Assembly (NCBI GenBank): GCA_963749445.1
Contig: CAVVMJ010000010.1
Coordinates: 43,913 to 107,912 of the forward strand
Source of the DNA: an uncultured bacterium
GTDB taxonomy: Bacteria > Patescibacteriota > Doudnabacteria > UBA920
Reading direction: 5' to 3'
Length of the DNA: 64,000 nucleotides
Positions 1 through 64,000 of the stretch are shown in pieces (positions within the stretch are counted from its first letter, which is position 1; the number at the start of each line of letters is the position of its first letter). A program made the translations under genes and the position numbers. Below the pieces are notes generated by a model. That model was not told where the DNA came from. It saw only the letters and a program-made list of their open reading frames with translations, and searched no databases.

Positions 1-377
1 CGGTCAACCGTTAAAACCACGGCCGCGGGCCTGTCGTTTAAATTCAGCATCATTCCGCCGCCGCGGTTTTGCGCTTCTGTAATTAGTTGCTCTAAATAAT
101 TATTGTCCATATGCCACCGATTTAACGCGGATAACTACGCGGATCATGCGCTGATAGACAGCTTTCCGCGTTCTATCCGCGCCGTCATCCGCGTCATTCC
201 GCGGCCTTAAATAAAAACAGCCTAGATTAATTTTTAAGCTGTCCTTGATTTGTATATTTATTTGTGCGCCCGAAACTGTGCCTAGACTAATCATAGCACG
301 TTAAAAAAAGATTGCAAATTGGCTGAAACAAACGTGGGTCTTTAAAATTTTATTGGCCTTAATCTTGACACTTTTTG

Positions 378-710
378 TTATTTTGCAAAAGGCGAGGCCA
401 AATAACCTTTCAACATAAACACAAGAAGCGCAAATAATAAAGTTCCAATAAGGGAAAGTTTTGAGTAATTATCTTTTGGGGTTTTGCCCCCAGTCAGCAG
501 GAAAGTCAGTTCATCGAGGAACAAAGCCCAGCCGATGGCGTATATCGTAACCGAGTGAATCATTAAACCGGCAAAGATGCCCGCAACCCCATACATGTAG
601 TGATGAATCCTGAATTTTCCGATGGTCGGGGCAGCTATTGGGCGAATAAAAAGAAATACCCTGATGACAAGAACCGTTGCTGCAAAAAAATAAAAAAAGT
701 AATTGCCCAT
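378..710 (-). CDS. small hydrophobic membrane protein (hypothetical)
   Basis: 110-aa ORF with several predicted TM segments; no recognisable motif. Confidence 0.3.
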   Translation of the reverse strand: MGNYFFYFFAATVLVIRVFLFIRPIAAPTIGKFRIHHYMYGVAGIFAGLMIHSVTIYAIGWALFLDELTFLLTGGKTPKDNYSKLSLIGTLLFALLVFMLKGYLASPFAK

Positions 711-806
711 AGTTCACCTGTTAAAAAAATAAATCACGAACACGCCGACAAAAACCAACAACCCGCCGATTATGGTGGCGGTGTTAACCACGCAACACCT
801 GTACCT

Positions 807-1658
807 TTATTTTTCGCCATAAAATATTCCGTAAACTCCTAAACCATCTCGCCAAGCAAAGTACTGGTCGCGGAAAGCTCGCATATGGGAAGTTCTAAGG
901 GCTTTAATTCCAAACCACCCTAACACTTTAGAGACAGGCAGCATAATGCAGGCGAGATTGTAAACGCGTTTGGCAATCGGCATGACAAAAGAAGTTTTAT
1001 CTATCCATCTGATTTGTTTAAATCCAATCTCATTAAGATACCGTTCAAATTCCGTTCGTTCCGGCAGCACGGGGACATGCACGCCTTCAAAACAGGTTTT
1101 GGCAATAGCTTGTTCCCTGGGCGTTAGGGTGTTTTTGTCTTTTCCAAAGTAACCGTCGGCAATCGCCATGCGTCCGCCGGGTTTTAATATCCTCAAAATC
1201 TCCTTAAGTACCAGGGGCTTTTGTGTGGAGTGGCAAATGCTCTCTATGGCTATAGTAACGTCAAAAGTATTGTCGGGGAAAGTAGTGTGATGATAATCCA
1301 TTGTCAGAAAATCTGTGAGATGTTCCACCCTGTATTTTTCGGCCAATTTTTTAGCATGCATCACTTGGTCTTCAGCAATGGTAATACCGGTCACGTGACA
1401 GCCGATATGAGAGGCAAGCCAAACTGCCGTTGCACCATAACCACAGCCTAAATCAATGACCTTATCAAAAGAGTTCAGCTTTACCAGTTCGGCTAAGACA
1501 CGGTTCTCATTGAGCAAAGCTTCCTTGTGGCTCCGGGTGGTTTTGTCCCATAAACCAAAATGCATGGAAATGTTACTAAAGCTGCCGCTGTAAAGGCGGT
1601 AGTCCAGTTTGCTGAAATTATAATAATCCACTATTTCCTTATCGGTTAGATTTGGCAT
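807..1658 (-). CDS. class I SAM-dependent methyltransferase
   Basis: Motif I VIDLGCGYGATAVWLA and acidic motif II. The real start is likely ATG at 1658 (MPNLTDKEIV); the track ORF extends to 1757 across a terminator hairpin. Confidence 0.65.
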   Translation of the reverse strand: MPNLTDKEIVDYYNFSKLDYRLYSGSFSNISMHFGLWDKTTRSHKEALLNENRVLAELVKLNSFDKVIDLGCGYGATAVWLASHIGCHVTGITIAEDQVMHAKKLAEKYRVEHLTDFLTMDYHHTTFPDNTFDVTIAIESICHSTQKPLVLKEILRILKPGGRMAIADGYFGKDKNTLTPREQAIAKTCFEGVHVPVLPERTEFERYLNEIGFKQIRWIDKTSFVMPIAKRVYNLACIMLPVSKVLGWFGIKALRTSHMRAFRDQYFAWRDGLGVYGIFYGEK

Positions 1659-1687
1659 ATTTATCTTTATTTTAGCAGTTTTTAAGG

Positions 1688-1725
1688 TAAAATAAAAACA
1701 AGGGCAAGGCCTTGCGGCCTTGCCC
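1688..1725 (-). terminator. rho-independent terminator downstream of the giant surface protein gene
   Basis: GGGCAAGGCC-ttgc-GGCCTTGCCC stem-loop followed on the minus strand by a T-run (TTGTTTTTATTTT). Confidence 0.65.
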
Positions 1726-1746
1726 TTTACGGATTTACTAATGTAA

Positions 1747-4700
1747 TTATCTTCCAACCAATTTCAGAAGCGTTTTGCGCTTTTTTACCACCGCGAACGC
1801 GCCGACCATCAATCCGGCAAAAACAAAAGCGTTGGTATCCGCGCCGGTCTTGGGGGCCACAAGCGCTCCCAAAACCTGCGGCGTGTTGATGTTAATCGTT
1901 ATCGCGTTGCCGTAAGTGTTGGTCATAACGTAATGCAGATTGCTGGCCAAAAAGTACTTAATGCGCACGCGGAACGATTTGCTCACGCTGCCGCCGGCCG
2001 ACACAGTAATGGGCGGATAGTTGATGACATTGCCGGAAAGCGTGCCGCCGCCGTTGTCACTGATGTCCGCGTAAGGCAGAACCTGGGACAAATCATCCGT
2101 GACCACAAAGTTGGTGGCCGGCGAATTGCCGTTATTGGTTACCGTCAAAGTGTAAGTAATATAGTCTTCTTTGGAAGCCGGCTGTGTGGTAGCGTCAACA
2201 TTTTTGGTATCGTTCCAGGCTTTTTTGGCGTATATCAAATTAACATTGCCGCCGAGCACGTTGCCGTTGCCGTTAACGAAGACCCACGCGTCATCCTGCA
2301 CATTCGGCACGCTGTCGCCGCGGGCGCTGGCCGTGTTTTCAATGCTGGTGCCGCTGCCGGCCACAACCTGGGCCTGGAAAGTCGCGGTAACGCTCTGACC
2401 CGTGGAAAGCGAGCCCAAATTCAGGCTGTTGCCATACCAGTTGCTGCCGGAATTATAACCGTTGTTGTAATTATTATTGTTGTAATAACCGCCGCTGACC
2501 TGCGTGCTGCCGGAAATCCATTGCAGGCCGCTTACGCCCGCGTCGGTCAAAACCACATTATTGACGCTGGCGTTGCCCGTGTTGGTCACGGTAATTTGGA
2601 ACTGTACGGTATCATTCACGTTGGCGCTTACGGTTTTTTGGAACGAGCCGCCCGCCGTAATATTCCTGACCATTTTTTGGATGCCCAACTGCACGTACTG
2701 GTTATACGGTACCGGGTTATTATAGTAGTAAGGATTACTGTTGGACGACGCGTAGTAATAATAGGTGTTGGTCGTATTAGTTACGTTGTGGGAATCCGTA
2801 GTATTGGTTGTGGTATTGGTTACATTGTGGGAGTCTGTGGTATTCGTAATGTTATGCGAATCGGTGCTGTAATTTATATTATGCGAATCCGAGGTGTTGA
2901 TAATATTATTGCAGGAATTGTTTATGCAGGTATTGATGTTGTTTGTATTGCCGCCGTTGTTGTTATTTGAAGCCTGCAAAGTTATGGCGATAGTAGAAAG
3001 CAGCTGGTTGCAGCTTGCATCATACATCTTAAATACATAACTGCCGCCGGCCTGCAAATCGGAAACCGTTTGCTGGCCGTTGGCACCGCCGCTGGCAAAA
3101 GCCAGTTCCGCGGAAGAGCCGGGGTTGATGCGGGTTATGCGGATTTGGTTGGTGCCCGATGAAGCCCAGCTTATGGTTGAGCTGTAAGCGCTCCCGTTAA
3201 TCAGCAAAGCAGGCGCGGAATAGTTTAAGGTTGCGCCGGTATTGGAGGTACAAACCTGCGGCTGCTGCGAGACATGGACGCTGCAGTTAGCAGATTGGCT
3301 GCCGCTGGTCACGGTTACTGTTTTGGTGCCGATTGAAGTGTAAGTGACTCCGCTGAGCGTATTGCCCAAGGCCGTGCCGTAATTGGCGCCGGGATCGGAC
3401 CAGTTATAACTGCCGTTGCCGCCGGTAGCGGTAAAGTTTACGGCTTGATTGGTTTGGACGCTGGTCGGGTTGGCAAAGCAGGTTAAAGTTTGCGGCTGCT
3501 GGATGACGATGTTAACAACCGGACAACTCACGCCGTTGACTGTGGTTATGCCGCTGGTTACGCCGGCATTAAAGCGGGTAAGAAAAGTCGTGCCCTGGCC
3601 GGCAAACGGCACGGCGCTTTGCGCCGACCAAGTGTAGGTCTGGCTGGAAACAGGGTTGCTAATAGCGTAAGAGACCTGGTCAGACGGCGCATTGCTGCTG
3701 CCGTTTACTGTGGAAGGGGAAGTTAACTGGCAAATCGGCTGATTATTAACAGGAGCAGAACATTTAGCCGAAGCCTGGGCGCTGGCATTGGCCTGGGCCT
3801 GAGCCTGGGCTTGCTGCTGGGCCTGGCTTTGCGCCTTGTTTTGCGCGTCGGCTTGGCTGACGTTGCTGGTGGCTGTGGCGCTGGCCGAAGCCGAGGCCGA
3901 AGCCGAGGCAAACGAGCCGTCAGGGCAGGAAGCGCTGGCCGAAGCCGTGGCGCTGGCCGTGGCAGTTGCCGTAAACGTTCCGGGCTGAACCTGGATATTA
4001 ATAGTCACTATCGGACAGCTCACACCGTTAACGGTAACCGTTCCGGTAGATACACCGGCGTTAAAGCGGGTAAGAAAAGTCGTACCCTGGCCGGCAAACG
4101 GCACGGCGCTTTGCGCCGACCAAGTGTAGGTCTGGCTGGAAACAGGGTTGCTAATAGCGTAAGAGACCTGGTCAGACGGCGCATTGCTGCTGCCGTTTAC
4201 TGTGGAAGGGGAAGTCAACTGGCAAATCGGCTGATTAGCCGGAGCCTGGTTAACCAAAACCGAACAATTGGCGCGCTGGCCGTCAATGCTGCTGACGCTG
4301 GCGGTCTGCGTGCCAACGACACTGTAGTTAACGGTATAACTGGTATAATCCGCCGAAGCGTTCGCCGAAGAAGCGTTGCTGGTAGACCAGCCATAAGCGC
4401 GGCTGGTATCGCCGCCACTGGCGGTAAATACAACCGGTTGACCAAGAGTAATCGAGGCAACGTTGGCGCTGCAGGTTAAAGTCGGAAACTGAGTAGGAGT
4501 GCTACCGCAGCTCAAACTCGGCACAGGCACGTATTTATCAATTTGCGGATAACCATCCGCGGTTAAATAGAAATGTACGGTTTTACCGGGAGTCAACCAC
4601 GGGGCGTCTTGTCCTCCGAAGGGGCTGTTGGCAGCCGCTGCAAATAAACTAGGCTGGCCGGTGGAAGTATTAACTACATAGACTTTAACATTGTTTAAAT

Positions 4701-6642
4701 TGGAAGATGTCCAAGTCACGGTGCCGTCATACAAACATTGATTATAAAGCTGGTTGCCTACCTGGACGTTCAAAGTGGCACTACCGGCCGGAGGAGTGGG
4801 CGTACTGCCGCAGCTCAAAGCGGGCACAGGGACATACTTGTCGATTTGCGGATAATTATCGGCAGTCAAGTAAAAATGGACGCTGGTGCCCGGGGTCAAC
4901 CACGGCGCATCCTGGCTGCCACTTACAGCCGCGGCAAACAAACTCGGCTGGCCGGTTGAAGTATTAACCACGTAAACTTTAACATTGTTTAAATTAGAGG
5001 AAGACCAGGTGACAGTGCCATCATATAAACACTGGTTAGCAACCTGGCTGTTAACCTGAACATTTAACGTAGCGGTGCCGGCCGGAGGAGTGGGCGTACT
5101 GCCGCAGCTCAAAGCGGGCACATTGACGTATTTATCAATTTGCGGATAGTTGTCCGCGGTTAAGTAAAAGTGGACAGACGTGCCCGGAGTAAGCCACGGA
5201 GCATCGGAATTCCCCGAAACGGCGGCGCCGACTAAGCTGGGCTGGCCGGTGGAAGTGTTAACCACGTAGACTTTAACATTGTTTAAATTGGAAGATATCC
5301 AAGTCACGGTGCCGTCATATAAACACTGACCGGAAACCTGTCCGTTAAGATTAACATCCAAAGTAGCTGTGCCGGCCGGAGGGGTAGGCGTACTGCCGCA
5401 GCTCAAAGCAGGCACGCTGACATACTTGTCAATTTGCGGGTAACCATCCGCAGTTAAGTAGAAATGGGTGCTGGTGCCGGGAGTGAGCCACGGCGCATCC
5501 TGGCTGCCACTTACAGCCGCGGCAAACAAACTCGGCTGGCCGGTGGAAGTGTTAACCGCGTAAATTTTAACATTATTTAAATTAGAGGAAGACCATGTGA
5601 CAGTACCATCACCCAAACACTGGCCACTAACCTGGCCGTTGTAGCTTACATCCAAAGTGGCGGTGCCGGCCGGAGGAGTAGGCGTACTGCCGCAGCTCAA
5701 AGCAGGCACGCTGACATACTTGTCAATCTGCGGATAACCATCGGCGGTTAAATAAAAATGGGTGGATGTGCCGGGAGTGAGCCACGGGACATCTGCGTTG
5801 CCGCTTGTAGCGGCGCCAACCAAACCAGGCTGGCCGGTGGAAGTGTTAACCGCGTAAACTTTTACATTATCTAAACCTGAAGAAGTCCATGTTACAGTAC
5901 CATCGCCCAAACACTGGCCACTAACCTGGCCGTTATAGCTTACGTCCAAAGTGGCGGTGCCGGCCGGAGGGGTGGGCTGGGTTTGGCCGGTAACGGTAAC
6001 GGTAAAATAAATCAGTCTGATATAACCAAAACACGCCGGCTGGTCAGGCAAAGAAGCCGAAGAGTTTACAAAATTCAAGCTGCCCTGCCCAATGGGATCC
6101 ATATTCGGATCGCCGGTTCTCGCGCGCCATTGCTGGCCGCTGGCCGAAAGCGTTGTGCCGGAAAGCGTATTAATGTACATCTGGCCGTTTAAGGAATTGG
6201 AAGTGTTGTTAGCCGTAACCGAGGCGGAAATCATGTGACTGTCCGATGTGTTACTGTCAACCGTGGCGCTGACCTGTTCGCCGGTAGCCGCGGGGCCGCC
6301 CACGACCGCGCCGTTGTGCACATATAAAACAAATTCCACCTGGTCGCCGGGCTGGGCGCTAATCATATTATTTTCCGTATCGCCCTGCCAATCGCCGACA
6401 GCTTGCCCGTTGCGCACAATCTGGGCGCGCATAAACGGGGCGTCATTACAGCCGCCGCCGGTATGGGAAATTGAGTAAGGATTTAAAATCGGCGTGCTAA
6501 AAGTCGGGGTGCAGTCGGTTTCCGCGTGCAAAGAATTAATAACCCGCGGAGCCGCGGCCAAAACCGTCAAAGATACCGCAAAAAAACTCACCGCTAAAAC
6601 TGCGCCGACCTTGAAATTTAAAACCTGAGTATATTTTTTCAT
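1747..6642 (-). CDS. giant secreted tandem-repeat cell-surface protein (1631 aa) with sortase-type sorting signal
   Basis: N-terminal signal peptide with hydrophobic core. Five 98-aa (294-nt) tandem repeats. A duplicated roughly 90-aa module, Ser/Ala and Asn/Thr low-complexity tracts, and DUF11-like TVTNNGN segments. C-terminus APKTGAD, then a hydrophobic stretch, then KKRK. Confidence 0.75.
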   Translation of the reverse strand: MKKYTQVLNFKVGAVLAVSFFAVSLTVLAAAPRVINSLHAETDCTPTFSTPILNPYSISHTGGGCNDAPFMRAQIVRNGQAVGDWQGDTENNMISAQPGDQVEFVLYVHNGAVVGGPAATGEQVSATVDSNTSDSHMISASVTANNTSNSLNGQMYINTLSGTTLSASGQQWRARTGDPNMDPIGQGSLNFVNSSASLPDQPACFGYIRLIYFTVTVTGQTQPTPPAGTATLDVSYNGQVSGQCLGDGTVTWTSSGLDNVKVYAVNTSTGQPGLVGAATSGNADVPWLTPGTSTHFYLTADGYPQIDKYVSVPALSCGSTPTPPAGTATLDVSYNGQVSGQCLGDGTVTWSSSNLNNVKIYAVNTSTGQPSLFAAAVSGSQDAPWLTPGTSTHFYLTADGYPQIDKYVSVPALSCGSTPTPPAGTATLDVNLNGQVSGQCLYDGTVTWISSNLNNVKVYVVNTSTGQPSLVGAAVSGNSDAPWLTPGTSVHFYLTADNYPQIDKYVNVPALSCGSTPTPPAGTATLNVQVNSQVANQCLYDGTVTWSSSNLNNVKVYVVNTSTGQPSLFAAAVSGSQDAPWLTPGTSVHFYLTADNYPQIDKYVPVPALSCGSTPTPPAGSATLNVQVGNQLYNQCLYDGTVTWTSSNLNNVKVYVVNTSTGQPSLFAAAANSPFGGQDAPWLTPGKTVHFYLTADGYPQIDKYVPVPSLSCGSTPTQFPTLTCSANVASITLGQPVVFTASGGDTSRAYGWSTSNASSANASADYTSYTVNYSVVGTQTASVSSIDGQRANCSVLVNQAPANQPICQLTSPSTVNGSSNAPSDQVSYAISNPVSSQTYTWSAQSAVPFAGQGTTFLTRFNAGVSTGTVTVNGVSCPIVTINIQVQPGTFTATATASATASASASCPDGSFASASASASASATATSNVSQADAQNKAQSQAQQQAQAQAQANASAQASAKCSAPVNNQPICQLTSPSTVNGSSNAPSDQVSYAISNPVSSQTYTWSAQSAVPFAGQGTTFLTRFNAGVTSGITTVNGVSCPVVNIVIQQPQTLTCFANPTSVQTNQAVNFTATGGNGSYNWSDPGANYGTALGNTLSGVTYTSIGTKTVTVTSGSQSANCSVHVSQQPQVCTSNTGATLNYSAPALLINGSAYSSTISWASSGTNQIRITRINPGSSAELAFASGGANGQQTVSDLQAGGSYVFKMYDASCNQLLSTIAITLQASNNNNGGNTNNINTCINNSCNNIINTSDSHNINYSTDSHNITNTTDSHNVTNTTTNTTDSHNVTNTTNTYYYYASSNSNPYYYNNPVPYNQYVQLGIQKMVRNITAGGSFQKTVSANVNDTVQFQITVTNTGNASVNNVVLTDAGVSGLQWISGSTQVSGGYYNNNNYNNGYNSGSNWYGNSLNLGSLSTGQSVTATFQAQVVAGSGTSIENTASARGDSVPNVQDDAWVFVNGNGNVLGGNVNLIYAKKAWNDTKNVDATTQPASKEDYITYTLTVTNNGNSPATNFVVTDDLSQVLPYADISDNGGGTLSGNVINYPPITVSAGGSVSKSFRVRIKYFLASNLHYVMTNTYGNAITININTPQVLGALVAPKTGADTNAFVFAGLMVGAFAVVKKRKTLLKLVGR
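3470..4235 (-). repeat. duplicated roughly 270-nt module (two copies about 490 nt apart) flanking a Ser/Ala/Gln low-complexity tract
   Basis: aagt(t/c)aactggcaaatcggctgatt at about 3721 and 4212. The protein segment APANQPICQLTSPSTVNGSSNAPSDQVSYAISNPVSSQTYTWSAQSAVPFAGQGTTFLTRFNAGV occurs twice. Confidence 0.8.
4497..6003 (-). repeat. five tandem 294-nt (98-aa) repeats inside the surface protein gene
   Basis: Near-identical DNA blocks starting at about 4500, 4801, 5097, 5391 and 5688 (cgtactgccgcagctcaaagc...). The protein repeats begin TPTPPAGTATL and end PALSCGS. Confidence 0.85.
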
Positions 6643-6691
6643 ATGTCCTAAATGTTAGCTTACCAAAGCTAAGTTTATAATTTAACTTATT

Positions 6692-6720
6692 ATACTACAA
6701 CTTTTCCAACCTTTTGTCAA
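6692..6720 (-). promoter_or_regulatory. sigma70-like promoter for the surface protein gene
   Basis: On the minus strand: TTGACA, 17-nt spacer, TAGTAT, located about 50 nt upstream of the ATG in an AT-rich 340-nt intergenic region. Confidence 0.4.
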
Positions 6721-6980
6721 CCTCACTATTTAAAAAATCGCTTAAATAAAAGGATAAAACTTTTTTATGCTTTAACTGTGTGTAAATATTACGGCTACTT
6801 AAAACATATTTATCTGCTTTTCATTGTATTATAACCGTCATTTAATTTCCACTAATGTTTTGATTGATGGAAATTAAGCAACGGTTAATTTTAATGAGAT
6901 CTGCAGGGCTGGAGGGTGAATGGTTCATGATTTCTCATGTCCACTCTCCCCGTCCAGCCCGACAAAGCATATGAATCGTG

Positions 6981-8489
6981 TTATTTGCAGGCGCCCGGCG
7001 TTCCCGGGGCCAAAATGGGATTACAGGTTGTGACCGGTGCCCCCGGCGGCTTGGCTGGCTCCGTTTGCGTCGTTGTTGTTGTACCGCCGCCGTGATGCGT
7101 GGCAGCGATAATCGCGCCGGCCGCGGCAATCGCGACTACAATCGCAATCCACCACTTGCTACCAGCCGCCTTGAGCAGACCCTCACAGTGGATAACGCAC
7201 CCATCGTCGGTTGTTACATCAAGGGCAAACTGAACTTCCTTCTTCTTGTTCAGCTCGGCTGTTGTAACGAGCAGCGAGTTATCGCTGCCTGTGACGTTAC
7301 CGTTTACTCCCCACCTAATGGACTTTATCTGCCGACCCTTGAGTTGGGCCGGGGAAATGAAATCAGAGATGTTGAGCCGAATGCCGTCCTTCCCAACCCT
7401 AAAAGTCTGGTTGGGCTTGGAACAAGTCGGGCAAACCGGTTTCGAAGGTAGTGGAGGTGGTGAAGCTTCAACCCTCTTGACCACTACCGCAAACGGGCAG
7501 CTCGATCGCCGACCGAACTGGTCGGTAAGATCAAACGAGCCGGGATAAGTCCCGGGAGCGAAGTTGGTGATCTTAGGGCCGAAGGCGAATACATCTTCGC
7601 GCCCGTCGAGATCAGGGTTAGTGGACTGCACCTCCCCTTTCACCAGCCATTCAGCCTTCAGCCTGAGGTTTTCCGCCGCCCCAATAGCCCTCCCCCTAAA
7701 CTCAAGCACCTGTTCAGGAGTCAAGGAAAAAGGCGGCGTGTCAGTGGTAATGAGGTCGCCGTTCTGCCAAAGTCCGCAGGTTGCGAACCCGGGCCGTGTA
7801 ACTGGCGGCGTCCCTGGTTCGCTTGGCGTGGTCTCAAACCACACTTCCACGAACACATATCCGAAGTTGCCACAAATGAACACCAGATTGATAACGACAG
7901 CTTCGGATTCGATGAAGAATTCACAAGACTGCGTTCTGGCGGCCAGCTCCGGCGGAACCTCCAACTTCTCGTTCACCCCTGTACCATTCGCCATGATCAC
8001 GAACCTGCTCGGTTCGAGTAGCTTACTTGGCTTGCATGCTCCGGCTTCGATCTTTTTCTTGAACTCTTCCTTAGCCTCTGCCGACAAATTCAAACGTTTA
8101 TCTATGGCTTCAAAGAGCTCATCTTGCTGGTTCACGGTCGGCGGCATATTGACGATCGGGGTGGACGTAATGGGATCCCGGCGCCATTCGTGCTGCATGA
8201 CTGTCCAGTCCATGTCTGCGAGCCGCTTCATTTCGGGATCAACGTTCCCCTGCCTTTGCAGGTACGCGTCGATCTCCTCACGGGTACGCAGAACATGGAA
8301 GTAAGTTACCTTGCCATCCTCCACCTTCTTGTAGTCATAGCGCCGGCCGGAGGCTGTCACGCCACCGCCGTTCTGGAGCGTCGTAGGCAGTTGGGTTTGC
8401 GGTTGCTGGGCGAGCACGGACTGAGGTCCGGTCACCATCAACAACGCCAAAATCAAGGCCAGTATCTGGCCCACGTTCATACGATTCAT
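6981..8489 (-). CDS. secreted/membrane-anchored protein of unknown function
   Basis: Likely start MNRMNVGQILALILALLMVTGPQSVLA (signal peptide) with a GGAGG ribosome-binding site upstream. C-terminal TM segment WWIAIVVAIAAAGAIIAA followed by a Gly/Thr/Pro-rich tail. GC content is higher than in neighbouring genes. Confidence 0.45.
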   Translation of the reverse strand: MNRMNVGQILALILALLMVTGPQSVLAQQPQTQLPTTLQNGGGVTASGRRYDYKKVEDGKVTYFHVLRTREEIDAYLQRQGNVDPEMKRLADMDWTVMQHEWRRDPITSTPIVNMPPTVNQQDELFEAIDKRLNLSAEAKEEFKKKIEAGACKPSKLLEPSRFVIMANGTGVNEKLEVPPELAARTQSCEFFIESEAVVINLVFICGNFGYVFVEVWFETTPSEPGTPPVTRPGFATCGLWQNGDLITTDTPPFSLTPEQVLEFRGRAIGAAENLRLKAEWLVKGEVQSTNPDLDGREDVFAFGPKITNFAPGTYPGSFDLTDQFGRRSSCPFAVVVKRVEASPPPLPSKPVCPTCSKPNQTFRVGKDGIRLNISDFISPAQLKGRQIKSIRWGVNGNVTGSDNSLLVTTAELNKKKEVQFALDVTTDDGCVIHCEGLLKAAGSKWWIAIVVAIAAAGAIIAATHHGGGTTTTTQTEPAKPPGAPVTTCNPILAPGTPGACK

Positions 8490-8679
8490 TTCATTAGGCC
8501 TCCTTGGCCCTTTTGATTCTGTTTGGATTTTTTCTCGGCCTCGGGCCGAATTTGTACTTCCTACTTGGTTGGCCCGAGTTGGGTACCGAGTAGATAAGAA
8601 TCGCCAAAAAATAATTAAGGGAAAACCCAAAATAAGGGTTTTCCCTCCTCAAATTATTTGGTAAACCTAATCCACCCGA

Positions 8680-8721
8680 TAATGATTGACTTTTTGACGG
8701 CCGTCAAAAAGTCAATCATTA
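8680..8721. repeat. perfect 21-bp-arm palindrome between the sortase gene and the downstream gene
   Basis: TAATGATTGACTTTTTGACGG|CCGTCAAAAAGTCAATCATTA with no loop. Confidence 0.7.
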
Positions 8722-8740
8722 CTAAAATATTTTAAATTTA

Positions 8741-10255
8741 TTAATTTTCCACTTGCGTTAGCTGGCCAAACACCACCAAACGATATTTCGTGGAACCAAC
8801 CGGCCAGCAGGTGGACAAAGCCACCACGCTCTGGCTGCTGTTTTTAAACTGCGCCTGGTCGCTCGGGCTGTATTGCTGGCGGCCGACCACCACATAATGA
8901 AGCACGTGGGTCTTGCCGTCTGTGGTGGTTACGGTAATGCTGAACGAAGTGTCGTCGGCCAGTTTATCCAGCTGGGTAAAAACGTGATTATAATTGCCTT
9001 TGGCCCAGGAATAATTGCTGGAGTGGCCTGAAATGTAAGTAGTGCCGATTTCGCCGGGCAAAGCCGTGCCGGGATAATGGATGACGCCGCTCTGCAAATC
9101 AGTATTAAAATTTTTGGGGTCCGTGCTCCAAATTAAAGGCGCGTCAATTTTTAATGACGGGATGGAAAGTTTACCCGGAATATTTTGGTTGATATCCAAA
9201 TTTGAACCGCCTAGTTGCTGCCCGGCAGGCAAAGCCACTGGCGGATTCTGCACGGTTGAATTTTGAACGGTCGGATTCTGATTCTGCGCAGTTGAATTCT
9301 GCGCGGCCGGCTGCCCGGCGGCTTGCGAACTGCCGTTTACAGACGGCGCAACCTGTGCCGTTGGCGTACCAAAACCATAATTGCCGACTACGGCGCCGGT
9401 TTGCGCCCCGGCCACCTGGCCGCTTTTTTGCATTTGCGCCAAAGTCTGGCGGTTGGAAATGACTTCAAAATCAAAATACTTATCAATAATCGCCTGCTGG
9501 GCCGAGGTCAGCTTTAAACCGCTGGTCGGGTCAATGCCGGCCTGTAGTGCGTCGCTGTCAGACATGCCGAGACCCATGGTATCGTAAGACTTGGGGTTCA
9601 AATTCAAAAGATATTTCTGGAAGTTGGACAAGCCGTTTCCGGAATTATCCGCGTTGGGATCCAAAACTGATGCTTGGGAAACATCATAATAAAACTGGCC
9701 AATCCATTGCTGATAGCCGGACAGGTTCCCCTGCTGCAGCTGGGCCAAAGAATTCTGCTTTGGCGTTTCGGCCTGGGCTTGGGGTTTTGTCAAAAAACCA
9801 AAATTTAAACTCGCGCCGCTGAAAAAATAAAGATAAACAAACAGGGCCACGGTAAACACCGCCACGTAAGGCGTAACGTTTTTAACGAGGTTCAAAATTT
9901 TATTGCCGCCGGAAGGCGGAGACTGATGCAAATCGCTAATATGTACCGGATCCGGTCCGTGATTAACCGCTTCATCATGCGCGGAGCCAACGCCGGGCAA
10001 ATCGCCAAAAACGGAGTGCTTGTCAGCGTTGTCCAACACCTCGCCCAAATCCACACCCGCGCCTTGGGCAAACAAACTCTTGCCCTCCGGCGCCTTGCCG
10101 AAACCGTCTTTATAACCGGGATCAACGCCGGCGCTGGACGGAGGCGTTTGAGGCGTTAGAGAGAGCGGAATGGGCATACCGAACAACTTGGCAACTTCCG
10201 GAGTTGCCGCCGGGTATTTTTTGGCCAAATTGTCTGTAGGATTATTGTCGCTCAT
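8741..10255 (-). CDS. sortase-family transpeptidase with long N-terminal membrane anchor and low-complexity linker
   Basis: C-terminal sortase domain with His in ISGHSS, active-site Cys in VALSTCWP (TLXTC-type) and Arg in RLVVFG. TM segment near residue 135. Confidence 0.7.
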   Translation of the reverse strand: MSDNNPTDNLAKKYPAATPEVAKLFGMPIPLSLTPQTPPSSAGVDPGYKDGFGKAPEGKSLFAQGAGVDLGEVLDNADKHSVFGDLPGVGSAHDEAVNHGPDPVHISDLHQSPPSGGNKILNLVKNVTPYVAVFTVALFVYLYFFSGASLNFGFLTKPQAQAETPKQNSLAQLQQGNLSGYQQWIGQFYYDVSQASVLDPNADNSGNGLSNFQKYLLNLNPKSYDTMGLGMSDSDALQAGIDPTSGLKLTSAQQAIIDKYFDFEVISNRQTLAQMQKSGQVAGAQTGAVVGNYGFGTPTAQVAPSVNGSSQAAGQPAAQNSTAQNQNPTVQNSTVQNPPVALPAGQQLGGSNLDINQNIPGKLSIPSLKIDAPLIWSTDPKNFNTDLQSGVIHYPGTALPGEIGTTYISGHSSNYSWAKGNYNHVFTQLDKLADDTSFSITVTTTDGKTHVLHYVVVGRQQYSPSDQAQFKNSSQSVVALSTCWPVGSTKYRLVVFGQLTQVEN

Positions 10256-10339
10256 AAATCTAAAAATGCCTTATTTATGATGATTTTACTAAATATTAAC
10301 CGGTACGTTAACATCACATATTAGCACATTTATATATAT

Positions 10340-10368
10340 TTGTCAAGTCCATAGTTTTGATGTAAAAT
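10340..10368 (+). promoter_or_regulatory. sigma70-like promoter for the CAP-domain gene
   Basis: TTGTCA, 17 nt, TAAAAT, with the ATG about 10 nt downstream. Confidence 0.4.
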
Positions 10369-10378
10369 ACCTTTAGGT

Positions 10379-11518
10379 ATGCTATCAAAATCCCCATCTG
10401 AACAAACTTTAACAGCCAGGCGCAAGCCACTGCCGACCCACGGCTTTTTACTGATTTTACTGATAATCTTTGTTGCCTTCAAGCTTGTATTGGCACTGGC
10501 GCTACCGCAAAGCGCGGTTTTTGCCTCTGACCTTACCATAGACAACATCCTTTCGGCTGTAAATAGCCAACGGAGCCAGCGCAACCTTGTTACGCTCAAC
10601 ACGGACAGCCGCTTAAGCAGCGCCGCGCAAAGCAAAGCCGACGATATGCAGGCGCGACACTATTTCGCGCACGTTGATCCGGACGGCAATTATATTTGGC
10701 CAAAAATCGTGGCCGCCGGTTACACGCCTTATTTGGAACTCGGGGAAAACTTGGCCATTGAATTTTACGATACAGATAGTTTGATATCCGCCTGGATGAA
10801 CAGCCCAACGCACCGCGCCAACATTTTAAACGACGGTTTCCAGGACCAGGGCATGGGTCTGGACTTTGGCGACGCTAATAGCGGCCAATACCATTCGGTG
10901 GTGGCCAATACCTTTGGAACGCTGCTGTTGGCAAAAAAAGTAGAGGCCGCACCTCAGACGACCAAGTTTACCCCGACTACAGCGTCGGGGCCGGCCGTGT
11001 CCGGCGCCAGCGAAAAAACCCCGACGCAAACGGCTCCAAAAAATACTGCCCAACCCAAACCCAAGGCCCCGCCTACCGCCCCGCCCGCTGCCGCCCAACC
11101 GGAGCCAGAGGCAACTTCGGCTCCAGCCACAACCACGGCACAAAATAATCCCGCCCCTGCTCCGGAACCTGTTGCTAATCCGGTTAATCCCCGCGGCGAT
11201 TATGCCATGGGCCTGAGCCCAAGCCAACCCGAAGCCAGTACGGCCCAAGCGCAAACTTCCCAACCGGTTTCGTCATCTTCACCCCCCGCCCTGACCACGG
11301 CGCCGGCCATAGTGAACACCGAATCCCAAAACCCGCTGGCAAACTTCCAAACCAACCGCTATTTTACGTTGGCCTTTGGCATCGTCTTATTTTTATTTTT
11401 ACTCACCGACCTGCGCGGCATAATGAAACAAAAATCCGAACTCGTCGGCAAAAAAATCAACAACCTGACGCTCCTGTTTTTGGCTTTGGTCGTGATTGCG
11501 ATGATGTACTGGCTGTAA
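10379..11518 (+). CDS. CAP/SCP/PR1-like domain protein (YkwD-like) with Pro/Ala/Thr-rich linker and C-terminal membrane anchor
   Basis: HYFAHVDPDG ... WMNSPTHRANIL motifs typical of the CAP superfamily. N-terminal TM/signal segment and C-terminal TM. Confidence 0.7.
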   Translation: MLSKSPSEQTLTARRKPLPTHGFLLILLIIFVAFKLVLALALPQSAVFASDLTIDNILSAVNSQRSQRNLVTLNTDSRLSSAAQSKADDMQARHYFAHVDPDGNYIWPKIVAAGYTPYLELGENLAIEFYDTDSLISAWMNSPTHRANILNDGFQDQGMGLDFGDANSGQYHSVVANTFGTLLLAKKVEAAPQTTKFTPTTASGPAVSGASEKTPTQTAPKNTAQPKPKAPPTAPPAAAQPEPEATSAPATTTAQNNPAPAPEPVANPVNPRGDYAMGLSPSQPEASTAQAQTSQPVSSSSPPALTTAPAIVNTESQNPLANFQTNRYFTLAFGIVLFLFLLTDLRGIMKQKSELVGKKINNLTLLFLALVVIAMMYWL

Positions 11519-11576
11519 TGACCAATAAAAAAATTGAAAGATTGAAAATTGAAAGATTATGGGACTTTACGAATCC

Positions 11577-12564
11577 TTAAATCTTTAAATCATTCAATCT
11601 CTCAATTGGACTTATCATCGCATAATTGCACCCGTCCAGAATCCGCGCGCGGAAGTTGGTTACGGAAATCACCATGGCCGCAACCAAAACACTAATCAAT
11701 AAAATCTCAATAAAACTTTGGCGGGTCAAAGCGCCGTCCAGCCGATAATGGAACACGCCCCAGAACAGGTTGTAAGCCGCGGTCATAAAAATAGCGCCTG
11801 TAAAATAATTGTAGCCCCAGCGCACGTACACCAATTGGCCGATTATGGCCATTAATACGGCAATAATCAGCGCCGAAGCGATAGTGTAAAAATTCACCCG
11901 GCGGTGCTGGTAAAGCGCCTGGTAAATCAACAGAAAAGTAAAACACAACACTTCAACGCTGAAATACCAGGCCGGCAGGCAATTATAGCGGAGCCAGGAC
12001 AAAGCGGCCGCGTAAAGTACGCCGACCGCGTAAATTTTGACCACGGTTAAAACCACAAAAATGTCGCGGTCCACGATTTCCCTGCGCCGGTAAAAAATTT
12101 CCTTTAAGTACCAATAATAAAGTAATTAGCGCCGCGGATGACAAAAGCAGGACGGTCTGCTGGATTTTGACAAAACCGAAATTGACGTAAAACAGGGACA
12201 CCGTGGCCCAAAAAATAAATCCGGGCAAAAGCAAAAAATGCAGCCATTGCCGAACGTATGACCAGCGGCGCAGGTGCTCAAAGCGATCCCAAAAAGCGGA
12301 AAAAATTATTTGCCCGTTGCGGTGCAACCTGGAAATTGTGTTTTGGTGCTTGCGTTTGGCCCGCTGCCAGCTGCCGCGCTTTTTAAAATGCAAATCAAAG
12401 AAAAAAACAATATTAAAAATCAAGTATACAAATATCCAAAAAGCCACATTCAAATAAGTGGCCGGCTGGTTAAGATTTAAAATGTAAACCAGCGCTTCAA
12501 AACCACCCAGCACGGCCAGGGCGATGACAAAAAGGGCAACGGTTTTTTGGGTTTTTTGGGTCAT
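11577..12564 (-). CDS. polytopic membrane protein, apparently one gene split by a frameshift near 12075-12125
   Basis: ORFs 11983..12564 and 11577..12074 are both multi-TM. The frame of the downstream ORF stays open upstream as LLYYWYLKEIFYRRREIV, while the upstream ORF tail becomes nonsense. Confidence 0.4.
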
Positions 12565-12640
12565 GATAGCGATCCTAATCTACGAATAACATCCGAATTA
12601 TCCGATTCGCAAAAGTCCCCGGGATTCGGAACATTCGGAT

Positions 12641-13372
12641 TTAATTCGTAACATTCGGATCGGATAATGCTTTGCGCCGCATCAGCTCTCCCGCTCGGAA
12701 AAGTGATTCAAAAGTGCCGGCGTCTATCCATTCCCCTGTTACCAAATCTACTTTCAGCTCGTCTTTTTTTAAATACCAATTGTGGATTTCGGTAATTTCC
12801 AACTCGCCGCGCTCCGAAGGCTTAGCCTGTTTGGCCGCCTCGGCTACGCGGTTGTCAAACAAGTAAAGCCCCGTAATGGCGAAATCCGACAAATATTTTT
12901 TTGGTTTTTCCTCAATTTTTACGGCATTCATTTTGCCGTCAAATTTGACCACGCCAAAACGCTGCGGGTCCGGAACTTTTTTGGCGAATATGTGGCCGCC
13001 GCTTTTAAACTTGCGGATGGTGGCCGAAAAATCGTCTTCAAAAATATTGTCCCCCAAAATCATACAAACGTTGTCGCTGCCAATGAAGTCTTTACCGATA
13101 ATAAACGCGTGCGCCAGGCCTTCGGGCTTGTCCTGGATTTCGTAAGCGATGCGGCAGCCAAATTCCCGGCCCGATCCTAGCAACTTCATATAATCGCCGG
13201 CGTGGTCCGGCGCGATTATGACCAAAATATCCTTAATACCGGCCTGCAGCAGCGTTTGCAGCGGATACAAAATCATCGGCTTGTCGTAAACCGGCAGTAG
13301 CTGTTTGGAAGTGACTTTGGTCAGCGGGTGCAGGCGCGTGCCTGTCCCGCCAGAAAGAATAATGCCTTTCAT
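12641..13372 (-). CDS. rfbA: glucose-1-phosphate thymidylyltransferase
   Basis: MKGIILSGGTGTRLHPLT...LPVYDKPMI N-terminus, diagnostic for RmlA. Start chosen at ATG 13372. Confidence 0.85.
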   Translation of the reverse strand: MKGIILSGGTGTRLHPLTKVTSKQLLPVYDKPMILYPLQTLLQAGIKDILVIIAPDHAGDYMKLLGSGREFGCRIAYEIQDKPEGLAHAFIIGKDFIGSDNVCMILGDNIFEDDFSATIRKFKSGGHIFAKKVPDPQRFGVVKFDGKMNAVKIEEKPKKYLSDFAITGLYLFDNRVAEAAKQAKPSERGELEITEIHNWYLKKDELKVDLVTGEWIDAGTFESLFRAGELMRRKALSDPNVTN

Positions 13373-13407
13373 ATCAACTTTATTTAATAATATGCGTTGC
13401 CGCAAAC

Positions 13408-13767
13408 CTATCTGCCCATTTCCCAAATGCTGATTAATATCCCGACAAAACATAATAACAAGAATAGCCAAATGAATGGCTTAAGGATCTTGCGCGCGGT
13501 AGTTTCTTTAACTTTTGAAACCGTGTGCTGCCGTAAGCCATCCTTCAAAATCTCCCGGGTCTGGTCAATAAATTGTTTTTTGACATATACACCCCAAGTC
13601 TCAAAGGGCAATACCGCATTGCCCCGGACTACGGACAAAGCTTCGGTTGCGTCATCTTGCTTTATAAGGGCATCGATGTTGGCCTGCTTAAGCAAAGCTT
13701 GCGCTATCTGAGCTTCGGGTCGACCAGTTGCCATAACTAAACAATATTGGGAAAAATCAATTGCCAT
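13408..13767 (-). CDS. small protein with C-terminal TM anchor (hypothetical)
   Basis: 119-aa ORF filling the rfbA-rfbD gap; C-terminal hydrophobic segment. Confidence 0.35.
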   Translation of the reverse strand: MAIDFSQYCLVMATGRPEAQIAQALLKQANIDALIKQDDATEALSVVRGNAVLPFETWGVYVKKQFIDQTREILKDGLRQHTVSKVKETTARKILKPFIWLFLLLCFVGILISIWEMGR

Positions 13768-14605
13768 ATTTGTCTGTTAAAAATTCTTTTAACGCCGCCT
13801 GCCATGGACGAAGTGGCGGCAGTTTGGTATTTAACAAAACCGCTTTTTTCGGCCGTTTGGCCTGACGTAAAAAGTCCGCAGACTTCACCGGAATCAAATT
13901 GATTTTTTTGCCCGCGATGTTAAAAATTTCTTTGGCAAAATCATACCAAGAAGCCTGCCCGCTGTTGATAATATGGTAAATGCCGTAAGGCAGCTTTTTG
14001 GTAATCAAACTTTCCACCGCTTTGGCCAAGTCAGCAACATAAGTCAAACTGTTGATTTCGTCATTTACCGCCTTAATTGTAGCAGTTTTTTCCGAAAGAC
14101 CCAACATCACATCTATAAAACTCTTTTCGCGATACTTGCTTTCCGCCTCCTGGCCGAACAAAACCGAAGTCCTGATAAGATAATACCTCAGACAGTTAGC
14201 CTGCAATAATTTCTCCCCTTCGTATTTGGACTTCGCATATACTGATATCGGATTGGGCTTGTCGGACTCTCGGTATTCGCCTTTGACTCCGTCAAACACA
14301 TAATTCGTGGAAAAATGCACCAACGGGATGCTGAATTTTTTGCAAGTCTTGGCAATATTGCCCACAGCTGCGGCGTTTATTGAAAAAGCCTGGTCCTTTT
14401 CTTTTTCCGCTCCGTCAACGTTATTATAGGCCGCGCAATTAATCAAGGCCGCGGGTTTTTGCCCGAGCGCCGCGATTTTATTTTCCAAATCTTCAGCGTT
14501 GACAATATCAATTTCCTGCCTGTCCCAACCCAAAGCGCGCGAAAAAGTTCTTTTCAATTCTCCTCCCAACATTCCCTGCGACCCTAAAATCAATATCGTG
14601 CCCAT
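13757..14605 (-). CDS. rfbD: dTDP-4-dehydrorhamnose reductase
   Basis: MGTILILGSQGMLGGEL Rossmann start; RmlD-like length and motifs. Confidence 0.75.
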   Translation of the reverse strand: MGTILILGSQGMLGGELKRTFSRALGWDRQEIDIVNAEDLENKIAALGQKPAALINCAAYNNVDGAEKEKDQAFSINAAAVGNIAKTCKKFSIPLVHFSTNYVFDGVKGEYRESDKPNPISVYAKSKYEGEKLLQANCLRYYLIRTSVLFGQEAESKYREKSFIDVMLGLSEKTATIKAVNDEINSLTYVADLAKAVESLITKKLPYGIYHIINSGQASWYDFAKEIFNIAGKKINLIPVKSADFLRQAKRPKKAVLLNTKLPPLRPWQAALKEFLTDKYGN

Positions 14606-14648
14606 AAAAGCCTGTCTAATATCAATTCTGGCCAGAATTGATATTAGA

Positions 14649-15182
14649 CTAGATAAAATTAAACTTTTTCCTTAAATCTTTATCACTGTCCATTTCTTCA
14701 ACTTTCAAAATTCGGATAAAAAGCAGCAGGCCTGTTTCTCTCAAATACATAATCGCCTCTCGGTTTAAAGGATACGGGCTGACATAAACGCTGTGCTGCA
14801 ATTTCTTAAAACCGTTTTTCTTGAGAAGGCTTCGAAAAAAATTGCGTTTATCTTCACTTTCTTCGGGAATATCAAACATTATTATTCGCCATTTGCCATC
14901 CCATTTTTTTGGCCGTTCCGGTAATCGAGCTTTTGACAACAATGCTTCAAGCTCGCCTTTTGCTGTCAGTCTTATAAAACGTTCATTATCTTTATTTACA
15001 TATTTAATCCAGCCTTTCGCCGCCAAATAACTGACAATTTTATAAAAATTTTTGTTGTCACCCAGCGGCTGCCCCTTATATAACCGCTTGCGCATTTCGT
15101 GGGGAGTAACCAAAAATGTATCCCCCGCAACCAGCAGGGACATCAATATTTTGCTAGTTAAAGTAAAATCTTTTTTTGCCAT
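14649..15182 (-). CDS. PaaX-like transcriptional regulator (winged HTH plus Cas2-like domain)
   Basis: N-terminal winged-HTH (FIRLTAKGELEAL). C-terminal WRIIMFDIPE...LQHSVYVS matches the Cas2/PaaX-middle-domain fold signature. Confidence 0.5.
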   Translation of the reverse strand: MAKKDFTLTSKILMSLLVAGDTFLVTPHEMRKRLYKGQPLGDNKNFYKIVSYLAAKGWIKYVNKDNERFIRLTAKGELEALLSKARLPERPKKWDGKWRIIMFDIPEESEDKRNFFRSLLKKNGFKKLQHSVYVSPYPLNREAIMYLRETGLLLFIRILKVEEMDSDKDLRKKFNFI

Positions 15183-15213
15183 TGTCTAATATAGTTTCCG
15201 GCCATAAATGATG

Positions 15214-16227
15214 TTAGATAAGATTTTTGCCGTATTGCTGCTTGTAATATTTCTGGTAATCCCCGCTCTTTACTCTTTTCCACCAACCCCGGTTGCTCTG
15301 ATACCAGTCCAAAGTTTTTTGCAAAGATTCGTCCAATCCGTATTTAGGCTGCCAGCCGAGCTCGCGGGTAATTTTGGAATGATCCAACGCGTACTTTTGA
15401 TCATGGCCCGGACGGTCGGCAACGAATTCTATCATTCCATCACTCTGCTTCATCATGACCAATAATTTCCTGATGATTTCCAAATTGCTGAATTCCGGAT
15501 TGTTAGGCCCGATAAAATAAGTCTCTCCCGCTTTGCCTTTTTCTAATATTGTTTCTATGCCGCTGCAGTGGTCTTCCACATAAAGCCATTCACGGATTTG
15601 GTTGCCGGGTTTATAAACCGGAACTTTTTTGCCTTCCAATAAATTGGTAATGGCCAGCGGGATTAGCTTTTCCGGAAACATATACGGGCCGATGTTATTG
15701 GCGCAATTGGAGATGGTTATAGGCAAACCATAGGTGTAATAATAAGCGCGGACAAGATGATCACTGGCCGCTTTGCTTGCCGAATACGGGCTGCGCGGAT
15801 TGTACGGACTCTCCTCTGTCCACTTTGTTTTGGAATCAAGGGGCAGCGATCCAAATACTTCATCAGTAGATACATGATGGAAGCGCTTTACCTGATATTT
15901 GCGGGCGGCTTTAAGCAACTCATGCGTACCAATAACATTTGTCCGGATAAAATCATCAGGGCCGGATATTGAACGGTCAACGTGCGTTTCGGCTGCAAAA
16001 TGGACAACAACCTCAACGCCCTGCATCGCCTTATTGACAGCCGCGGGGTCGCAAATGTCGCCTTTGATAAAAGTTATCTTATCCTTAACCGCAGCCAAAT
16101 TTTCCAAATTGCCGGCATAGGTTAATTTATCCAGCACGACAATTTTGTCGTCCGGATGATTCTTGACCCAATAATGGACAAAGTTGGAGCCAATAAACCC
16201 CGCCCCGCCGGTAATAAGAATCTTCAT
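15214..16227 (-). CDS. rfbB: dTDP-glucose 4,6-dehydratase
   Basis: MKILITGGAGFIGSNF...; YxxxK in YSASKAASD; 337 aa. Confidence 0.9.
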   Translation of the reverse strand: MKILITGGAGFIGSNFVHYWVKNHPDDKIVVLDKLTYAGNLENLAAVKDKITFIKGDICDPAAVNKAMQGVEVVVHFAAETHVDRSISGPDDFIRTNVIGTHELLKAARKYQVKRFHHVSTDEVFGSLPLDSKTKWTEESPYNPRSPYSASKAASDHLVRAYYYTYGLPITISNCANNIGPYMFPEKLIPLAITNLLEGKKVPVYKPGNQIREWLYVEDHCSGIETILEKGKAGETYFIGPNNPEFSNLEIIRKLLVMMKQSDGMIEFVADRPGHDQKYALDHSKITRELGWQPKYGLDESLQKTLDWYQSNRGWWKRVKSGDYQKYYKQQYGKNLI

Positions 16228-16228
16228 T

Positions 16229-16762
16229 TTATAAATTCTTTAATAGCTTAAAATAATACAAAGCCACCATAACCCAACCGTCGTGAATTTTGCCGCTTTT
16301 AATCATTTTGTCAATTTCTCCCAAGGTAAAACCTTTCATATATATGTCGGCTTCTCCGGATTCCAACTCAGGTTCACCAAATTTTAGCTTTTCGGCAAGA
16401 TAAATTTCCGTCAATTGGTTGTTTGAGCCATTTGAAGGGTTAAATTCCCCCAAATGAACCCATTTGGCCGCGGTAATCCCCGTCTCTTCCTTTAGCTCTT
16501 TTTTAGCCTGCACCAGGAAATTTTTGTTTTCCGCTCCTCCGGCGGGAAACTCCCAACTGCGTTTTTGGACAGGATATCGAAATTGATTAACCAAATAAAA
16601 TTTCTTTCCGTCAAAAGGAACAATCAGGACGCTGGGTTTCTTTTTTAACCAAAAATAAACTCCGTGGGCGCCGTCGGGTTTAATCACTTTGTCTTCATAG
16701 ACTGCGAATTTATAGCATTCATAAACTTTTTTACTGCTGATTTTTTTCCAGGATTTTTTCAT
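16229..16762 (-). CDS. NUDIX hydrolase
   Basis: Nudix box GGAENKNFLVQAKKELKEETGI. Confidence 0.75.
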   Translation of the reverse strand: MKKSWKKISSKKVYECYKFAVYEDKVIKPDGAHGVYFWLKKKPSVLIVPFDGKKFYLVNQFRYPVQKRSWEFPAGGAENKNFLVQAKKELKEETGITAAKWVHLGEFNPSNGSNNQLTEIYLAEKLKFGEPELESGEADIYMKGFTLGEIDKMIKSGKIHDGWVMVALYYFKLLKNL

Positions 16763-17822
16763 GGCTGCTTTAGCTGCCCCGCGGTTAAAGTCAAAGTCAT
16801 CTGGCTTTTGCCGCGAATGATTTTAACACTGATGTTATCCCCCGGCTTGGCTCCGGCCAAGGCCGCTTCCAAAGAATTATTGTCGTTGATGTCGGTTTGC
16901 CCCCAGGTCTGGATTACGTCATTTATCATAAATCCCGCTTTTTGCGCCGGCTGCCCCGAAGTGATGCTGACGACTTTCGCACCAGCAGCCGAACCCAAAG
17001 CCTGGCCCTCAGCCGGGCTCACCATCTTGTAGGAAAACCAAATTCGGGGCGAATAACTTGCCCTTGGTTATTCAAATACAAATTGTCTAAATTCTTAATT
17101 ACGTCAATGGAAACAATGTGCCCCGCATCCCACAAACCCAAAACCGCGCCGTTGGTATCGGCAACCGCGGTTCCCGGGAGCAAAGTGTCGCGATCCTGTA
17201 TGGTAAAAGTCCGACTCGGCATATCGGCGTTTTTTTCGCTCCAGCCTCCTTGCGTCTGGCTAATAAAACTGGCCTCAAACACAGCGGAAAAATTAGTCAG
17301 CTGCGGCGTGGCCAAAATAACCCGTTGTCCCGCGCTTGCGTCTTTGGAGCTCGCAAAATCCGCCACCGGCAAATTCTGCAAATCGGCTTTCAAAATCACC
17401 AAATCCGTCGCGTTATCCGGGGTTAATTTTACCACCGGAGCCAGAGTGCCGTCATCTAATTTTATTTTCAGATTGGATAATTTTTGGCCATCCACAGCGG
17501 ATTTTACGGTGACAAACAGCCCGTCGGAAGTTAAATTCAAAGCTCCGCCCAAAACCGTCACCTGGCCGCCGTTGTCGGATACCAGCAAACTTAACTTCGG
17601 ACGGATGGCGGCCAAAGCTTGCTGGACGTCGCCGCTGTCGCTAACTCGGACTTCCTCGCGGGTATTGATAACTATCGGCGCCTGCGGACTGACCAGCTTA
17701 TAACGGCTCAACAGAGGCAAAGTGGAAACTTTAGCAGTTAGCCAGCGGCCGAATAAGATGCTAAATAACTGCGACAATATGATAGCGGCTATGAGTACAA
17801 AGAAAACTCGCCTTTTATTCAT
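16759..17822 (-). CDS. membrane-anchored HtrA-like protein (trypsin-fold region plus C-terminal PDZ), split by a frameshift near 17019-17025
   Basis: ORF 17019..17822 has an N-terminal TM and a protease-like region. ORF 16759..17025 is a PDZ domain. The canonical GNSGG serine motif is not evident. Confidence 0.45.
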
Positions 17823-17828
17823 AAAAAT

Positions 17829-18629
17829 CTAGGTTAAAATCTTCCACGGGGTGGCTAAAGCAACAATAGTAATCGCCAACGCGACCAAAACTAAGTGAAA
17901 TTGGATTTTTTTGACGGTTAAAGTCTGGAACAAATGGTAGTAGTTTAAAATCAGGCAAAAATAAAACAGGCAAAGCAGTATCAGTCCCTGGGCCGAATAA
18001 TGAAGCGGCAAAAAACTTTCCGCCCAAAACAGCTCGGCGGAAAACAGGCTCAATGCCAGGGCCGCCACCCACTTGGTCTTATCCGGCTGGGGGACAAATT
18101 CGTAAAACGCGCGGCTAAGAAGCAAGGTCACAAAAAATACGCCGAGCAAATAGAGCGGCTGCAGGGAAAACTGCCAGTTGAGCAAATGCCAGCGGCCCAG
18201 ATGCACGGCAATTTGGTGAAAATCCGGAAAAAATTGTCCGGCGGCCGAAAGGCCCAGCAGCAAACCGAAAGCAATCAGCAGCGTTTCATTAATCACCATA
18301 TTTTCCGTGAAATTGCCCAAATTGACTTCCGCCAAAAAAATCACCACAGCCGCGCTGGCCAAAAACCAACCGCGGAACACGGGCGTGGGCAGCATAAAAA
18401 AAATCGCGAAGCCGCTGAAAAACTGCAGCACTGACCGCGTTAAAATCCAGGGGTTGTATTTTTGGACGGACAATAAATATTTTTTGTTATAGTAAGCCAC
18501 CGCGCCGCAAAACAACAAAAAAACCGGCAGCATGATGCGGAACACAGGCTGCGGATTTGACAAGCGCCAAAGGACTGCGGCATACAGCACCCCAATGACG
18601 GCGGAAATTATTTTATGTTTTTGGAACAT
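17829..18629 (-). CDS. polytopic membrane protein (hypothetical)
   Basis: 266-aa ORF with 7-8 predicted TM segments. Confidence 0.4.
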   Translation of the reverse strand: MFQKHKIISAVIGVLYAAVLWRLSNPQPVFRIMLPVFLLFCGAVAYYNKKYLLSVQKYNPWILTRSVLQFFSGFAIFFMLPTPVFRGWFLASAAVVIFLAEVNLGNFTENMVINETLLIAFGLLLGLSAAGQFFPDFHQIAVHLGRWHLLNWQFSLQPLYLLGVFFVTLLLSRAFYEFVPQPDKTKWVAALALSLFSAELFWAESFLPLHYSAQGLILLCLFYFCLILNYYHLFQTLTVKKIQFHLVLVALAITIVALATPWKILT

Positions 18630-19482
18630 TGCGGTAAAGATATATCAAAACGCAAAAACTTATTGCGGCCAGGAGCAAACTGACCAGAGCGTTAAGTCGG
18701 AAAGCCCCAATAAAAGTACTGTCAATTCTTAAAAACTCCAAACAAAATCTCAGTAAATTATACAATAAAAAATAAGAAAAAGCAACGAGCCCCGCTTTTT
18801 GTTTCTTGCCGATTTTGAGCAAAAAAATCAGGATAAAAGTATTGCCCACGACTTCATACAAAAACCAAGGGTGAAAAAAATTATAATTGACAAAAATTTC
18901 CGGACGGAATTGCAATGGCACAAACATTTTCCAGGGCAGGTTCGTTGGATAACCGAATGCTTCGTAATTAAACAGGTTGCCAAAACGGCCGATAATTTGG
19001 CCTAGCAAAACACACGGCGCGAGCCAGTCTAAAAGAGGGCTAAGGGCTAAGGGTTTAGGGCTAAGTCTCCGATAAATTTCTAATATCAAAATGCCGCCGA
19101 GGACAGCGCCGTAAATGGACAAGCCGCCGTTCCAGACTTTAAAAATATCGATCGGATATAGCCGGTAATACCCAATGGACGAAAGCACGTGATATAATCT
19201 GGCCCCGATGAAACCGCCAATAATCACCCAAAATAAAATATCCTCGGCTTGCTTTGGGGTTATCCCAAAAGTCGATGATCTTTTCATCGCGAGATAAAAG
19301 CCGGCCGCCGCCGCAGCTGCCATTATAAGCCCGTAATAATGAATGGTAACCAACCCGATACGGAAGTATTGGGGAAGAATTATACGACCAGAAAAGACGC
19401 GTTGCAAAAAGAAAACCAAGGCTATCAAACTCGCGCCAACTAGCCTAATAATGACCTTCCTCGATTTTGAGGCAAGAAGCAT
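18613..19482 (-). CDS. lgt: prolipoprotein diacylglyceryl transferase
   Basis: Lgt signature IGRFGNLFNYEAFG and multi-TM topology. Carries an in-frame short repeat insertion encoding LSPKPLALSP. Confidence 0.8.
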   Translation of the reverse strand: MLLASKSRKVIIRLVGASLIALVFFLQRVFSGRIILPQYFRIGLVTIHYYGLIMAAAAAAGFYLAMKRSSTFGITPKQAEDILFWVIIGGFIGARLYHVLSSIGYYRLYPIDIFKVWNGGLSIYGAVLGGILILEIYRRLSPKPLALSPLLDWLAPCVLLGQIIGRFGNLFNYEAFGYPTNLPWKMFVPLQFRPEIFVNYNFFHPWFLYEVVGNTFILIFLLKIGKKQKAGLVAFSYFLLYNLLRFCLEFLRIDSTFIGAFRLNALVSLLLAAISFCVLIYLYRNVPKT

Positions 19483-19528
19483 GAAGTAAGAGTCAAGGAA
19501 CTTAATTCTTAACTCTTGATTCTTGCCT

Positions 19529-20110
19529 CTAGAACAATGCCGCCTGATGCTTCACTCCCACCCGCGGCGCGGCGTCCGCGATTTTCAGCGGTATTTCTTT
19601 GGTCTTAAAAAAATCTTTATACAGCAGCTTTTGGTTTTTTAACGCGTAATCGTAAATTTGTTTGGTGATTTTTACGTCGTCGGTGCAATATTTTTTAAGC
19701 AAATCCATTCTTCCGTTTTTGTAATACAAAAGCGCCTCCAGCCCGCTGCCGGACTTGCCGCTGCCCAGCGTACCCTGGGCCACCAGTTCCAATTTTATCC
19801 GGTGGTGCAAAACCTTTTCAATTTCCGCGAGCAAATCCAAATACGGAACCTCGTCTATATTAAAATTTAAATAAGGTTTTAAAACCTCAAAATCAAAATC
19901 TTTTATGTTATAACCGATAATCTGGTCTGCGGTCTGTAAAATCGGCGCCAGCCTATTAAGCTCGTGCTCTTCGTAAGCTGTATATTTGTCGGTGCTGTAA
20001 TCGTAAATTACGCAAACACTCACCTTTAACAAATGGTTCTTCCCCCGCCCCCCTACATCCTGGAAAGATTTCTGGGTTTCAAGATCTAATACAATCTTTT
20101 TTAAAAACAT
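19529..20110 (-). CDS. RNase H-like 3'-5' exonuclease (YprB/PolB-exo-like)
   Basis: DEDD-type motifs LDLETQ, YNIKDFDFEVL and CTDDVKITKQIY. Confidence 0.5.
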   Translation of the reverse strand: MFLKKIVLDLETQKSFQDVGGRGKNHLLKVSVCVIYDYSTDKYTAYEEHELNRLAPILQTADQIIGYNIKDFDFEVLKPYLNFNIDEVPYLDLLAEIEKVLHHRIKLELVAQGTLGSGKSGSGLEALLYYKNGRMDLLKKYCTDDVKITKQIYDYALKNQKLLYKDFFKTKEIPLKIADAAPRVGVKHQAALF

Positions 20111-20951
20111 TTTGGTTTTATTGATCAGTTATATATAAGCAATGTAGCGTGCCGATTCATCGGCGTCCGAAAACCGCCCATAAATGGGCACGCTACACTT
20201 ATTCATTATATAAAACATTTGTCAAAAAGACAAAAAAAGCTCTCTGCCAGATCAGAGAGCAACGGTACCCGGAAGCCCGCGTGCGGCCCCGGGATTTTTC
20301 TACGATACGCAACCGTTCAAAAACAAACGGCTGGTTCCCGCGGCAGATGCTGGCAACCGCGAAAAATTCATAATTGCGGCCCGGAGCTTTCGCCCCGGAC
20401 TGTGCCCCATGTGGGGCTCCTTCTCCTTGGTATTGTATACCCGCTTGCCAGTTCAGGCGGGGTGATGCAAAAGGGCAGAAGCCCCAACTACGCCCAAAAT
20501 ATCACCGATATTACTGGTTGGGCCTGCCTGATCAAACGCTCCCGGAGCTAAATGGAGTTAAAAAATATCAGGGCAGAAGCGCCTGCAGTCCTCGGCCGTC
20601 AACCGAGTCCTTTGGCGATTTTTTGCCCCTATTTCGTCCAAACCATCAGGGGCCAATGGATTGCACGTTGGGCTATCGGCTCAGCAGGTTGACGGACATC
20701 GTCGCACTCATAGACGAAACTCCCTTCTTCATGTGTTCCAATTGTTTTTCCGCAGGCCTTTTTCCTGCGGCGATTGGTTTAACCAGATATTACTCTCTCT
20801 CTCTGTTTTTGTCAACATTTTTGCCATTTTTACAATTTTGTTGTAAAATACTTTTATCATTGATTTTTAACAGCCCTACCGACTGTTTATCGGACGAGGG
20901 CTATCCTCAGAGGCCGATAAATCGGCAAACTACACTGGGGTGAAAGCAAAT

Positions 20952-22815
20952 ATGCAACGAACACTATCTTTGGAAACGCCCGAAAAAATCGGGCAAGACG
21001 TCTCGGTTGAGGGCTGGGTAAATTCCCGGCGCGACCACGGGGGCGTTATTTTTATTGATTTGCGCGACCACACTGGTTTGGTCCAGCTCGCGATTCATCC
21101 TGATGAAAAAGAGGCTTTCGCGGCCGCTGATAAATGCCGCGACGAGTTTGTAATAAAAGCCGAGGGCAAAGTTATTGAACGGTCGCCCGAAACCAAAAAC
21201 GAAAACCTGCCCACAGGCGGCGTGGAAATTTTAACTTCATCTATCGTCATCCTTAATACTTCCAAACCCCTGCCGTTTCAGGTGGCGCACGGCCATGGTG
21301 AAGAACAGGAAATTAACGAGGATTTGCGATTAAAATATCGGTTCCTTGATCTGCGCCGCGAAAAAATGCAAGCAATGCTCGTCAAACGGCACAAAATGAT
21401 TAAGTTTATCCGCGACTGGATGGACGAACATCAATTTATAGAAATCACCACGCCGATTCTGACTTCCAGCAGCCCCGAAGGCGCGCGCGACTTTTTAGTG
21501 CCGTCGCGCCTGCACCCCGGAAAATTTTACGCTCTGCCGCAATCGCCTCAGCAATACAAACAGCTGCTGATGACCGGCGGCGTGCCGCGCTATTTCCAAA
21601 TCGCGCCATGTATGCGAGACGAAGACCCGCGTGCGGACAGAAGCCCGGGCGAACACTACCAGCTGGACTTGGAAATCGGTTTTGCCCAGGAACCGGAAGA
21701 TGTGTTTTCGGTGATGGAGCCGTTTTTTGTGGAGTTGGCCGAAAAATTCGCGGACAAAAAAATCTGGAAAAAACCTTTCCCGCGCATTTCCTACGAAGAC
21801 GCCATGAATTTATACGGCTCGGATAAACCGGATTTGCGTTTTGGAATGGCAATGGTGGATTTAACGGAAGATTTACGCAATACAAAATTTAGCGTTTTCG
21901 GCAACGCCATAAAAAACGGCGGGGTGGTCAAGGCCATTTGTTGCGACGACGGCGCAAAATTAACCCGCTCGCAAATTGACGAACTTACGGAAATGGTCAA
22001 AAAAGAAGGCGCCGGCGGGCTGGCGTATATTGTTGTTGATAGCAAATCCGATAGTGGCGTAGAGGCACGCCGCGGCGTGCCTGATCAAGACGGCATGCCT
22101 CGGCATGCCGCTACAGGGACAGAAAACCTCCGCTCCCCCATCCTTAAATTTTTATCATCTGACGAAATTTCCGCCATCCTCACCAAAACCAAGGCCGAGC
22201 CCGGTGACATTATTTTCTTTGGCGCGGACCAGTTGCCGATTGTGAACAAAGTCCTCGGGAAGCTCCGCAGTAAACTTGGCGACGTCTTCGGGTTAAAAGA
22301 TCGAAAACCTAATAGCCTGGGCCTGGATTTACAACTTCCCGATGTATGAATACAATGAGCAGGAAAAGCGCCTGGACTTCGGCCACAATCCGTTTTCCAT
22401 GCCCAAAGGCGGGCTGGAAGCATTAAACACGCAAGATCCGCTCAAAATCATTGCCCAGCAATATGACATTGTGGCCAACGGCCTGGAAATTTGCTCCGGC
22501 GCCATCCGCAATTACCATCCCGAAACTATGTATAAGGCTTTTGAAATTGTTGGTTACGACAAAAAAACTGTGGACGAAAAATTCGGCGGCATGATCCGCG
22601 CCTTTGAATTTGGCGCGCCGCCGCACGGCGGCATGGCCCCGGGCATTGATAGGATAATGATGCTTTTGGAAAATGAACCCAACATCCGCGAAATTATCGC
22701 CTTCCCCAAAAACGGCTCAGCCGAAGACGTCATGATGGGCGCCCCCGGCACCGTGGAAGAAAAACAGTTAAAAGAATTGCATATAAAACTGGACCTTCCA
22801 AAACCTAAAAAATAG
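20952..22815 (+). CDS. aspS: aspartyl-tRNA synthetase, with an apparent frameshift in an A4 run near 22295-22298
   Basis: N-terminal anticodon-binding OB fold, class II motifs and motif 3 [19 protein letters not shown]. ORFs 20940..22349 and 22342..22815 are in different frames. The upstream frame reads ...GLKD and the downstream frame ...[16 protein letters not shown], matching the E. coli sequence around WAPLWVIDFPMFE. Confidence 0.85.
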
Positions 22816-22875
22816 CAGTCCATCCCGGAATTTTTTGCGCTGATGGCTATCACAGGCCGCAAAAAATATCCGGGA
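22816..22875 (+). repeat. hairpin repeat family F2, copy 1
   Basis: CATCCCGGAATTTTTTGCG - 20-nt loop - CGCAAAAAATATCCGGGATCC. Near-identical copies at 43998-44057 and, inverted, at 55140-55213. Confidence 0.8.
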
Positions 22876-22971
22876 TCCAGAATCGAGCAAAAATCTGGAT
22901 TCCCGCTTCCGTGGGAATGGCAAAGAGTAATTCACCGATTTATCGGTCATAAAAAATTAAATGCAAAAAAA

Positions 22972-23340
22972 ATGAACAATATAACTCTAAATTTAATCAT
23001 AATATTGGTACCCTTGCTCATCCTTTTGGTACTTTATTATGCTTTTAAGCGTACACAAGGACATTCAGTCCAAGAAAGTTCTTCCAGAACTTTTAACAAA
23101 TTGCCTCACACTTTTAAGGCTGGCGTTTCATTAGGGCTAAAAATTACCATTTTGGTTTTTGTTATAATTGAAATTGTTATGGTAATATCAACCATCGTTA
23201 GCCAGGCAAAAGATCCGGCTCCAATAATAATGGGGCCAATATTTACTTTTTTAATCGTAAGTCCGTTCATACTGGTCTTTATTCTTGGCATAGGAATGAT
23301 AGGTCATTTTATAGGAAAATTTAATCGAAAAAATAATTAA
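22972..23340 (+). CDS. small membrane protein (hypothetical)
   Basis: Start MNNITLNLIIILVPLLILLVLYY; three to four TM segments. Confidence 0.4.
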   Translation: MNNITLNLIIILVPLLILLVLYYAFKRTQGHSVQESSSRTFNKLPHTFKAGVSLGLKITILVFVIIEIVMVISTIVSQAKDPAPIIMGPIFTFLIVSPFILVFILGIGMIGHFIGKFNRKNN

Positions 23341-23352
23341 TTTTTCTTACAA

Positions 23353-23868
23353 ATGAAAAAAACAATCAAATCAAAAAAATCAATCAATCAAAAAATCAAA
23401 AAACTTGAAACCAAAGTTACTAAACTTCTTGATAAGGCAAAAATCAAATACAAAACTCTGGAGCACAAAGTTGTTTTTACTGCTCACGATGTCGGCGCGA
23501 CAACCAAAAAGAAACTTAGCGAAATCGCCAAGGTGGTTTTGGTAAAGGCGGACAAAAATTTTGTGCTCATTGTTTTGCCCGCAGGAAAATATTTGGACTT
23601 TTCCGGCATTAAAAAAGCTCTAAAGGCGAAAAAAGTTTCAATGGCTTCCGAAAAAGACATTACCAAATACTTAAAAACCAAAGTCGGTCTTCTCCACCCC
23701 TTCGGCTCCGAATATAATCTAAAAACTCTGCTCGATAAAGGAATGTCCAGATCCAAAAAAATGATTGCTTCAGCCGGCACGTTTACGGACAGCGTGGAAG
23801 TCGCATTAAAGGATTTTGAAAAACTGGTAAAGCCGGTAAAAGGCGCGTTCTCAAAATCAAAAAAATAA
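23353..23868 (+). CDS. YbaK/ProX-type aminoacyl-tRNA deacylase domain protein with Lys-rich N-terminus
   Basis: Core VVFTAHDVGATTKKKLSEIAKVVLVKADKNFVLIVLPAGKYLDFSGIKKALKAKKVSMASEKDITKYLKTKVGLLHPFG resembles YbaK/EbsC. Confidence 0.5.
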   Translation: MKKTIKSKKSINQKIKKLETKVTKLLDKAKIKYKTLEHKVVFTAHDVGATTKKKLSEIAKVVLVKADKNFVLIVLPAGKYLDFSGIKKALKAKKVSMASEKDITKYLKTKVGLLHPFGSEYNLKTLLDKGMSRSKKMIASAGTFTDSVEVALKDFEKLVKPVKGAFSKSKK

Positions 23869-23871
23869 GCA

Positions 23872-24000
23872 TTACGGCCTTCTCCCCTTTTGAGGGGAGA
23901 TGTCGCGAATGCAGCTGAGCGACAGAGAGGTTGCAATCGCACAAGGATACAACCTCTCCCCTGCCCCTCTCCTCAAAAGGAGAGGGGGCTCCGCGAAATC
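23872..24000. repeat. variant copy of palindromic repeat family F1 in the ybaK-scpA intergenic region
   Basis: CTCCCCTTTTGAGGGGAG hairpin plus ACAACCTCTCCCCTGCCCCTCTCCTCAAAAGGAGAGGGGGCTCCGCG. Shares modules with the copy at 62129-62175. Confidence 0.7.
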
Positions 24001-24003
24001 ACC

Positions 24004-24735
24004 ATGCTCCAAACCAAACTCCGACAATTTGAAGGGCCGCTGGATCTGCTGCTGTCCCTGATTGAACAGCGGCAGCTGAACATTACCGAAATCGCGCTGG
24101 CCGAGGTGACCGAACAATTTTTGCAGCACATTAAACAGCTGGAAAAAATTGACCCGACCGTGCTGGCCGATTATCTGGCCATTGCCGCCAAGCTTTTGGT
24201 CATTAAATCCAAGGCCATTTTGCCGACTTTGGAAATTGAGGAAGAGGAAGAGGACGCCGGCTTTGATTTGGAAAGCCGATTGCTGCTTTACAAACAGTTT
24301 AAAGAAGCCGCCAAGTACTTAAAGCATCTGGATAACAAACGAAAACAAAGCTTCACCCGCTCTTTACAATTTGAACAGCGGATGAATTTTTATCCCGACC
24401 CCAATGTCAGCCCGGAGACTTTGCATAACTCCATCCTCAGGGTGCTGAACGCCTTAAAAGAACTGGATGCCCTGCCCAAAGCCCAAATCAAAGAAGCCAT
24501 TTCCATCCAGGAAAAAATTAACCAGTTGCGCAATTTCCTGGAATCGCAGGTGGAAACCAAATTAAGCGATCTGTTAAAATCCGCCAAAAACAAGTCGGAA
24601 GTGATAATTACTTTTTTGGCGCTGCTGGAACTCATTAAGCAAAAAATCCTCACCGTCAACCAGGAAGCGATGTTCGCAGATATTGCCATAAAAAAATACC
24701 ATCCCGACACAAGCGGAATGCCATCGGAAAATTAA
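24004..24735 (+). CDS. scpA: segregation and condensation protein A
   Basis: MLQTKLRQFEGPLDLLLSLIEQRQLNITEIALAEVTEQFL, the ScpA N-terminal signature. Confidence 0.8.
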   Translation: MLQTKLRQFEGPLDLLLSLIEQRQLNITEIALAEVTEQFLQHIKQLEKIDPTVLADYLAIAAKLLVIKSKAILPTLEIEEEEEDAGFDLESRLLLYKQFKEAAKYLKHLDNKRKQSFTRSLQFEQRMNFYPDPNVSPETLHNSILRVLNALKELDALPKAQIKEAISIQEKINQLRNFLESQVETKLSDLLKSAKNKSEVIITFLALLELIKQKILTVNQEAMFADIAIKKYHPDTSGMPSEN

Positions 24736-24736
24736 G

Positions 24737-24842
24737 TTGATGGACATCTTCCTGCGGCTAAATAAATCAGCCGATGTTTATTGATTAAAGGATATTTTAT
24801 CGCTAACAGCACCACAACCGCGAAGATGCCCATCAAGCTCAA
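24737..24842. repeat. MITE-like repeat family F3, copy 1
   Basis: Terminal inverted repeats TTGATGG(G/A)CATCTTC ... GAAGATGCCCATCAA around a roughly 75-nt core. Other copies at 25712-25815 and 27868-27972. Confidence 0.8.
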
Positions 24843-24857
24843 AAGTAAAATCGCTAT

Positions 24858-25094
24858 ATGAACCGCACCCTAATCGGCCTTTTATTTCTGCTGGCCGGAG
24901 TCGCTTACGGCTCCATGGCCATTGATTCTTTTTACAACCACACTTTGGGCTGGTTGGTGGCAAACGACTGGATTAGCCAACAAACGATAAAAAAAGTCCC
25001 CAAAACCGCGCTCGGCCGCAAACCAACAATTTTGCTATACAGCTTATCTTTAATTATTATCGGGATATTTATTCTATGGAACAGGAACAACTAG
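24858..25094 (+). CDS. small membrane protein (hypothetical)
   Basis: 78-aa ORF with two TM segments; overlaps the scpB start by 19 nt. Confidence 0.3.
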   Translation: MNRTLIGLLFLLAGVAYGSMAIDSFYNHTLGWLVANDWISQQTIKKVPKTALGRKPTILLYSLSLIIIGIFILWNRNN

Positions 25095-25699
25095 CCAACG
25101 TTTTAGAAAGCCTGCTGTTTATTTCCCACAAGCCGCAAAGGGCGAAAGATTTGGCGAAATTTTTGGAAGTTGATGAGCCGGCGGTACAAGCGGCTTTGGA
25201 CAAACTGGCGCGCGAAAAAAAAGACCGCGGCGTGGTAATTTTGGAAAACAACGGGGAGTACCAAATGGCCACCGCGCCTTTAAATTCCGCGCAGGTCAAA
25301 AACTTTTTGAATCTGGAGCTGCGGGAAAAACTCACGGAAGCCACCGTGGAAGTTTTGGCCATTGTCGCCTACCGCCAGCCGATTTCCAAAGCCGAACTTG
25401 AGGCCATCCGCGGCGTCAATTCCCAGTACAGCCTGCGCGCGCTGTTGATGCGCGGGCTGGTGGAAAAAATTCCCAATCCCCGCGACGCCCGAAGTTTCCT
25501 ATACCAAACCACCACGGAATTTCTCCAGCATTTAGGGATGCTTTCTGTTAAAGATTTGCCGGAATTTGACAAACTAGTTAGCCAAATCAAACTGCCCGAA
25601 ACCCCGGCAATTCAAGAAGCTTTGCGGGAGCCGGGTACTCCCGAAGAAACGGCGCCGCCCGGCAATATCAACCAACCAGATGAAAAACCTCCCGGCTAA
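25076..25699 (+). CDS. scpB: segregation and condensation protein B
   Basis: LESLLFISHKPQRAKDLAKFLEV...; tandem winged-helix ScpB architecture. Confidence 0.8.
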   Translation: MEQEQLANVLESLLFISHKPQRAKDLAKFLEVDEPAVQAALDKLAREKKDRGVVILENNGEYQMATAPLNSAQVKNFLNLELREKLTEATVEVLAIVAYRQPISKAELEAIRGVNSQYSLRALLMRGLVEKIPNPRDARSFLYQTTTEFLQHLGMLSVKDLPEFDKLVSQIKLPETPAIQEALREPGTPEETAPPGNINQPDEKPPG

Positions 25700-25711
25700 A
25701 ACGGGAGGTTT

Positions 25712-25815
25712 TGTTGATGGGCATCTTCTCGCTAACAATGCCGCTTGCGATAGTTATCAGGCTGTCGATAAACAATCGCCGACATTAAAACAATCACAAA
25801 GATGCCCATCAAGCA
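25712..25815. repeat. MITE-like repeat family F3, copy 2
   Basis: TTGATGGGCATCTTCTCGCTAACA ... AAAGATGCCCATCAA. Confidence 0.8.
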
Positions 25816-26012
25816 ACGGCCGGAAACGCTTATCTAGGCAACTGGTTATAAGAAGCCTGCGGACTGGACGGCACTTCCTGTTTGAGCTGAACTTTTTGGC
25901 AAGCGGCCGCCAAAAGCGACAGTAAAACCAAAACCAAAATCAATTTCCTTTTACCCATATTATAAATCCCTTGTCTAACATCATTTCCGGCCGGAAATGA
26001 TGTTAGAGTAAA

Positions 26013-26774
26013 TTAAATCAATAGCGCCGCGCCCAAAGCTCCAGCGTTCTTTAATTGCGAAACCAAAATTTCAGTCTCGGCATTTTTGTCGAAAAGATAC
26101 TGACGCATCTCTAACTTCGCCGCGGGCAAATACTTTTTGCTTTGGTCGCTGCCGAATCCGCCCCCGATAATGACGGCATCGGCCGCGAAAATATTTATAA
26201 AAGACGCCAGTGCTTTGCCGACCACTCTGCCTACCTGCTTATAATCTTTCTTGTCCCGAAACCGCTTGAAAGCCGCTTCAAAAAACTCCTCGCCCAAAAC
26301 TATGTGCCCAAGCTCGGCGCCAAAATTGTTTTCGCCCCGATACAGCCGCCTGTTAATCACAATCCCGCCGCCGATGCCGGTACCCAAAGTCAAAGCCAAA
26401 AAATTTTTGAATTTTCTCCCCTGCCCCAACATCAGTTCCGCCCGGGCAAAACAGTTGGCGTCATTGTCAACCCTGACCCTTTTTATGCCGTTTAATTTAA
26501 GCAGCTTGGCTAAATTTAAATCACGGATAAATTTTATATTCGGGGAATGCCTGACCATGCCATTTTTCTGATCTACCAATCCGGCCATGCCCGCGCCGAG
26601 GCCGGAAATTTTTCGCTTTGCTGACAAAAAATCCGCGAGCTTGATGATGTTCCGCTCAAACTCAAATAAATTTTTCGGGGTCACAACTGTCAGCTCGTCA
26701 ATGATTTTTTTACCGTCATAAACAATGCCGGTGATTTTAGTGCCGCCGATGTCAATTCCTATAATATTTTTCAT
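26013..26774 (-). CDS. ROK/BadF-type sugar kinase (ASKHA ATPase)
   Basis: MKNIIGIDIGGTKITGIV phosphate-1 motif; DNDANC and GTGIGGGIV motifs; no ROK zinc motif. Confidence 0.6.
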   Translation of the reverse strand: MKNIIGIDIGGTKITGIVYDGKKIIDELTVVTPKNLFEFERNIIKLADFLSAKRKISGLGAGMAGLVDQKNGMVRHSPNIKFIRDLNLAKLLKLNGIKRVRVDNDANCFARAELMLGQGRKFKNFLALTLGTGIGGGIVINRRLYRGENNFGAELGHIVLGEEFFEAAFKRFRDKKDYKQVGRVVGKALASFINIFAADAVIIGGGFGSDQSKKYLPAAKLEMRQYLFDKNAETEILVSQLKNAGALGAALLI

Positions 26775-26866
26775 ACAATAGTATTTCTATTTTATTTCCA
26801 CTTATTTCTATCGTATTCCATCACAAAAAGAAATACAGTTGAAATATAGTCGATATAAAATTGAAA

Positions 26867-27862
26867 TTAATTGTTAAACAACTGTTTTGCTTTTTCCCAA
26901 AACTCCGGATGCCCGCGCTGCTTCATCCAGTACCACCACTCCACTCCCCACAAATACTGAGGTGAAAAGCCGGTGCCCCGCGCGTAACTGACAATGGTAT
27001 CAAAATGGTCCAGACTCATGGTTTTAAACTGCTGGTCAATGGGCGTATTAGGGATGCCGGCTGTGGTCCACGGCTCGGCCTCCAGTTCTATTATAGCAAT
27101 TTGTTTGCCAGGATGCAGCATTTCCACCAAACCGGCCTTAAACCTATACACAATGGGCAAAAAATAAAAGTTCGTCCAATAGCGTTTTAAGACATCGGAA
27201 AACACGTAGCGGTAAAAGGTGGTGCCAAAAATGTCGCCCCGCGCCGAGGCTGAAAACCACCAGTTCAGCTCGCCGCTGTCGGTAACAATGACGGGACGGG
27301 ACGGGTCCAGCTTTTTCACCAAGGCGATTTCCTCATCGAGCAGCGCGATATTCAAAGGCGGGCAAATCCCGAAAGTGGACAAAAACGGCTCATTCTCCAC
27401 CTGCCATGCAATGAGATTGGAATTATTTTGATAACGCCTCACCACGGTTTCCACGTAAGAAAGCTGCGCGGCTTCAAGGCCACTTTGGGAAAGATTGTTA
27501 ATCCATGACGGATCATGGCATTCCGGCCAGCGCGGCAGCCGGCGGCCCACGACCAGGACAATCTTGGCATTATGGCTAGAGGCCTGATCCATTTGAAAAT
27601 CCAAATCGTCAAAATTATACTGATCCTTCTGCGGTTCAACAGCATCCCAGTAAGCTGACAGCCGCAAATATTTGGGTTTGAGATCGTTTAATATATCCTG
27701 ATAAGCCTGCTTCCAATCCAGTCCCAGGCTTTGCGCGTAGGGAGCGCTAAAAGTGACTCCGTATTCAATTTTTTGGCTCTTGGGCGCGAACAAAGACACA
27801 AACCACACCAATACAAGCGCGATGATGATTAGGGATATTAGCCATTTGAAAAATCTTTTCAT
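26867..27862 (-). CDS. secreted glycoside hydrolase, TIM-barrel (GH5/GH113-like)
   Basis: N-terminal TM/signal segment; WQVENEP catalytic acid/base motif; second Glu in IELEAEPW. Confidence 0.5.
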   Translation of the reverse strand: MKRFFKWLISLIIIALVLVWFVSLFAPKSQKIEYGVTFSAPYAQSLGLDWKQAYQDILNDLKPKYLRLSAYWDAVEPQKDQYNFDDLDFQMDQASSHNAKIVLVVGRRLPRWPECHDPSWINNLSQSGLEAAQLSYVETVVRRYQNNSNLIAWQVENEPFLSTFGICPPLNIALLDEEIALVKKLDPSRPVIVTDSGELNWWFSASARGDIFGTTFYRYVFSDVLKRYWTNFYFLPIVYRFKAGLVEMLHPGKQIAIIELEAEPWTTAGIPNTPIDQQFKTMSLDHFDTIVSYARGTGFSPQYLWGVEWWYWMKQRGHPEFWEKAKQLFNN

Positions 27863-27867
27863 ATATA

Positions 27868-27972
27868 CGCTCGATGGGCACTTTCTTGCTGACACTCCCG
27901 CTGTCTATAATTATCCCCCAACTGATAAACACCGGCCAGCGGCTAAATTAACAGGAAGGTGCCCATCAACTC
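27868..27972. repeat. MITE-like repeat family F3, copy 3 (more diverged)
   Basis: GATGGGCACTTTCTTGCTGACA ... GGAAGGTGCCCATCAA. Confidence 0.7.
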
Positions 27973-27974
27973 CT

Positions 27975-28864
27975 TTATTGGTTCCCCAAAAACAAAACCA
28001 CGGTGCCTAAAAAAATCAAGGCAATTGCGGCGAGCTTTAATTTAACGGCGTGACGGTCCGTGTCTTCATCCAAAATATGCCGGAATTTGTAGCTTAAAAT
28101 TAAAGCGAAAATAAATAAAAAAGCGTAGCGGAAGCCTGACAATCCGTCCACTATGGGAACTTTGCCACGCGCCAAAAAATAGCTCAAAAAAATAAAATTC
28201 AATCCGCCGAGCGCCTGTTTAAAGACAAACAAAACGCCGGTATGGGCTTTTTTTCAACGTGTTCGGTAACCAGCGCGGCGCGGCGGAATTTTGGAATAAC
28301 CAATAAAATTATCAGGACGCCGGCCGCGCCCAAGCGGTTCCACATTAAATTATTTAAGCTTGACCCAACCTGCGCCCCGTACTGCCACAAAAAATTATAA
28401 GCGCTGTATAAAAACGCGGAAAGCAGCGCCAGGCCGAGAATCTTTTGGTAATCTTTACCGGAATGATAGCCAATCAATAGCGCCCCCGGTATTAGCAGCG
28501 CCATGGCCCCCAACTCCGTGGTTGTCAATGCGCTGCGCCCCGTGGCAAAAGATAACAGCACGTCAAATACCGGTACCAAACCAAAAATCAAAGGCACCAC
28601 GCGCGACACCTCGCCGTGAGACAAAACTTTGTAATACACGTACATCACCAGCCCAAAAAACGCGCCCGACAAAAGGTTAAAAAAAATAAATTTACCCGGG
28701 AGGGGATTATAAACCCACGGCCAGATTGCCAGCAAAAGCGCGCCCGTAACCACGGTATAAAACGCGTACGACAGCGGCTGGATTTTGCGCTTGCTGATTA
28801 AAAATTTGTCGAACAAATCGACAACGGCAAAGCTGGCATAGAGGAGGATAACTTGTGCGAGCAT
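27975..28864 (-). CDS. EamA/DMT-family transporter, apparently split by a frameshift in a T7 run near 28249-28256
   Basis: ORFs 28199..28864 and 27975..28232 are both multi-TM and adjacent in different frames. Confidence 0.5.
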
Positions 28865-28984
28865 AAAGGTTATTGGTTATAAGATATAGCGACCGGTCTG
28901 GTCTTAGGTATGTAGTTTTAAGTTACAAATACCTTAAAACCTTTTACTACGCTGGCCGCCACAACTTATAACATACGCCTAACT

Positions 28985-30210
28985 TTAAATCTCCAAATAA
29001 TTATTCTTGCATACTTCCGCAAACTTGACGGCGCTAAAGCGCACCCTGCGACGCAGCAAATCTTCGCGGTCAATTTCCACCAGCCCGAACCGCGGCCAAA
29101 AACCTTCTTCCCATTCAAAATTATCGGTAAGCGACCAGTACAGGTAGCCGCGCACGTCCGCATTTTTTTGGATGGCGCGGTGCACATAGAACAAATGGTC
29201 CTTAATGAATTTTTCCCGCTTTTCGTCTTTGCGATCCGCGATGCCGTTTTCCAAAATATAAATCGGCTTGCCGTAGCCTTTAATCCCAAGCAGTACGCGC
29301 TCAATGCCTTCGGGATGTATGCCCCAGCCGCGGTCGGTTTCGTTATGCTGGCTGTGGCTGTGCTTGCGCAGGCCGAACAGGCCGAGGTGGTGGTGGAAAT
29401 AATAATTCACGCCAATGTAATCGCACGTCTTGATGGTGCGGCGTAAAATATAATCGTTAACTACATAATCCGCCAAGCCCGCCGCCAAGCCGCCCAAAAA
29501 TCCGTAAGGCTGCAAGTCAGACAAATTAAACGCCAAACTTACCGGCTGACGCAGATGCTGCTGGATGTATTCGGCCAATAAATTGTGGGACCTGATTAAA
29601 TTATCCACCACTCTCCAAGCCGTGCGGAAACTTTTAACCTGCGGCGGATGCACGCCCAGCCAATAACTTTGTCCAGCGTACAGGCCAGGCTCGTTAATTG
29701 TCACCCAAAAATCCACGTACTGGCTCAACCGCCTGGCGGTATGCCGCGCATAGTGCAAAAAATCGCTGATGTTTTCTTTTTTGGTAAATCCCCCTTTTTC
29801 ATAAACCACACCGGGCTGGTATAATGGTGCAAAGTCAAAAATACTTTCAGCCCGTGATATTTGGCGGACTGCAAAATTTTTTCGTAATGGTCCAAAGCCT
29901 TTTCGTCAAACACGCCTTCTTTGGGCTCTATGCGCGACCATTCCACGCCAAACCGCGTGGCGTTTTGGTTAAGATGCTCAGCCAAAGCGAAATCTTCATC
30001 GTACCGGTTATAAAAATCGCAGGCAATACCACTCTGGAATTCGGCCGGATTTTTACCCGCTTTCCTGAGCGCGTCTTCCCGCCGCGGCGACCGTTCCCAA
30101 ACCCACCAATCCGCGTTGCTGTTACCGCCCTCGGTCTGGTAAGCGCCGCTGGCCGCCCCCCACAAAAAATCTTTGGGAAAGATAAATTTTTGTATCTGTT
30201 TCATTGCCAA
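28985..30210 (-). CDS. GH1 beta-glucosidase, split by a frameshift near 29790-29800 (C5/T5 runs)
   Basis: N-terminal FLWGAASGAYQTEGG. Acid/base TINEP and nucleophile YILENG in the downstream ORF. The junction lies between NEP and YILENG, inside the catalytic barrel. Confidence 0.75.
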
Positions 30211-30403
30211 AATTATTTTTCGACCTCGTGGAGAAGATAATTTTGTCCCCGCGCAATCGAAAAGTTTAGTGCTTTCATTATGCCACAGTTGATAAAAAAA
30301 TCAAAATCTGGTAAGATTGGTAGGACTTATAGGACAAATAAGGCTGATAAGCCACATGTGCTTGCAATCTTAAATCCAAAATCATAAATCTAAAATTATT
30401 CAT

Positions 30404-30478
30404 GGCGCTATCGTCTAATGGTCAGGACGAATGGTTCTCAGCCATTAAATCAGGGTTCGATTCCCTGTAGCGCTACCA
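30404..30478 (+). tRNA. tRNA-Glu (anticodon CTC) with encoded CCA
   Basis: Cloverleaf: acceptor GGCGCTA/TAGCGCT, D-stem GTCT/GGAC, anticodon stem AATGG/CCATT with loop TTCTCAG, T-arm CAGGG-TTCGATT-CCCTG. Confidence 0.85.
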
Positions 30479-30620
30479 AGTTCGCAATTTTGGAAACAAC
30501 TGACCAATATCAATCGTATTATGCTGGCAATTACTAACAAAGGCTATGAACATCAAGGGCAAAGTCGTAATCATCACCAGCGCATCGCAAGGGATATGTC
30601 CAAGTTGGCCAATATAAAAC

Positions 30621-31663
30621 TGGTTTAATGGTAAATTCTAGTGCTTGAAACCGGCTAAAACTTCCTCGATTAACCGCCAGCGCCTGTCGCGTTTCAGACC
30701 GCTATGGATGCCAATCAGTTGTTTAAGATATTTAAAACTGCCGTCTAAAGAATTCGTAGTATTGGGAATATTTAAACCGGTATATCGTTGGTAAGTAAAC
30801 AGGTAAGGCGCGTTGGTTTTCAAACTCCGATAAGCAGACCTAATTCGCTTGTGGGTGTAAAACCACTTTTTAGGATTAAAGGGATTAACGGTTCGTTCTT
30901 TTAAAAAGTCTCCCCATTTTTCATGCCAGGCATCCAGCAACAACAGCAACATGTTTTCAGTTAATTCAGTTAAAGCCAAGGCAATCATCCGCAGTTCTTT
31001 TCCCGCTTCCAGCTTCGGCCGTTTGGTCAAATACCTGGTAACGATGGCCATTTGGTGGAACTGGCAGACTTGTACCGGAATGTCGGAAAACACTTCTCTG
31101 ACGCCCTTTTTACCGTCTAAGACCACTGCTTCAAAGGTGTAGCCCAATTCTTCCAGCAGTTGTCTGGCTTCCCGATACACATCAGCCGTTTCAGTTTTAA
31201 CCTCCGTCCAGTACAGGTTCTGTTTAAGGTCAAAGGATCTAAAAACCAACACCCCGTAACCCCGACCCCAGAATGTGCAATCAGCGATGGCAACTACAGG
31301 TTGCGGATAAAGGCGAAATGACTTTGTAGGAGCTTTATCCAGCTGCTGCCGAATCCACTTTTCACTCCGCTGATATTTTTTAACCAGCTGCTTAACTGTT
31401 TGTTTGCCCCAGATGTATTGCCGCCAGAGGGCGCGTTGAAGTTTCTGTTTACGCCGTTTATTCTCAAAATTCTTTCCGCAATTCTTGCACTGGTAACGCT
31501 GGAGCCCTAACTGTTTCCCTTTCTTAATAATTGCCGAAGAACGGCATCTTGGGCACTTTTTTTACAAGCCATACATAATCAAAGTTAATTATTTATCTTA
31601 AGTATGGCACAAACGCCGAAATCTAAGCACTAATATTTACCATTAAGCCAAATGTGTTAACAT
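30621..31663 (-). mobile_element. IS1595-family (ISXO2-like) insertion sequence next to tRNA-Glu
   Basis: Imperfect terminal inverted repeats TTAATGGTAAATTCTAGTGCTT (30626-30647) and, on the other strand, TTAATGGTAAATATTAGTGCTT (31636-31657). One transposase gene inside. Confidence 0.7.
30638..31572 (-). CDS. IS1595-family transposase (N-terminal zinc ribbon plus DDE domain), frameshifted in a homopolymer at 31557-31563
   Basis: With one extra A the N-terminus reads MACKKKCPRCRSSAIIKKGKQLGLQRYQCKNCGKNF (the Zn_Tnp_IS1595 pattern) and continues into the 204-aa DDE ORF. As sequenced there is no ATG in that frame. Confidence 0.7.
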
Positions 31664-32084
31664 ACTGCACACCTACCCGCCAGGCGGGCGGATCGCTGGT
31701 TTTCTATAAACCGGACAAAGGCTATTTAAGCAAACTTTTAAGGACAAAACGAAGAGAAACCGCCTTTTAAGTTGCCATGAATAGCAGGCCTGCCTGCCGA
31801 AAAAACCGGAGGACAAGTTTCGTCTTGCCGCGTTATCGGCTGCCGTATCGCCTTCAGGTCCGCGGCGAAACAGCACGCTGAGCGCGACATTGCCATGAGG
31901 GCAGCTGATTGGGCTTTTCATCTGCGGCCCGCAGTTGCCCTCGTCGGCAAAATTTCAATTTGAGATCGTTGATCAGCAGAAACCTATCCGGTGAACATCA
32001 TTGGGGATACCCGGAACAGGATGCCGATTTTGGGCTTTGCCCAAACAAGCAGAACACGACTGTTTGGTTTCAACGATTCTCCGG

Positions 32085-32128
32085 CCCGGCAATTGGTTTC
32101 AAGCACCAATTGCCGGGTGCGTTTTTTT
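32085..32128 (+). terminator. rho-independent terminator on the plus strand with no upstream plus-strand CDS
   Basis: CCCGGCAATTGG - 9-nt loop - CCAATTGCCGGG followed by TTTTTTT. Confidence 0.6.
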
Positions 32129-32368
32129 ATACCCGCGGCCAAAGCACACCCCTGAATTCGTTGTTCACGATTAGCGGAACGCCGCGCAAACTTTGCACGC
32201 GCGCGGAAATTTCACTCACCGGGCATCGGTGGGCGCGGTTTGATCCGCAGGAGCAATGCGCGCATAAGCCGGAAAGTTGGCTCACAATGTTCAATTTTTG
32301 CTTTTCAAGTTCGCTCATAAATTAGTGAGTAGTTAGTAGCGGGTAGTCAGTAGCCAAACAGAATGTGC

Positions 32369-32722
32369 TCAATTTTTGTTTTGAATAAGCTTGTTAAGCA
32401 TTTTCATAACCTCCTCAAGCAAGCTGTCAACTTTTGAAAAATCCAAGCCTTTGCCGAAAGGCAATCTTTTTGCTATTTCTATTTGGGTTTCCAATTCGGC
32501 TCCGGAAGCAAAAGCAATCGACAAAAAATGATAAAACTCATTATCCCCGAATCTACGCCTGCCCTCGGCAATATTTGACGGAATAGAAACTGAGCAACGG
32601 CGAGACTGCGAAACTAAACCATACAACTCATTCGGTGGATATCTTTCCGTAAGCTTATATACTTCAACGACTAAATCCATTGACTTGCGCCAAACAATTA
32701 AATTTTTGTAATCCGCGTACAT
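32369..32722 (-). CDS. four-helix-bundle protein (TIGR02436; 23S rRNA intervening-sequence protein family)
   Basis: SIPSNIAEGRRRF...EFYHFLSIAFASGAELETQIEIAKRL signature. Confidence 0.75.
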   Translation of the reverse strand: MYADYKNLIVWRKSMDLVVEVYKLTERYPPNELYGLVSQSRRCSVSIPSNIAEGRRRFGDNEFYHFLSIAFASGAELETQIEIAKRLPFGKGLDFSKVDSLLEEVMKMLNKLIQNKN

Positions 32723-32765
32723 ACTTCGTCATACTGGCTACTTACTACTAACTACCATCTACTTA

Positions 32766-33380
32766 CTACTCAAGGTTTCTAATGACTCCAACCACCTTCC
32801 CCTGCACGCTCCATTCTTCCTTGGGATAAATGTTCTTATAGTCCGGATTCTCGGCTTTTAAGTAGGCGCGGTTTTTTACGTAGACCAGCCGTTTAACCGT
32901 GGCTTCGTCGTGCAGCAGCGCCACCACGATTTCGTTATTTTTGGCTTCCTTGGTCGGCCGCACGATTACCAAATCGCCCTCAAAAATTCCGGCGTTTATC
33001 ATGCTGCCTCCGCGCACCTTAAGCAAGAACACATCGCGCCGGCCTTTAATTAAGCTGGAAGGCAAATTAATCCATTCTTCAATTTGCTCTTCGGCCAAAG
33101 TCGGCACGCCGGCCTGGATGGCGCCCAGTAAAGGCACTCTGATTAGCCCTTTTTGCAAACTTTCGCCCAAAGTCTTTAGCACTTCAATGCCGCGCGCCTT
33201 GCCGGAAATCCTGATAAAACCTTCGCTTTCCAAAGCGTTCAGCAATTTAGCCACCCCGTTTTTGGATTTGACCTTAAGGTAAGTGGCCATTTCCGAAATG
33301 GACGGCGGCAAATTGTATTCCCGCACCTGCTTAATGATGAATTGGAGCAGTTCTTTTTGGCGCTGTGTGATTTTGTCCAT
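32766..33380 (-). CDS. lexA: LexA repressor
   Basis: N-terminal winged HTH; cleavage site region AIQAG (Ala-Gly); S24 catalytic Ser in GGSMINAGI and Lys in TVKRL. Confidence 0.85.
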   Translation of the reverse strand: MDKITQRQKELLQFIIKQVREYNLPPSISEMATYLKVKSKNGVAKLLNALESEGFIRISGKARGIEVLKTLGESLQKGLIRVPLLGAIQAGVPTLAEEQIEEWINLPSSLIKGRRDVFLLKVRGGSMINAGIFEGDLVIVRPTKEAKNNEIVVALLHDEATVKRLVYVKNRAYLKAENPDYKNIYPKEEWSVQGKVVGVIRNLE

Positions 33381-33490
33381 AGGTTTAAAATTAATGATAT
33401 TTAAATAGTATACCTTCGTTCACCGTCAGTCAACAGCATTAAAATACCGGCCTTTCGTCTGCCCGATTAAAGTTATCCACAAGCAATTAT

Positions 33491-33578
33491 AGCTAATAGC
33501 GCTTAGCGTTTAGCGATTAGCCTAACAAAAACCAGCCCTTTATGGCTGGCTAAACGCTAAATGCTAAACGCTAAATGC
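33491..33578. repeat. large imperfect palindrome built from TAGCGTTTAGC units around a central hairpin
   Basis: AGCGCTTAGCGTTTAGCGATTAGCC ... CCAGCCctttaTGGCTGG ... CTAAACGCTAAATGCTAAACGCTAAATGCT. Confidence 0.7.
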
Positions 33579-33815
33579 TCATTTCGTATTCAGCAAAAAC
33601 TTAATAAACTCCACCACCCCCTGCCAAATATTCTGCAGCATTGGCACCGATGTCGGCAGTAAAATCAGCAGGGCAATAATAAAAATAAAATCCTTTTTTA
33701 CCACCTTAAAAATGGAGTAGACCAAAAATATGGCCAAGGCGATGGAAATGACCGGCCGCGTGTTGACCGGAAAGTTGGCAAGAAACTGCAGGTAAAGGGA
33801 CTGAATTTGGTCCAT
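33579..33815 (-). CDS. small membrane protein (hypothetical) immediately upstream of lexA
   Basis: Start chosen at MDQIQSLYLQ. The longer track ORF translates the upstream repeat array. Two TM segments. Confidence 0.4.
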   Translation of the reverse strand: MDQIQSLYLQFLANFPVNTRPVISIALAIFLVYSIFKVVKKDFIFIIALLILLPTSVPMLQNIWQGVVEFIKFLLNTK

Positions 33816-33820
33816 AGAAT

Positions 33821-33920
33821 AATTGACAAGATTTAAAAGATTTAAATGATTGACAAGATTTTCAACTGGCAATCTTGCTCAATCATGTCAATCTTGTCAA
33901 TCTTGTCAATCTTGTCAATA
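33821..33920. promoter_or_regulatory. array of about six ATTGACAAGAT motifs (two forward, four reverse at 9-bp spacing) upstream of the small membrane gene
   Basis: AATTGACAAGATTT at 33821 and 33850. ATCTTGTCAAT at 33888, 33897 and 33906, with a partial fourth reverse copy ending near 33918. Each contains a TTGACA hexamer. Confidence 0.5.
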
Positions 33921-33951
33921 ATATTATAGCACAAACAAGCCGGATGTAAAG

Positions 33952-34560
33952 TTAATGCTTACCTTTACCCAGCGTGTCGCAAACCACGATGTGCGGGTAA
34001 TCAAAAATGTCCTTGATAAACTTGTCAAAAGTGTCGCGCCGGAGTTCAAACTCCGGCTGGGTCATTAAGCTGTAGTTGATGTCCTGGCTCATCATTTTTT
34101 CCACGGCTTTCAAAAAATCCGCCAGTTTCCTTAAGTTGATCCGGCCGACCAAAAGCAAATCAACCGGTAAGTTCGGCTGGCCGCAGAACAGGCCGCTTAA
34201 AAAGGCCGCCTTAATCTCCCCTAAATTCTTCAGCGCGGCAAACAGCTCGTCTTTGTAGGCCGGAACTCGGCCCAGACGGCGCTTGAGGTCAGGCAGAAGC
34301 GGATGACGAAGATTAACCAAAAAATATTTCTTGCCGCGCTTGCTGAAACTTTTAAGCAGGCCGGCCTCTGCCAGCTTATTTAAACTCACAGCGGCCTGCG
34401 CGTGGCTGAATCCCAGACGCCGGGCGATTTCGTGAATGGAAAAAGCCCTCGGCGGGGCGGCCAGAAAAAAACTCAAAGCCGGGCTTTCGGTTTTGGAATC
34501 AATGATGGTTTCCAGCATATGGTTGGAATTATAACACAGGCGCGGGGTATTTTGAAACAA
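33952..34560 (-). CDS. winged-HTH transcriptional regulator-like protein with uncharacterised C-terminal domain
   Basis: HEIARRLGFSHAQAAVSLNKLAEAGLL HTH-like segment. Confidence 0.35.
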   Translation of the reverse strand: MFQNTPRLCYNSNHMLETIIDSKTESPALSFFLAAPPRAFSIHEIARRLGFSHAQAAVSLNKLAEAGLLKSFSKRGKKYFLVNLRHPLLPDLKRRLGRVPAYKDELFAALKNLGEIKAAFLSGLFCGQPNLPVDLLLVGRINLRKLADFLKAVEKMMSQDINYSLMTQPEFELRRDTFDKFIKDIFDYPHIVVCDTLGKGKH

Positions 34561-34796
34561 ATTGATGCGAATCTTCGCAATTGTTTTATCGCCAGCCGAT
34601 ATTTATATATCGGGGGTTGATTTTCGGCGACCTTACTATACACAAGAAGATTCCCATCAAACCCTTAAAATATTTTGAATTCTTTTAAATTTGTTGTATA
34701 ATATAGCAGTAATCTTCACCCGCCAAAATTTGTTTCGGATTTGGAAATAAAGCTTAGGTCAATTAGGTCAAATTTCAATCAAATCTAAACTATTGT

Positions 34797-34925
34797 GGGT
34801 AACCACAAATTTAGGCGAAGGTTTACCCGCCAAAATTTTGCGGTTCCCAACAAAACGCTGGCGGTGACCATCCACGATATAAAAATAATAACTTTGTCCA
34901 AAATTATTGGGCAAAATTTAGGCGG
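34797..34925. repeat. MITE-like repeat family F4 (terminal inverted repeats TTTACCCGCCAAAATTTTG / TTGGGCAAAATTTAGGCGGGTAAA)
   Basis: TIR pair flanking a roughly 60-nt core. Solo half-site at 34718-34745. Second full element at 39912-40040. Confidence 0.7.
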
Positions 34926-34929
34926 GTAA

Positions 34930-36960
34930 ATGGAAGAATTAGAAAGCCAAATCGCCAAAATCCAACTAGGCAATTTCCGGCATACCGCCAGTTTCGTTTA
35001 CGCGATGGCCGAAAAAGCCGGCGGCAGCCCGGCCGAGCTTTTTGCCGTGGCCGAATTGCCCCTGCTCAACCCGGCGGCGCAGGAGTCGTGCGAAAGGATC
35101 TGCCTGGCCATAGCCGGCGCCCTAAGGCGGATTTACAAAAAACCCATAACAGCAGGCAGTTTTGAAACAGCCATTGCCCAAATCAACGACGACCTGGGCG
35201 CAGCAGCTTCTTTGGGCCAAACCCATTGGATCAATAAGCTCAACTGCGTCATCGGCGTCAAAAATGAAAACTCCTTTACCGTCGCTTCCTGCGGCAAGGT
35301 GGCGGCTTACCTGCTGCGGGGCGGCGAGTTCACGGACATTGCCTGTTCCCCGGACCAAAGCCATCCGCTCAAAACTTTTGAAAATTACGCCACGGGCAAA
35401 ATCCGTTTGGGCGATTTGCTGATTTTATCCACCACCCAACTGCTGAATTACGTGGCTTTGGACAGATTAAAAAATATTCTTATGGGGGCGGAATTTTTGC
35501 CCGCAACCCAAACCATCGTCAATTTACTTAAAGACAATGCCGGCCCGGAAGTCGCCTTTGGCGCGATTTTTAACCTCCAGGTACAACCCGGGCAAACCAA
35601 GGACGAAGAAATTGATTTGGAAAGTTACGCGGCGGAGACCCAAACCCCACGCGCTCCGATTTTTGCCAAAGCCTGGGATTACGTAAAATCCATGCTGGCT
35701 TTGGACAAAAAAAAGCGCCAGCCGCAAACCTCCCTGCCCGGCATCAAGTCTACCAGCCGGCTTGCCGGCTTCAAAACCGGCGCCAGATCGGCCTGGAGCA
35801 AAAGCAAAAGTTTTTGGACGCTGTTCGGCCGCGGCACTCAAGCCGGCCGGCGGGCGTTGGATCCCGAAAACTTTAAAACCTACAGCCCGGAAAAAAAGTT
35901 TTTTCTGGTTTCCCTTGGCGTTTTGTTAATGACTTTGGCGGTGTGTTTGACCGTGGCGGTGCACGTCAGGCAAACCCGGCAAAACGACGCGAATACCGCT
36001 GCCCGCTTGAAACAAACGCAAACCCTGCTGGGCAGCGCGCAGACGTCCTTTTTGTACAACGACCAAAACGGCGCCGGTAATTTTTTGGCCCAGGCCGAAC
36101 AGGCTATGCCGCCGACCGGCCAAATCAGCGGCGTTAACAAAACTTTATACCAAACGGTCGGCGGGCAATTGGCGGACCTGCGGCAAAAAATCCAAAAAGA
36201 AACCCAAGCCCAGGTAACAAATCTCGGCGCGCTGGCTTCAGGAAACTCTTTGATTAAATTGCCCAACCTTTTGGCCGTCCAGAGCAAAGGCAGCATCATC
36301 AGCTACAGCCAAACCACGGGAAAAATTGAGGAAGGCGTTTTAAAATCAAACGACAATATTTTGGATGAAGTCTATTTCGGCAATAATTTGGCGGCCATTT
36401 ACAATGGCGGCGCTTTGCGGCTGTGGGATTTTACGACCGGCAATTTAACAGCGCCGTTTACGCAAAACGTGCCGGCCCAAAGCGACTTTACGGGGCTGGC
36501 CGTTTATCCCACCAACAGCCGCGTTTACACTATCAACACCAAAACCGGCCAAATTGTGAGTTTCGCGGTTTTCGCCAATAATTTTATCAAACCGGTAATT
36601 TCCGTTTCCGCTGATGTCCTCAAAAATGCCCAGGATTTGGCTGTTGACGGCGCAATCTATGTACTGGCCAACAAAAGCGTCAGCAAATTCCAAAACGGCC
36701 AGCCGGCAACGTTCAGCATGCCGGTTTTAACCACGCCTTTGAGCGGCAAAGGCAAAATTTACACGGAAAAAGGCTGGCAAAATTTGTATATTTTGGATGT
36801 TGGCAACAGCCGCATAGTAATTTTGGACAAAAAAGGCAATTTGATTTCCGTTTTGCAAAGCAACCAATTTACCAAATTGATAGATTTTTCCGTGGATGAA
36901 AAAAATAAGGTGATGTACGTGCTCAACGATTCCAGTTTGCTCAAAGTGACGCTACCATAA
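34930..36960 (+). CDS. large membrane protein: cytoplasmic N-terminal domain, one TM, C-terminal beta-propeller-like repeat domain
   Basis: 676 aa; TM FFLVSLGVLLMTLAVCLTVAV near residue 320; C-terminal repeated YVLAN/LYILDVGNSRIVILD motifs (NHL/propeller-like). Confidence 0.4.
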   Translation: MEELESQIAKIQLGNFRHTASFVYAMAEKAGGSPAELFAVAELPLLNPAAQESCERICLAIAGALRRIYKKPITAGSFETAIAQINDDLGAAASLGQTHWINKLNCVIGVKNENSFTVASCGKVAAYLLRGGEFTDIACSPDQSHPLKTFENYATGKIRLGDLLILSTTQLLNYVALDRLKNILMGAEFLPATQTIVNLLKDNAGPEVAFGAIFNLQVQPGQTKDEEIDLESYAAETQTPRAPIFAKAWDYVKSMLALDKKKRQPQTSLPGIKSTSRLAGFKTGARSAWSKSKSFWTLFGRGTQAGRRALDPENFKTYSPEKKFFLVSLGVLLMTLAVCLTVAVHVRQTRQNDANTAARLKQTQTLLGSAQTSFLYNDQNGAGNFLAQAEQAMPPTGQISGVNKTLYQTVGGQLADLRQKIQKETQAQVTNLGALASGNSLIKLPNLLAVQSKGSIISYSQTTGKIEEGVLKSNDNILDEVYFGNNLAAIYNGGALRLWDFTTGNLTAPFTQNVPAQSDFTGLAVYPTNSRVYTINTKTGQIVSFAVFANNFIKPVISVSADVLKNAQDLAVDGAIYVLANKSVSKFQNGQPATFSMPVLTTPLSGKGKIYTEKGWQNLYILDVGNSRIVILDKKGNLISVLQSNQFTKLIDFSVDEKNKVMYVLNDSSLLKVTLP

Positions 36961-37056
36961 TTTAATAAACATAGTAGCGTCATCCTGAGGAGTGCACCCG
37001 ACGAAGGATCTCAAACACGGTTAAAAGATTCTTCGTCCCCCAGATGCATTCGGGAC

Positions 37057-38421
37057 TCAGAATGACGCCCTTGATAAATAATCTCCGATAATTTGCCTGG
37101 TTTCGTCCAGGTTTTTTGTTTGCATTAGCTTGGCGCGTAGCTCGTGCGCGCCGGCAAAACCGGAACAATAAGCTTTAAAATGCTTGCGCATAATCGCGAA
37201 TGATTTATTTTTGCCAAGTTCCCGGTCAAACAGTTCCGCGTGTTCCAGCATGACGCGGAGGCGTTCTTTTATGTCCGTCTGGTAATTATCATCGCGAAAT
37301 ACCCAAGGGTGCCCAAACGCTCCCCTGCCGATCATTACGCCGTCGCAACCCGTCTCCGCGACGCGCGCCAGCCCTTCCTCGCGCGACTTAATGTCGCCAT
37401 TCCCGATAATCAAAGTCTTAGCCCTTAGCCCTAAAACCTTAGCCCTGATATTCACCGCCTCGGCAATCTTGTCCCAATGCGCCGGAACTTTGGACATTTC
37501 CTGTTTGGTACGGCCGTGCAAAATCAGCGCCGCGATGTCCATCGCGAGCAAATTTTCCACCCATTTTTCCATCTCCGATGTTTTGCTGTAGCCGATGCGG
37601 GTTTTGACTGATATCGGCACCAAAACCACCTCCCCCCTCGGCTTCGCTCGGGGTACTCCTCCTTGAAAAGGAGGAGAGCTCCGCACTTTATCCGATAACG
37701 GGGACAATTGCGGAGCCTCCCCTCCTGTTAAGGAGGGGTGTCCCGCGGAGCGGGACGGGGTGGTTGGAGATTGCACGGATTGTCCCGACAGCCACCCTTC
37801 TTTTGTCGCGCTGATGATTTCCCAGGCGAGTTTCGGTTCGCGGATAAGCGCCGCGCAAGTCCCGCCCGCAATTTCTTTTTGCTGCGGACAGCCCATATTA
37901 ATGTCAATGCCGTCAAATTTTAAATCGCGGATGATTCGCGCGGCCTCTTTAAATTTTTCCGGGTCGCGCCCCCACAACTGCGCCACAATCGGTCTCTGCG
38001 CTTCGCTGTATTTTAAATCGATGGATAAATTTTTCCTGCCTTCCGGATGCGTCAACCCGTCCACGTTTATAAATTCCGTGAACGTAACAAAATTATTACC
38101 ACCTCCCCCGCCTTCGGCGGGTACTCCTCCTATGAGAGGAGGAGAGCTCCGCAAAATATTCGAGGATAACCGCGGAGCGCTCCCCTCCTTTTTTGAGGCC
38201 TTGATGAAGGCAAAGGAGGGGTGGCTCGCGCAGCGAGACGGGGTGGTACTTCCACTTTTAACTTTTAATTTTCCACTTTTAACTTGCCCGCCATAGCGGG
38301 CCACCATCTCCCGAAACGCAAAGTCAGTGACTTGCTCCATCGGAGCCAAGCAAAATATCGGTTTCTTTAAATTATTCCAAAAATTATTCATTGCGCAAGC
38401 AAACGACCTCTCTGTCGCCAA
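37057..38421 (-). CDS. tRNA-dihydrouridine synthase (Dus family; specific paralog not determined) carrying three in-frame repeat-element insertions
   Basis: CLAPMEQVTDFAFREMV, DINMGCPQQKEIAGGTCAAL and IGNGDI motifs. At 454 aa versus about 330 expected. Inserts correspond to family F1 copies at 38098-38240 and 37625-37766 and a short TTAGCCCT repeat at 37416-37451. Confidence 0.8.
   Translation of the reverse strand: MATERSFACAMNNFWNNLKKPIFCLAPMEQVTDFAFREMVARYGGQVKSGKLKVKSGSTTPSRCASHPSFAFIKASKKEGSAPRLSSNILRSSPPLIGGVPAEGGGGGNNFVTFTEFINVDGLTHPEGRKNLSIDLKYSEAQRPIVAQLWGRDPEKFKEAARIIRDLKFDGIDINMGCPQQKEIAGGTCAALIREPKLAWEIISATKEGWLSGQSVQSPTTPSRSAGHPSLTGGEAPQLSPLSDKVRSSPPFQGGVPRAKPRGEVVLVPISVKTRIGYSKTSEMEKWVENLLAMDIAALILHGRTKQEMSKVPAHWDKIAEAVNIRAKVLGLRAKTLIIGNGDIKSREEGLARVAETGCDGVMIGRGAFGHPWVFRDDNYQTDIKERLRVMLEHAELFDRELGKNKSFAIMRKHFKAYCSGFAGAHELRAKLMQTKNLDETRQIIGDYLSRASF
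37625..37766. repeat. palindromic repeat family F1, copy A (module order 1 then 2), inside dus
   Basis: CCACCTCCCCCC..GGGGTACTCCTCCttgaaaaGGAGGAGAGCTCCGC ... GCGGAGCCTCCCCTCCtgttaaGGAGGGGTG..GGGACGGGGTGG. Confidence 0.85.
38098..38285. repeat. palindromic repeat family F1, copy B, plus adjacent tandem TTCCACTTTTAACTT x2, inside dus
   Basis: Same module structure. Module 2 is nearly identical to the copies at 62499 and 63405. Confidence 0.85.
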
Positions 38422-38768
38422 AAACGATATTATTCTAAAAATTTTGGCGACATCTCCCCTCGCCAGGGGAGAATAATAATGAAGAATCTATCGCGAAATC
38501 CGTCACCTCTTCCATCGGCGCGAGGCAAAATATCGGTTTTTTTAGTTGTTGCCAAAAGTTGACAAACATATATTTATAACATAGCTGCCATCCCGAGGAG
38601 TGCAGCCGACGAGGGATCTTTCACATAGTTTAAATCAAAAACCGCGCTGATGCAATCGGTGCGGTTTTTGAACGTTTGATGATAATCGATGATTATTTAG
38701 GGGATCCTTCGGCCGCCTGTATAATTCTGATGACGGCCTCGGGATGAATTTGAAATAACAATGCTGTG

Positions 38769-39149
38769 TTATTTCAAATTCACCTTGCCGCCGGCGTCTT
38801 CAATTTTCTTTTTCCAGGCTTCAGCGTCGGCTTTGGCCACGTTTTCTTTGATGACCTTGGGCGCGGCATCCACGATATCCTTGGCTTCTTTGAGCCCGAG
38901 GCCCGTGACTTCGCGCACGACTTTGATTACGGAAATTTTGTTGGCGCCGGTTTCGGCGAGCTCAACCGTAAATTCCGTTTTTTCCTCGGCCGGGGCGGCC
39001 GCGGCGGCTGCCGGACCCGCCATCATCATGGCCGGGGCGGCGGCGGAAACGCCGAATTTCTCTTCCAAAACTTTTACCAGTTCGCTTAATTCGAGCACGG
39101 TGAGCTTTTCAAGGTGTTCGACGATTGTCTTAAACTTTTCTTCGCTCAT
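38769..39149 (-). CDS. rplL: 50S ribosomal protein L7/L12
   Basis: [34 protein letters not shown]...; Ala-rich hinge; C-terminal [26 protein letters not shown]. Confidence 0.95.
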
Positions 39150-39238
39150 AATATTAGTTGATTTCTGAATTCCGGATTGCGGATTGCGGATTAATCCGTA
39201 ATGCGTAATTCGTAATTCGTAATAAATTAATTAATAAT

Positions 39239-39757
39239 TTAGGTTTTTTGCGCTTTAGCGTTTAACACATTAAGCAGCCCGCGGATGGTGCCGGCCAAAA
39301 CGTTGACAAAGCCCGAAACGGGCGCGTTAATGGTGCGGACGATTTGGGCGCGCAGCTGGTCTTTGGACGGCAAATCGGCCAAAACCAAAACCTGGGCCTT
39401 GTTGACCAATTTTTTATCCACAATCCCTTCAAGCACCAAAATGGTTTTTAAATCCTTGGACAGATTTTTTACCGCGCGGGCCGGAGCGGTTTCGTCATCG
39501 GCCGAGACCGACAAAATCATCGGCTGTTTGTAATCCGCGATTTCCCCATCAATCCCCGCGTCCTTCATGGCCTTTTTGACCAAAGTGAGTTTATAGACTT
39601 TGGAAAAAACTTTTTGTCTACGCAGGGTTTTGCGGAAAGTATCCAGGTCTTTAACCGTTGTGCCGCGGTAATTGGAAAACACCACGCCTTTGGCTTCCTT
39701 GAGTTTGGCCGTGAGTTCCTTTAGGTCTTCGGTTTTCTGATTTTTTGCTTTGGGCAT
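39239..39757 (-). CDS. rplJ: 50S ribosomal protein L10
   Basis: 172 aa, N-terminus MPKAKNQKTEDLKELTAKLKEAKGVVFSNYRGTTVKDL. Placement immediately upstream of rplL. Confidence 0.9.
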   Translation of the reverse strand: MPKAKNQKTEDLKELTAKLKEAKGVVFSNYRGTTVKDLDTFRKTLRRQKVFSKVYKLTLVKKAMKDAGIDGEIADYKQPMILSVSADDETAPARAVKNLSKDLKTILVLEGIVDKKLVNKAQVLVLADLPSKDQLRAQIVRTINAPVSGFVNVLAGTIRGLLNVLNAKAQKT

Positions 39758-39900
39758 AATTTATTAGTAGTTAGCAGATAGTATTTAGCAGTTAGGGCTA
39801 GATCGACCTCGTAGCCGATAAATATCCTTTTAATAAAAAGACTCGGGCTTACCCGAGTGAATAAGTGTAGTGTGCACATTTATGGGCAACTAATGATGGC
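39758..39900 (-). promoter_or_regulatory. rplJ 5' leader (candidate L10-leader autoregulatory structure)
   Basis: A 140-nt untranslated region with hairpin potential (GGGCTTACCCGAG..) upstream of rplJ. Call is by position only. Confidence 0.3.
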
Positions 39901-39911
39901 CGATAAATCGG

Positions 39912-40040
39912 CGCACTACATTTTCCTCGGTGGGTTTACCCGCCTAAATTTTGCGCTTGTCTTTAGGGTTTGATAAATAACGAAATAATTTTGTTATCGA
40001 TCAAATTTCCAACTAATTGGGCAAAATTTTGGCGGGTGAA
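39912..40040. repeat. MITE-like repeat family F4, second element
   Basis: TTTACCCGCCTAAATTTTGCGC ... AATTGGGCAAAATTTTGGCGGGTGAA flanking an 85-nt core. Confidence 0.7.
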
Positions 40041-40253
40041 TTAAGGCCTTTCGGCCGCCAACTGTCTTTGGATATTTTCCGCCGGTCCTCGACTCTGAGG
40101 GACGAGCATCGCTCGGACTCGAATGAGAGACGGATCCGCCTTTGGCGGAAATTAAACCTATTATAGCAAACCCTTTAAAATCCGTCAACCCGCATCCGTA
40201 GATCTGTGTCCCGACATTTTAAGGCTAAAAAATCACAGCTGTGATAATTCAGC

Positions 40254-40892
40254 CTAATGCCCCAGTGCAAACTTGGGCAAATAATCAATCAATGCCGCGG
40301 CTTCGCGCAGGTAATGGAAAACCAAATCAGCCGACGAATACCCGCCGGACGTCTCCGGCGCTTTCCAATAAACCGGGCTAAACCCGGCCAGTTTGGCGGT
40401 AATCACGCCGCGCGCCAAATGGTAGGTATCGCTGACAATAATAACGCTTTTGGCCGACGGAATTAATTTTTTGGAATCGGCGATGTTTTCAAAAGTTGAT
40501 TGGGAATTTTGTTCCAAAATCATCACCGGCGCTTTATTCTCCCTCCCCTTTTGAGGGGAGGGATTAAGGGAGAGGTTGCTGTCTGATTCTTTCGCCACCT
40601 CATCCAGCACCGCGTTCTCCATATACTGCGCTTCGGAAATAGATTTAGGATAATCCTCCCCGCCGGACAAAACCAGTACGGGCGCCTTGCCTTCATCGTA
40701 CAGTTTTAACCCCTCAAGCGCGCGGTTATAAGCCGCTGGCGTCTTAATGGCCGCGCCAAGCACTATAATAGCGTCCGCCTGCCCCACCGGCCGCTGCCAG
40801 TGCCCCACGCCAATCACAACGCCAAGCGATATAACAAACACCGCGCACGTGGCGTAAATTAAATATCTGATGGTTTTCCAAAGTTTCCTCAT
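40254..40892 (-). CDS. DUF218 (YdcF/ElyC/SanA-like) membrane-anchored protein with an in-frame mini-repeat insertion
   Basis: N-terminal TM; LVLSGGEDYPKSISEA and TFENIADSK motifs. Insert at 40548-40585 encodes NPSPQKGREN. Confidence 0.55.
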   Translation of the reverse strand: MRKLWKTIRYLIYATCAVFVISLGVVIGVGHWQRPVGQADAIIVLGAAIKTPAAYNRALEGLKLYDEGKAPVLVLSGGEDYPKSISEAQYMENAVLDEVAKESDSNLSLNPSPQKGRENKAPVMILEQNSQSTFENIADSKKLIPSAKSVIIVSDTYHLARGVITAKLAGFSPVYWKAPETSGGYSSADLVFHYLREAAALIDYLPKFALGH

Positions 40893-40995
40893 ATGCCTTT
40901 AATTATAGCACTTTTCTTTTTTACCCAGATTTTGTATAATATATCAGTTACCCGATGTTAATCGTTAATTGTAAATTGTTAATCGTTGTCCGCAT

Positions 40996-41069
40996 TGGGG
41001 TGTAGCCAAGCGGTAAGGCAAGCGGCTCTGAACCGCTCATCCCAGGTTCGAATCCTGGCACCCCAGCCA
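40996..41069 (+). tRNA. tRNA-Gln (anticodon CTG) with encoded CCA
   Basis: TGGGGTGTAGCCAAGCGGTAAGGCAAGCGGCTCTGAACCGCTCATCCCAGGTTCGAATCCTGGCACCCCAGCCA; the U1:A72 pair and overall sequence are close to E. coli tRNA-Gln. Confidence 0.85.
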
Positions 41070-41077
41070 ACACTTTT

Positions 41078-41102
41078 CACCAATGTTTATTGGTGTTTTT
41101 TG
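41078..41102 (+). terminator. rho-independent terminator after tRNA-Gln
   Basis: CACCAAT-gttt-ATTGGTG followed by TTTTTT. Confidence 0.6.
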
Positions 41103-41167
41103 TTAGGCTATAAATTACTTTGGAGCTGTGATATAATAATGATGTAAAATACATTAATTCATTTTTT

Positions 41168-41383
41168 ATGAGTATAAACAATAGCGGCGAATTTGTTAGG
41201 GATAGCGAAGGTCCCGATATTAGCGGAAATCCCGAACGAGAAGAGCTAATAAGGCAATCTAGGGAACGGGCAGCAAGACAAGGCCAAGAGCCAGATCCAG
41301 TAGAAGAAACCAACCCTGAAATTAGGGCAAGGCAAAAAGCCGAAATGAAAAGACGCCTTTGGGCAATAATTTTATCTTACTAA
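41168..41383 (+). CDS. small charged protein (hypothetical)
   Basis: 71-aa ORF, Glu/Arg-rich; weak support. Confidence 0.2.
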   Translation: MSINNSGEFVRDSEGPDISGNPEREELIRQSRERAARQGQEPDPVEETNPEIRARQKAEMKRRLWAIILSY

Positions 41384-41509
41384 ATTTCTAACTTGGTCAA
41401 ATAAGACAGCCTTTAAAAATCACAAAACAACGAAACGCCAACGAGGCGTTTTTTTGATGCACCCAAAAACCAACATCCTTCGTATTAAAATTACAGAAAG
41501 TCAAATTCT

Positions 41510-42386
41510 ATGCGGAAAAAATATTCCTCTTTTTTAACCAGTTTGGCGGCGGCGGTTATTGTTATGCCGGTTTTTTTGGCGCAAACGGCGGCTGCGCAAA
41601 CCGTTAACAGCTCACGCAACTGGGCGGGTTATGTGGCTCAAAGCGGGCCGTACACCTCGGTCAGCGGTTCCTGGGGTTGTACCAGCAGTAAGCGGCGCGG
41701 GATCAACATCAGCCGACGCAGAGTGGGTCGGCATCGGCGGCGTCAGCTCCCCCGATTTAATCCAAAGCGGCACCCAGGCAATTACGGACACCAACGGACA
41801 AATTACATACCAGGCCTGGCTGGAAACTTTGCCGCAGGTCTCGCAATTCATCCCTGTTGCCGTCAAACCCGGCGACAGCGTAAGCGCGTCCATTACCCAA
41901 ACCTCGACCAACCAGTGGCAAATAGTTTTTAATGATTTAACCTCCACCCAAACTTTCCAGACAACTGTATCATACGTCTCTTCCCAATCTTCAGCAGAAT
42001 GGATAGTGGAAGCGCCGGCCTTGCGCGGCGGATTTTTGCCCCTGGATAATTTTGGCACAATCCAATTCAGCGGCGGCTTGGCAACGGCTAACGGCCAAAC
42101 TCAAACCATCGCGGGATCCGGCGCCGCGATTATTAACATGCTCAACAACAGCCAACAGGCATTGGCCAATGTTTCGGCTTTGGATGGTTCCGGCCAAAGC
42201 TTTACCGTAACCCGCACTTCTGCCACCGCCTCACCGCCGACCGGCCGCTACATTATTTCCCGCGGCCGCACTTTCCGCCGCGGCGGCAGTGGCGTCAACC
42301 AGCGCACGACCTGGCCGTGGGGTTTTGGCGGCAATGGTTTGAGAAATAATAACCGGATGATGTTTAGGTTTTCGTTTGATAGATAA
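41510..42386 (+). CDS. secreted peptidase G1 (eqolisin/scytalidoglutamic peptidase)-like protein, with a frameshift in a G4 run near 41672-41675
   Basis: Signal peptide; SRNWAGYVA, AEWVGIGG and QSSAEWIVEAP motifs of the G1 family. The N-terminal 50 aa lie in the frame of ORF 41510..41932 and the rest in 41559..42386. Confidence 0.55.
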
Positions 42387-42432
42387 AACTGCTTTTTGGT
42401 CGTAGCTTACAGCCCGCGCAATATCCGCACTT

Positions 42433-42537
42433 CCTGTCATTGCGAGGAGGCCGGGGCTTCGACCGGCCGACGCGGCAATCTCCTTCAACAATCGATAAAG
42501 ATTGCTTCGGTCGGATGCTACTGCCTCGCAATGACAG
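42433..42537 (+). other. compound hairpin element in an ORF-free gap
   Basis: Outer stem CTGTCATTGCGAGG / CCTCGCAATGACAG encloses two inner hairpins (GCCGGggcttcgaCCGGC; GCAATCT...AGATTGC). Confidence 0.6.
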
Positions 42538-42616
42538 CAAGTTTCGGTTTCTCTTGGCTTGAGCCGCCGGAACTGCTATAATTTAAAGGTCGTCAATCAT
42601 TAATCAAACCATACAA

Positions 42617-42919
42617 ATGGACCAACCAACTGAGACTAAAGATTCCCGTTCCCACGATTGCTCCTGCGGCATGGGCGGATGCCACGGCCACTGGGGCAGG
42701 TTTTCCCTGCTCCGCATACTGCTCGCCCTGATAGTCGCCGTTTTGCTGTTCGTGTTCGGCTTTGCCCTGGGCAGAGTCAGCGGCGGACGTTTCCGCGCCG
42801 GCAACATGATGTACTACCGCGGAGGCGCGCCCCTGATGCGCTATTATCAGGGTTATGCCCCGGGAACCATGGTGCCCTATGGCAACTGGCCAACGGCCAC
42901 CAGCACCCCTGCGAAATAG
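42617..42919 (+). CDS. small membrane protein with N-terminal Cys/His cluster
   Basis: HDCSCGMGGCHGHW followed by a TM segment LLRILLALIVAVLLFVFGFAL. Confidence 0.45.
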   Translation: MDQPTETKDSRSHDCSCGMGGCHGHWGRFSLLRILLALIVAVLLFVFGFALGRVSGGRFRAGNMMYYRGGAPLMRYYQGYAPGTMVPYGNWPTATSTPAK

Positions 42920-42932
42920 TTAGAATTGATAA

Positions 42933-42966
42933 CCCCGCCCTTTGCTAGCAAAGGGCGGGGTTTTTG
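42933..42966 (+). terminator. rho-independent terminator
   Basis: CCCCGCCCTTTGC-tag-GCAAAGGGCGGGG followed by TTTTT. Confidence 0.75.
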
Positions 42967-43021
42967 CGCTTTTTTATGGCTGTGATAAACTATTATCAGA
43001 GCAACTTTATCCTTACCCGCA

Positions 43022-43204
43022 ATGAAAACCCTTAAACGCCTCCTAATCGTCCTGCTGGTTTTGGCCGCTGTGTTTTTGTACTGGTTTTTACCCAAATATT
43101 CCTTTGTCCGTAAAAATCCCGGCTATTGCACGAATTTAACCTCGCACATTTACTACTGCGGAAGCCAGGCGGGGCTGGACAGGCTGTTTGACACAGTGAA
43201 ATAG
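43022..43204 (+). CDS. small membrane protein (hypothetical)
   Basis: 60-aa ORF with one TM. Confidence 0.2.
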   Translation: MKTLKRLLIVLLVLAAVFLYWFLPKYSFVRKNPGYCTNLTSHIYYCGSQAGLDRLFDTVK

Positions 43205-43365
43205 CGGCAGGCTTTCTGCTAAATGCTAAAGAAGCTAAAAAATACTAAACTTATATGCATCGGCTTTTTTTGTATTTAGTATATTTTAGTATTTAGTAGG
43301 GATTTGACAGAACTTCATCGGCAATCGTATAATAATACCAAAGACCAAAATCATCCGAAACTAAA

Positions 43366-43929
43366 ATGTCCAAATATAAACACTTAGCCCCCCAGACCAA
43401 AAGCTTTGTCATTCTGTTCGCCATCGCGGTGGTGGGCACATATTTGACGGTGATGGTCGCCGAACACCCGCTGGCGCCGGGACTAAACGGCTATCAACAA
43501 ATTTACTACCCCGCGCCACCGACCGGCTCCGTCCAGTCGGCGACCGACCGCTATTTGCCGAGCTTTAAACCCGTGGACACCTCCGCTTGGAAAACTTACC
43601 AGGACACGGCTTATGCCTTTAGCTTTAAATACGACCCGGCCTGGAAAATTTCGCCGGCCAAAAAACAAAACGGCTTTTACGTTTTGGAGATTGATCCCGG
43701 GGCAAAATTTTACAACATGAAAATTTACATCAGCGGCAGCGGTTATTACTACTCGCTGGACGGCCTGCCTGTTGTGGAAACCGACATCGGCAGCGCCAAG
43801 GCTTCTGACGTTTCCGACCTGCTTTACGCGATCAAAATGGGGCCGGATTATTACACTTTTGACAACGGTTTGTCCACGGCCATGATGGACGGTTTTAACG
43901 CAATGGTAAGAACCGTTAAATTTCAATAA
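43366..43929 (+). CDS. membrane-anchored extracytoplasmic protein (hypothetical)
   Basis: N-terminal TM FVILFAIAVVGTYLTVMV; Tyr-rich soluble domain. Confidence 0.4.
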   Translation: MSKYKHLAPQTKSFVILFAIAVVGTYLTVMVAEHPLAPGLNGYQQIYYPAPPTGSVQSATDRYLPSFKPVDTSAWKTYQDTAYAFSFKYDPAWKISPAKKQNGFYVLEIDPGAKFYNMKIYISGSGYYYSLDGLPVVETDIGSAKASDVSDLLYAIKMGPDYYTFDNGLSTAMMDGFNAMVRTVKFQ

Positions 43930-43997
43930 CTTTTTGTTTGCCCAAAAATCCCTGAAATGGGATTTTTTTCTTATTAACAAATCCTACAGGCCTTCCC

Positions 43998-44057
43998 ATC
44001 CCAGAATTTTTTTGTGCTGATGGTATTCATCGGCCACAAAAAAATATCCGGGATCCA
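43998..44057 (+). repeat. hairpin repeat family F2, copy 2
   Basis: CATCCCAGAATTTTTTTGTG ... CACAAAAAAATATCCGGGATCC. Confidence 0.8.
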
Positions 44058-44198
44058 AAAAGAAGCGCAACTGGATCCCGGCTCTCGGCGGCACTCGGCC
44101 GGGATGGCACAAGAAATACAAAACTTACCATCAATCATTGCCAACTTTTTTATTTTGCCCTATAATTTACGAAGAAATATCATTAATTAAAAGCAAAC

Positions 44199-46268
44199 AT
44201 GAACGAGAATACGTATTTGTACTACGCCTTGGCAGCCGGCATTTTGGCCCTTGCCTACGGCGTGTTTTTAATTTTTAGGATATTGGCCCAGCCGCAGGGC
44301 CAAGGCAAAATGGTGGAAATTTCGCGCGCCATCCAGGACGGTGCCAAGGCGTATTTGTCGCGGCAGTATAAAACTGTCGGCATTGTGGCGGTGGTGGTGA
44401 TTTTATTGATGTGGCTCGCGCGCTTTTCCGGACACACGATTGTTGGATTCATTTTAGGCGCGGTTCTTTCCGCTGTGGCGGGTTTTGTGGGCATGAACAT
44501 TTCCGTGCGCGCCAATGTGCGCACCACCGAAGCCGCCAAAAAAGGTTTGGGTTCGGCCTTGTCTTTGGCTTTCCAAGGCGGCTCGGTCACCGGTTTGTTC
44601 GTGGCGGGCTTAGGACTCTTGGCGGTTACCGGATTTTTGATGTTTGCCAGAACCGCTGCCGGACCCTGCATAAATTTGGGCGATGCCAACCAGTGCATTC
44701 CGACTCCGACTTTTGACCTGTCCGCGCTGGCGGGTTTGGCTTTTGGCGCGTCCCTGATATCGGTCTTTGCCCGTTTGGGGGGCGGCATTTTTACCAAGGG
44801 CGCTGACGTGGGCACGGATATGGTCGGCAAAGTTGAAGCCGGCATTCCGGAGGACGATCCGCGCAACCCGGGCGTGATTGCCGATAACGTGGGCGACAAC
44901 GTGGGCGACTGCGCGGGCATGGCCGCGGATTTGTTTGAAACTTACGTGGTTTCGTCCGTGGCCGTCATCTTGCTCGGCGCCGCGATTTTACCCGACTTTA
45001 CCAACGCGATTTTGTACCCGCTGATGATTGGCGCGGCTTCCATTGTCACCACGATTATCGGCACCTGGTTTGTGCGCTTGGGCAAATCCCAAAACATAAT
45101 GGGCGCGCTGTACAAAGGCCTGGCTGTTTCCGGAATTTTGTCTGCGATTGCTTTTTACCCGATTACTATGAAACTCATGGATGGCAATGGTTTGTATCCG
45201 ACGATGAATTTATTTTACTGCGCGCTAATTGGCTTAGCCGTCACCGCGGCCGTGGTGGTGATTACCGAATACTACACGTCCAAAAAATTCTCGCCGGTTA
45301 AAAATATTGCCGCCGCCTCCACCACGGGCCACGGCACCAATATTATCCAAGGGCTGGCCGTGGGCATGCAGTCCACGGCGCTGCCGGTTATTGTTATTGT
45401 CTGCGCTATCTTGTTATCGTTCCACCTGGCCGGTCTTTACGGTATTGCTTTGGCTGTGATGAGTATGCTATCGCTGACCGGAATAATTGTCGCGATTGAC
45501 GCTTTTGGCCCAATTACGGACAACGCCGGAGGAATTGCCGAAATGGCCGGGCTGGACAAATCCGTGCGCGACATCACCGACCCGCTGGATGCCGTCGGTA
45601 ACACCACCAAAGCCGTTACCAAGGGTTATGCCATTGCCTCAGCCGGTTTAGCCGCTATGGTGCTGTTTGCCGCCTACACGCAGGAATTAAGCGCACGCGG
45701 CATTTCGGCCGTGTTTGATCTGTCTGATAGTAAAGTATTAGTTGGCTTACTTATAGGCGGTTTGCTGCCTTATTTGTTCGCTTCCATTGCCATGTCAGCC
45801 GTGGGCAAGGCGGCCAAAGCCGTGGTGGAAGAGGTTCGTAGGCAGTTTAGGGAGATAAAAGGGATAATGTCAGGCGAGGCCAAACCGGATTATTCGCGCG
45901 CCGTGGATATTGTTACCAAAGCGGCGATGCGGCAAATGATTATTCCGGCTTTGATTCCGGTCGTGGTGCCGATTTTAGTTGGATGGTTGCTCGGCGCCGC
46001 GGCTTTGGGCGGGCTTTTGGTTGGCACGATTGTGACCGGATTGTTTGTTGGTATCTCGATGACAACTGGCGGCGCGGCCTGGGACAATGCCAAAAAATAT
46101 ATTGAAGAAGGCCACTTTGGCGGCAAAGGTTCGGAAGCGCACAAAGCTGCCGTCACCGGCGACACCGTCGGCGACCCCTACAAAGACACCGCCGGCCCGG
46201 CGATAAATCCGATGATTAAGATTATAAACATTGTCGCATTGTTGATGGTAAAATTTTTAAAGCCGTAA
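44199..46268 (+). CDS. hppA: membrane-bound proton/sodium-translocating pyrophosphatase
   Basis: [55 protein letters not shown] and about 16 TM helices. Confidence 0.95.
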
Positions 46269-46294
46269 ATTATCCACAAATAATCCAAATTGTA

Positions 46295-46323
46295 GGGACA
46301 GGGTATTGCCCTGTCCCTTTTTG
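46295..46323 (+). terminator. rho-independent terminator after hppA
   Basis: GGGACAGGG-tatt-GCCCTGTCCC followed by TTTTT. Confidence 0.75.
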
Positions 46324-46440
46324 GTGCCCCCGGGATTTTTGGCGCTAGTGGCTATTACTAAAATAAGAACCCGGACACAACATTATTAGTAGTGCCCGGA
46401 TTCGTTGATCTTAAGCTTCCAAAGCCTGTCTTGCTTCCCG

Positions 46441-48054
46441 CTACTTTCTTACGGAATAGCTTTTCTCGGCCTCTTGGTAAACTCGAATGAAGAAATCCCT
46501 ACGGCCAGGCGAAGTCCCGAAGTGCAAGGTCTTACGAGCCGTCGACTCTAAGAAGTACCCTAGTGATTCGTCCCATCCCATATCCTGGATAACGAATTGC
46601 AGGCACTTAACTTCCCATTTGGGCAGGCGCAGATACGAAATGTCAACCGCGCCGACGCAATGGGTGGGGAACTGGGTGTGCGAGTTCGGATTCTTGGCCA
46701 ACAACTTCTGGTATTCCAAGCTCCGAACCAGGGCGGTAATTTCCAGGGCGACAAAATCCTTTTCGCCCTTGGGGTGCGTTGCTTCCCAGAATCGCCGCGT
46801 CTCGAACGCGACGTACTCCAGGGCGCCGATGTCATCGGGCGGATCCTGCAAAAACAGTTGTCGGTGTTCCGGATCTTTCTCCCCGATTGCCTCAGGGCCG
46901 TTCGTGCGCAAAGTGTAACTGAAGAACTCCGTCCACTCCGGCACGGTAACAAGTCGCTTGCCGCGCGCTTCCGCCAAGTCACTGTTAAGTTGGAACATGT
47001 CTTTCGGCATATTCCATACCCATAAGCGGTTAAGCGCTCGCTCGTTAGGGTTGATGGGGTTGGTGTAGTGGCTCGCCAGGGTCTTGTAGGCGTTCGGGTC
47101 GTGACGATACAGAGCGAGCAGTTCCTCGCCCTTCCGGACACAGAAATAGTATGTCGGGCCATAGTCCTTTTCCATATCCTTTCCGATTAACTCATACAAG
47201 TCCTTCCGCCACTCCGGTGTGTTGCCAAAAAACACCAACGGCACGGTCGCGTCTTCTATTCGGTACTTGCCGATGAGCTTACGGACTTGGCCGATGCGTC
47301 CCTCGCCGGAATGGTAAGCCCAAAGGGCAAAATCCACGCCGCCGTAGCGCCTGGCCATGTCAGCCAAGTACTTGGCCGCGGCCGGAACCGCTTTGCTCGG
47401 GTCTAAACGCTCATCTACCAGGACTTTGTACTTTTCCTTTCTCGCCGGAACGTCTTTGTAAACAGCCGGGTGCCCGGGACGCGCTTTTTTAACCAGCTTG
47501 CGTTGCGCCAGGACTTGCCGTAGACGGGTCTCGGAATACTGCCTAAGACCCATGAGCTTGGCGGTTGACTTGCTGATCTGAATTATGCCCGCAGGCCCGC
47601 TTGGGCTTTTTGCGTTAGGATCACACCCGCTTTCCACAAATGACAGTCCCTCCAAAAGCCCTTTGGGAAAACCCGCTTCCTTGGCGGCAGAGATAAACAG
47701 CGCCTGCAACGAGCTGTCATTGCAGGTCTGGGCCCATGCAACGGCCCGCGGATCCCGCAAGATGGAAAAAGCCTGCGATTGAATCAGATTCGAGGTCCGG
47801 AATTGCAAGACTGCCGGACTCATGCTTTGGCGGTCAAGGCCGATGCCGGGCAAACGATTAGTCGGTTGAAAATACTGCTGCCCGGCCGGGATCTTGACCA
47901 CCGGCGGCAAAGCGTCCGGCTTTTTGTGCGGCTTCTTTGTTGCAGTTGCACCTTTGGGTACCGGCCGTACTGCCTGTAATTGCCAAACCTCGCCAAACAG
48001 GGCCAATACGACCGCCAGTAACGATAGCGAATACGCTTTCTTCATTCTCATCAT
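46441..48054 (-). CDS. secreted lytic transglycosylase (SLT domain) family protein
   Basis: Signal peptide. SLT motif ESGCDPNAKSPSGPAGIIQI at about aa 140-160, plus TLASHYTNP (aa 326-334). Longer than typical SLT proteins. Confidence 0.55.
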   Translation of the reverse strand: MMRMKKAYSLSLLAVVLALFGEVWQLQAVRPVPKGATATKKPHKKPDALPPVVKIPAGQQYFQPTNRLPGIGLDRQSMSPAVLQFRTSNLIQSQAFSILRDPRAVAWAQTCNDSSLQALFISAAKEAGFPKGLLEGLSFVESGCDPNAKSPSGPAGIIQISKSTAKLMGLRQYSETRLRQVLAQRKLVKKARPGHPAVYKDVPARKEKYKVLVDERLDPSKAVPAAAKYLADMARRYGGVDFALWAYHSGEGRIGQVRKLIGKYRIEDATVPLVFFGNTPEWRKDLYELIGKDMEKDYGPTYYFCVRKGEELLALYRHDPNAYKTLASHYTNPINPNERALNRLWVWNMPKDMFQLNSDLAEARGKRLVTVPEWTEFFSYTLRTNGPEAIGEKDPEHRQLFLQDPPDDIGALEYVAFETRRFWEATHPKGEKDFVALEITALVRSLEYQKLLAKNPNSHTQFPTHCVGAVDISYLRLPKWEVKCLQFVIQDMGWDESLGYFLESTARKTLHFGTSPGRRDFFIRVYQEAEKSYSVRK

Positions 48055-48171
48055 CTGGCCCTCCTGGCCATTGTAAAATTGATTCCAAAGCTAATCTGGA
48101 ATCTTATTATTATTCTATATTTTCAGACTTTTGTCAAGCCTTATCTACCGCCAAACAAGATTCATTGACCT

Positions 48172-48732
48172 TCAAAGCCCATTTTTTGCTTCTAAAACGT
48201 TTAACTGTAATGATTTTTTTATCTCTTCCAGCGCTATTTGTTTGTTTTCTAAACTTTTAACCTCTGTCACTTTGTTTTTCTGTCGGCCCACTTCGCGGTA
48301 AAAGGCCGTGCATTTTTCCAAAAAGCCCGGCGGCAAATTATCAGCGTCAAGATATTTACCGGCAAGTTCGTCGTCCAGAGGCACAACAATAATTTTATCA
48401 TCCACTTCGCCGCGGTCAATGGTTTTTAACATACCGACCGCTTTGCACTTCACGAACTCGCCCATCTTAATCGGCGCGGATGACAAAACTATGGCGTCCA
48501 AAGGGTCACCGTCGCCGCCCAAAGTGTGCGGAATGAATCCGTAATTAAAAGGAAAAACCAAATCCTTAAATACAAAATCCAATTTTAAACTGTCTGAGGC
48601 TTCGTCGTACTCGTACTTTAAATTACTCCCTTGCGGAATTTCCACAATGACGTTAAAAGCCTCCAAACTGCCAAAAGGAATTTGTTCCAGATTAATTTTG
48701 TCATTTTTATTATTTTTACTCATTTTTGTCAT
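48172..48732 (-). CDS. ppa: soluble inorganic pyrophosphatase (family I)
   Basis: Core region FNVIVEIPQGSNLKYEYD...LDFVFKDLVFPFNYGFIPHTLGGDGDPLDAIVL. Confidence 0.85.
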   Translation of the reverse strand: MTKMSKNNKNDKINLEQIPFGSLEAFNVIVEIPQGSNLKYEYDEASDSLKLDFVFKDLVFPFNYGFIPHTLGGDGDPLDAIVLSSAPIKMGEFVKCKAVGMLKTIDRGEVDDKIIVVPLDDELAGKYLDADNLPPGFLEKCTAFYREVGRQKNKVTEVKSLENKQIALEEIKKSLQLNVLEAKNGL

Positions 48733-50138
48733 TACCCAATTATTCCGCCGCCAACGCACACTTTACCCTTATATAATACCAAACTCTGCCCCGAAGCGAC
48801 AGCTTTTTGGGGATCTTTAAAGGTTACGCGATAAAGGCCATTTTTAATTTTGTCGATAGTTAGCGGCACCAGTTGGCCCTGGTGGCGGTAGCGGCCAACT
48901 AGGGCTAAGGGTCTAGGGCTAAGAGCTAAGTCGCTTTTGCTTAGCCCTATAACCTTAGCGCTTAGCCCTGTTTGCCCAATCCAGTTCACGCTATAAATTT
49001 GTACTTCTTTCGTCATCAGATTTTCGTCATCCGGATTATTTGTAACGTACAACGCATTGCTCTTTAAATCTTTTCTTACCACATAATACGGCCCGCCGGC
49101 GCCAACATGAATTCCCTGCCGCTGGCCGATGGTATAGTTAAATAATCCCTGATGTTGGCCGATTATGTTTCCTGAAATTGCAAGTGCAGCCGACTTGTCC
49201 GCCGAAGCTTCAGCGAAGGTGGAAGCAATCCCGTCTTTTATGGGATTGCCACGTCGCCCCTCCGGTGCAGTCGGGGCTCCTCGCAATTTCAAATCAGAAG
49301 AAACAAGAACAATCGGACCCGGTTTTGGCTTTAACCTCTGTTCCAAAAAATCTTTTAATCTTATCTTGCCGACAAAGCACAGTCCCATACTCTCTTTTTT
49401 CTCGGCGTTGGGCAGATCGATTTTCCGCGCCAGCGCGCGCACCGCCGATTTTTTCATCCCGCCGATGGGAAACAACAAATGCGGCAGCTGGTGGGTTTTG
49501 ATGTTATAGATAAAGTAGGTCTGGTCTTTAAATTCGTCGATACTGCGCATAAGACCATACCTAACTCCAACCTCCTCCCCCGCCTGACGGCGGGTACTCC
49601 TCCTTAAAAAGGAGGAGAGCTCCGCGGAGCCGCCAAGAACATCTGCAGAGCCTCCCCTCCTGCCAAGGAGGGGCGTCTGCGAAGCAGACGGGGTGGTATG
49701 AATCTGCGCGTAATGGCCGGTGGCCAAATAATCAAATCCGTTTTGCATTGCCCAGTTATACAAAAGTTTGAACTTGATTTCCTTATTGCACATCACGTCC
49801 GGGTTGGGGGTGAGGCCTTTTTTGTATTGGTCAAAAAAATAACGCATCACGTTTTTTTGGTACTGTTTTTCAAAATCCAAAGTATGCAGCGGAATTCGCA
49901 AAAACGCGGCCACGCGCAGCGCGTCCTGGCGATCTATTAGCCACGGACATTCGTTTTTTAAAAGCCCGGCCGTGGAAGACCAATTCTTCATAAACGCGGC
50001 CTCAACTTCGTAGCCCTGCTTAATCAGCAAATACGCCGAAACCGCGGAATCAATCCCGCCTGACAGGGCGATTAAAACTTTTCGTTTCTTAACTCCCCCT
50101 CTTTTGAAAAGAGAGGGCTGGGGGAAGTTCTTTTTCAT
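48732..50138 (-). CDS. mnmA: tRNA-specific 2-thiouridylase MnmA carrying in-frame repeat-element insertions
   Basis: PP-loop LIALSGGIDSAV; KDQTYF; C-terminal domains. The F1 copy at 49566-49700 encodes a 46-aa insert. A TTAGCCCT repeat at 48901-48972 encodes ALSPRPLAL. A mini-hairpin sits at 50091-50130 near the N-terminus. Confidence 0.85.
   Translation of the reverse strand: MKKNFPQPSLFKRGGVKKRKVLIALSGGIDSAVSAYLLIKQGYEVEAAFMKNWSSTAGLLKNECPWLIDRQDALRVAAFLRIPLHTLDFEKQYQKNVMRYFFDQYKKGLTPNPDVMCNKEIKFKLLYNWAMQNGFDYLATGHYAQIHTTPSASQTPLLGRRGGSADVLGGSAELSSFLRRSTRRQAGEEVGVRYGLMRSIDEFKDQTYFIYNIKTHQLPHLLFPIGGMKKSAVRALARKIDLPNAEKKESMGLCFVGKIRLKDFLEQRLKPKPGPIVLVSSDLKLRGAPTAPEGRRGNPIKDGIASTFAEASADKSAALAISGNIIGQHQGLFNYTIGQRQGIHVGAGGPYYVVRKDLKSNALYVTNNPDDENLMTKEVQIYSVNWIGQTGLSAKVIGLSKSDLALSPRPLALVGRYRHQGQLVPLTIDKIKNGLYRVTFKDPQKAVASGQSLVLYKGKVCVGGGIIG
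49566..49700. repeat. palindromic repeat family F1, copy C, inside mnmA
   Basis: CCTCCTCCCCCGCC..GGGTACTCCTCCttaaaaaGGAGGAGAGCTCCGCGGAGC ... CTCCCCTCCtgccaaGGAGGGG..GACGGGGTGG. Confidence 0.85.
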
Positions 50139-50268
50139 CCCGCTGATTATAGCAAAATTAAACAGAAAAATCTATGTCTTATATAACGTGCGGCCGCACG
50201 TTATATAAGACTAATAAAAAAACCCACTGCCACACGGCGACGTATGGCAGTAGGAAAACCCAAGCTTT

Positions 50269-51009
50269 CTATCTGGTAAACTTTAACAATTCTTGATGAA
50301 CTTTGCCGTTGGTAATAAGCGCGCCGTTGACTTGCCTATCATACCGTTGTTCCCTGCCATAGCGGTCTGTGACCTTACCGCCGGCCTCTTCCACGATAAT
50401 TTCTAACGCCGCCACGTCGTGGGCATTTTTGCCGGGATAACAAGTCGCGTTCAGCTCCCCGCAGGCAACCATGACCCCTTCATAACAAATGCACCACAGG
50501 CAAATTGCCTGAACTTTTGGATAATAATATTTCGCAATTTTGGTCATTCCCCTGTTGCTCCAGCCGATGACCCCGCTTTTCATATTCAAATTATTAACGC
50601 GGATTTTTTTGCCGTTTAAAGTCGCGCCTTTGCCAAGCTCGGCAAAAAACATCCGGTCCATAATCGGATCGTACACAACGCCCAAAATCGGTTTGCCGTC
50701 TTTAACCAGGGCCAAAGAAAAAACAAAAGTCGGGATAGCATGGGAAAACGGCACCGTGCCGTCCACCGGATCGCAGACCCACAAATATTCACCATGGTTT
50801 GATCTGTAACTTTCTTCCTCCCCCAACACATCGTGGCCGGGAAAATTCTTTTTAACCGCTTCAATGACCATTTTGTTGACCGCAACATCCGTTTTGGTTA
50901 CCGGCGAACCGTCCGCCTTAAACTTCTTTTCCATCCCGGCTTTAAAATCCTTCCGGATAATCTCTCCGGCCTGCTTGGCGATTTTGATGGCAAATTTTTT
51001 GTAAGTCAT
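50269..51009 (-). CDS. inositol monophosphatase family protein (SuhB/CysQ-like)
   Basis: VLGEEE and WVCDPVDGT metal-binding motifs. Confidence 0.8.
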   Translation of the reverse strand: MTYKKFAIKIAKQAGEIIRKDFKAGMEKKFKADGSPVTKTDVAVNKMVIEAVKKNFPGHDVLGEEESYRSNHGEYLWVCDPVDGTVPFSHAIPTFVFSLALVKDGKPILGVVYDPIMDRMFFAELGKGATLNGKKIRVNNLNMKSGVIGWSNRGMTKIAKYYYPKVQAICLWCICYEGVMVACGELNATCYPGKNAHDVAALEIIVEEAGGKVTDRYGREQRYDRQVNGALITNGKVHQELLKFTR

Positions 51010-51059
51010 AAAATCATTGGTAAAAGAGATCCCGCTCGTTCAGGGTGACGCCCCTGGTG

Positions 51060-51788
51060 TCATTTGTTCACGTACTGCTGCGCCTGCTGGAGCAAGCCGT
51101 TTAAGTCAGAAGCCTGCAGCTCGTGGCCGTTAAAAAAATAACTCGGCGTGCCCTGCAAATTTAAACCCAGCGCCTGGTTGTTGTCGTTCTCTATGGCGGG
51201 CAGGTATTTTTTCCCGGTTACGTCATTTTTAAATTGATTGATGTCGGAAACGCCGACGGTTTGGGCGTACTGGGCAAAGGTGTCCAGCGGATCGCCTAGA
51301 CCTTCCCAATCGGATTGTTTTTGGAAAAGGATGTCGTGCATTTCCCAATATTTTCCCTGCGCTCCGGCGGCTTCCGCGGCCATGGCCGATTCCACCGAAT
51401 TGGCGTGGATTTGCACCAGCGGAAAATAACGGAACACGAACACGGTGTCGGGAAATTTGTCCGGCACCTGCTTAAGCTCGACGCTGGCCGCGGCGCAGGA
51501 TGGGCACTGAAAATCAGCGTACTCGATTAGGACATTTTTGGCCTTGGCGTTGCCCAAATAATGATCCGCGGCCGGGTCAAAAGCCGGCACAGCCGAAAGC
51601 GGTTTGGCGCCGGAAGTGTCCAAGCTGGCGTTGTAAGAAGACGTGTTCCCCGTGCCGGTTTGCGTATTCGGCGAAATCTTGAGCAGGTAATATCCAAAAC
51701 CCAAAATCACCACCAAAATGATTATAATCGTAATAATTTTTTTTGCGCCCGATGACGATCCGCCGTCGGCGGGATTAAAATTTGCCAT
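51060..51788 (-). CDS. membrane-anchored DsbA-like thiol:disulfide oxidoreductase
   Basis: N-terminal TM; thioredoxin-fold CPSC active site in LIEYADFQCPSCAA. Confidence 0.75.
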   Translation of the reverse strand: MANFNPADGGSSSGAKKIITIIIILVVILGFGYYLLKISPNTQTGTGNTSSYNASLDTSGAKPLSAVPAFDPAADHYLGNAKAKNVLIEYADFQCPSCAAASVELKQVPDKFPDTVFVFRYFPLVQIHANSVESAMAAEAAGAQGKYWEMHDILFQKQSDWEGLGDPLDTFAQYAQTVGVSDINQFKNDVTGKKYLPAIENDNNQALGLNLQGTPSYFFNGHELQASDLNGLLQQAQQYVNK

Positions 51789-51818
51789 ATCTTGATGTTA
51801 GTTGTTAATCGTAAATTG

Positions 51819-52784
51819 TTAATTGTTTCCGCCAAAGGCGGATCCGCCTCCGGCGGAAATTGTGGATACCGCCGTGCTCGTGCCCAAAACTGTCTGACCC
51901 GAATTCAGCCACGCCAGGGCTTTGGCCTCTTGCGCCAGGCCGGCCAGAAGTTTAGTTTCCGCAAACGCCGTGTACAAATGCTGTTCGCCCAAAACCACAA
52001 TGGCCAGTTCCTGGCCGCCGGAGTAAACCAGCGAAGCAAAATTGTAACCGGATTGATCAAGGTAGCCGGTTTTGGCGCCGATGATCTGAACATCGCCGTC
52101 CGACAGCAGCTTGTCAGTATTCTTAATAGTCTGATTATAGCGGGGATTGTTGGTGGAGCGCAACGCGTAAGATTGCAGCACCGCAATGTTGGCCAAATAA
52201 GAATTTTCAAACGCGGCTTTGACAATAGCGGCGTAATCGGCCGCGGTAATGGTGTTGCCGGGATCCATACCCGTGGGTTCGTTAAAATGGGTTTGCGTGG
52301 CTCCCAAAACAGCCGCTTTTTCGTTCATGCGCGCTGCAAATTCTTCGGCAGACAAACCGGTGCTGCGTGCCAAAGCCGCGGCCGCGTTATTGGCCGAAGG
52401 CATCAACGCGGCGTGGAATAAGCCGTCCACCGTAAATTTGACGCCGGGCTTAACTTTAATACAAGCGCCGCCGCTGCTGCATCCGCCCGCGACTTGGTCG
52501 GCTGCGGTCATGGCCACGGTTTTTTTAAGGTTCGGGTTGGTATCCAAAACCACTAAAGCCGTGACCAGCTTGGTCAGACTGGCCGGCACCCAAGGTTCGC
52601 CGGAATTTTTGTTGACCAACACCTGGCCGCTTTGCGCGTCAACCACCACGTAACTCTGCGCGTTAAACCCGGCCATGTCCGCCAGCTCGTTAATGCTGGT
52701 CGGCAGCTGCAAGGCCAAGGTGAAAGTTGGAAACGTTAACAGTAAAACCGCAACTCCTGCAATTATTTTCGTTTTTTTGATCAT
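51819..52784 (-). CDS. D-alanyl-D-alanine carboxypeptidase (S11, PBP5-like)
   Basis: Signal peptide; SLTK (SxxK), SAN (SxN) and KTG motifs in order. Confidence 0.8.
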   Translation of the reverse strand: MIKKTKIIAGVAVLLLTFPTFTLALQLPTSINELADMAGFNAQSYVVVDAQSGQVLVNKNSGEPWVPASLTKLVTALVVLDTNPNLKKTVAMTAADQVAGGCSSGGACIKVKPGVKFTVDGLFHAALMPSANNAAAALARSTGLSAEEFAARMNEKAAVLGATQTHFNEPTGMDPGNTITAADYAAIVKAAFENSYLANIAVLQSYALRSTNNPRYNQTIKNTDKLLSDGDVQIIGAKTGYLDQSGYNFASLVYSGGQELAIVVLGEQHLYTAFAETKLLAGLAQEAKALAWLNSGQTVLGTSTAVSTISAGGGSAFGGNN

Positions 52785-52851
52785 TATTTTGTATTAAGAA
52801 GTACGGCAACTTTCTCCCTTAACTCTTAACTCCTAATTCTTAACTCTTGTC

Positions 52852-53154
52852 TTACTCTTTCATCATATTGCCGAACTTGCTTTGCAGCATTTTTTTATGA
52901 TGCTTAAACAAATCCTCCAGGGCCGAGCGAATGTGCCGCGCGATTTCGCTTTTGTCGCCGGCAATGTCCGGGCTGACTTCCACGCTTTTAACGTTTTGGT
53001 TGCCGTCAATGATTAAAACGATTTTGCCGCCGGACGATTTGCCGCTCACGGTTTCCACTGCCAACAGGCTTTCCATCTGCTTGGCCTGCTTGCGCATTTC
53101 GTTAATATCCTTTAACTTGTCAAAAATTCCCATAAAATAATTTTTTAATGACAA
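52852..53154 (-). CDS. ybaB: nucleoid-associated protein YbaB/EbfC
   Basis: 100 aa; central SSGGKIVLIIDGNQNVKSVEVSP pattern. Confidence 0.8.
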   Translation of the reverse strand: MSLKNYFMGIFDKLKDINEMRKQAKQMESLLAVETVSGKSSGGKIVLIIDGNQNVKSVEVSPDIAGDKSEIARHIRSALEDLFKHHKKMLQSKFGNMMKE

Positions 53155-53223
53155 TTCATTTCATTATAGCAAAATTTTGGGATAAATAAAATAGCCGTCC
53201 GCTTGCAGCAGATACGGCGACTA

Positions 53224-54093
53224 TCAGGACGCGCAGGCGTTAAAAGCCTGCACCCCAGCGTTATACTGTCCGGTGTCCTGCTTTAGCAAATCAACCTTAT
53301 TATTATAAATGTTCACCAAGTCGTTATATTGCGCGACGAGCTGGTTATACTGGTTGGCCTGCTGCTGGTTTTGCGGCTCAGGCGAACTGTCAATCTGGCT
53401 TTTGAGCGCCTGGAGCTGGGGCAAAATTGAGTCCACGTCGGACTTTAAACTGTCAATCTGGCTTTTGAGAACCGCGTCAACTTGCGGACAGCTTGACAAA
53501 GGTTTGCCGAATTCCTGCACCGCCAGCCACGTCTGCTTGCCTTCAAACTGCCCCTGGCCCACGGCCGCGCCGATTTCCTGGTACTTAATATTTAAAATAT
53601 TGGCGCGATGGCCCGGGCTGTTCATCCAGGCGTCCACTAAAGCGGCGTCGTCTTTAAAGTTGCCTAAAGCCAGATTTTCGCCGATGATGACATATTGGTA
53701 GCCCGCGGCCTTGGCCTGGTCCGCCGGCCCTTTGCCGTCCGGCGAAACGTGCTCAAAATACTGCCGCGCGAACATGTCAGCCAGTTTATTTTGCGCGTCT
53801 TGATCCAATTTTTGATTTTCTATTAATGGCGGTAAATTGCCGTTTTGCTGCCGCGCCTGGTTGGTAAAATTAATCACGCCGGCACGGGTTAAAAAAGCGT
53901 CGGGACTGTCCTGGGTGCCGCGCAAAGCGCCGCCGTTTAAGACCTGTTGCTTTAAATCCTGCACGGCCTGGTTATTTTGGATAATCTGCACCAGTTGTGG
54001 GCTTTTTTTGACCAACGATTCCAGCTGCGGCCAAAACAGCGCCGCCGCGGCGCCTAAAACTGCCAAGCCGATAATAAAAAAAACTTTTTTCAT
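53224..54093 (-). CDS. second CAP/SCP/PR1-like domain protein (YkwD-like), secreted, with C-terminal coiled-coil/Gln-rich region
   Basis: FEHVSPDGKG...WMNSPGHRANIL motifs; signal peptide. Confidence 0.7.
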   Translation of the reverse strand: MKKVFFIIGLAVLGAAAALFWPQLESLVKKSPQLVQIIQNNQAVQDLKQQVLNGGALRGTQDSPDAFLTRAGVINFTNQARQQNGNLPPLIENQKLDQDAQNKLADMFARQYFEHVSPDGKGPADQAKAAGYQYVIIGENLALGNFKDDAALVDAWMNSPGHRANILNIKYQEIGAAVGQGQFEGKQTWLAVQEFGKPLSSCPQVDAVLKSQIDSLKSDVDSILPQLQALKSQIDSSPEPQNQQQANQYNQLVAQYNDLVNIYNNKVDLLKQDTGQYNAGVQAFNACAS

Positions 54094-54111
54094 AAAAACT
54101 TTTCTTATGGC

Positions 54112-54393
54112 TTACTGGCAAAAATGGTTTTGGCAGGTTTGGCCGGCTGGGCATTCGTTACTGGCCACACATTCGCGGGCTACGGTCTGTTCAATGAACA
54201 TCCTGCCGCCGGGAGCCCCGCACTGCCTGGGATAACTTTGCATTACCGGATAGCCGGCTGCCGCGCACTCCTGGAAATTGCTGATTTTCGGCAATGGGGG
54301 ATTTTTTGACTTAAAAAAAATAATCACGGCTGCGGCCGCCAACAAAACCAAAAAAATTCCCGAATAAATTCTGACGTCACTGCGGATTTCCAT
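54112..54393 (-). CDS. small secreted Cys-rich protein (hypothetical)
   Basis: Signal/TM start, then six Cys in about 55 aa (QECAAAGYP...CVASNECPAGQTCQNHFCQ). Confidence 0.35.
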   Translation of the reverse strand: MEIRSDVRIYSGIFLVLLAAAAVIIFFKSKNPPLPKISNFQECAAAGYPVMQSYPRQCGAPGGRMFIEQTVARECVASNECPAGQTCQNHFCQ

Positions 54394-55078
54394 AATTTGC
54401 GATGTTAATTGCCAAACCCGGATTGTTGGTTATAATGCCGGTTATTTCCGGCCGCTGTAACAGCCGGCGGATCATTTTAGGATCATCAACCGTCCAAACC
54501 CACACGGCATGATGCTTTAAAGGAAATAGTTTATAAAATTTATATGCCCAATGCTTATAACTCAAAGACAGGTCATCAAATTGCCGGCTGAATTTCCTCA
54601 CAAAAATTAACTTTAAGATGCCAAACCATTCATGGGGATAGGTACCCAGGATCAGGCCGATTTTTATTTGCGGATAAAGCCGCTTAAGTTCGGCCAGATT
54701 CTTGGCGGAAAATGAAGTGACCAGCAAATCGTCAGCAACAAAATTCTTCGTCAAAATTTCCCCGACCAAATTTTCATAACCGCCTTCCTTTAACTCTACG
54801 TTTAGTTTGATTTTTCCGCGGCACAAATCCAAAACCTCTTTAAGGGTTGGAATTTGATGCTGCGATAAATCTGATAATTCCTGATAACCTAAGTCGCAAA
54901 TTAATTTTCCGCGATAAATTGGATCGTGCGCGGCCACCAAAACACCGTCTCTGGTCTTCCGGACATCCAGCTCAATCATGTCCGCGCCGATTTCTATGGC
55001 TTTTTGGAAAGCTTTGATGGTGTTTTCCGGCGCAAGATTGGACGCGCCCCTATGCGCGACAATTAATTTTTTAGCCAT
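54377..55078 (-). CDS. glycerophosphodiester phosphodiesterase
   Basis: HRGASNLAPENTIKAF...ELDV GDPD catalytic motifs. Confidence 0.85.
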   Translation of the reverse strand: MAKKLIVAHRGASNLAPENTIKAFQKAIEIGADMIELDVRKTRDGVLVAAHDPIYRGKLICDLGYQELSDLSQHQIPTLKEVLDLCRGKIKLNVELKEGGYENLVGEILTKNFVADDLLVTSFSAKNLAELKRLYPQIKIGLILGTYPHEWFGILKLIFVRKFSRQFDDLSLSYKHWAYKFYKLFPLKHHAVWVWTVDDPKMIRRLLQRPEITGIITNNPGLAINIANYGNPQ

Positions 55079-55139
55079 ACTTTTATTATAGCTTGTCCAC
55101 CCCGGAACCCCGGACTCCGATCCGGGGTATCCGGGGTCC

Positions 55140-55213
55140 AGGTAAAAGCCTATATCTGGATCCCGGATATTTTTTGCGGCTTATAATAATCGTCAACGCA
55201 AAAAATTCCGGGA
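55140..55213 (-). repeat. hairpin repeat family F2, copy 3 (inverted orientation)
   Basis: Reverse complement reads CCATCCCGGAATTTTTTGCG ttgacgattattataagc CGCAAAAAATATCCGGGATCC. Confidence 0.8.
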
Positions 55214-55221
55214 TGGAACCT

Positions 55222-55635
55222 TCAAAGATTAGCTACCCCGTTATCAACCAGCTCCTTGAAAAAGCTGTCCAAAATAGAAATGTCCATTGTTTTTATTTCT
55301 CCCGAGCTAAACCATTTGGCTTCCAGATGATCATCGTCAATCACCGGCTGACCGTCAAGCTCGCCAATGTAAGTCAAACGCACCACATGCTTATCGGTTG
55401 ACTTTAGAATATCCTGCGCCGCGACTAACTTAGGGTTGCCGATGTAGTCCAACCCGACCTCTTCTTTTATCTCCCGCTTCAAATTATCCAAAAGCGGCGA
55501 GCCGGGATTAATTCGGCCGCCGACAATGTCCCACTTGGGTCCGACCTCGGGGTATTTTTTAGGGTTGCGCCGCACCAGCAAATATTTGCCGTCGCGATTT
55601 TTCAGCAGCGCCTTCACACCGACCTGAAGTTCCAT
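55222..55635 (-). CDS. NUDIX hydrolase (second)
   Basis: Nudix box GGRINPGSPLLDNLKREIKEEVGL. Confidence 0.75.
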   Translation of the reverse strand: MELQVGVKALLKNRDGKYLLVRRNPKKYPEVGPKWDIVGGRINPGSPLLDNLKREIKEEVGLDYIGNPKLVAAQDILKSTDKHVVRLTYIGELDGQPVIDDDHLEAKWFSSGEIKTMDISILDSFFKELVDNGVANL

Positions 55636-55641
55636 ATTATT

Positions 55642-56388
55642 TTAGTTCTCGCGTGAGTCTTTTATTTTTTTCAAATGTAAAAGTAAATCGGGGGCGTTGC
55701 AGTCAAAACCAATTTTTGCCGAACTGGCTAACTGTTTTTGTAAAACTAAAAGCCCTCTTTCGGCTTCCTGACGGTTTTTAGAATGCCATTGCGCGAATAA
55801 AACCCCTCCGTCATTTAACAACCTAAAACATTTTCTAAATTGAAAAAGCCAAAAATAATTACTTACATTAAAATCAGAAATCGCTCCCTCCATCCTTTCA
55901 TCTGCGAAATCCGCTTTGCCGTTCCCGTACTTTGCCAACCATGATTCAATGTCAGAAAAGCCTGTCTGCTCAAAAACATTAGCTTCAATAACATCATGAC
56001 CTCTAACTTCATCAGCCTCTTTTTCCATGCCTTTACGGGTATCCAAGAGTACTACGCCGAGAGTTCTTTTAAAAAACCCATCTGAAAACCCTCTGAATAA
56101 TTTTGAGCCCAAACCTCCCAACTCAATGCCTAAAGCCTGTCCTTGTCTGTCCTGCAATTCAGATTCAACATAGCTTTTTAAGCCTCTTTCTTTCAAAAAT
56201 ACCCTATAAGTGCTGCTAAAACTGCCTATTGGCTTGTCATAAATCGCCCATGGAGCATATATGCTAGATTTGTCCCGGGGATATTGAGTTTTTCTATCAC
56301 GCAGAAGATTGTGGGCTGCTTTTTGCTCCTCAACCCTATAATCAGCTTTCAAAATCTGGAACATCTCATGTAGTTTTTCTGAATCCAT
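55642..56388 (-). CDS. hypothetical protein, possibly SAM-dependent methyltransferase-like
   Basis: Gly-rich LGIELGGLGSKLF segment; otherwise no firm motif. Confidence 0.25.
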   Translation of the reverse strand: MDSEKLHEMFQILKADYRVEEQKAAHNLLRDRKTQYPRDKSSIYAPWAIYDKPIGSFSSTYRVFLKERGLKSYVESELQDRQGQALGIELGGLGSKLFRGFSDGFFKRTLGVVLLDTRKGMEKEADEVRGHDVIEANVFEQTGFSDIESWLAKYGNGKADFADERMEGAISDFNVSNYFWLFQFRKCFRLLNDGGVLFAQWHSKNRQEAERGLLVLQKQLASSAKIGFDCNAPDLLLHLKKIKDSREN

Positions 56389-56398
56389 ACACTCTTCC

Positions 56399-57691
56399 TC
56401 AACTTGATTTTAAATATAAAATCAAGTTTTCTTTATTTACTATTGATTCTACCGACGTTGCCAAGCTTTTGACTTTAAACTTTTCACTTTTAACTTCCTC
56501 TTCGCCGACCACCAGCACGTACGGGATTTTTTCCCTGTCCGCGGTTTTGACCTGGGCGGAAACTTTTTTATCGGTAAGGTCAACGGCCACATTCACCCCT
56601 TGCTTTCTAATGTAGTCTGCCAATTTATTGGCCTCTTCGATATATCCTTCAAGATGACAAATGTACAGTTTTACCGGCGGATGATATTCGGGCAACAAAT
56701 CATAAGTCTCCAAAAAATCCCGCGTGGTCACGTCGCCCCAACCAAAGCCGATGCCCGAAACTTTTTCCACGCCAAAAATCCCGACCAAATCATCGTACCT
56801 CCCGCCGCCGAACAACGCGCGGGGGTTTTTGGGATTGGTATCGTACATTTCAAACACCGTGCCGGTGTAATAGTCAAAGCCGCGGGTTAAAGGAAAGTGA
56901 AATTTGATATTTTTTATTCCCTTATCATTTAATATTTTAAATATTCCGATGAACGATTTTACTTCGGGATTATGTCCAAACTCTTTTACCATGTATTCCA
57001 TTGTCAAAGTTTGTATCAGCTTATCAAATTCAAACGCTTTCTCTCTTGACCCAACTATTTCCGACAGGGCATCAACAAACTTATTAGGATCCAATTTATC
57101 TGATTTATCCAACAATTTCATAAACTTATGTTCTTGTACTTCTGACCATTTGTGTAATTTTGCAAACTCTTTTAAAATTTTGCGGCTGTTTATTCTTATC
57201 TCAAAATTTTCATCCTTTGCCCCAAACGCCTTCATAATATCATAGGCGAGCGATATTATTTCCACATCAGCCTCAATTGAATCCACGCCGAACAAATCGC
57301 AGTTCAGCTGCCAGTGTTCGCGCAAACGGCCGCGCTGGGGGCGTTCGTAACGAAATAAGTTCGGGATAGAATACCAGCGCAAAGGAAAAGTTAATTCTTT
57401 GCGCTTTTGCGCCACCATACGAGCCACGGTTGGCGTCATCTCGGGACGAATGGTTACATCGCGACCGCCGCGATCAGTAAAAGAGTAAGTTTGCTCGTTG
57501 ACGATTTCCTCGCCGGTTTTAGCACGGTACAAATCCGTCTCTTCCAAAATAGACGCGCCGTATTCCAAATAACCGTAGCTTTCCGCCACTTTTTTCCATA
57601 TTGAAAAAATGTAATTTTGCACGAACTGGTCCTGCGGATAAAAATCCCTCGTGCCTTTGTAGGGCTCCAAACTTAACTTTTTTTGTGTCAT
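56399..57691 (-). CDS. hisS: histidyl-tRNA synthetase
   Basis: Class II motifs, RYERPQRGRLREHWQ and anticodon-binding C-terminus. Confidence 0.9.
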   Translation of the reverse strand: MTQKKLSLEPYKGTRDFYPQDQFVQNYIFSIWKKVAESYGYLEYGASILEETDLYRAKTGEEIVNEQTYSFTDRGGRDVTIRPEMTPTVARMVAQKRKELTFPLRWYSIPNLFRYERPQRGRLREHWQLNCDLFGVDSIEADVEIISLAYDIMKAFGAKDENFEIRINSRKILKEFAKLHKWSEVQEHKFMKLLDKSDKLDPNKFVDALSEIVGSREKAFEFDKLIQTLTMEYMVKEFGHNPEVKSFIGIFKILNDKGIKNIKFHFPLTRGFDYYTGTVFEMYDTNPKNPRALFGGGRYDDLVGIFGVEKVSGIGFGWGDVTTRDFLETYDLLPEYHPPVKLYICHLEGYIEEANKLADYIRKQGVNVAVDLTDKKVSAQVKTADREKIPYVLVVGEEEVKSEKFKVKSLATSVESIVNKENLILYLKSS

Positions 57692-57772
57692 AATGAAAAA
57701 TCCTTACTTAAAATATAGCAAAGATAAGGATTTTTTACAATGATTGATGTCACGACGTTGTTGCTTAGGAAA

Positions 57773-57930
57773 ACTGCGGAGCATTCCCCTCCTATTCCCA
57801 GAATATCATCAGAATATAGGAGGGGTGTCGCCCGCAGGGTGACAGGGTGGTAAATACAGGTTGCCGATGTCTACCACCTCCCCCTGCTAGTGCAGGGTAC
57901 TCCTCCTGTTCCAGGAGGAGAGGCTCCGCA
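57773..57930. repeat. palindromic repeat family F1, copy D (module order 2 then 1), intergenic
   Basis: GCGGAGCATTCCCCTCC..GGAGGGGTG..GGGTGGTA - spacer - TACCACCTCCCCC..GGGTACTCCTCCtgttccaGGAGGAGAGGCTCCGC. Confidence 0.85.
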
Positions 57931-57956
57931 TATACCCCTATACTGAACAATTTCAG

Positions 57957-58208
57957 CTACTGCGCCGTCACATCTTTGCAGAAAAACTTCTGCGCGCCCA
58001 ACGCCAGCCAGGCAACCGCAAGAATCCCTGTGGAAGCCACACTCAGCCACAAATGCAGGGTGAAATACACAACCGTGTAAATAAGCAAAACACCACCGGT
58101 TAAAACGCTGGTGGAAACAGGCGGTTTGTCTTTGCCAAACAGCGAAGGAAACAAGGCAAAAATAAAAACCCACGAACCCACGGACAACACAACATCTTGC
58201 CAACTCAT
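57957..58208 (-). CDS. small membrane protein (hypothetical)
   Basis: 83 aa, three TM segments. Confidence 0.35.
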   Translation of the reverse strand: MSWQDVVLSVGSWVFIFALFPSLFGKDKPPVSTSVLTGGVLLIYTVVYFTLHLWLSVASTGILAVAWLALGAQKFFCKDVTAQ

Positions 58209-58266
58209 ATTTTTAAAATATAATTTTTTTGACCGCTATACTAAACTATAGCGATATTTATTGATG

Positions 58267-58452
58267 TTACTTTTTGTGCTGCGGTTTACAATTTCTGAAC
58301 CCTTCGCGCTTATCCCGCATGGCTTTAATTTTACTTTTGGACAGGGACGTCCAGGCTAAAACGCCGATAGCGGTAAAAACCGCCTCCCTTTCTTCATCTT
58401 CAAGCTGATCTTTATCCAACAACTTCATTAAGATTGTGGAAGCTTTTTGATG
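58267..58452 (-). CDS. small hypothetical protein
   Basis: Likely start MDHQKASTILMKLLDK; no recognisable domain. Confidence 0.3.
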   Translation of the reverse strand, partial: HQKASTILMKLLDKDQLEDEEREAVFTAIGVLAWTSLSKSKIKAMRDKREGFRNCKPQHKK

Positions 58453-58535
58453 GTCCATAACGATTGTATTATAACACTCCCGACAACAAATTGATAAATT
58501 GCCCAAAATCTTGTACTATTATTACAGTTTAAGCA

Positions 58536-58609
58536 AGCGGGATTAGTACAATGGCAGTATGAGACCTTCCCAAGGTTTAGACACGGGTCCGATTCCCGTA
58601 TCCCGCTCC
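58536..58609 (+). tRNA. candidate tRNA-Gly (anticodon CCC) with atypical T-loop
   Basis: Acceptor GCGGGAT/ATCCCGC plus T plus CCA. D-stem GTAC/GTAT. Anticodon stem AGACC/GGTTT with loop TTCCCAA. T-arm ACGGG-TCCGATT-CCCGT, where position 55 is C instead of T. Confidence 0.55.
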
Positions 58610-58655
58610 AAGTTTCCAAATTAGACAATATAATAAGCAATTAAATTAAACTTAT

Positions 58656-58997
58656 ATGGAAGAACAATTCATAAAAAAACAAAATTTAAACTTAAAATCA
58701 ACAGGCAGCGTCACCAATCCTTTTAAAATAGCCTATTATTTTTTTGGGTACATCACACTAACACTCAATACATTTATAGTTTATTTGGTTTTGAGATACG
58801 GGGCTGATTATGTGAACAAAATTTTTTTGGTTTGCGTGATTATTTTAGAAATTTTTCTTCCGATATCGCTTTTCTTTAGACGAAAAATTCAGAATGTAAA
58901 ATACTTAAAATTTGTGGTGCTTGTTATTTTTATTGCTTCTCTAATTGGAGTATCATTGTTTATATATTCATACGCTACCTTCAAAATCCATTTTTAA
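58656..58997 (+). CDS. small polytopic membrane protein (hypothetical)
   Basis: 113 aa; three TM segments; AT-rich codon usage. Confidence 0.35.
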   Translation: MEEQFIKKQNLNLKSTGSVTNPFKIAYYFFGYITLTLNTFIVYLVLRYGADYVNKIFLVCVIILEIFLPISLFFRRKIQNVKYLKFVVLVIFIASLIGVSLFIYSYATFKIHF

Positions 58998-59090
58998 ATA
59001 ACGGCGTTTGAATTAACTATTTCCGTCCGAACATCGTTCCATAACCCGCTCCAAAAAATCACAATTGGTACCAATTGTGATTTTTTGTAA

Positions 59091-59711
59091 TCAATCTTCC
59101 ACCAAAGGCACAAAGGCAAAGCCCCAATGCTCGGCGGTGCGGAAATTATCTTTGCCGATTTTGTCCAGAACAACAACATTGTCTTTAACCGGAGCCACAA
59201 TCCGCCCGCCGATTTTTAATTGCTCTTTCCACGCCTGAGGAATCTCTTGTGCCGCGGCCGCGGCTATGATTTTATCAAACGGCGCGGCCGCGGCAAAACC
59301 TTTTGTCCCGTCGCCCAGCGCTATCGTAATATTCCGATGAAGCCCGGGATATTTGGCAACATTTTTTTCGGCCAACGACTTTAACTCCGCGACCCGTTCA
59401 ACCGCAAAAATTTTCCCCGTTTTGCCGGCCAAAGAACAAAGCAACGCGGTTTGCCAGCCGCTGCCAGCGCCGATTTCCAAAATTTTATCCCCTGCTCGAA
59501 CATCTAGCAAGCCCAACATAAACGCCACGGTATACGGCTGGGAAATCGTCTGGCCGAATCCGATGGGCAACGGGAAATTTTCGTAAGCTGAATCCCGCAG
59601 CTGGGGCGGCACAAAATCCGCGCGGTCCACCTTCGCCAAAGCTTTTGCCAAGCGCTTATCCTTAAGTACGCCCTGCGCCGTTAACTCATTTAATAATTGC
59701 TTTTTTGTCAT
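59091..59711 (-). CDS. pcm: protein-L-isoaspartate O-methyltransferase
   Basis: VLEIGAGSGWQTALL motif I; QPYTVAFML; about 206 aa. Confidence 0.85.
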   Translation of the reverse strand: MTKKQLLNELTAQGVLKDKRLAKALAKVDRADFVPPQLRDSAYENFPLPIGFGQTISQPYTVAFMLGLLDVRAGDKILEIGAGSGWQTALLCSLAGKTGKIFAVERVAELKSLAEKNVAKYPGLHRNITIALGDGTKGFAAAAPFDKIIAAAAAQEIPQAWKEQLKIGGRIVAPVKDNVVVLDKIGKDNFRTAEHWGFAFVPLVED

Positions 59712-59758
59712 TTGTATGGAATAATCTAAAAGGCTCCAATCTATATTTTAAACCAATT

Positions 59759-61318
59759 ATGGCAAAAATCCAGCGCAAAATTCCGGCCACCATGGCTACA
59801 CAGCATCCTGACCACGCCGGCAAGCCGTTTTGGCATAAGGACAGTTTTATCCCCGCGACCGAGGAGGCCAGGGAGCTGTTTTTGTCGTTCGCCGATTTGG
59901 GAATTTCGGAATATATGTGGGACTGGGAAGGCAAGCTGGTTGACGAATCAATCCTGGAGCGCCTCTTTGGCGAACACTACCGTTTTTTCCAAAAACTTCC
60001 TTTGGGCAAAGAAAGGTTTTTGACGTTCCGCCTGCCCAACTCCAAAGTGGAAAACGAATTCCGCCTCGGCCGCGCCCTCATTGGCATGCTGTCCTCGGCC
60101 TCCATGGCCAAAAAGGTGGGTATGCACAGCCCGCCGATGTTTGAGGTGATTTTGCCGATGACGGAATCGGCGTCAGAAATGATAGACGTGCAGGAAGCCT
60201 TCGCGGAAATTACCGACTTAAAGCACCCGCTCAACAAATTCCAAAAAAACCTGCTGTCCCACATTTTGCTCATCCCGCTGTTCGAACAGGTTTCCACCAT
60301 CATCGGTTCCGATAAAATCCTCGGGTCATATTTAAAAAACCATAAAAAAAATTTTGGCTTTAACCCGCCGTATTTGCGCCCGTTTATTGCGCGTTCCGAT
60401 CCGGCGCTGAACTCCGGGCTGGTGCCCACGGTCTTGGCCGTCAAGATCGCGCTGTCGCGCTACCAAAAATTCGCGCGGCAACATAAAATTAATTTATACC
60501 CGATTATCGGCTGCGGCAGCCTGCCGTTCCGCGGCGGGCTGTATCCGCTCCGGCCGGAACGATTTTTGCGCGAATACCAAGGGATCAGGACAGCCACCAT
60601 CCAAAGCGCTTTTAGATACGACTACCCCAAAGCCACCGTCATCAAGGCGATTAAAACTTTGGAAAGGGGCTTGCCCAAAGGCAAGGCGGTTGAAATGACA
60701 ACCCGCGAAGAACAGGACTTGATTTTGGCAATAAAGCCGTTTGAGGCCGCTTACAAACACACTGTGGAGGGAATTGCGCCGTTGATTAACCATTTGGCGA
60801 CATTCATACCGCGCCGCCGCGAACGCGTGCAGCATATTGGGTTATTCGGATATTCCCGCGGCCACGGTAAAGTCAGCCTGCCGAGGGCCATTGGTTTTAC
60901 CGCGGCGCTGTATTCTTTGGGCGTGCCGCCTGAACTTATAGGCACCGGCCGCGGCTTGGCCTTGGCCAAAAAACAGGGGCGCGCGCATTTGGTGGAAAAG
61001 CATTATCTTAATTTCAAGCACGATGTGTATTTTGCCGGAAAATTTTTATACAAACCCGGCCTAGTCAGTTTGGCCAAAAAATTTCCGGCCTGGAATAACA
61101 TTTTGACCGACGTTGAAGAATTAGAAAAATACCTGGGTAAACCGTTTGCCCCCAAATATTTAAACGAGCAGGAACACCAGCTGGTTTCCGCGCGCATCCA
61201 CCAAAACCTAAAAAACCCGTCTCGACTCGGCAAGGCTTCTGTCCGATCCGAGGCGGGCGGCAAAAATCTTGCAAAATTAATTGAACAGGCCGCCGTTTTG
61301 CGGCATAGCATGGGGTAA
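59759..61318 (+). CDS. ppcA: archaeal-type phosphoenolpyruvate carboxylase
   Basis: N-terminus KIPATMATQHPDHA matches the atPEPC signature (..MSTQHPDN..); about 520 aa. Confidence 0.7.
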   Translation: MAKIQRKIPATMATQHPDHAGKPFWHKDSFIPATEEARELFLSFADLGISEYMWDWEGKLVDESILERLFGEHYRFFQKLPLGKERFLTFRLPNSKVENEFRLGRALIGMLSSASMAKKVGMHSPPMFEVILPMTESASEMIDVQEAFAEITDLKHPLNKFQKNLLSHILLIPLFEQVSTIIGSDKILGSYLKNHKKNFGFNPPYLRPFIARSDPALNSGLVPTVLAVKIALSRYQKFARQHKINLYPIIGCGSLPFRGGLYPLRPERFLREYQGIRTATIQSAFRYDYPKATVIKAIKTLERGLPKGKAVEMTTREEQDLILAIKPFEAAYKHTVEGIAPLINHLATFIPRRRERVQHIGLFGYSRGHGKVSLPRAIGFTAALYSLGVPPELIGTGRGLALAKKQGRAHLVEKHYLNFKHDVYFAGKFLYKPGLVSLAKKFPAWNNILTDVEELEKYLGKPFAPKYLNEQEHQLVSARIHQNLKNPSRLGKASVRSEAGGKNLAKLIEQAAVLRHSMG

Positions 61319-61543
61319 AATATGCATAAAGAACATCACATGACAGATCCCGCACTTGATGAAGATCCATTAATTGATCCACCTAACCAAGTACCTAACG
61401 TTGATGTGAGGCACAACCCATTAATTGAAAACATGCCGGACGACACCCGAATGGATAAGACTTTATTAAAAGACAAACATAATTATACAAAAAAGTAAAT
61501 TTATGCTGCCTTATCCTATGTAAATTTTTGATATAATTCCATC

Positions 61544-62491
61544 ATGAGCTTATTAATCGTCGGTAGCGTGGCGTTTGACAGCATTGAGACGCCGTTTGGG
61601 AAAATTAAAAAAGCTTTGGGCGGCAGCGCCAGCTATTTTTCTTTGGCTGCTTCGTTTTTTGCGCGGCCGAGCGTAGTCGGCGTGGTCGGAAAGGATTTTG
61701 CCGATATTTATCGGCAACCGCTAAAAAAGAAAAACATTGACCTCTCGGGCCTGGAGCAAACAGCGGGAAAGACTTTTGCCTGGGGCGGCAAGTACAGTTT
61801 TGATTTGAACAACCGCGAAACCCTGTTTACCCATTTAAACGTTTTTGAAAATTTCAAGCCAAAACTTTCGGCCGGCCACAAAAACGCATCTTATATTTTT
61901 TTGGGCAACATCCACCCGGCGCTGCAGCTTGAAGTTTTATCGCAAATAAAAAAACCAAAACTCGTAGGGCTGGACACGATGAATTTATGGATAGAAAAAA
62001 CGCCCAAGGAACTGGCTAAAATTTTAAAACTGGTTGATGTTTTTGTGATTAACGATTCCGAGGCGCGGGAACTGTCGGGGGAACATAATTTGGTGAAAGC
62101 CGCAAAGAAAATCATCGCGATGATGGACACAACCTCTCCCCAGCCCTCCCCTCAAAAGGGGAGGGAGACTGCAACGCTGATTATCAAGCGCGGGGAATAT
62201 GGGCTGCTGCTGTTTAAAGGCCGCGATGTGTTCCATCTGCCGGGATATCCCTTAGAAGACGTGATTGACCCCACCGGCGCGGGCGACAGCTTTGCCGGAG
62301 GGCTGATGGGCTTTTTAGCCAAAACTGAAGACCTAAGTTGGGGCAATTTAAAACGAGCCTGCGTGGCAGGCTCGGTCATGGCCAGTTTTTGCTGCGAGCG
62401 GCTGGGTACCCAAAGGTTGCAGGAAATATCGCCGGGTGATATAAAACGGCGGTTCAAAGAATTTAAACGGTTGACGCACTTTGATAACTAG
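61544..62491 (+). CDS. PfkB-family carbohydrate kinase with in-frame mini-repeat insertion
   Basis: DPTGAGDSFAGGLMGFL ATP-binding motif; N-terminal GG sugar-binding region. Insert 62129-62175 encodes TTSPQPSPQKGRETA. Confidence 0.75.
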   Translation: MSLLIVGSVAFDSIETPFGKIKKALGGSASYFSLAASFFARPSVVGVVGKDFADIYRQPLKKKNIDLSGLEQTAGKTFAWGGKYSFDLNNRETLFTHLNVFENFKPKLSAGHKNASYIFLGNIHPALQLEVLSQIKKPKLVGLDTMNLWIEKTPKELAKILKLVDVFVINDSEARELSGEHNLVKAAKKIIAMMDTTSPQPSPQKGRETATLIIKRGEYGLLLFKGRDVFHLPGYPLEDVIDPTGAGDSFAGGLMGFLAKTEDLSWGNLKRACVAGSVMASFCCERLGTQRLQEISPGDIKRRFKEFKRLTHFDN

Positions 62492-62498
62492 CAAACCC

Positions 62499-62647
62499 GC
62501 GGAGCACTCCCCTCCTTTTTTGAGGTCTTGATGAGCACAAAGGAGGGGTGGCTCGCGCAGCGAGACGGGGTGGTATTTATCGTTGATTCTACCACCTCCC
62601 CCCGCTTCGCGGGGTACTCCTCCTTTTCAGGAGGAGAGGCTCCGCAA
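62499..62647. repeat. palindromic repeat family F1, copy E (module order 2 then 1)
   Basis: Module 2 is identical over about 78 nt to copy F (63405-63480). Confidence 0.85.
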
Positions 62648-62993
62648 TTATTCTATGACAAAGGGCGGCCAATGGCCGCCCTATACGTCACCGGCTATTA
62701 GTTTCTCCGTTCAGCCAGCTATCCATCGTGGTGGGGTTAAAATTATAGGTTCGGCCGCCAAGGTGGCCGGACACGGGTACGCGGAACAGCCAGAGTACAA
62801 AGGCGGCTAAAATCAGCAGCATCAAAATTACGCTGATAATGGGGACTGGTGCATATATCTGTTGGTGGATAAATCAAAATCGCCTGTAGCTACAGGCGAT
62901 TTTGTGTATTTTTTCGTTACTAATTTCGTTTATGAAATCAGTTTTGCTTTTATGCTAATCAGTTAATCATCAAGCGCCGGTAAACATTAACGT

Positions 62994-63362
62994 TTATCGA
63001 TAATTTTGCCGTTTATCGATTAACTTTACCAACAGGTTAGTGCAGCAGTCCCTGATAATGCGGGCAAAAATTCCGGCGCGCGACAGAATGGACAGGCCCA
63101 AAAAAATTATCAGCACCGGCCAAACGTGGGAGAAAAACTGTCCCCACTCAAAACCGGTCACGTAGCCCAATGAGCGGGCCAAAAATGCCAGGCCGATCAT
63201 AATAATTATCATTCCCCAAAACAAGTGCCCGAACCAATGACCGTGGTAATGATCGTGGCGATGGTAATGCAAATCTTTAAATTTATCCCTTTGCTGCTGC
63301 TCGGGCGTGGGTTGGGTCGGCGTGGGCTGATGAATATTTGGATTCGTTTGATTGTTTTCCAT
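62994..63362 (-). CDS. small membrane protein with His-rich N-terminus (paralog of 63562..63906)
   Basis: HYHRHDHYHGHW His cluster; TM segments; shared WPVLIIFLGLSILSR motif. Confidence 0.4.
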   Translation of the reverse strand: MENNQTNPNIHQPTPTQPTPEQQQRDKFKDLHYHRHDHYHGHWFGHLFWGMIIIMIGLAFLARSLGYVTGFEWGQFFSHVWPVLIIFLGLSILSRAGIFARIIRDCCTNLLVKLIDKRQNYR

Positions 63363-63404
63363 AAGATTATAAATAGTTTTTATACTACGGTTTTAAGGAA
63401 TATC

Positions 63405-63558
63405 GCGGAGCACTCCCCTCCTTTTTTGAGGTCTTGATGAGCACAAAGGAGGGGTGGCTCGCGCAGCGAGACGGGGTGGTATTATCATAGCGAGTATTTA
63501 TACCACCTCCCCCCGACAAGTCGGGGTACTCCTCCTATGATAGGAGGAGAGGCTCCGC
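63405..63558. repeat. palindromic repeat family F1, copy F (module order 2 then 1)
   Basis: CGCGGAGCACTCCCCTCCttttttgagg..GGAGGGGTGGCTCGCGCAGCGAGACGGGGTGGTA - spacer - TACCACCTCCCCCCGAC..GGGGTACTCCTCCtatgataGGAGGAGAGGCTCCGCGG. Confidence 0.85.
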
Positions 63559-63561
63559 GGA

Positions 63562-63906
63562 CTACCTATGGCTCCCGCCGCGCGACAAAATCGCGATTCC
63601 CAAAACGATTATCAGCACCGGCCAGAGCACGTTCCAGCCAATCCAGGGCTGCGGGAACAACTGGTTCATTAAAGCCACGGCGCCGACAATTACAACAATC
63701 AACCCAAACCACAAACGGCGGTTTTGGCGCCTTTTTTCCCAATCGATATTTTTAACTTCACCCCTCACTTCGCCGGCCCAGTGTTGGGCGCTGGCTCTTA
63801 CGTCGGCCACGAAATCGTGAAATTGCTCGCCGTGGTTAACGACTCCGGCGCCTGGCCTGCCAAAGGCTCTTTGGGAATAATGATCGCCAAAATAATATAC
63901 AGCCAC
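63562..63906 (-). CDS. small membrane protein (paralog of 62994..63362)
   Basis: Shared WPVLIIVLGIAILSR motif and two TM segments. Confidence 0.4.
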   Translation of the reverse strand: MAVYYFGDHYSQRAFGRPGAGVVNHGEQFHDFVADVRASAQHWAGEVRGEVKNIDWEKRRQNRRLWFGLIVVIVGAVALMNQLFPQPWIGWNVLWPVLIIVLGIAILSRGGSHR

Positions 63907-64000
63907 GCTCCGCTGCCGCCGGCAAACAGCAAAACTAAAAAGATAATGCGGAAAATCAGCGCGTCCATGCTAAAATACTCGCCTAATCCCCCGCAAACCC

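What the first reader, a model, noticed from the sequence alone, without database searches (positions are those of the whole stretch)
20111..20939. 830-bp ORF-free, GC-rich region between the divergent exonuclease and aspS genes
In a genome where most spacers are under 150 bp, this stretch has no credible ORF in any frame. It is GC-rich with many short complementary segments. Examples are the 10-bp stem GTAGCGTGCC...GGCACGCTAC at 20133-20185, CCCGGAGCT repeated at 20383 and 20540, and GGGCAGAAGC repeated at 20471 and 20569. It ends with the palindromic GGCCGATAAATCGGC motif 30 nt before aspS. Candidates are a structured ncRNA, a degraded gene or a long regulatory leader. I looked for RNase P P4 (GGAAAGTCCGG), tmRNA 5' (GGGG..GGATTCGACG) and T-box (GGGTGGNACCGCG) signatures and found no convincing match.
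Basis: seen in the sequence. Interest (0 to 1): 0.5.

Follow-up and report, generated by a model that had tools for sequence, protein, structure and literature searches.

The report
Hidden RNA gene beside aspS operator
The 830-base gene-free stretch in this Candidatus Doudnabacteria genome holds three things: an unannotated gene for a folded RNA about 550 nt long, a hairpin in the aspS messenger that copies the anticodon arm of tRNA-Asn/Asp, and a copy of a repeated palindrome.

Summary
Window 20111-20951 is the largest ORF-free spacer in the window, is more GC-rich than other spacers, and has no conserved or Pfam-matching ORF. It is a composite of three parts.

(1) Plus strand: the aspS promoter and a roughly 95-nt leader. 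Its conserved hairpin (20873-20901) has a 7-nt loop YUGUYUA carrying GUC (Asp) or GUU (Asn). Both stems covary across about 50 Doudnabacteria leaders. I read it as an AspRS autoregulatory operator of the E. coli thrS type.

(2) Minus strand: a self-contained unit with a consensus promoter (20815-20787) and an intrinsic terminator (20260-20232). It would give a structured RNA of about 550 nt. The RNA has a 5' hairpin, a Shine-Dalgarno/AUG hairpin that can be read as a 12-codon micro-ORF, covarying central helices and a 3' GCAAUYAU module. Homologues sit at the same place in some relatives. Others equally close have a different sequence there or nothing. No Rfam, tRNA or tmRNA match was found. 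Its function is unknown; my best guess is a lineage-specific accessory riboregulator.

(3) The exo promoter plus a palindromic element (20122-20215). A second copy lies at 39847-39938 and a partial copy in the aspS leader.

Transcription and protein binding are inferred, not shown.

The parts
20122..20215 (-). Copy 1 of a repeated palindromic (REP/MITE-like) element in the exo 5' leader. It contains the GTAGCGTGCC / GGCACGCTAC stem and two mini-hairpins (GCCCAUUUAUGGGC and GCCGAUGAAUCGGC).
   Evidence: Inverted repeat I2. MFE -47 kcal/mol long hairpin. nhmmer finds a second full copy at window 39847-39938, a partial copy at 20898-20937, and copies in L055/L056/L061, L086 and L072.
20205..20233 (-). 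exo promoter (P2): TTGTCT, 17 nt, TATAAT. It overlaps the T-run of the upstream terminator.
   Evidence: Consensus scan. TTTTGTCTTTTTG...TATAAT is conserved in unit-bearing loci. It resembles the single exo promoter TTTTTGCCAAAT-N-TATAAT of loci that lack the unit.
20232..20260 (-). Intrinsic terminator of the minus-strand RNA: GCUCUCUGAUCUGGCAGAGAGC followed by U7.
   Evidence: Terminator scan: 8 pairs, 5 G-C, then TTTTTTT. Equivalent terminators with compensatory stem changes stand at the same place in 10 loci.
20261..20436 (-). 3' module of the RNA. It has hairpin CCGGGGC-GAAA-GCUCCGG (20381-20398), the motif GCCGCAAUUAU (20370-20380), a hairpin with CCAGCAU in its loop, and two further hairpins. 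This segment is absent from L058, L055 and L111.
   Evidence: Alignment gap. The hairpin plus GCAAUYAU motif is shared with L057, L051, L018, L016, L015, L009, L013, L024, L011, L112 and L001. Exact CCGGGCCGCAATTAT occurs once in the window.
20437..20672 (-). Central structured domain. It includes the invariant blocks GGUUGACGGCCG..GACUGCAGGC and GGCAGGCCCAACCAGUAAUAUCGGUGAUAUUUUGGGC. It ends in the stem CCCGCCUGAACUGGCAAGCGGG (20440-20461), which is the terminator in L058, L055, L111 and L001.
   Evidence: WIN is 75% identical to L058 and 67% to L055. Alignment; nhmmer hits to L111 and L051. Consensus helices are 89.9% paired against 41-54% for slid controls, with 10 pairs changed on both sides.
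20673..20726 (-). SD-AUG hairpin, or micro-ORF. SD AGGGAG is at 20720-20725, the AUG at 20709-20711 and the stop at 20673-20675. The product would be MSATMSVNLLSR.
   Evidence: Eight distinct loci carry AAGGAGG, 7-12 nt, then UAUGA..(A/G)UUCC, with 9-13 codons. The SD pairs with the UCC of codon 6, and the upper stem covaries.
20727..20780 (-). 5' end of the RNA. It has a conserved AACCAAUC box and hairpin CCGCAGG-AAAAAGG-CCUGCGG (20750-20770). In L111, L051, L109, L055 and L018 a three-way junction replaces the hairpin.
20787..20815 (-). Promoter of the RNA unit: TTGACA, 17 nt (GA-repeat spacer), TAATAT. The TSS would be near 20780.
   Evidence: Consensus scan, 10 of 12 matches. TTGACAAA..GAGAGAG..TAGTAT is conserved in L018, L109, L057, L001, L051, L033, L058, L055 and L111.
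20821..20849 (+). aspS promoter: TTGCCA, 17 nt, TAAAAT.
   Evidence: TTTGGCAAAA..TTTGGTAAAAT is conserved across loci.
20873..20901 (+). Anticodon-arm mimic in the aspS 5' UTR. Outer stem GCCCU/AGGGC, inner stem CCGA/UCGG, 7-nt loop CUGUUUA (GUU).
   Evidence: Found in 56 of 100 spacers, with loop YUGUYUA. The inner stem is 100% paired with covariation; 0 of 500 shuffles reach the percent-paired, double-change-cell or covariation scores. The outer stem is perfectly paired in 42 of 50 distinct leaders, with many pair types. There is one exact hit in the window.
20898..20937 (+). Partial copy of the palindromic element inside the aspS leader. It includes hairpin GGCCGAUAAAUCGGC (20912-20926).
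   Evidence: Inverted repeat I1 with 20140-20179, 75% complementary. nhmmer E = 5.5e-5. The same arrangement occurs in L112/L113.

Best explanation
The stretch is three stacked features, not one.

(a) Plus strand. The aspS promoter drives a ~95-nt leader. Its conserved hairpin copies a tRNA anticodon arm: an A-U pair closes a 7-nt loop Y-U-G-U-Y-U-A, which carries GUC (Asp) or GUU (Asn). Most likely AspRS binds this hairpin when uncharged tRNA is scarce. That would block ribosome entry at the nearby start, as E. coli ThrRS does on thrS.

(b) Minus strand. A self-contained gene has a near-consensus sigma-70 promoter, a start near 20780 and a Rho-independent terminator at 20260-20232. It would make a multi-helix RNA of about 550 nt. 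Its parts, in order:
- a 5' hairpin;
- a hairpin that locks a perfect Shine-Dalgarno sequence against codon 6 of a 12-codon micro-ORF, with the AUG in the enclosed part;
- a central domain of covarying helices;
- a former terminator stem;
- a 3' module with the motif GCAAUYAU.
I take it to be a lineage-specific, dispensable riboregulator that ends at its own terminator. The ribosome-binding-site hairpin would be its sensing or effector part. Its target is unknown.

(c) The exo promoter, followed by a copy of a repeated palindromic element.

What is shown: sequence conservation, covariation, synteny, and presence or absence across relatives. What is inferred: transcription, translation of the micro-ORF, AspRS binding, and any regulatory output.
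For: Organism and synteny: the exo protein matches Candidatus Doudnabacteria. aspS-exo-lgt is syntenic in about 100 loci.

Promoter and terminator on the minus strand. Both are conserved in position in relatives.

Selection on the RNA: the WIN-L058 RNA core is 75% identical, against 48-57% at four-fold degenerate sites of exo and aspS. Blocks of 10-20 bases are invariant across WIN, L058 and L055.

Structure:
- 62 consensus pairs are 89.9% paired, against 41-54% when slid.
- 10 pairs are changed on both sides (0 of 500 shuffles reach this).
- Many G-U pairs fit only the minus strand.
- The 5' three-way junction has UUCG and GNRA loops and compensatory changes in P1-P3.
- The SD/UCC hairpin is recovered in most of the eight members.

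Not coding. Not a known RNA.

Accessory: relatives with exo 91-93% identical have either no unit (L059, 142-nt spacer) or the same frame with a different body (L001, L057).

aspS operator. The thrS and yeast AspRS precedents are described in PMC7373986.

Palindrome family.
Against: - There are no expression data. The promoter and terminator are consensus matches only.
- Only four full-length and about four partial homologues of the window's RNA exist. The consensus structure was derived from the same alignment it is tested on.
- L055 is no more conserved overall than synonymous sites (67% against 65%).
- Strong SD sequences are rare in this genome (2 of 63 long ORFs). The AAGGAGG may therefore be a structural element rather than a ribosome site.
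- The micro-ORF is missing in L001, L057 and L112.
- No target was found. No significant pairing with the aspS leader was found.
- For the operator: position 37 of the loop is U, where tRNAs carry a purine. The tRNA-Asp and tRNA-Asn genes of this organism could not be retrieved.
- In the window the operator lies 50 nt from the start codon, because a partial palindrome copy intervenes.
Confidence: 0.5

Rival explanations
1. The minus-strand RNA is not autonomous. It is a long 5' leader and attenuator of the exo-lgt-DUF5656-protease operon. Translation of, or stalling on, the Asn/Ser/Thr-rich micro-ORF would remodel the downstream helices. That would decide whether RNA polymerase stops at the terminator or reads into exo.
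For: The RNA has the same orientation as exo, and its terminator lies directly upstream of exo. The order promoter, structured 5' domain, SD, short ORF, helices, terminator is the classic attenuator layout. The unit's promoter sits where the single exo promoter sits in loci that lack the unit. Asn makes up 17 of the 91 residues of the eight peptides (my own count).
Against: exo keeps its own conserved -35/-10 downstream of the terminator. Close relatives express exo without the unit (L059). No conserved antiterminator alternative was found. The Asn codons are not conserved in position, and L058 has none. The micro-ORF is absent in L001, L057 and L112. The distance from the ORF stop to the terminator is 220-440 nt.
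Confidence: 0.25
2. The unit is a selfish or mobile cassette lodged in a recombination hot spot. It could be the mRNA of a type I toxin-antitoxin-like system or another addiction module.
For: Presence is patchy among near relatives, and the body is replaced inside a constant promoter/terminator frame. The spacer ranges from 74 to over 1300 bp and holds different small genes in different genomes, including small hydrophobic peptides. Duplicated exo 5' coding fragments and a palindromic repeat lie alongside. The start site is sequestered, as in hok-type mRNAs.
Against: The peptide is 9-13 aa and hydrophilic. No antisense promoter or partner gene was seen. No copy occurs elsewhere in the window or outside this spacer in about 117 loci. 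There was no match in viral contigs.
Confidence: 0.08
3. The central segment is decaying or neutral DNA: a remnant of a lost gene or of past insertions. Chance promoter-like and terminator-like sites would then explain the apparent gene.
For: Equally distant relatives (L001, L057) cannot be aligned in the body. L055 is near neutral overall. Other genomes carry real small genes at the same site.
Against: There are runs of 10-20 invariant bases while synonymous sites are near saturation. Compensatory changes and UUCG/GNRA loops are present. The promoter and terminator are conserved in place across all variants. No frame is conserved and there is no Pfam hit.
Confidence: 0.07
4. It is a divergent copy of a known RNA that the models missed: RNase P, tmRNA, 6S, SRP, a T-box, a riboswitch or a group I intron.
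For: The only support is a weak match to the c-di-GMP-I-GGC aptamer at 20338-20415 (12.8 bits against a gathering score of 59, E = 7.8). [quoted passage not shown]
Against: No gathering-level Rfam hit was found in the window or in 17 loci. Nothing consistent appeared at E up to 10 in 8 loci. ARAGORN found nothing here. The element is absent from close relatives, so it is not a housekeeping RNA. It has its own promoter and terminator and is not inside a host gene.
Confidence: 0.02

Closest known systems
E. coli thrS operator (ThrRS translational autoregulation by anticodon-arm mimicry); also the yeast AspRS and HisRS mRNA mimics
   Same: A hairpin in the synthetase's own 5' UTR, close to the start codon. 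It has a 7-nt loop that carries the cognate anticodon after a U33-like U. The stems are conserved by covariation (precedent in PMC7373986, and PMC6542539).
   Different: A different synthetase (AspRS) and a different phylum (Patescibacteria). Most leaders have one mimic arm rather than two. The loop carries either GUC or GUU, which would fit a non-discriminating AspRS. Position 37 is U. Binding and repression are untested.
Lineage-specific structured RNAs of unknown function found by comparative genomics (the class that includes raiA, ROOL, OLE and many 'motif' RNAs in Rfam)
   Same: An intergenic, GC-enriched, multi-helix RNA with covariation, tetraloops, and its own promoter and terminator. 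Phylogenetic range is narrow and there is no protein product of note.
   Different: It matches none of those families. It is tied to one syntenic site. It is modular and replaced between close relatives. It carries an SD-AUG hairpin or micro-ORF.
Leader-peptide transcription attenuators and dual-function sRNAs (for example trpL-type leaders, SgrS/SgrT, RNAIII/hld)
   Same: A short ORF with a strong SD lies inside a structured RNA that ends in an intrinsic terminator upstream of co-oriented genes.
   Different: No conserved run of regulatory codons and no defined antiterminator were found. The downstream gene has its own promoter. The ORF is missing in some family members.
REP / MITE-like palindromic intergenic repeats
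   Same: An imperfect palindrome of 70-95 nt, found in several intergenic copies per genome and in relatives.
   Different: Only 2 full copies and 1 partial copy were seen in 64 kb. No transposase link was found. The 9-bp flanking direct repeat (AAATGTTTT) is a weak sign of target duplication.

Membership tests
Any Rfam 15 family | Score at or above the family's gathering threshold | tested here: not met
   The window has only 3 tRNAs elsewhere. The region at E up to 10 gives only spurious miRNA hits on the palindrome and a 12.8-bit c-di-GMP-I-GGC hit. 17 loci at gathering give 0 hits. 8 loci at E up to 10 give nothing consistent.
tmRNA / tRNA | tRNA-like acceptor and T arm; tag reading frame | tested here: not met
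   ARAGORN finds none in the region or in 60 loci, apart from one unrelated tRNA-Glu.
T-box leader | Lies upstream of, and on the same strand as, an aaRS gene; specifier loop; conserved T-box sequence in an antiterminator | tested here: not met
   The large RNA is on the strand opposite to aspS. The aspS leader is only ~95 nt. There is no RF00230 hit.
thrS-type synthetase operator (anticodon-arm mimic) | Hairpin in the synthetase's own 5' UTR next to the ribosome-binding region | tested here: met
   In the short-form leaders the 3' strand of the outer stem lies 8-13 nt from the AUG. In the window it lies 50 nt away.
thrS-type synthetase operator (anticodon-arm mimic) | 7-nt loop with the cognate anticodon at positions 34-36 after U33 | tested here: met
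   The loop is YUGUYUA. GUC occurs in 26 of the 56 spacers that carry the element and GUU in 26. L018 has CUGUUAA. Position 37 is U rather than a purine.
thrS-type synthetase operator (anticodon-arm mimic) | Structure maintained by covariation | tested here: met
   Inner stem: 100% paired, 3 of 4 pairs changed on both sides, 0 of 500 shuffles reach the covariation score. Outer stem: perfect in 42 of 50 leaders, with at least 8 pair combinations.
thrS-type synthetase operator (anticodon-arm mimic) | The synthetase binds the operator and represses its own translation | not testable with these tools
   This needs AspRS-RNA binding and toeprint or reporter assays.
Leader-peptide attenuator | Short translated ORF rich in the sensed amino acid | tested here: inconclusive
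   An SD plus AUG plus 9-13 codons occurs in 8 loci. Asn is 17 of 91 residues by my own count, but not at fixed positions, and L058 has none. The synonymous-looking changes also fit hairpin covariation.
Leader-peptide attenuator | Mutually exclusive terminator and antiterminator; the regulated gene depends on read-through | tested here: not met
   No conserved alternative pairing was found. exo has its own conserved promoter after the terminator.
Type I toxin-antitoxin | Small hydrophobic membrane toxin of roughly 18-60 aa, plus an antisense RNA | tested here: not met
   The peptide is 9-13 aa and polar. The antisense partner was not specifically tested.
Group I intron | P3-P9 core; inserted in a host gene | tested here: not met
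   There is no RF00028 hit. There are no flanking exons, and the unit has its own promoter and terminator.
REP/MITE-like repeat (for 20122-20215) | Palindromic intergenic element present in multiple copies | tested here: met
   There are 2 full copies and 1 partial copy in the window, plus copies in 5 related loci.

The most novel reading that the evidence does not exclude
The two divergent features form one tRNA-Asn/Asp-sensing control node in a minimal-genome CPR bacterium. The first is the AspRS operator, whose loop toggles between the Asp and Asn anticodons across species. The second is the adjacent structured RNA with its Asn-rich micro-ORF behind a locked ribosome-binding site. The RNA would be a new class of translation-coupled sensor, not an ordinary sRNA.
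Probability: 0.08. Interest if true: 0.8.

Novelty: new member of a known kind. Interest (0 to 1): 0.55.

Why it matters
Candidate Phyla Radiation bacteria have few recognisable regulators, and almost nothing is known about their RNA-based control.

If the aspS hairpin is a real AspRS operator, it would extend thrS-style anticodon mimicry to a second bacterial synthetase and to an uncultivated phylum. I know of no earlier such case, and a search of the paper library found none. The GUC/GUU alternation would be a natural read-out of non-discriminating anticodon recognition.

The minus-strand RNA is a concrete, testable candidate for a new structured RNA family. It has defined ends, domains and homologues.

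The locus also shows how one intergenic site can act as a swap point for small RNA and peptide cassettes in reduced genomes.

For annotation, it warns that the 189-aa open frame here is spurious.

Tried and rejected
- Rfam at gathering and E-value thresholds, on the window and 25 loci: nothing usable.
- ARAGORN for tRNA and tmRNA.
- Degraded gene: Pfam on 8 ORFs was negative and the frames are not conserved.
- Direct blastn of the region to the 54 genome loci gave only promoter and leader pieces. Closer relatives had to be fetched one by one through exo homologues.
- Exact look-ups of the window's own exo protein failed twice.
- A viral-contig scan for the most conserved block gave 0 hits.
- Trans-pairing of the RNA with the aspS leader: duplex energies were no better than shuffles. 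An earlier run timed out.
- GCAAUYAU pairing with the micro-ORF start (AUGAnUGC): it is perfect in L018 and has one or more mismatches in WIN, L051, L024 and L109. There is no compensatory change, so I kept it only as a possibility (my own comparison of the sequences).
- A tRNA gene split by a group I intron, prompted by PMC13011429: rejected. There are no tRNA exons, the loop is continuous and there is no intron-model hit.
- A MAFFT/RNAalifold consensus for the 3' module and for the 5' domain across all variants failed, because the sequences are too divergent.
- tRNA-Asp and tRNA-Asn of the same organisms could not be obtained for a direct comparison with the mimic.

Full report
**Source and observation.** The exonuclease-like protein (PF13482) next to the region has more than 1000 homologues. 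The named ones are Candidatus Doudnabacteria, in the CPR/Patescibacteria. The order aspS, then exo and lgt on the other strand, is conserved in about 100 loci fetched from genomes and metagenomes.

In the window, exo starts at 20110 on the minus strand. aspS starts at ATG 20952 (MQRTLS, as in homologues), not at the GTG at 20940. The 841 bp between them is the largest ORF-free gap in the window. The median gap is 79 bp and the next largest is 496 bp. GC is 0.52-0.59 over 20250-20700, against 0.48 for the window and 0.33-0.46 for the other long gaps.

The open frames in the region have no Pfam match. They are not preserved in homologous loci, where the same DNA blocks fall in different frames.

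**How the spacer behaves in relatives.** The aspS-exo spacer ranges from 74 bp to over 1300 bp across Doudnabacteria, and most long versions lack long ORFs. Plain blastn of the window's spacer against 54 genome loci matched only its ends.

I then fetched closer relatives through exo homologues. L058 (exo 92% identical) aligns at 75% over about 450 nt. L055 and L061 (96%) align at 67%. L111 (91%) aligns along the whole core. L051, L018 and L109 align in part.

L001, L057 and L112 are just as close (exo 91-93%). They keep the same promoter and terminator frame but have a different body. L059 (91%) has only a 142-nt spacer.

Four-fold degenerate sites of exo and aspS are only 48-57% identical between the window and L058. 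The 75% identity of the RNA core, with runs of 10-20 invariant bases, therefore indicates constraint. L055 is near neutral overall but keeps the same invariant blocks.

**The minus-strand unit.** The consensus scan finds TTGACA, 17 nt, TAATAT at 20815-20787. It also finds an intrinsic terminator at 20260-20239 followed by seven T, both on the minus strand. The promoter has an odd GA-repeat spacer and a following AACCAAUC box. It is conserved in nine other loci. Terminators with compensatory stem changes occupy the same place in ten loci.

Between the promoter and terminator the window RNA (about 550 nt) contains:
- a 5' hairpin (20750-20770);
- AGGGAG, 8 nt, then AUG, opening a 12-codon frame (MSATMSVNLLSR, 20711-20673);
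- a central domain with invariant blocks;
- the stem CCCGCCUGAACUGGCAAGCGGG (20461-20440);
- a further ~200 nt (20436-20238) that L058, L055 and L111 lack.

In L058, L055, L111 and L001 that stem is followed directly by a U-run and is the terminator. The window has lost the U-run and continues to the second terminator.

The extra segment is not random. It carries a hairpin followed by GCCGCAAUUAU and a hairpin with CCAGCAU in its loop. This pattern recurs in L001, L112, L024, L011, L016, L015, L057, L018, L051 and others. Across ten of them, only GG..GCAAUYAU and the terminator can be aligned. The family is therefore modular.

**Evidence for RNA structure and strand.** On the four full-length members, RNAalifold predicts 62 pairs. 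Counted formally, 89.9% of cells are paired, against 41-54% when the partners are slid. Ten pairs change on both sides, which 0 of 500 shuffles reach. Several helices use G-U pairs that would be C-A on the other strand. One caveat applies: the structure was derived from the same small alignment.

In L111, L051, L109, L055 and L018 the 5' hairpin is replaced by a three-way junction. Its three helices all show compensatory changes, and its hairpins end in UUCG or GNRA-type loops. Such loops are a hallmark of functional RNA.

The 'micro-ORF' region folds in most members so that GGAGG pairs with the UCC of codon 6. UAUGA is invariant within the enclosed part, and the upper stem covaries with the spacer between the SD and the AUG. 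That covariation gives a second explanation for the apparently synonymous codon changes (Leu UUG/CUG/CUC; Thr ACG/ACU/ACC).

Strong SD sequences are rare in this genome, at 2 of 63 long ORFs. The element may therefore be a locked ribosome-binding site, a decoy, or a purely structural hairpin. I cannot tell which.

**What the unit is not.**
- No Rfam family matches at the gathering score in the window or in 17 loci.
- Nothing consistent appears at E up to 10 in the region or in 8 loci.
- There is no tRNA or tmRNA.
- No copy occurs elsewhere in the window or outside this spacer in the loci held.
- The most conserved block is absent from viral contigs.
- Pairing with the aspS leader is no better than with shuffles.
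- It is dispensable in close relatives, so it is not a housekeeping RNA.

**Most likely role of the unit.** Loci without the unit have a single palindromic -35 (TTTTTGCCAAAT) that serves both divergent promoters. Unit-bearing loci have one promoter copy at each end of the unit. The unit thus looks like a cassette set into the exo promoter region.

I favour an autonomous accessory riboregulator, because it has a strong terminator and exo keeps its own promoter. The main rival is a translation-coupled leader or attenuator for the exo-lgt operon. Selfish-cassette and neutral-DNA readings are less likely, and a missed known family is unlikely.

**The aspS leader.** Aligning the aspS-proximal ends of the spacers shows a conserved promoter (TTGGCA..TGGTAAAAT). 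After it comes a hairpin centred on CCGAYUGUYUAUCGG, found in 56 of 100 spacers.

- The four-pair inner stem is paired in every sequence and covaries (CCGA/UCGG, GCGA/UCGC, CCCA/UGGG, CGGA/UCCG, CUGA/UCAG, CCAA/UUGG).
- Its loop-closing A-U pair is invariant. 0 of 500 shuffles reach the covariation score.
- A five-pair outer stem is perfectly complementary in 42 of 50 distinct leaders, with many pair types.
- In the short form its 3' strand lies 8-13 nt from the AUG. In other leaders a second hairpin is nested inside it.
- The loop is Y-U-G-U-Y-U-A. That is GUC (the Asp anticodon) in 26 of the 56 and GUU (the Asn anticodon) in 26, each after a U33-like U. L018 reads CUGUUAA.

From my own knowledge, the E. 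coli tRNA-Asn anticodon arm is CGGA-CUGUUAA-UCCG, a close match in form.

This is the logic of the E. coli thrS operator, and a similar model exists for yeast AspRS (PMC7373986; also PMC6542539). A search of the paper library found no bacterial aspS case. The GUC/GUU alternation would suit a non-discriminating AspRS, but I could not check for asnS or gatCAB.

There are weak points. Position 37 is U. The organism's own tRNAs were not available. In the window a partial palindrome copy separates the hairpin from the start codon by 50 nt. Binding is untested.

**The exo-proximal part.** It is a repeated element:
- a second full copy lies at 39847-39938, in the window's next-largest spacer;
- a partial copy (20898-20937) supplies the GGCCGAUAAAUCGGC hairpin before aspS;
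- further copies occur in L055, L056, L061, L086 and L072.

It follows the exo promoter (20233-20205).

**Verdict.** It contains a candidate new structured RNA gene of unknown function, a well-supported candidate synthetase operator, and a palindromic repeat. All functional statements rest on comparative sequence evidence only.

Noticed in passing
window 22303-22349: aspS is split into two frames: ORF 20940-22349 and ORF 22342-22815. The second frame is already open at 22303 ([17 protein letters not shown]...), so a 1-nt shift lies near the A-run GAAAAC at 22303-22308. Relatives have one ORF of 593-629 aa. This could be an assembly error or a real frameshift.
   Followed up: partly
window 39847-39938 (inside the 496-bp spacer 39758-40253): A second full copy of the palindromic element, containing the same GGCCGATAAATCGGC hairpin as the aspS leader. 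The rest of this large spacer was not examined.
   Followed up: partly
L055 708-923; also the L004, L010, L020, L070, L109, L114 and L002 spacers: One or two extra copies of the first ~20 codons of exo (MLKKIVLDLETHP.FAKATAD...) lie upstream of the real exo start. They look like leftovers of repeated insertion or recombination at the 5' end of exo.
   Followed up: no
L074, L096, L036, L037, L032, L069, L023, L043, L013, L075, L083 spacers: In other Doudnabacteria the same aspS-exo spacer holds different small genes. Examples are small membrane proteins, MADFRK-type 15-28 aa hydrophobic peptides, a 236-aa secreted protein, and 10-aa ORFs (MKQLSAVIWV / MKKAQGVIWI). The site is a swap point for small cassettes.
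   Followed up: no
window 25765-25779 (minus strand): GCGATTGTTTATCGA, a 2-mismatch look-alike of the aspS anticodon-arm motif, lies in the spacer between a ScpB-like gene and a ROK-kinase-like gene (both labels are my guesses from the ORF translations). It could be chance: 6 of 100 shuffles gave two or more matches.
   Followed up: partly
whole window: Strong Shine-Dalgarno sequences precede only 2 of 63 long ORFs, and any 4-mer core precedes only 11 of 63. The perfect AAGGAGG before the micro-ORF is therefore unusual for this genome.
   Followed up: partly
aspS leaders of L006, L070, L020, L012, L008, L018, L057, L077: Between the anticodon-arm mimic and the AUG these leaders carry a further conserved element with repeated GATCAGCG and GCTATCCGCG motifs. 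The window lacks it.
   Followed up: no
L029, L031, L036, L041, L042, L043 (exo 75% identical or less): The more distant clade lacks the anticodon-arm mimic. It has instead a long hairpin CCCUUACAAAC...GUUUGUAAGGG in the aspS leader.
   Followed up: no
window 20793-20809 and homologous promoters: The 17-nt spacer of the RNA unit's promoter is a conserved GA repeat (AAAACAGAGAGAGAGAG), which reads as a CT run on the aspS side. Its significance is unknown.
   Followed up: no

Follow-up and report, generated by a model that had tools for sequence, protein, structure and literature searches.

Between the genes of the 64,000-nt stretch of Doudnabacteria DNA analysed here (the window) lie three copies of a long hairpin, and the question raised by this locus is what class of repeat they belong to and which protein, if any, acts on them. 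A preliminary description of the window had called them REP/MITE-like elements or shared bidirectional terminators; the first of these terms is right in kind, as the copies are multicopy, intergenic, oriented palindromic repeats, arranged here as inverted doublets. Two features absent from that description, the oriented flanks of the hairpin and its link to a nuclease gene, were seen in the alignment of the family and at related loci. On comparison of sequences, these F2 copies are probably oriented hairpins of the NTS/SRM class, the DNA partners of Ssn nucleases, present in the window as doublets without a gene.

Reading, alignment and folding placed the full spans of the three F2 elements at 22818-22922, 43994-44109 and 55094-55219 (sites 1, 2 and 3). 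Each element is a doublet of 105-126 nt, composed of a long hairpin (hairpin A), a spacer of 12-14 nt and a second, shorter hairpin in inverted orientation, within the frame xTCCAT-[hairpin]-ATCCAG ... CTGGAT-[hairpin]-ATGGCA. Hairpin A consists of a foot of 8 bp (ATCCCGGA/TCCGGGAT), a 1-nt bulge (an A) in the 3' arm, a distal stem of 10 bp made of an A/T tract and a variable loop of ~18 nt, in agreement with the 18-bp stem and variable loop reported before. The second hairpin opens with CTGGAT and closes with ...GGGATGGCA; on the opposite strand it reads xGCCAT-stem-loop-stem-ATCCAG, which is the frame of hairpin A. This second hairpin, which adds 45-65 nt to each copy, had been overlooked, and the extent given earlier was thus correct for the long hairpin but not for the element. 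The 21-nt 3' arm CGCAAAAAATATCCGGGATCC was found, with at most three mismatches, at 22858-22878 (+), 44036-44056 (+) and 55158-55178 (-), compared with a chance expectation of 0.00 in the window (100 shuffles), bearing out the claim of a repeat at three sites with one copy inverted; the 5' arm CATCCCGGAATTTTTTGCG is exact at sites 1 and 3. Pfam likewise confirmed the flanking genes as named: the C-terminus of aspS ends at 22815, the H+-PPase gene (hppA) starts from 44199, and the GDPD and NUDIX genes occupy 54377-55078 and 55222-55635, respectively.

At site 1, the left long hairpin (22818-22880, + strand; flanks GTCC|AT...AT|CCAG, tail CCAG) is formed by a 5' arm at 22822-22839, a loop at 22840-22857 and a 3' arm with the bulged A at 22858-22876, and the covariance model R1, built from 62 distinct copies of the family, scored it at 67.0 bits on the + strand versus 30.7 on the - strand. 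The spacer AATCGAGCAAAAAT (22881-22894, +) separates it from the right short inverted hairpin (22895-22922, -), which reads TGCCATTCCCACGGAAGCGGGAATCCAG on the - strand and has the frame of the Neisseria-type NTS/SRM. The left long hairpin of site 2 (43994-44058, +; R1, 56.5 bits) has one A.C mismatch and the tail CCAA; its 5' arm, loop and 3' arm lie at 43998-44016, 44017-44034 and 44035-44054, all on the + strand. It is followed by a spacer at 44059-44070 (+) and a right inverted hairpin at 44071-44109 (-), which reads TGCCATCCCGGCCGAG...GAGAGCCGGGATCCAG on the - strand and is itself a full-length R1 match (44070-44110, - strand, 25.3 bits). Site 3 is in the opposite orientation: the left long hairpin (55156-55219, -; R1, 70.1 bits on the - strand) has its 5' arm at 55197-55214 and its 3' arm at 55160-55178 (both -), with the tail corresponding to + strand 55156-55159 and the 5' flank GTTCC to + strand 55215-55219. 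The spacer occupies 55142-55155 (-), and the right inverted hairpin (55094-55141, +) reads TGTCCACCCCGGAACCCCGGA...TCCGGGGTATCCGGGGTCCAG on the + strand. The latter shares the 8-bp foot and the 1-nt bulge with the long hairpin but has a G+C-rich distal stem, and is a full-length R1 match (55094-55142, + strand, 31.8 bits).

The tails in the window are ATCCAG or ATCCAA, with the C after the palindrome present, and the 5' tags are TCCAT, CCCAT or TTCCAT, not GTCAT. Pairwise identity of the three copies was 89% or less, the value for sites 1 and 3 being 89%. A relaxed scan of the window for the frame revealed only these three doublets above a background of ~4 matches, and R1 found only the three copies and their inverted partners, with weak matches at 50591-50662 and 61031-61096 that are noise. 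RNA folding of the elements was far stronger than that of shuffled sequences (z = -5.0 to -6.1). The minimum-energy fold was a cloverleaf at sites 2 and 3 and three adjacent hairpins at site 1; because the two halves of the element are inverted, the cloverleaf reflects alternative pairing of the arms and is no separate feature. The ORF start at 22843, earlier ascribed to translation of the repeat, is plausibly such an artefact: its first 43 codons comprise hairpin loop, arm, spacer and second hairpin, and an in-frame ATG at 22972 stands directly before a hydrophobic N-terminus like that of the neighbour gene at the syntenic locus L076. Upstream of site 1, the coding sequence of aspS is itself broken into two frames that overlap (20940-22349 and 22342-22815), and alignment of region 22295-22350 with the intact L076 orthologue located a 1-nt frameshift at ~22301-22307, beside an A4 run; misassembly, a pseudogene or a genuine frameshift could each account for the break.

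A single scan of 185,579 species-representative genomes with the query AAAAAATATCCGGGATCC yielded 88 loci (L001-L088). About 55 of the 88 contain a complete hairpin, and the remainder are chance matches inside genes of unrelated bacteria. Among the scanned loci, R1 recognised 73 forward-oriented copies (45-73 bits) in 23 metagenome-assembled genomes labelled as Doudnabacteria, Parcubacteria, Patescibacteria group, "Saccharibacteria", Moraniibacteriota and Peribacteria; nearly all hosts were Patescibacteria, and the others were two Rickettsiales and one "Gammaproteobacteria". Identical copies were present at five or more loci of one genome, in several genomes, and all 73 copies are intergenic once ORF-start artefacts are discounted. 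At least half of them have an inverted partner hairpin that ends in ATGAC(A) and lies 14-100 nt off, and the others are solo. With at least 73 copies in 23 genomes, the possibility that only three copies exist as remnants of one duplicated gene terminus fails. A scan of viral contigs for the 20-mer gave 0 matches. In the window, Rfam at its gathering threshold reported only three tRNAs and no family that fits F2, and the best sub-threshold matches at permissive thresholds were chance miRNA hairpins. Full-text literature search for the arm sequences found no paper, search on Patescibacteria and miniature inverted-repeat elements nothing relevant, and a first search on GIY-YIG and palindrome organelle papers only. 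Readings as integron attC sites, CRISPR or coding repeats were rejected, as the copies do not stand in arrays, have no core sites and keep no reading frame.

In the alignment of the 62 sequences, little or no variation was seen in the (T/C)GTCAT and ATCCAG flanks, in the foot of 8 bp, at the bulged purine or in the A/T tract. Over 18 pairs, 94.8% of 1088 pair cells were paired, and the observed pairing score was reached by 0 of 500 shuffles. The loop and the three distal pairs are variable, with covariation of the pairs, both sides having changed in 34 of 52 and 24 of 53 cells; the proximal stem is conserved in sequence as well as in structure. The hairpin also has a direction. R1 gave 45-73 bits for forward copies versus 17-34 bits for the same loci reversed, T.G wobbles outnumbered G.T by 30 to 1, and the forward strand folds slightly better than the reverse, although the difference in fold is weak evidence because the copies are not independent. 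Across the 73 copies, orientation relative to neighbouring genes is random (26 co-oriented versus 22 anti-oriented), and the agreement in direction between all three window copies and the genes beside them is therefore no rule. Directly 5' of hairpin A, several loci (L076 2355-2400, L107 2590-2640, L072, L068, L066 and L052) contain three to four spaced (C)GCTGA(A/T) motifs, a module on the side where an Ssn would cut and absent from the window copies.

At L041/L047 (Parcubacteria) and L083 (Doudnabacteria), an inverted pair of hairpin A encloses an ORF of ~99 aa at a distance of 1-34 nt, and L107, a short metagenome contig, is arranged likewise on the upstream side of its gene and has the TCCAT tag of the window; three independent loci (L041/L047, L083 and L107) thus join hairpin A to a GIY-YIG gene. 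The enclosed ORF encodes a GIY-YIG domain and no other (PF01541, E = 2e-14 and 6e-17, residues 7-81 of 99-100 aa), and reading of its sequence against the published SsnA revealed that the spacing Y10-Y21-E68 matches the mutated positions Y6-Y17-E64 (PMC11893778). The bracketed protein has more than 7,000 homologues at E <= 1e-10; its PDB relatives are only UPF0213 proteins (E ~1e-6), and NCBIfam holds no Ssn-specific model for it. Bracketed nucleases of different lineages are only ~51% identical, and foot, bulge and tail are nonetheless kept. The TCCAT-type tag also occurs around the ssn-like genes of L083 and L107, and in genome CAWINB01.

Because L001-L088 had been picked for containing the hairpin, the three bracketed genes there are subject to ascertainment bias, and a reverse test was therefore run from relatives of the protein, in 80 metagenomic loci encoding proteins 49-76% identical to it. 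An in-frame forward hairpin was present within 170 nt upstream in 40 of 78 loci, an inverted one downstream in 40 of 70 and both in 28 of 68, compared with 21 of 1666 random windows of the same loci (1.3%). Many of these hairpins are exactly GTCATTCCCGCGCAGGCGGGAATCCAG, the Neisseria NTS, and homologues flanked by exact NTS sequences are 55-76% identical to the bracketed protein. The F2-type hairpin itself was found in only one of the 80 loci (L107), the reverse test bearing on the frame in general. The homologous genes of L089 and L097 are bracketed by short, unrelated stems that share the frame (for example, upstream GTCAT-CCCAAA...TTTGGG-ATCCAG; downstream CTGGAT-TCCAGC...GCTGGA-ATGACA).

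The Ssn/SRM system was described in 2025 by Chenal et al. in Nat Commun (PMC11893778). SsnA, a single-domain GIY-YIG protein of 94 aa, binds and cuts the NTS (CGTCATTCCCGCGMAVGCGGGAATCYRG, which contains the classical dRS3) solely as single-stranded DNA and in one orientation; the cut falls a few nt upstream of the hairpin, binding depends critically on the C that directly follows the palindrome, and cutting in Neisseria on the three bases preceding it (PMC11893778). Thousands of Ssn homologues exist (CDD cd10448), most of them flanked by SRM ("Ssn-related motifs"); in N. meningitidis the ssnA/NTS pair lowers transformation by NTS-containing DNA, and NTS-ssnA-NTS was likened by its authors to an insertion sequence (PMC11893778). 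The same class had been catalogued earlier as "CGTC-tagged REPs" (Di Nocera et al. 2013, PMC3733652), with stems closed by A-T pairs, a CCA tail, a frequent arrangement as inverted dimers, no known associated transposase, and dRS3/NIME of Neisseria and RPE-4/RPE-6 of Rickettsia among its members.

F2 resembles NTS/SRM in being an oriented hairpin whose 5' tag is of the GTCAT type, whose stem is closed by A-T pairs and whose tail is ATC(Y)RG, and in being multicopy and intergenic (NTS/SRM copies number from hundreds to tens). Like NTS/SRM, the family has hairpins on both sides of a GIY-YIG gene of ~95-100 aa with the tags outward, and the exact Neisseria-type NTS flanks genes for close relatives of the F2-bracketed protein. 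The differences concern the stem, which in F2 is 18-19 bp long (foot, bulged purine and A/T extension) with a loop of ~18 nt, compared with 7-9 bp and 0-5 nt in NTS/SRM, and the hosts, Patescibacteria being a group unmentioned in the main text of PMC11893778. The window copies differ further in having TCCAT in place of GTCAT and in forming tight gene-less doublets with no nuclease gene nearby: neither tblastn nor Pfam on the 66 ORFs of the 64-kb window found an ssn or GIY-YIG gene. The published SRM pattern HGTCWYN(0-2)YYVSBRHN(0-5)WNVSBRGN(0-2)RNCYNB, a search heuristic from 29 genomes with a loop limit of 5 nt, matched neither the window (0 hits) nor any F2 hairpin, because their stem, bulge and ~18-nt loop exceed its limits; it does match the short hairpin beside the L089 gene. 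With the CGTC-tagged REPs, F2 shares a tag ending in GTC, A-T stem ends, a CCA tail, inverted dimers and no tyrosine transposase, whereas those repeats, whose hosts are Proteobacteria, Bacteroidetes and members of other phyla, have stems of 8-9 bp and loops of 4-5 nt; F2 is far longer and was found in the present scan almost exclusively in Patescibacteria, plus two Rickettsiales genomes. On these sequence features we classify F2 as a long-stem, Patescibacteria-associated variant of the SRM/NTS repeats.

The layout of a window doublet equals that of the hairpin-ssn-hairpin unit of related genomes minus the ~300-bp gene, with the tails inward. Within genome JAGLYP01, each end of two gene-less doublets, L061 and L063, agrees with the ssn unit L041 over 61-67 of 75 nt, as non-autonomous derivatives should. 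Spread in the form of such derivatives of an ssn-carrying unit is the most probable history of the doublets. The likely mechanism is carried over from the enzymes of Neisseria, N. elongata, N. wadsworthii and Wolbachia covered in PMC11893778. The hairpins would fold on their own strand when the DNA becomes single-stranded during replication, repair or DNA uptake; a cognate Ssn would bind both the folded hairpin and the C that adjoins it on the 3' side, and would cut a few nt 5' of the GTCAT/TCCAT tag, and the geometry of the doublet would place a cut just outside each end of the element. By analogy with those enzymes, an Ssn of this organism may cut at F2. The excess of T.G wobbles and the slightly better fold of the forward strand hint, only indirectly, at such action on single-stranded DNA in one orientation. 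The nuclease may also serve as the copier of the elements, and a physiological effect, such as limiting the recombination of incoming single-stranded DNA, may follow. We put forward only tentatively, as possible and still on the doubtful side, that hairpin-ssn-hairpin is a mobile element with the 99-aa GIY-YIG nuclease as its "transposase" and that the F2 doublets are MITE-like derivatives copied in trans.

Related loci offered a comparison of occupied and empty positions. The window is syntenic with L076 over 18.7-24.7 kb and with L006 over 48.2-55.6 kb (both Doudnabacteria loci), with 69-84% identity over the aligned segments, which places it in a Doudnabacteria-like genome. L006 contains a doublet between the orthologues of genes 50269-51009 and 51060-51788, where the window has none, and contains neither the GDPD gene nor site 3; after aspS, a solo hairpin stands in L076 at a distance of 30-40 nt and a doublet in the window at 3 nt. 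The flanks of L006 and L076 are ~70-75% identical to the window and hence too diverged to define exact ends or target duplications. An exact-protein look-up of hppA found no record. The NUDIX protein and a 187-aa protein were matched only in the Logan run ERR10755942, which contains the same genome in the same arrangement and therefore gives no information on presence or absence.

The most serious alternative to active Ssn substrates, which concerns activity and not identity, is that the window copies are inert relics, of SRM class by descent, whose matching Ssn was lost or never present, and which would only fill intergenic space and break short-read assemblies. The missing ssn gene within 64 kb fits this reading, as do the stem mismatch at site 2 and the divergence of the copies, which at 89% identity or less may be old and inert. 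Furthermore, L187, a 1064-nt contig of ERR10755942, ends 67 nt past the gene upstream of site 2, inside F2; such an end right at the site is typical of a repeat, which evidently breaks assemblies. However, foot, bulge and ATCCAG tail are intact in the three copies, both hairpins are retained in every doublet, L076 also has a hairpin just after aspS even though the two aspS genes are only ~75% identical, and three copies per 64 kb is a high density for a genome of ~1 Mb. We consider the relic reading unlikely, yet the one to be taken most seriously.

Considerably less probable is a role at the RNA level, as a bidirectional intrinsic terminator, as the preliminary description had it, or as a stabiliser of mRNA 3' ends. 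Stabilisation of mRNA 3' ends has been proposed for some REPs. Like Rho-independent terminators, F2 forms a stable, strongly folding hairpin just after the stop codon at two of the three sites (sites 1 and 3 start 3-5 nt past it), and the three window copies run with their genes. A weak-consensus scan also marked small hairpin-plus-T-run sites within the elements, but only on the strand opposite the genes, and at none of the three sites does the long hairpin have a sense T-run (the 3' U-tract of such terminators). A separate canonical terminator (43944-43967) precedes site 2, which lies 90 nt before hppA. The random orientation of the family, the lack of a matching Rfam family and the invariance of the foot sequence across distant lineages, which exceeds what a terminator needs, all argue against such a role, and SsnA does not bind RNA (PMC11893778).

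Two transposon-based explanations fare worse. The elements resemble bacterial MITEs (Correia/NEMIS, RUP, Nezha) of 100-170 nt in having inverted ends, intergenic multicopy distribution and a longer, gene-carrying relative, and an ordinary MITE derived from an insertion sequence with a DDE transposase and the same terminal inverted repeats would account for a length of 105-165 nt, ends of the form TGTCATCC.../...GGATGACA and identical copies. Nevertheless, neither the three window copies nor the near-identical Parcubacteria copies show a target-site duplication, ~0.5 Mb of F2-containing loci yielded no parent with a transposase, the gene-carrying version encoding GIY-YIG only, each end is a hairpin and about half of the copies are solo; Pfam on the 66 window ORFs found no transposase of any kind. 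A DDE origin thus appears highly improbable. Mobilisation as a REP/REPIN by a RAYT (HUH Y1 transposase), or derivation of the PATE type from IS200/IS605, is the least credible of all, since inverted doublets of bulged, imperfect palindromes, presumed recognition of a folded single strand and presumed mobilisation in trans by a single-copy, itself repeat-flanked nuclease gene are shared with REPIN/BIME-RAYT systems, but the tag is (C/T)GTC instead of GTAG, no Y1_Tnp match or RAYT exists among the 66 window ORFs, the sole gene bracketed by hairpins encodes GIY-YIG and not an HUH Y1 enzyme, and CGTC-tagged repeats are reported without RAYT association (PMC3733652).

The window contains further repeats apart from F2. 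A second family of composite palindromes (37626-37764, 38094-38251, 49564-49626, 57767-57929, 62490-62649 and 63396-63558), probably the "F1" of the preliminary description, is composed of GCGGAGC, a CCCCTCC hairpin, a GCTCGC hairpin and GGGGTGGTA, plus the inverse, without the GTCAT/ATCCAG frame. Two of its copies lie inside the dus ORF (37057-38421, 454 aa), where the Dus domain is split into two stretches, and one lies inside an mnmA-like ORF (48732-50138), where the HUP domain is split; these copies resemble palindromes inserted in frame, in the manner of Rickettsia RPE. Members of a third palindrome family (TGTCTAAYAT..TTCCGGCC..ATGTTAGA) are found at 14609-14655, 15179-15225 and 25968-26014, the first two of which bracket ORF 14649-15182 with a PaaX_M / Cas2-like domain, a further case of a small gene between hairpins. 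Another shared hairpin (..GTAGCGTGCC..GGCACGCTAC..) is present at 20130-20210 and 39858-39887 of the window and at ~7345-7375 of L007, where it directly follows an F2 hairpin. Dense direct and inverted TTGACAAGATT / AATCTTGTCAA repeats fill the intergenic region 33806-33935 beside lexA and MarR-like genes; this cluster, which may be an operator or an iteron-like array, recurs with ~80% conservation at L059, L052 and L022, loci that are not syntenic with the window. Finally, ORF 1747-6642 (1631 aa) contains five tandem repeats of 294 nt (98 aa) at 4491-5977, with 72-85% identity, and shorter GCxGAGGCC repeats at 3779-3964.

For annotation, F2 repeats can yield false ORF starts, such as that at 22843, and break short-read assemblies, as at L187. 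The published SRM pattern is blind to the long-stem branch, and counts of SRM-bearing genomes are therefore underestimated. The conserved foot, bulge and tail point to the features that the nuclease reads, and F2 with its nuclease would be a new enzyme/site pair for single-stranded-DNA tools. Our reading of F2 as NTS/SRM-class hairpins would extend the Ssn/SRM system to candidate-phyla-radiation bacteria, in whose tiny genomes tolerance of tens of repeats would not be expected. With gene-carrying and gene-less units side by side, it becomes testable whether Ssn drives a mobile element or is a nuclease that has been domesticated. Should the mobile-element proposal be true, it would constitute a new mechanistic class of bacterial mobile DNA, for which Patescibacteria would offer the clearest autonomous/non-autonomous pairs, with shared ends of 60-75 nt, identical copies and genomes of ~1 Mb.

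Follow-up and report, generated by a model that had tools for sequence, protein, structure and literature searches.

The stretch of DNA analysed here (the window) comprises 64,000 nucleotides of contig CAVVMJ010000010.1 (positions 43,913 to 107,912, forward strand) of assembly GCA_963749445.1, from an uncultured member of the Doudnabacteria (Patescibacteriota). Between scpA and an ORF of 676 aa it carries four copies of a short palindromic repeat, and a fifth copy is found in the same genome:

24737..24836: copy c1, 100 bp; arms 24737-24751 TTGATGGACATCTTC and 24822-24836 GAAGATGCCCATCAA; interior like that of subfamily B
25714..25812: copy c2, 99 bp; arms 25714-25728 TTGATGGGCATCTTC and 25798-25812 AAAGATGCCCATCAA; interior like that of subfamily A
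27871..27969: copy c3, 99 bp; arms 27871-27885 TCGATGGGCACTTTC and 27955-27969 GAAGGTGCCCATCAA; CAC/GTG change in both arms
34562..34660: copy c4, 99 bp; arms 34562-34576 TTGATGCGAATCTTC and 34646-34660 GAAGATTCCCATCAA; C-to-A change in both arms (GAATC/GATTC)
L158 4720-4816: fifth copy, about 4 kb beyond the 5' end of the window

The consensus ends of the family are TTGATGGGCATCTTC ... GAAGATGCCCATCAA, i.e. inverted arms of 15 bp. When the window was searched for TTGATGGGCATCTTC with up to three mismatches, 10 matches were obtained against 1.98 expected, a number reached in none of 100 shuffles. Eight of these ten form four inverted pairs (24737/24836, 25714/25812, 27871/27969 and 34562/34660), and the distance from arm start to arm start is 84-85 bp in all four. 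An earlier note on this DNA had described three copies of a 105-bp element with 15-bp terminal inverted repeats. Its three copies exist and its arm length stands, but the paired-arm search brings the count to four, the copy at 34562-34660 having been overlooked, and the boundaries had to be revised to a length of about 99 bp. The common start and end given there likewise hold only in part: inverted arms are shared, but c3 starts with the degenerate TCGATGGGCACTTTC (three mismatches) and ends with GAAGGTGCCCATCAA, and c2 ends with AAAGATGCCCATCAA. The shared internal segment is present as TCGCTAACA in c1 (24800-24808) and in c2 (25729-25737). Tandem duplication of a single locus does not explain the copies, and both c1 and c2 recur with 100% identity in an independent Logan assembly (L057), which speaks against an assembly artefact. 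Five copies lie within about 70 kb of the source genome.

The copies are intergenic, as had been reported for those after scpA, after scpB and before the GH gene, and this is also true of c4. Copy c1 begins 1 nt past the scpA stop (24735) and ends 21 nt ahead of a 78-aa membrane ORF (start 24858). Copy c2 lies in a convergent spacer, directly after a terminator-like hairpin (25686-25713) that overlaps the scpB stop. Copy c3 is located 5 nt past the stop of an EamA fragment (27975) and 8 nt ahead of the GH start codon (27862), and c4 is found upstream of a MarR-like gene (33952-34560, minus strand), in the divergent spacer that separates it from the 676-aa ORF (34930-36960, plus strand). Two other features of this part of the window were noted. 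A perfect palindrome of 17+17 nt without spacer (25974-26007, TCTAACATCATTTCCGG/CCGGAAATGATGTTAGA) lies between the start of a small lipoprotein ORF and the ROK stop, and a LexA repressor gene (TIGR00498, E 1e-57) adjoins a gene for a four-helix-bundle protein (TIGR02436) at 32369-33380, both about 1.2-2.2 kb from c4.

Scans of public data yielded about 45 further copies in Patescibacteria (CPR), namely in Saccharibacteria, Doudna-, Davies- and Nomurabacteria MAGs, as well as in peat metagenomes and in a few non-CPR contigs. A genome scan with a degenerate paired-arm pattern, one genome per species, returned 18 loci. In eight of these the inverted repeats reach past the pattern, a trait that chance matches do not show; they belong to Saccharibacteria (L003, L008, L009 and L016), Doudnabacteria (L010), Daviesbacteria (L014), Nomurabacteria (L015) and a Saprospiraceae MAG (L011). 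A metagenome scan in which gaps of 56-86 nt were allowed returned 38 loci. About 30 of these copies are AT-rich and CPR-like, with 95-100 bp from TGATG to CATCA (97-102 bp in full, with one outlier of 107/109 bp); the scan also gave a GC-rich group of 84 nt and two more palindromes rich in GC. Copy lengths cluster at 95-102 bp despite a search window of 82-112 bp, which indicates that length is constrained independently of the search. The arms hardly vary between copies, and conservation begins abruptly at the first T of TTGATGG, the flanks having background composition. The interiors are variable and include two subfamilies, B (12 copies) and A (9 copies), with c1 being B-like and c2 and the copy in the related locus L039 being A-like. 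Many metagenome contigs end at the element, as is typical of repeats. GC-rich non-CPR contigs that carry the arm are L019, L044, L045, L050 and L011. At two of these loci, L011 1747-1873 (the Saprospiraceae MAG) and L045 824-952 (a GC-rich metagenome contig), the arm motif lies inside a longer perfect palindrome, the inverted repeat extending at least 12 nt past TTGATG/CATCAA, whereas CPR copies have sharp ends. A search of a library of papers revealed no description of such a repeat in CPR bacteria, and queries with sequence strings matched only primers.

Among the 35 copies that lie outside called ORFs and have genes called on both sides, 28 are found between co-directional genes, 6 between convergent genes and a single one (c4) between divergent genes. 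The gap to the flanking genes is mostly 0-40 nt, and the element usually constitutes the entire spacer, so that it must be co-transcribed with its neighbours. Co-transcription, and with it a hairpin in the mRNA, is also inferred from the almost exclusive location between co-directional or convergent genes. The orientation of the subfamilies relative to gene direction is not fixed. Hairpins followed by T runs, similar to intrinsic terminators, occur just upstream of two of the five copies of the source genome (25686-25713, and L158 4682-4709). Since c2 and the L158 copy are thus preceded by ordinary terminators, the element is not needed as a terminator; it may, however, land preferentially beside hairpins.

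Comparison with related loci revealed differences in the location of copies. Homologues of the GH protein for which organism names are available are annotated as Patescibacteria or Ca. Doudnabacteria. Locus L039 is syntenic to window positions 20772-33239, with a nucleotide identity of 70-78%. None of c1, c2 and c3 is present there, scpA overlapping the small ORF at the c1 site, and L039 carries a copy in its GH-ROK spacer, where the window has none. Locus L031, syntenic to 11736-20632, has two copies at places where the window spacers are 6 nt long or free of the element. Locus L059 (GCA_028870105.1) lacks all of the copies; its spacers measure 0-40 nt, and scpA and the small ORF again overlap. 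The closest relative, L058 (86% amino-acid identity for GH), has copies at the sites of c1, c2 and c3. Its copy E1, the ortholog of c1, is 85% identical with the same flanks; E2, the ortholog of c2, features TTGCTGG/CCAGCAA in its two arms where c2 has the consensus; and E3, at the c3 site, has its right junction in common with c3. An extra copy in L058 lies between GH1 and EamA, and a decayed copy may be present in the corresponding window spacer. At L058 4670-4684, 5 nt from the left end of E2, there is a solitary and degenerate arm (TTGATGGATATCCGC), which could be the remnant of a second element or of a nested or tandem insertion. The simplest account is that the ancestor shared by the window genome and L058 acquired c1-c3 once its lineage had separated from L039 and L059. 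Copy positions that differ between syntenic relatives imply gain or loss, and insertion polymorphism is present between relatives at species or genus distance. Reconstruction of empty sites from L039, L059 and L031 did not fix the insertion point, the spacers being too diverged at 70-78% nucleotide identity, and mobility is inferred from these between-species differences rather than from pairs of near-identical filled and empty sites.

Conserved termini and differing cores, as described in the earlier note, hold throughout, and the constraint goes beyond that claim: length is restricted, the arms co-vary, and in orthologous copies their conservation far exceeds the neutral rate. Pairing was scored at the 22 outermost positions of 46 distinct copies: 84.4% of cells are paired, compared to 77.7% in shuffles (0 of 500 shuffles as high), and 13 pairs have changed on both sides. 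Pairing falls to 30-45% when the partner is slid by 1-3 columns. Compensated changes in the 15-bp arm are found at positions 1, 4, 7, 9, 11 and 15. The search pattern would accept non-complementary combinations at positions 7, 9 and 11, so the covariation there does not stem from the search. The three orthologous copies of the window and L058 agree at 80 of 90 arm positions (89%), whereas four-fold degenerate sites are 58% identical between the two (P about 1e-10), with the qualification that ascertainment may contribute to arm identity, sites being recognised by their arms; the interiors of the same copies agree at 146 of 208 positions. The ends of resident copies are thus maintained, possibly through selection (for pairing or for recognition) or through concerted evolution. 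At the orthologous site of E2 and c2, the two arms have either undergone a double change, one side compensating the other, or been converted.

Every copy folds with the arms as its closing stem. Beyond the arms, pairing is less general: compared with sequences whose interior alone was shuffled, neither subfamily B (z about +0.5) nor the window copies (z -0.7 to -1.9) fold better than chance, and only subfamily A, the Saccharibacteria copies and the GC-rich copies show a significantly extended stem. A rod-like conserved structure running through the interior was rejected on these grounds for subfamily B and the window copies. The minus strand folds better for c1, c2 and c4, even for c1 in its plus-strand operon, and this tracks the skew of the plus strand (negative for GC, positive for AT) rather than the direction of transcription. 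A strand-specific G.U signal was likewise discarded as evidence for an RNA, as it follows GC/AT skew in the window and is inconsistent within subfamily B. At gathering score, Rfam detected only 3 tRNAs in the window and left the elements unmatched; at E<=10, the elements matched only generic plant miRNA hairpin models (E 2-7).

The earlier note had read the copies as non-autonomous MITE-like elements mobilised in trans (see PMC11602168 for the general definition). The repeat is indeed dispersed, non-coding and multi-copy, with sharp ends and differing sites in relatives, but the target-site duplication looked for beside each copy is lacking: none of 45 copies is flanked by direct repeats of 3 nt or more, and one by a repeat of 2 nt. 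Flank identity was 0.16-0.29 for k=2-9 across the 45 copies, i.e. at background level. The single-nucleotide G...G flanking the window copies was rejected as a duplication, since it is found in 17 of 45 copies and represents a weak end preference. Searches of the window and of about 380 kb of related loci (about 450 kb examined) turned up neither a full-length IS with these ends nor a long-spaced arm pair, and no solo arm other than the degenerate one in L058. In 98 viral loci fetched around single-arm matches, all arms were solitary and no paired element was found. The only transposase of the window belongs to an IS256-family element of about 1 kb (30621-31650), with 26-bp inverted repeats (TGGTTTAATGGTAAAT..., 88% complementarity) and a 204-aa ORF (30638-31252, minus strand) matching NCBIfam IS256_Zn_var with E 1.4e-67. 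This element was dismissed as a parent, its inverted repeats being unrelated to the arms. It adjoins a tRNA gene (30404-30475) in a region that differs from the syntenic L039. A tblastn search with IS608 TnpA and E. coli RAYT as queries, which is a weak test, detected no Y1 transposase or RAYT gene (best E 1.7) in about 357 kb of window and related loci.

Several known systems bear comparison with this element. REPINs are doublets of REP sequences that form hairpins and are mobilised by RAYT Y1 transposases (Bertels & Rainey 2011, PMC3116915). Their description includes inverted ends that do not vary, a spacer that is less conserved but important for its length and its ability to form a hairpin, and compensatory changes (PMC3116915). 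The CPR element resembles them in its size of about 100 bp, its conserved inverted ends (about 16 nt in REPINs), its variable spacer of fixed length, its extragenic location, its clustering and its many copies per genome (PMC3116915). Unlike REP units, the arm TTGATGGGCATCTTC has no stem-loop of its own, only GATG/CATC around a 2-nt centre, and it contains no GTAG or GTGG tetranucleotide where REP has a conserved GT[AG]G. REP and REPIN elements are not known to leave a target duplication, and the 45 copies of the CPR element conform to this. REP sequences are normally lineage-specific, whereas here one arm sequence is common to several CPR classes and to some non-CPR contigs.

Bacterial MITEs such as Correia/NEMIS in Neisseria, RUP in Streptococcus pneumoniae and ERIC/IRU in enterobacteria are also non-coding, 100-150 bp long, bounded by terminal inverted repeats and located between genes; they are co-transcribed as long hairpins, and several have no known parent IS. 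Those among them whose mechanism is known leave target duplications (for instance TA for Correia and RUP), and copies of a family are alike over their whole length. The CPR element differs from Correia, RUP and ERIC in its lack of duplication and in that only ends and length are conserved across subfamilies. Integron attC sites are imperfect palindromes of about 60-140 bp located after genes, with conserved ends and a variable middle, which recombine as single-stranded hairpins without duplication. Their ends are RYYYAAC...GTTRRRY and their orientation is uniform within a cassette array near intI, as opposed to TTGATGG...CCATCAA and mixed orientation in the CPR element. An attC identity was rejected because of these mismatched ends, the housekeeping genes between copies (scpA, scpB, ROK, GH) and the lack of an integrase or array. 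The sequence CATGCCCATCAAC, which we take to be the terminal repeat of IS231 (IS4 family), shares the 11-mer ATGCCCATCAA with the arm, in opposite orientation relative to the element tip. IS231 makes duplications of 10-12 bp. This resemblance is probably a coincidence; a primer carrying the CATGCCCATCAAC string also appears in PMC3208593. Comparison by eye with attC, parS, dif, CIRCE, the LexA box and the Fur box gave no match.

The explanation we prefer, with a probability of roughly 0.55, is that these copies belong to a family of non-autonomous palindromic repeats of about 98-99 bp, similar to REPINs or MITEs and widespread in Patescibacteria, which moves without target duplication. The functional parts would then be the pair of inverted 15-bp termini at a spacing of about 84-85 bp, with an interior of about 70 nt free to vary. 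A trans-acting enzyme would recognise the two ends, or the 15-bp stem that they form in single-stranded DNA, and would insert the element without a staggered cut, as might be expected of an HUH/Y1-type, serine or DEDD-type enzyme rather than of a DDE transposase. Co-transcribed copies would add a strong hairpin to the mRNA, which the host may tolerate or may use for processing or stability.

Strong conservation of the arms would nevertheless not be expected of purely selfish, dead insertions. Distant CPR classes and GC-rich contigs from outside the CPR have this arm in common, in contrast to the normally lineage-specific REP and REPIN sequences, and this could point to a conserved host factor. 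An arm shared across classes leaves room for horizontal spread as well as for a conserved factor that recognises it. It is tempting to speculate, although we regard this as doubtful on balance, that the elements represent an undescribed class of palindromic repeats present across several CPR classes and in a few other bacteria, whose ends are kept under selection in resident copies and are recognised by a conserved protein, for instance a transposase (HUH or other) that has been domesticated, or a nucleic-acid-binding factor of the host.

The element could alternatively be a cis-acting RNA of the host, the 15-bp stem serving within polycistronic mRNA as a processing site (e.g. for RNase III), as a stabiliser or as a breaker of translational coupling. 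Stems closed by the arms in every copy, covariation, conservation of orthologous arms above the neutral rate and the location of nearly all copies between co-directional or convergent genes, a few nucleotides from stop or start codons, are all in keeping with such a role. Several observations nonetheless make it unlikely: no Rfam family is matched even at E<=10, subfamily orientation is not tied to gene direction, the interior of subfamily B and of the window copies does no better than shuffled sequence, the better-folding minus strand follows skew and not transcription, the same operons exist in relatives without any copy, and c2 and the L158 copy follow normal intrinsic terminators. Less likely still is a function in duplex DNA, with inverted 15-bp sites spaced about 84-85 bp (about 8 helical turns) allowing a DNA-binding or nucleoid protein to loop or wrap the spacer. 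Constant spacing with unrelated interiors, the nearly palindromic arm core GATGGGCATC, the recurrence of the same arm across phyla and the constraint on arms in place would fit this proposal. Compensated changes in both arms (c3, c4, L035, L050, L044, L011 and E2 of L058), however, better suit pairing or concerted evolution, only one of 35 classified copies occupies a divergent, promoter-bearing spacer, presence at orthologous genes is not conserved, and contig breaks at the element indicate many copies per genome.

A classical MITE, derived from a DDE insertion sequence by internal deletion and relying on the cut-and-paste transposase of that parent, would account for the terminal inverted repeats, small size, multiple intergenic copies and positions differing between relatives. 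We consider it improbable given 45 copies without target duplication, about 450 kb examined without solo arms or long-spaced pairs, and a window IS256-family element with unrelated ends; the maintained, co-varying arms are better accommodated by a REPIN-like or host-used element than by decaying MITE fossils. A very poor candidate is a small protein or type I toxin, for which the ATG within the arm (ATGGGCATCTTC = MGIF...) would start a short hydrophobic peptide and 5'-3' pairing would hide the start codon. ORFs of 23-36 aa do start in the arms of c1-c3, but L008 has a stop codon directly behind MGIF on either strand. Members of one subfamily differ in frame and in where the stop falls (9 to >35 codons), a ribosome-binding site is not consistently present, and an ATG is present on both strands simply because the arms are inverted. 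As neither reading frame nor stop position is conserved across copies, this candidate was rejected.

Genomes of CPR bacteria, about 1 Mb in size and tightly packed, are considered poor in repeats. The 99-bp element takes up entire intergenic spacers within operons, and its ends are identical across CPR classes. If these ends are the substrate of a dedicated enzyme, they offer a handle on a new mobilising or hairpin-binding protein in uncultured bacteria, and a case in which the persistence of selfish or domesticated repeats in reduced genomes can be examined. If the more speculative proposal of a selectively maintained, undescribed class were true, a long-term association similar to that of REPINs and RAYTs would exist in ultra-small, streamlined genomes, where persistent repeats are unexpected. 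If it is merely a dead repeat family, the element is an annotation detail. At the practical level, it breaks metagenome assemblies and could mark these lineages.

Several genes of the window are shorter than their counterparts or are split. The AspRS gene (20940-22815) is divided into 469+157 aa, compared to 607-641 aa in L058, L059 and L039; GH1 (28985-30210) into 161+274 aa, compared to 404-406 aa in relatives; and the EamA transporter (27975-28864) into 221+85 aa, compared to 295-311 aa in relatives. A gene of the PDZ region (16763-17822) encodes 267 aa, compared to 361 aa in L031. All four cases are frameshifts, due to indel errors in the assembly or to genuine pseudogene formation. The window also holds another repeat family, unrelated to the first, which consists of GC-rich modules with short hairpins (e.g. 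CCTCCCCTCC...GGAGGGG and TACTCCTCCTT...AAGGAGGAG), 70-93% identical between copies and also matching the relatives L039, L052 and L053. The modules are located as follows:

about 37600-37790, 38097-38251, 49540-49720, 57766-57930, 62489-62661 and 63396-63560: GC-rich hairpin modules
22819-22907, 43996-44083 and 55155-55217: also GC-rich hairpin modules

Finally, tandem repeats are found at 3520-5977 inside an ORF of 1631 aa (1747-6642, minus strand), with units of about 295 nt that are 72-79% identical and a 226-nt pair that is 92% identical.

Follow-up and report, generated by a model that had tools for sequence, protein, structure and literature searches.

The segment at 32323-32768 of the 64-kb window (the whole stretch of DNA analysed here, 64,000 nucleotides) is one inserted unit, in which a gene of the PF05635/TIGR02436 four-helix-bundle family, first found inside the intervening sequences (IVS) of ribosomal RNA, is carried between two inverted arrays of five 7-nt repeats. 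The unit sits exactly in the junction between lexA and the small gene that otherwise follows lexA within 1-30 nt, and related genomes show this junction both empty and filled. The same wrapped design surrounds this gene family in at least six bacterial phyla. It has the anatomy of the ORF-bearing IVS of 23S rRNA but lives in an mRNA operon. We put the probability of this reading, including its inferred RNA-level part discussed below, at roughly 0.6. The preliminary description, which had proposed a small mobile or excisable cassette of the IVS type, is thereby supported, although movement itself is inferred from presence and absence and was not shown.

A repeat search located the two arms at 32323-32356 and 32735-32768, each 34 nt long, 79% complementary and 378 nt apart, together with alternative registers shifted by 7 nt. 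The left repeat, which the preliminary description had placed at 32306-32340, lies at 32323-32355 and was thus 17 nt off, and the right one lies at 32737-32770. The unit GTAGTNAGTAG, allowing up to one mismatch, occurs six times in these two arms and only twice elsewhere in the 64 kb, whereas 0.64 matches are expected and none of 100 shuffles reached eight. On the strand of the gene (minus), the upstream (5') arm at 32735-32768 consists of five TAGNNNN units, with TAG at 32768, 32761, 32754, 32747 and 32740 (reading down), and the downstream (3') arm at 32323-32356 consists of five complementary NNNNCTA units. The arms joined by a GAAA loop fold at -39.3 kcal/mol (z = -7.2), with 0 of 200 shuffles as stable. 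The long-range stem also appears in the MFE and centroid folds of the whole 491-nt transcript, even though this transcript as a whole folds with z = -1.7 only, so that only the arms are exceptional. An independent assembly (Logan ERR10755942) carries the identical arrangement, which excludes an assembly artefact.

The cargo gene (32369-32722, minus strand) encodes a 117-aa protein that matches PF05635 with 118.4 bits (E 2e-34; cut-off 33.8) over the whole profile and TIGR02436 with 114.3 bits (E 3e-33; cut-off 24), and matches nothing else. It carries the conserved GxxRxxxSxxxNxxE motif (PMC3936711) as R42-S46-N50-E53 in RRCSVSIPSNIAEG, where S46, N50 and E53 are invariant and R42 is nearly invariant in 36 homologues. 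The AlphaFold model (pLDDT 93.1) predicts four long helices, and Foldseek aligned it with TM-scores of 0.85 to XCC0516 of Xanthomonas campestris (2gsc), a structural-genomics four-helix-bundle pentamer of unknown function, 0.80 to BT_0352 (2rld), and 0.72-0.79 to the accessory variability determinant (Avd) of diversity-generating retroelements (DGRs). In sequence, the protein is 44-46% identical to XCC0516 (E 4e-23 to 2gsc) but only 13% identical to Avd. The start of the gene is 15 nt after the last TAG unit, and its stop is 12 nt before the 3' arm.

All host genes at the junction are co-oriented with the cassette on the minus strand. Upstream, lexA (32766-33380; LexA_DNA_bind and Peptidase_S24) ends with the outermost TAG of the 5' arm (32766-32768) as its stop codon. 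Downstream, the 3' arm ends 4 nt before the ATG of a gene (32127-32318) for a conserved 63-aa Cys-containing protein, which follows lexA in about 60 related loci. A promoter-like site (TTGACT-17-TACTAT; 33405-33433, minus strand), identified by a consensus match only, lies upstream of lexA and is the probable promoter of the lexA-cassette-small gene transcript. We found no convincing promoter belonging to the cassette itself and no terminator-like site at either junction with the host genes; the only site in the scan between lexA and the small gene is a weak 6-bp one inside the four-helix-bundle ORF. The nearby transposase gene (30638-31252), which the preliminary description had regarded as an adjacent IS1595 element, is an IS256-family Zn-variant fragment located 1.07 kb away, beyond the downstream gene and a terminator, and any link between it and the cassette is not supported. 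Likewise, the earlier statement that the family sits next to mobile elements is not what the surveyed loci show, because most copies sit between co-oriented housekeeping genes.

Heptad arrays without this gene also occur in the window. At 33487-33577 (minus strand), a TAG-heptad arm, an intrinsic-terminator-like hairpin (33530-33551, minus strand) and a CTA-heptad arm are placed right after the stop of the ORF at 33579-33872, and the same arrangement lies upstream of lexA in 6 of 44 related loci. Ten more such gene-less hairpins were found in 531 kb of CPR loci. A lone array of five CTA units (39765-39795, minus strand) ends 7 nt before the rplJ start codon (39757), and no partner arm was found for it.

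A scan of metagenomes for LexA provided evidence for insertion and turnover. In relatives with 68-85% identical LexA, lexA is followed by the small gene after 1-20 nt (for example, TAAtATG). Other loci have gaps of 422-496 nt holding PF05635 genes of four subfamilies that are 75-86%, 51%, 40% or 38% identical to this one. One copy has a nonsense mutation and one is truncated, and outer 3' arms of an older cassette remain in three loci. Other cargos occupy the same junction: a GIY-YIG gene in one locus, and an unknown 125-aa protein in four loci, one of which (L092) also retains such an outer arm. The GC content of the cassette is 39.2% against 49.1% for lexA, and the gene is lower in GC than its flanks in 79 of 81 CPR loci. 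However, gene GC tracks host GC (r 0.78; GC3 slope 0.82), so most copies are long-term residents. Among three loci with 97-98% identical LexA, the four-helix-bundle proteins are only 71-87% identical, but the DNA identity profile shows no sharp break at the cassette borders and the small gene is equally diverged, leaving recent replacement there inconclusive. By reading the borders in the window and in the syntenic and empty loci, we saw no target-site duplication, and no relatives were found on viral contigs.

We next asked whether the design is general, using homologues from other genomes in place of further copies in this one. Among 81 CPR homologues with full flanks, 68 have upstream TAG arrays and 49 have downstream CTA arrays, whereas the reversed types occur in two each; the background is 22 and 35 of 2906 windows, respectively (0.8% for the upstream TAG arrays). 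With an alignment-based score, arms of the same locus are more complementary than arms of different loci (Mann-Whitney p 1e-26), and 90% exceed the 95th percentile of shuffles, even though the unit sequences differ between loci. The number of units per arm peaks at five (35 of 81 and 37 of 81), followed by four. The spacing is 7 nt in 145 cases, 8 nt in 71, 9 nt in 11 and 6 nt in none. In 58 of 65 loci a co-oriented upstream ORF ends at the array, its stop being the first TAG in 24, and in 50 of 65 a co-oriented downstream ORF starts 0-16 nt after the last CTA, most often 3-5 nt. Reading inward, stop codons occur in all three frames in 59 of 65 (5' arm) and 57 of 65 (3' arm), compared with 19-20 of 65 reading outward. 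A test for loss of Shine-Dalgarno motifs in front of the downstream genes was uninformative, because only 11% of background ORFs in these CPR loci have an SD-like motif.

Outside CPR, 17 of 19 plasmid-borne homologues from four other phyla have inverted heptad arms, and the anatomy recurs in Cyanobacteriota, Bacteroidota, Gemmatimonadota, Alphaproteobacteria and Xanthomonadaceae. Intriguingly, one of these loci, from Azospirillum lipoferum, is a true IVS inside a 23S rRNA gene (Rfam LSU, 907 bits) and has five-heptad arms of CAGAGGA/CGGAGGA type. Homologues of XCC0516 in Xanthomonas and Stenotrophomonas lie between accB and accC with about four GGGAATC-type heptads on each side, without a stop-codon core, and with the 3' arm abutting the accC ATG.

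The ORF-bearing IVS of 23S rRNA, as in Leptospira and Coxiella, share with this cassette the gene family (PF05635, 'S23p'), a size of about 430-450 nt, terminal inverted repeats that form a stem of about 28-35 bp, a GC content lower than that of the host, and occasional decay of the ORF. In contrast, the present copy is not in an rRNA gene: Rfam finds only three tRNAs in the window and nothing at E<=1 in 31200-33700. The cassette sits between two protein-coding genes of one operon, and its outer repeat unit doubles as the stop codon of the upstream gene. Excision of ORF-bearing IVS by RNase III at a 28-bp terminal stem has been demonstrated experimentally in Coxiella (PMC4990558). By analogy, the arms in the lexA transcript might pair into an imperfect stem of about 34 bp, looping the cassette out, bringing the lexA stop and the downstream start to the two sides of the stem base, and providing a likely RNase III substrate. 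In CPR, the TAG core puts stop codons in all three frames in front of anything translating into the cassette from either side. Together, these features would let a gene of no proven benefit persist, and the insertion is tolerated even inside accBC, which we take to be essential.

Several results do not favour the RNA-level part of this model. Mismatches in 72 arm pairs show no excess of sense-strand G·U (84) over A·C (77), and most are transversions (311), so there is no signature of selection on an RNA stem as opposed to shared DNA ancestry. RNase III cleavage has not been shown for this cassette, and no signature motif of an RNase III gene was found within the window. A plain stem explains neither why the 5' arm is always the G/purine-rich strand (68 against 2 in CPR, and every non-CPR case) nor why the arms are 7-nt periodic even in an rRNA IVS, where stop codons are irrelevant. 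Stop codons are absent from several cyanobacterial arm types, and thus the all-frame-stop role can at most be a CPR refinement. The abutting of the stop and the start follows partly from inserting into a very short spacer.

Alternatively, but less likely, the arms might work at the DNA level as ends of a non-autonomous mobile element, either as inverted terminal repeats or as hairpin/cruciform sites used by a trans-acting recombinase or by homologous recombination between heptad hairpins, with the RNA stem as a by-product. The presence, absence and replacement of cassettes and the leftover outer arms at one junction, the gene-less hairpins of the same unit type, the lack of G·U bias, and the conservation of the innermost inverted repeat TAGCCAAAC / GTTTGGCTA across the orthologous cassettes are in line with this possibility. 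Indeed, the leftover outer arms suggest exchange by recombination inside pre-existing heptad hairpins also under our preferred model. However, the cassette encodes no recombinase, there is no transposase or integrase in or next to the cassettes, no target-site duplication is seen, and GC amelioration indicates slow turnover. The strong co-orientation with flanking genes is not required by a DNA mechanism, though it could reflect selection afterwards. A gene flanked by inverted copies of a unit that also occurs gene-less elsewhere is reminiscent of the REP/BIME elements and their RAYT genes (REPINs) in proteobacteria. Unlike RAYT, which is probably a HUH/Y1 transposase, PF05635 has no known catalytic activity, and the units here are tandem heptads rather than a single palindrome.

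It is also possible, though somewhat more doubtful, that the arms are binding arrays for the protein itself, in which each subunit of a pentameric ring would read one heptad core (UAG here; GGGA or CAGG elsewhere) on single-stranded RNA or DNA, perhaps much as the TRAP ring reads (G/U)AG repeats. Such binding would compete with stem formation and thereby control the expression, processing or spread of the cassette. The sharp peak at five units per arm, the invariant 3-nt core with a variable 4-5-nt spacer, the five chains in both PDB relatives (2gsc and 2rld), the fold match with Avd, which sits in an RNA-protein complex in 8ub7, and the mildly basic character of the proteins (median pI 9.1) are compatible with this idea, and the strict strand asymmetry of the arms fits single-strand recognition better than a symmetric stem. 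Nevertheless, there are no binding data, four to five heptads is also simply about 30 bp, the size of known IVS stems, and cyanobacterial arms can have 8 or more than 10 units. Moreover, proteins about 45% identical to this one are flanked by quite different units, and TRAP, apparently an 11-mer of unrelated fold reading 11 triplets spaced 5-6 nt apart, offers a resemblance only.

Intergenic heptamer simple-sequence repeats (SSRs) are a known and common class (PMC4679880, PMC4692102), including GGGAATC in Xanthomonas, GGGGAYT/STRR in Nostoc, and TAACTGA in Beggiatoaceae, cyanobacteria and Bacteroidetes. Like the present arms, they are tandem 7-nt units mostly between co-oriented genes; they often end 1 nt before a start codon, sometimes overlap the upstream stop, and can carry stops in all three frames. 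Xanthomonas has about 70 convergent (inverted) pairs, and the accB|accC arms are made of exactly the Xanthomonas unit. Most such repeats are gene-less, their function is described as unknown, and term searches within those papers found no mention of PF05635 genes. In a full-text literature search that did not cover subscription journals, and hence cannot exclude a prior description, we found no paper linking PF05635 genes to periodic flanking repeats. One might speculate, although we consider it unlikely on present evidence, that PF05635 proteins and short-period (mostly 7-nt) arrays form one phylum-spanning system, in which the pentameric protein would read about five heptads on the single strand and, together with the inverted arms, would make a self-insulating hairpin cassette able to live inside rRNA, essential operons and CRISPR operons. 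The intergenic heptamer repeats of Nostoc, Xanthomonas, Beggiatoaceae, Bacteroidota and CPR would then be its gene-less relatives or footprints, which would explain both the IVS ORF of unknown function and the excess of heptamer repeats in bacterial genomes.

The view that the gene is an old member of the lexA operon lost in some lineages, with the repeats being slippage-generated SSRs of no role, is disfavoured. The existence of the heptamer SSR class, the tracking of host GC and the lack of a sharp identity break are compatible with it. However, four PF05635 subfamilies, 38-86% identical to this one, sit at a junction whose LexA is 75-89% identical to that of the window, unrelated cargos occupy the same junction, the same architecture sits between quite different gene pairs (accB|accC, cas6|cas4, cmr2|cmr3) and inside 23S rRNA, the orientation is 68 to 2, and slippage makes direct repeats, not complementary inverted arms. 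Finally, despite the predicted fold and the Pfam family shared with Avd (4dwl, 8ub7; PMC10053308), a pentameric helical bundle that works on nucleic acid, the DGR reading is essentially refuted for this locus by the 13% identity, the absence of a reverse transcriptase among the 15 neighbouring ORFs of at least 50 aa that we scanned between 23.9 and 42.4 kb (several others there were not scanned), and the absence of a template/variable repeat pair in 26-39 kb. Avd genes are not described as hairpin-wrapped.

The ORF of the 23S rRNA intervening sequences has had no function since 1993, two family members were crystallised as 'unknown', and the family keeps turning up as an unexplained gene in CRISPR and other operons. 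This locus and its relatives show that the rRNA IVS is one case of a much commoner object, a gene wrapped in two inverted arrays of 4-5 short periodic units and placed precisely at cistron junctions. The result ties the gene family to the unexplained bacterial heptamer repeats, as the GGGAATC repeats of Xanthomonas form the arms around XCC0516 itself, and points to the accB-XCC0516-accC operon of culturable Xanthomonas as a tractable system. For genome annotation, it explains why small 'four helix bundle protein' genes interrupt conserved operons and warns against reading them as operon members.

The two inverted repeat strings noted in the preliminary description are present in the window, although the left one lies at 32323-32355 instead of 32306-32340, where it had been placed, and the right one is at 32737-32770. 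A repeat search reported arms at 32323-32356 and 32735-32768, which are 34 nt long, 79% complementary and 378 nt apart, with further registers shifted by 7 nt. On the strand of the gene (minus), the upstream arm consists of five TAGNNNN units and the downstream arm of five NNNNCTA units, both spaced exactly 7 nt. The sequence GTAGTNAGTAG with up to one mismatch occurs six times here and twice elsewhere in 64 kb, against 0.64 expected. The two arms joined by a tetraloop fold at -39.3 kcal/mol (z = -7.2), and 0 of 200 shuffles were as stable. The same long-range stem appears in the MFE and centroid folds of the whole transcript, even though the full 491 nt are not unusually stable (z = -1.7). 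An independent assembly carries the identical locus.

The ORF between the arms (32369-32722, minus strand, 117 aa) matches PF05635 (E 2e-34), TIGR02436 (E 3e-33) and the Xanthomonas protein XCC0516 (PDB 2gsc; E 4e-23). An AlphaFold model (pLDDT 93) superposes on 2gsc (TM 0.85) and BT_0352/2rld (0.80), and more distantly on DGR Avd in 4dwl and 8ub7 (0.72-0.79, 13% identity). Upstream on the same strand is lexA (32766-33380), whose stop codon (32766-32768) is the outermost TAG of the upstream arm. Downstream, 4 nt after the last CTA unit, starts a 63-aa ORF (32127-32318; MSELEKQKLNIV..., with a CxxCxC...C stretch). It has no Pfam or NCBIfam match but follows lexA in about 60 related loci, representing a lexA-linked small protein of unknown function. 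A promoter-like site lies upstream of lexA, whereas no terminator-like site was found at either junction between the cassette and its host genes. The only one listed between lexA and the small gene is a weak 6-bp stem inside the four-helix-bundle ORF, and the three genes should therefore form one transcript.

The nearby transposase, which the preliminary description had assigned to IS1595 and regarded as adjacent, is an IS256-family Zn-variant fragment (NF048019, 228 bits, model positions 104-300 of 304). It lacks the first ~100 residues in the main ORF within 30638-31467, where short ORFs at 31117-31293 and 31294-31467 may be the frameshifted N-terminal part. It is 1.07 kb away, beyond the small gene and a strong terminator, and we see no connection to the cassette. 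The region 31470-32126 comprises about 650 nt with no convincing ORF and no Rfam match at E<=1 (searched from 31200), and ends at a strong terminator-like hairpin on the plus strand (32084-32118, 14-bp stem plus a T run). Farther out, a glycoside hydrolase family 1 gene (28985-30210) appears split into two overlapping ORFs (28985-29809 and 29725-30210, minus strand), suggesting a frameshift or pseudogene, and a 676-aa ORF (34930-36960) has no Pfam or NCBIfam match. The Dus (dihydrouridine synthase) ORF at 37057-38421 is long (454 aa; best Pfam stretch at residues 265-444) and contains two internal direct repeats, each in two copies. One of them holds a CTCCTCC...GGAGGAG hairpin (37651-37695 and 38119-38163), and the other pair is 38317-38385 with a second copy at 38492-38560, just outside the ORF.

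The cassette is an insertion, and its site turns over. A scan of metagenome contigs with LexA gave 80 loci (designated here by L numbers). In relatives whose LexA is 58-92% identical to this one, the junction between lexA and the small gene takes several states. It is 1 nt (TAAtATG) in L109 and L156, and 4-20 nt in L130, L131, L106, L138, L095, L096, L084, L086 and L127, so that in the empty-site relatives the small gene follows lexA closely enough for translational coupling. In various other loci it consists of 24-195 nt of assorted repeats and remnants, and in others again of 422-496 nt holding a PF05635 gene. By identity to the window protein, these PF05635 genes fall into four groups, each with its own arms: 75-86% plus a decayed 67% copy (L141), 51% (L111, L112), 40-41% (L087, L088), and 38% (L122, L124), the arms of the last group using TAAGAAT units. 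There are also signs of decay and replacement, as L141 has a nonsense codon, L098 is truncated, and L122, L124 and L092 keep the outer 3' arm of an older TAGC-type cassette next to the ATG of the small gene.

Intriguingly, the same junction also holds unrelated cargo. L107 carries a GIY-YIG domain gene (PF01541, E 1e-17) flanked by its own inverted repeats. L090, L092, L113 and L123 carry an unknown ~125-aa protein (MNYKGTIIEESL...AWYADFKNK...GIPEHQVDFSPE) with no Pfam or NCBIfam hit, which is preceded by C-rich or GTCCTAT-type 7-8-nt periodic repeats and is a pseudogene in L110. In filled sites, the lexA stop is usually TAG in phase with the array, whereas it is TAA in the shortest empty sites. 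The cassette is 39.2% GC against 49.1% for lexA. We saw no target-site duplication.

The same architecture is the rule for this family in CPR bacteria, as far as can be judged from a sample consisting of the 80 closest homologues. A genome scan with an alignment of close homologues returned 80 loci from many Patescibacteria lineages. Of 81 copies with full flanks, 68 have at least three TAG units at 7-8-nt spacing within 150 nt upstream, and 49 have CTA arrays downstream, which is an undercount because the ORF end often overlaps the arm. The reversed array types occur twice each, and background 150-nt windows show 22 and 35 of 2906. Unit sequences differ between loci (TAGCTTG, TAGGCAT, TAGTGAG, TAGGAAT and others). 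Even so, the two arms of one locus match each other better than arms of different loci (p 1e-26), and 90% exceed the 95th percentile of shuffled controls. Arms have five units (35 and 37 of 81) or four (25 and 19), rarely more, with a median span of 31 nt, and the TAG-to-TAG spacing is 7 nt in 145 cases, 8 nt in 71, 9 nt in 11 and 6 nt in 0.

Fifty-eight of 65 CPR cassettes have a co-oriented upstream ORF ending at the array, and in 24 its stop is the first TAG. Fifty of 65 have a co-oriented downstream ORF whose start is 0-16 nt after the last CTA, most often 3-5 nt. Reading into the cassette, all three frames hit a stop in 59 of 65 (5' arm, sense) and 57 of 65 (3' arm, antisense), whereas only 19-20 of 65 do so reading outward. 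Gene GC is below flank GC in 79 of 81 loci but follows the host (r 0.78; GC3 slope 0.82), and most copies are therefore old residents.

The architecture extends well beyond CPR bacteria. A tblastn search of plasmids found 32 records, of which we read 19, and 17 of these have inverted arms of 7-8-nt units around the gene. The unit varies by lineage: TAGCTGT in Calothrix, AGGTGAC, GGCAGAA, AGTCAGG, GTAGGGA, GGGAACA, GGGTGTA and GGAGATA in other cyanobacteria, GGGCAGGA in Gemmatirosa, and AGGTTTA in Riemerella. The 5' arm is always the G/purine-rich strand in this sample, which is small (19 plasmid loci plus five loci at one Xanthomonadaceae site). Many cassettes sit between co-oriented genes with the 3' arm touching the next ATG. 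Examples are found inside CRISPR-Cas operons on cyanobacterial plasmids, between cas6 and cas4 (L163, L165) and between cmr2 and cmr3 (L178), which probably explains why the family has been reported in cas loci (PMC3936711). One locus, L180 from Azospirillum lipoferum, lies inside a 23S rRNA gene (Rfam LSU, 907 bits). It is a classical IVS, and its arms are five CAGAGGA/CGGAGGA heptads and their complement.

We also took the XCC0516 sequence from the PDB alignment and found its homologues in Xanthomonas and Stenotrophomonas (L181-L185), all of which lie between accB and accC. GGGAATC-type heptads start 5 nt after the accB stop, and GATTCCC-type heptads run straight into the accC ATG, so that the C-rich 3' arm leaves no room for a Shine-Dalgarno sequence in front of accC, which we take to be essential. 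These are the GGGAATC repeats described as enriched, often in convergent pairs, and of unknown function in Xanthomonas (PMC4692102). TAACTGA heptamers ending 1 nt before start codons, with stops in all frames, are described for Beggiatoaceae, cyanobacteria and Bacteroidetes (PMC4679880). Neither paper mentions PF05635 genes, and our full-text searches found no paper linking these genes to periodic flanking repeats.

Gene-less relatives exist as well. The window has a second TAG/CTA hairpin with no gene (33487-33577; -44.9 kcal/mol, z -5.4), which starts right after the stop of ORF 33579-33872, lies about 105 nt upstream of lexA and wraps an intrinsic-terminator-like stem (33530-33551, minus strand). 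Only read-through transcripts would contain both arms. The same arrangement of a terminator inside heptad arms lies upstream of lexA in 6 of 44 related loci, with different unit sequences. In 531 kb of CPR loci there are 70 TAG..CTA pairs with at least four units each, of which 60 enclose a PF05635 gene and 10 are gene-less, and about 25 lone arrays are not next to a gene copy. One lone array in this window (39765-39795; five heptads, CTA units on the minus strand) ends 7 nt before the rplJ start codon at 39757, and no complementary partner was found upstream.

Taken together, the preliminary interpretation of the segment as a small mobile or excisable cassette is supported, apart from the proposed association with the IS element, although movement itself is inferred from presence and absence. 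The segment is a discrete insertion of the IVS family, probably co-transcribed with its host genes, with periodic inverted arms placed exactly at a cistron junction and polymorphic among relatives. Any function, however, is inferred from sequence alone. Most likely, the arms pair in the transcript, loop the cassette out, and put the upstream stop and the downstream start at the stem base. The stem is a likely RNase III substrate, as in rRNA IVSs (PMC4990558), and the TAG core in CPR would stop translation entering from either side. Against a purely RNA-level role, arm mismatches show no G·U excess (84 against 77), and a plain stem explains neither the strict strand asymmetry nor the 7-nt periodicity, which is present even in rRNA. 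Two non-exclusive alternatives remain possible, albeit less likely. The arms could serve as DNA recombination sites, which the leftover arms and gene-less hairpins fit, although the cassette itself encodes no recombinase. Alternatively, the arms could be read by the presumably pentameric protein, which five units per arm and a conserved core plus spacer fit. The locus is not a DGR, as there is no reverse transcriptase among the neighbouring ORFs scanned and no template/variable repeat pair in 26-39 kb.

What differs from the known IVS elements of 23S rRNA is that the present element resides in an mRNA operon. As far as we could search, the heptad-arm architecture across the family and its tie to the bacterial heptamer repeats have not been described. 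The inferred looping-out of the cassette, the processing of the stem by RNase III and, in CPR, the arrest of translation by the TAG core would make the insertion harmless, which fits its presence inside accBC, cas operons and rRNA.
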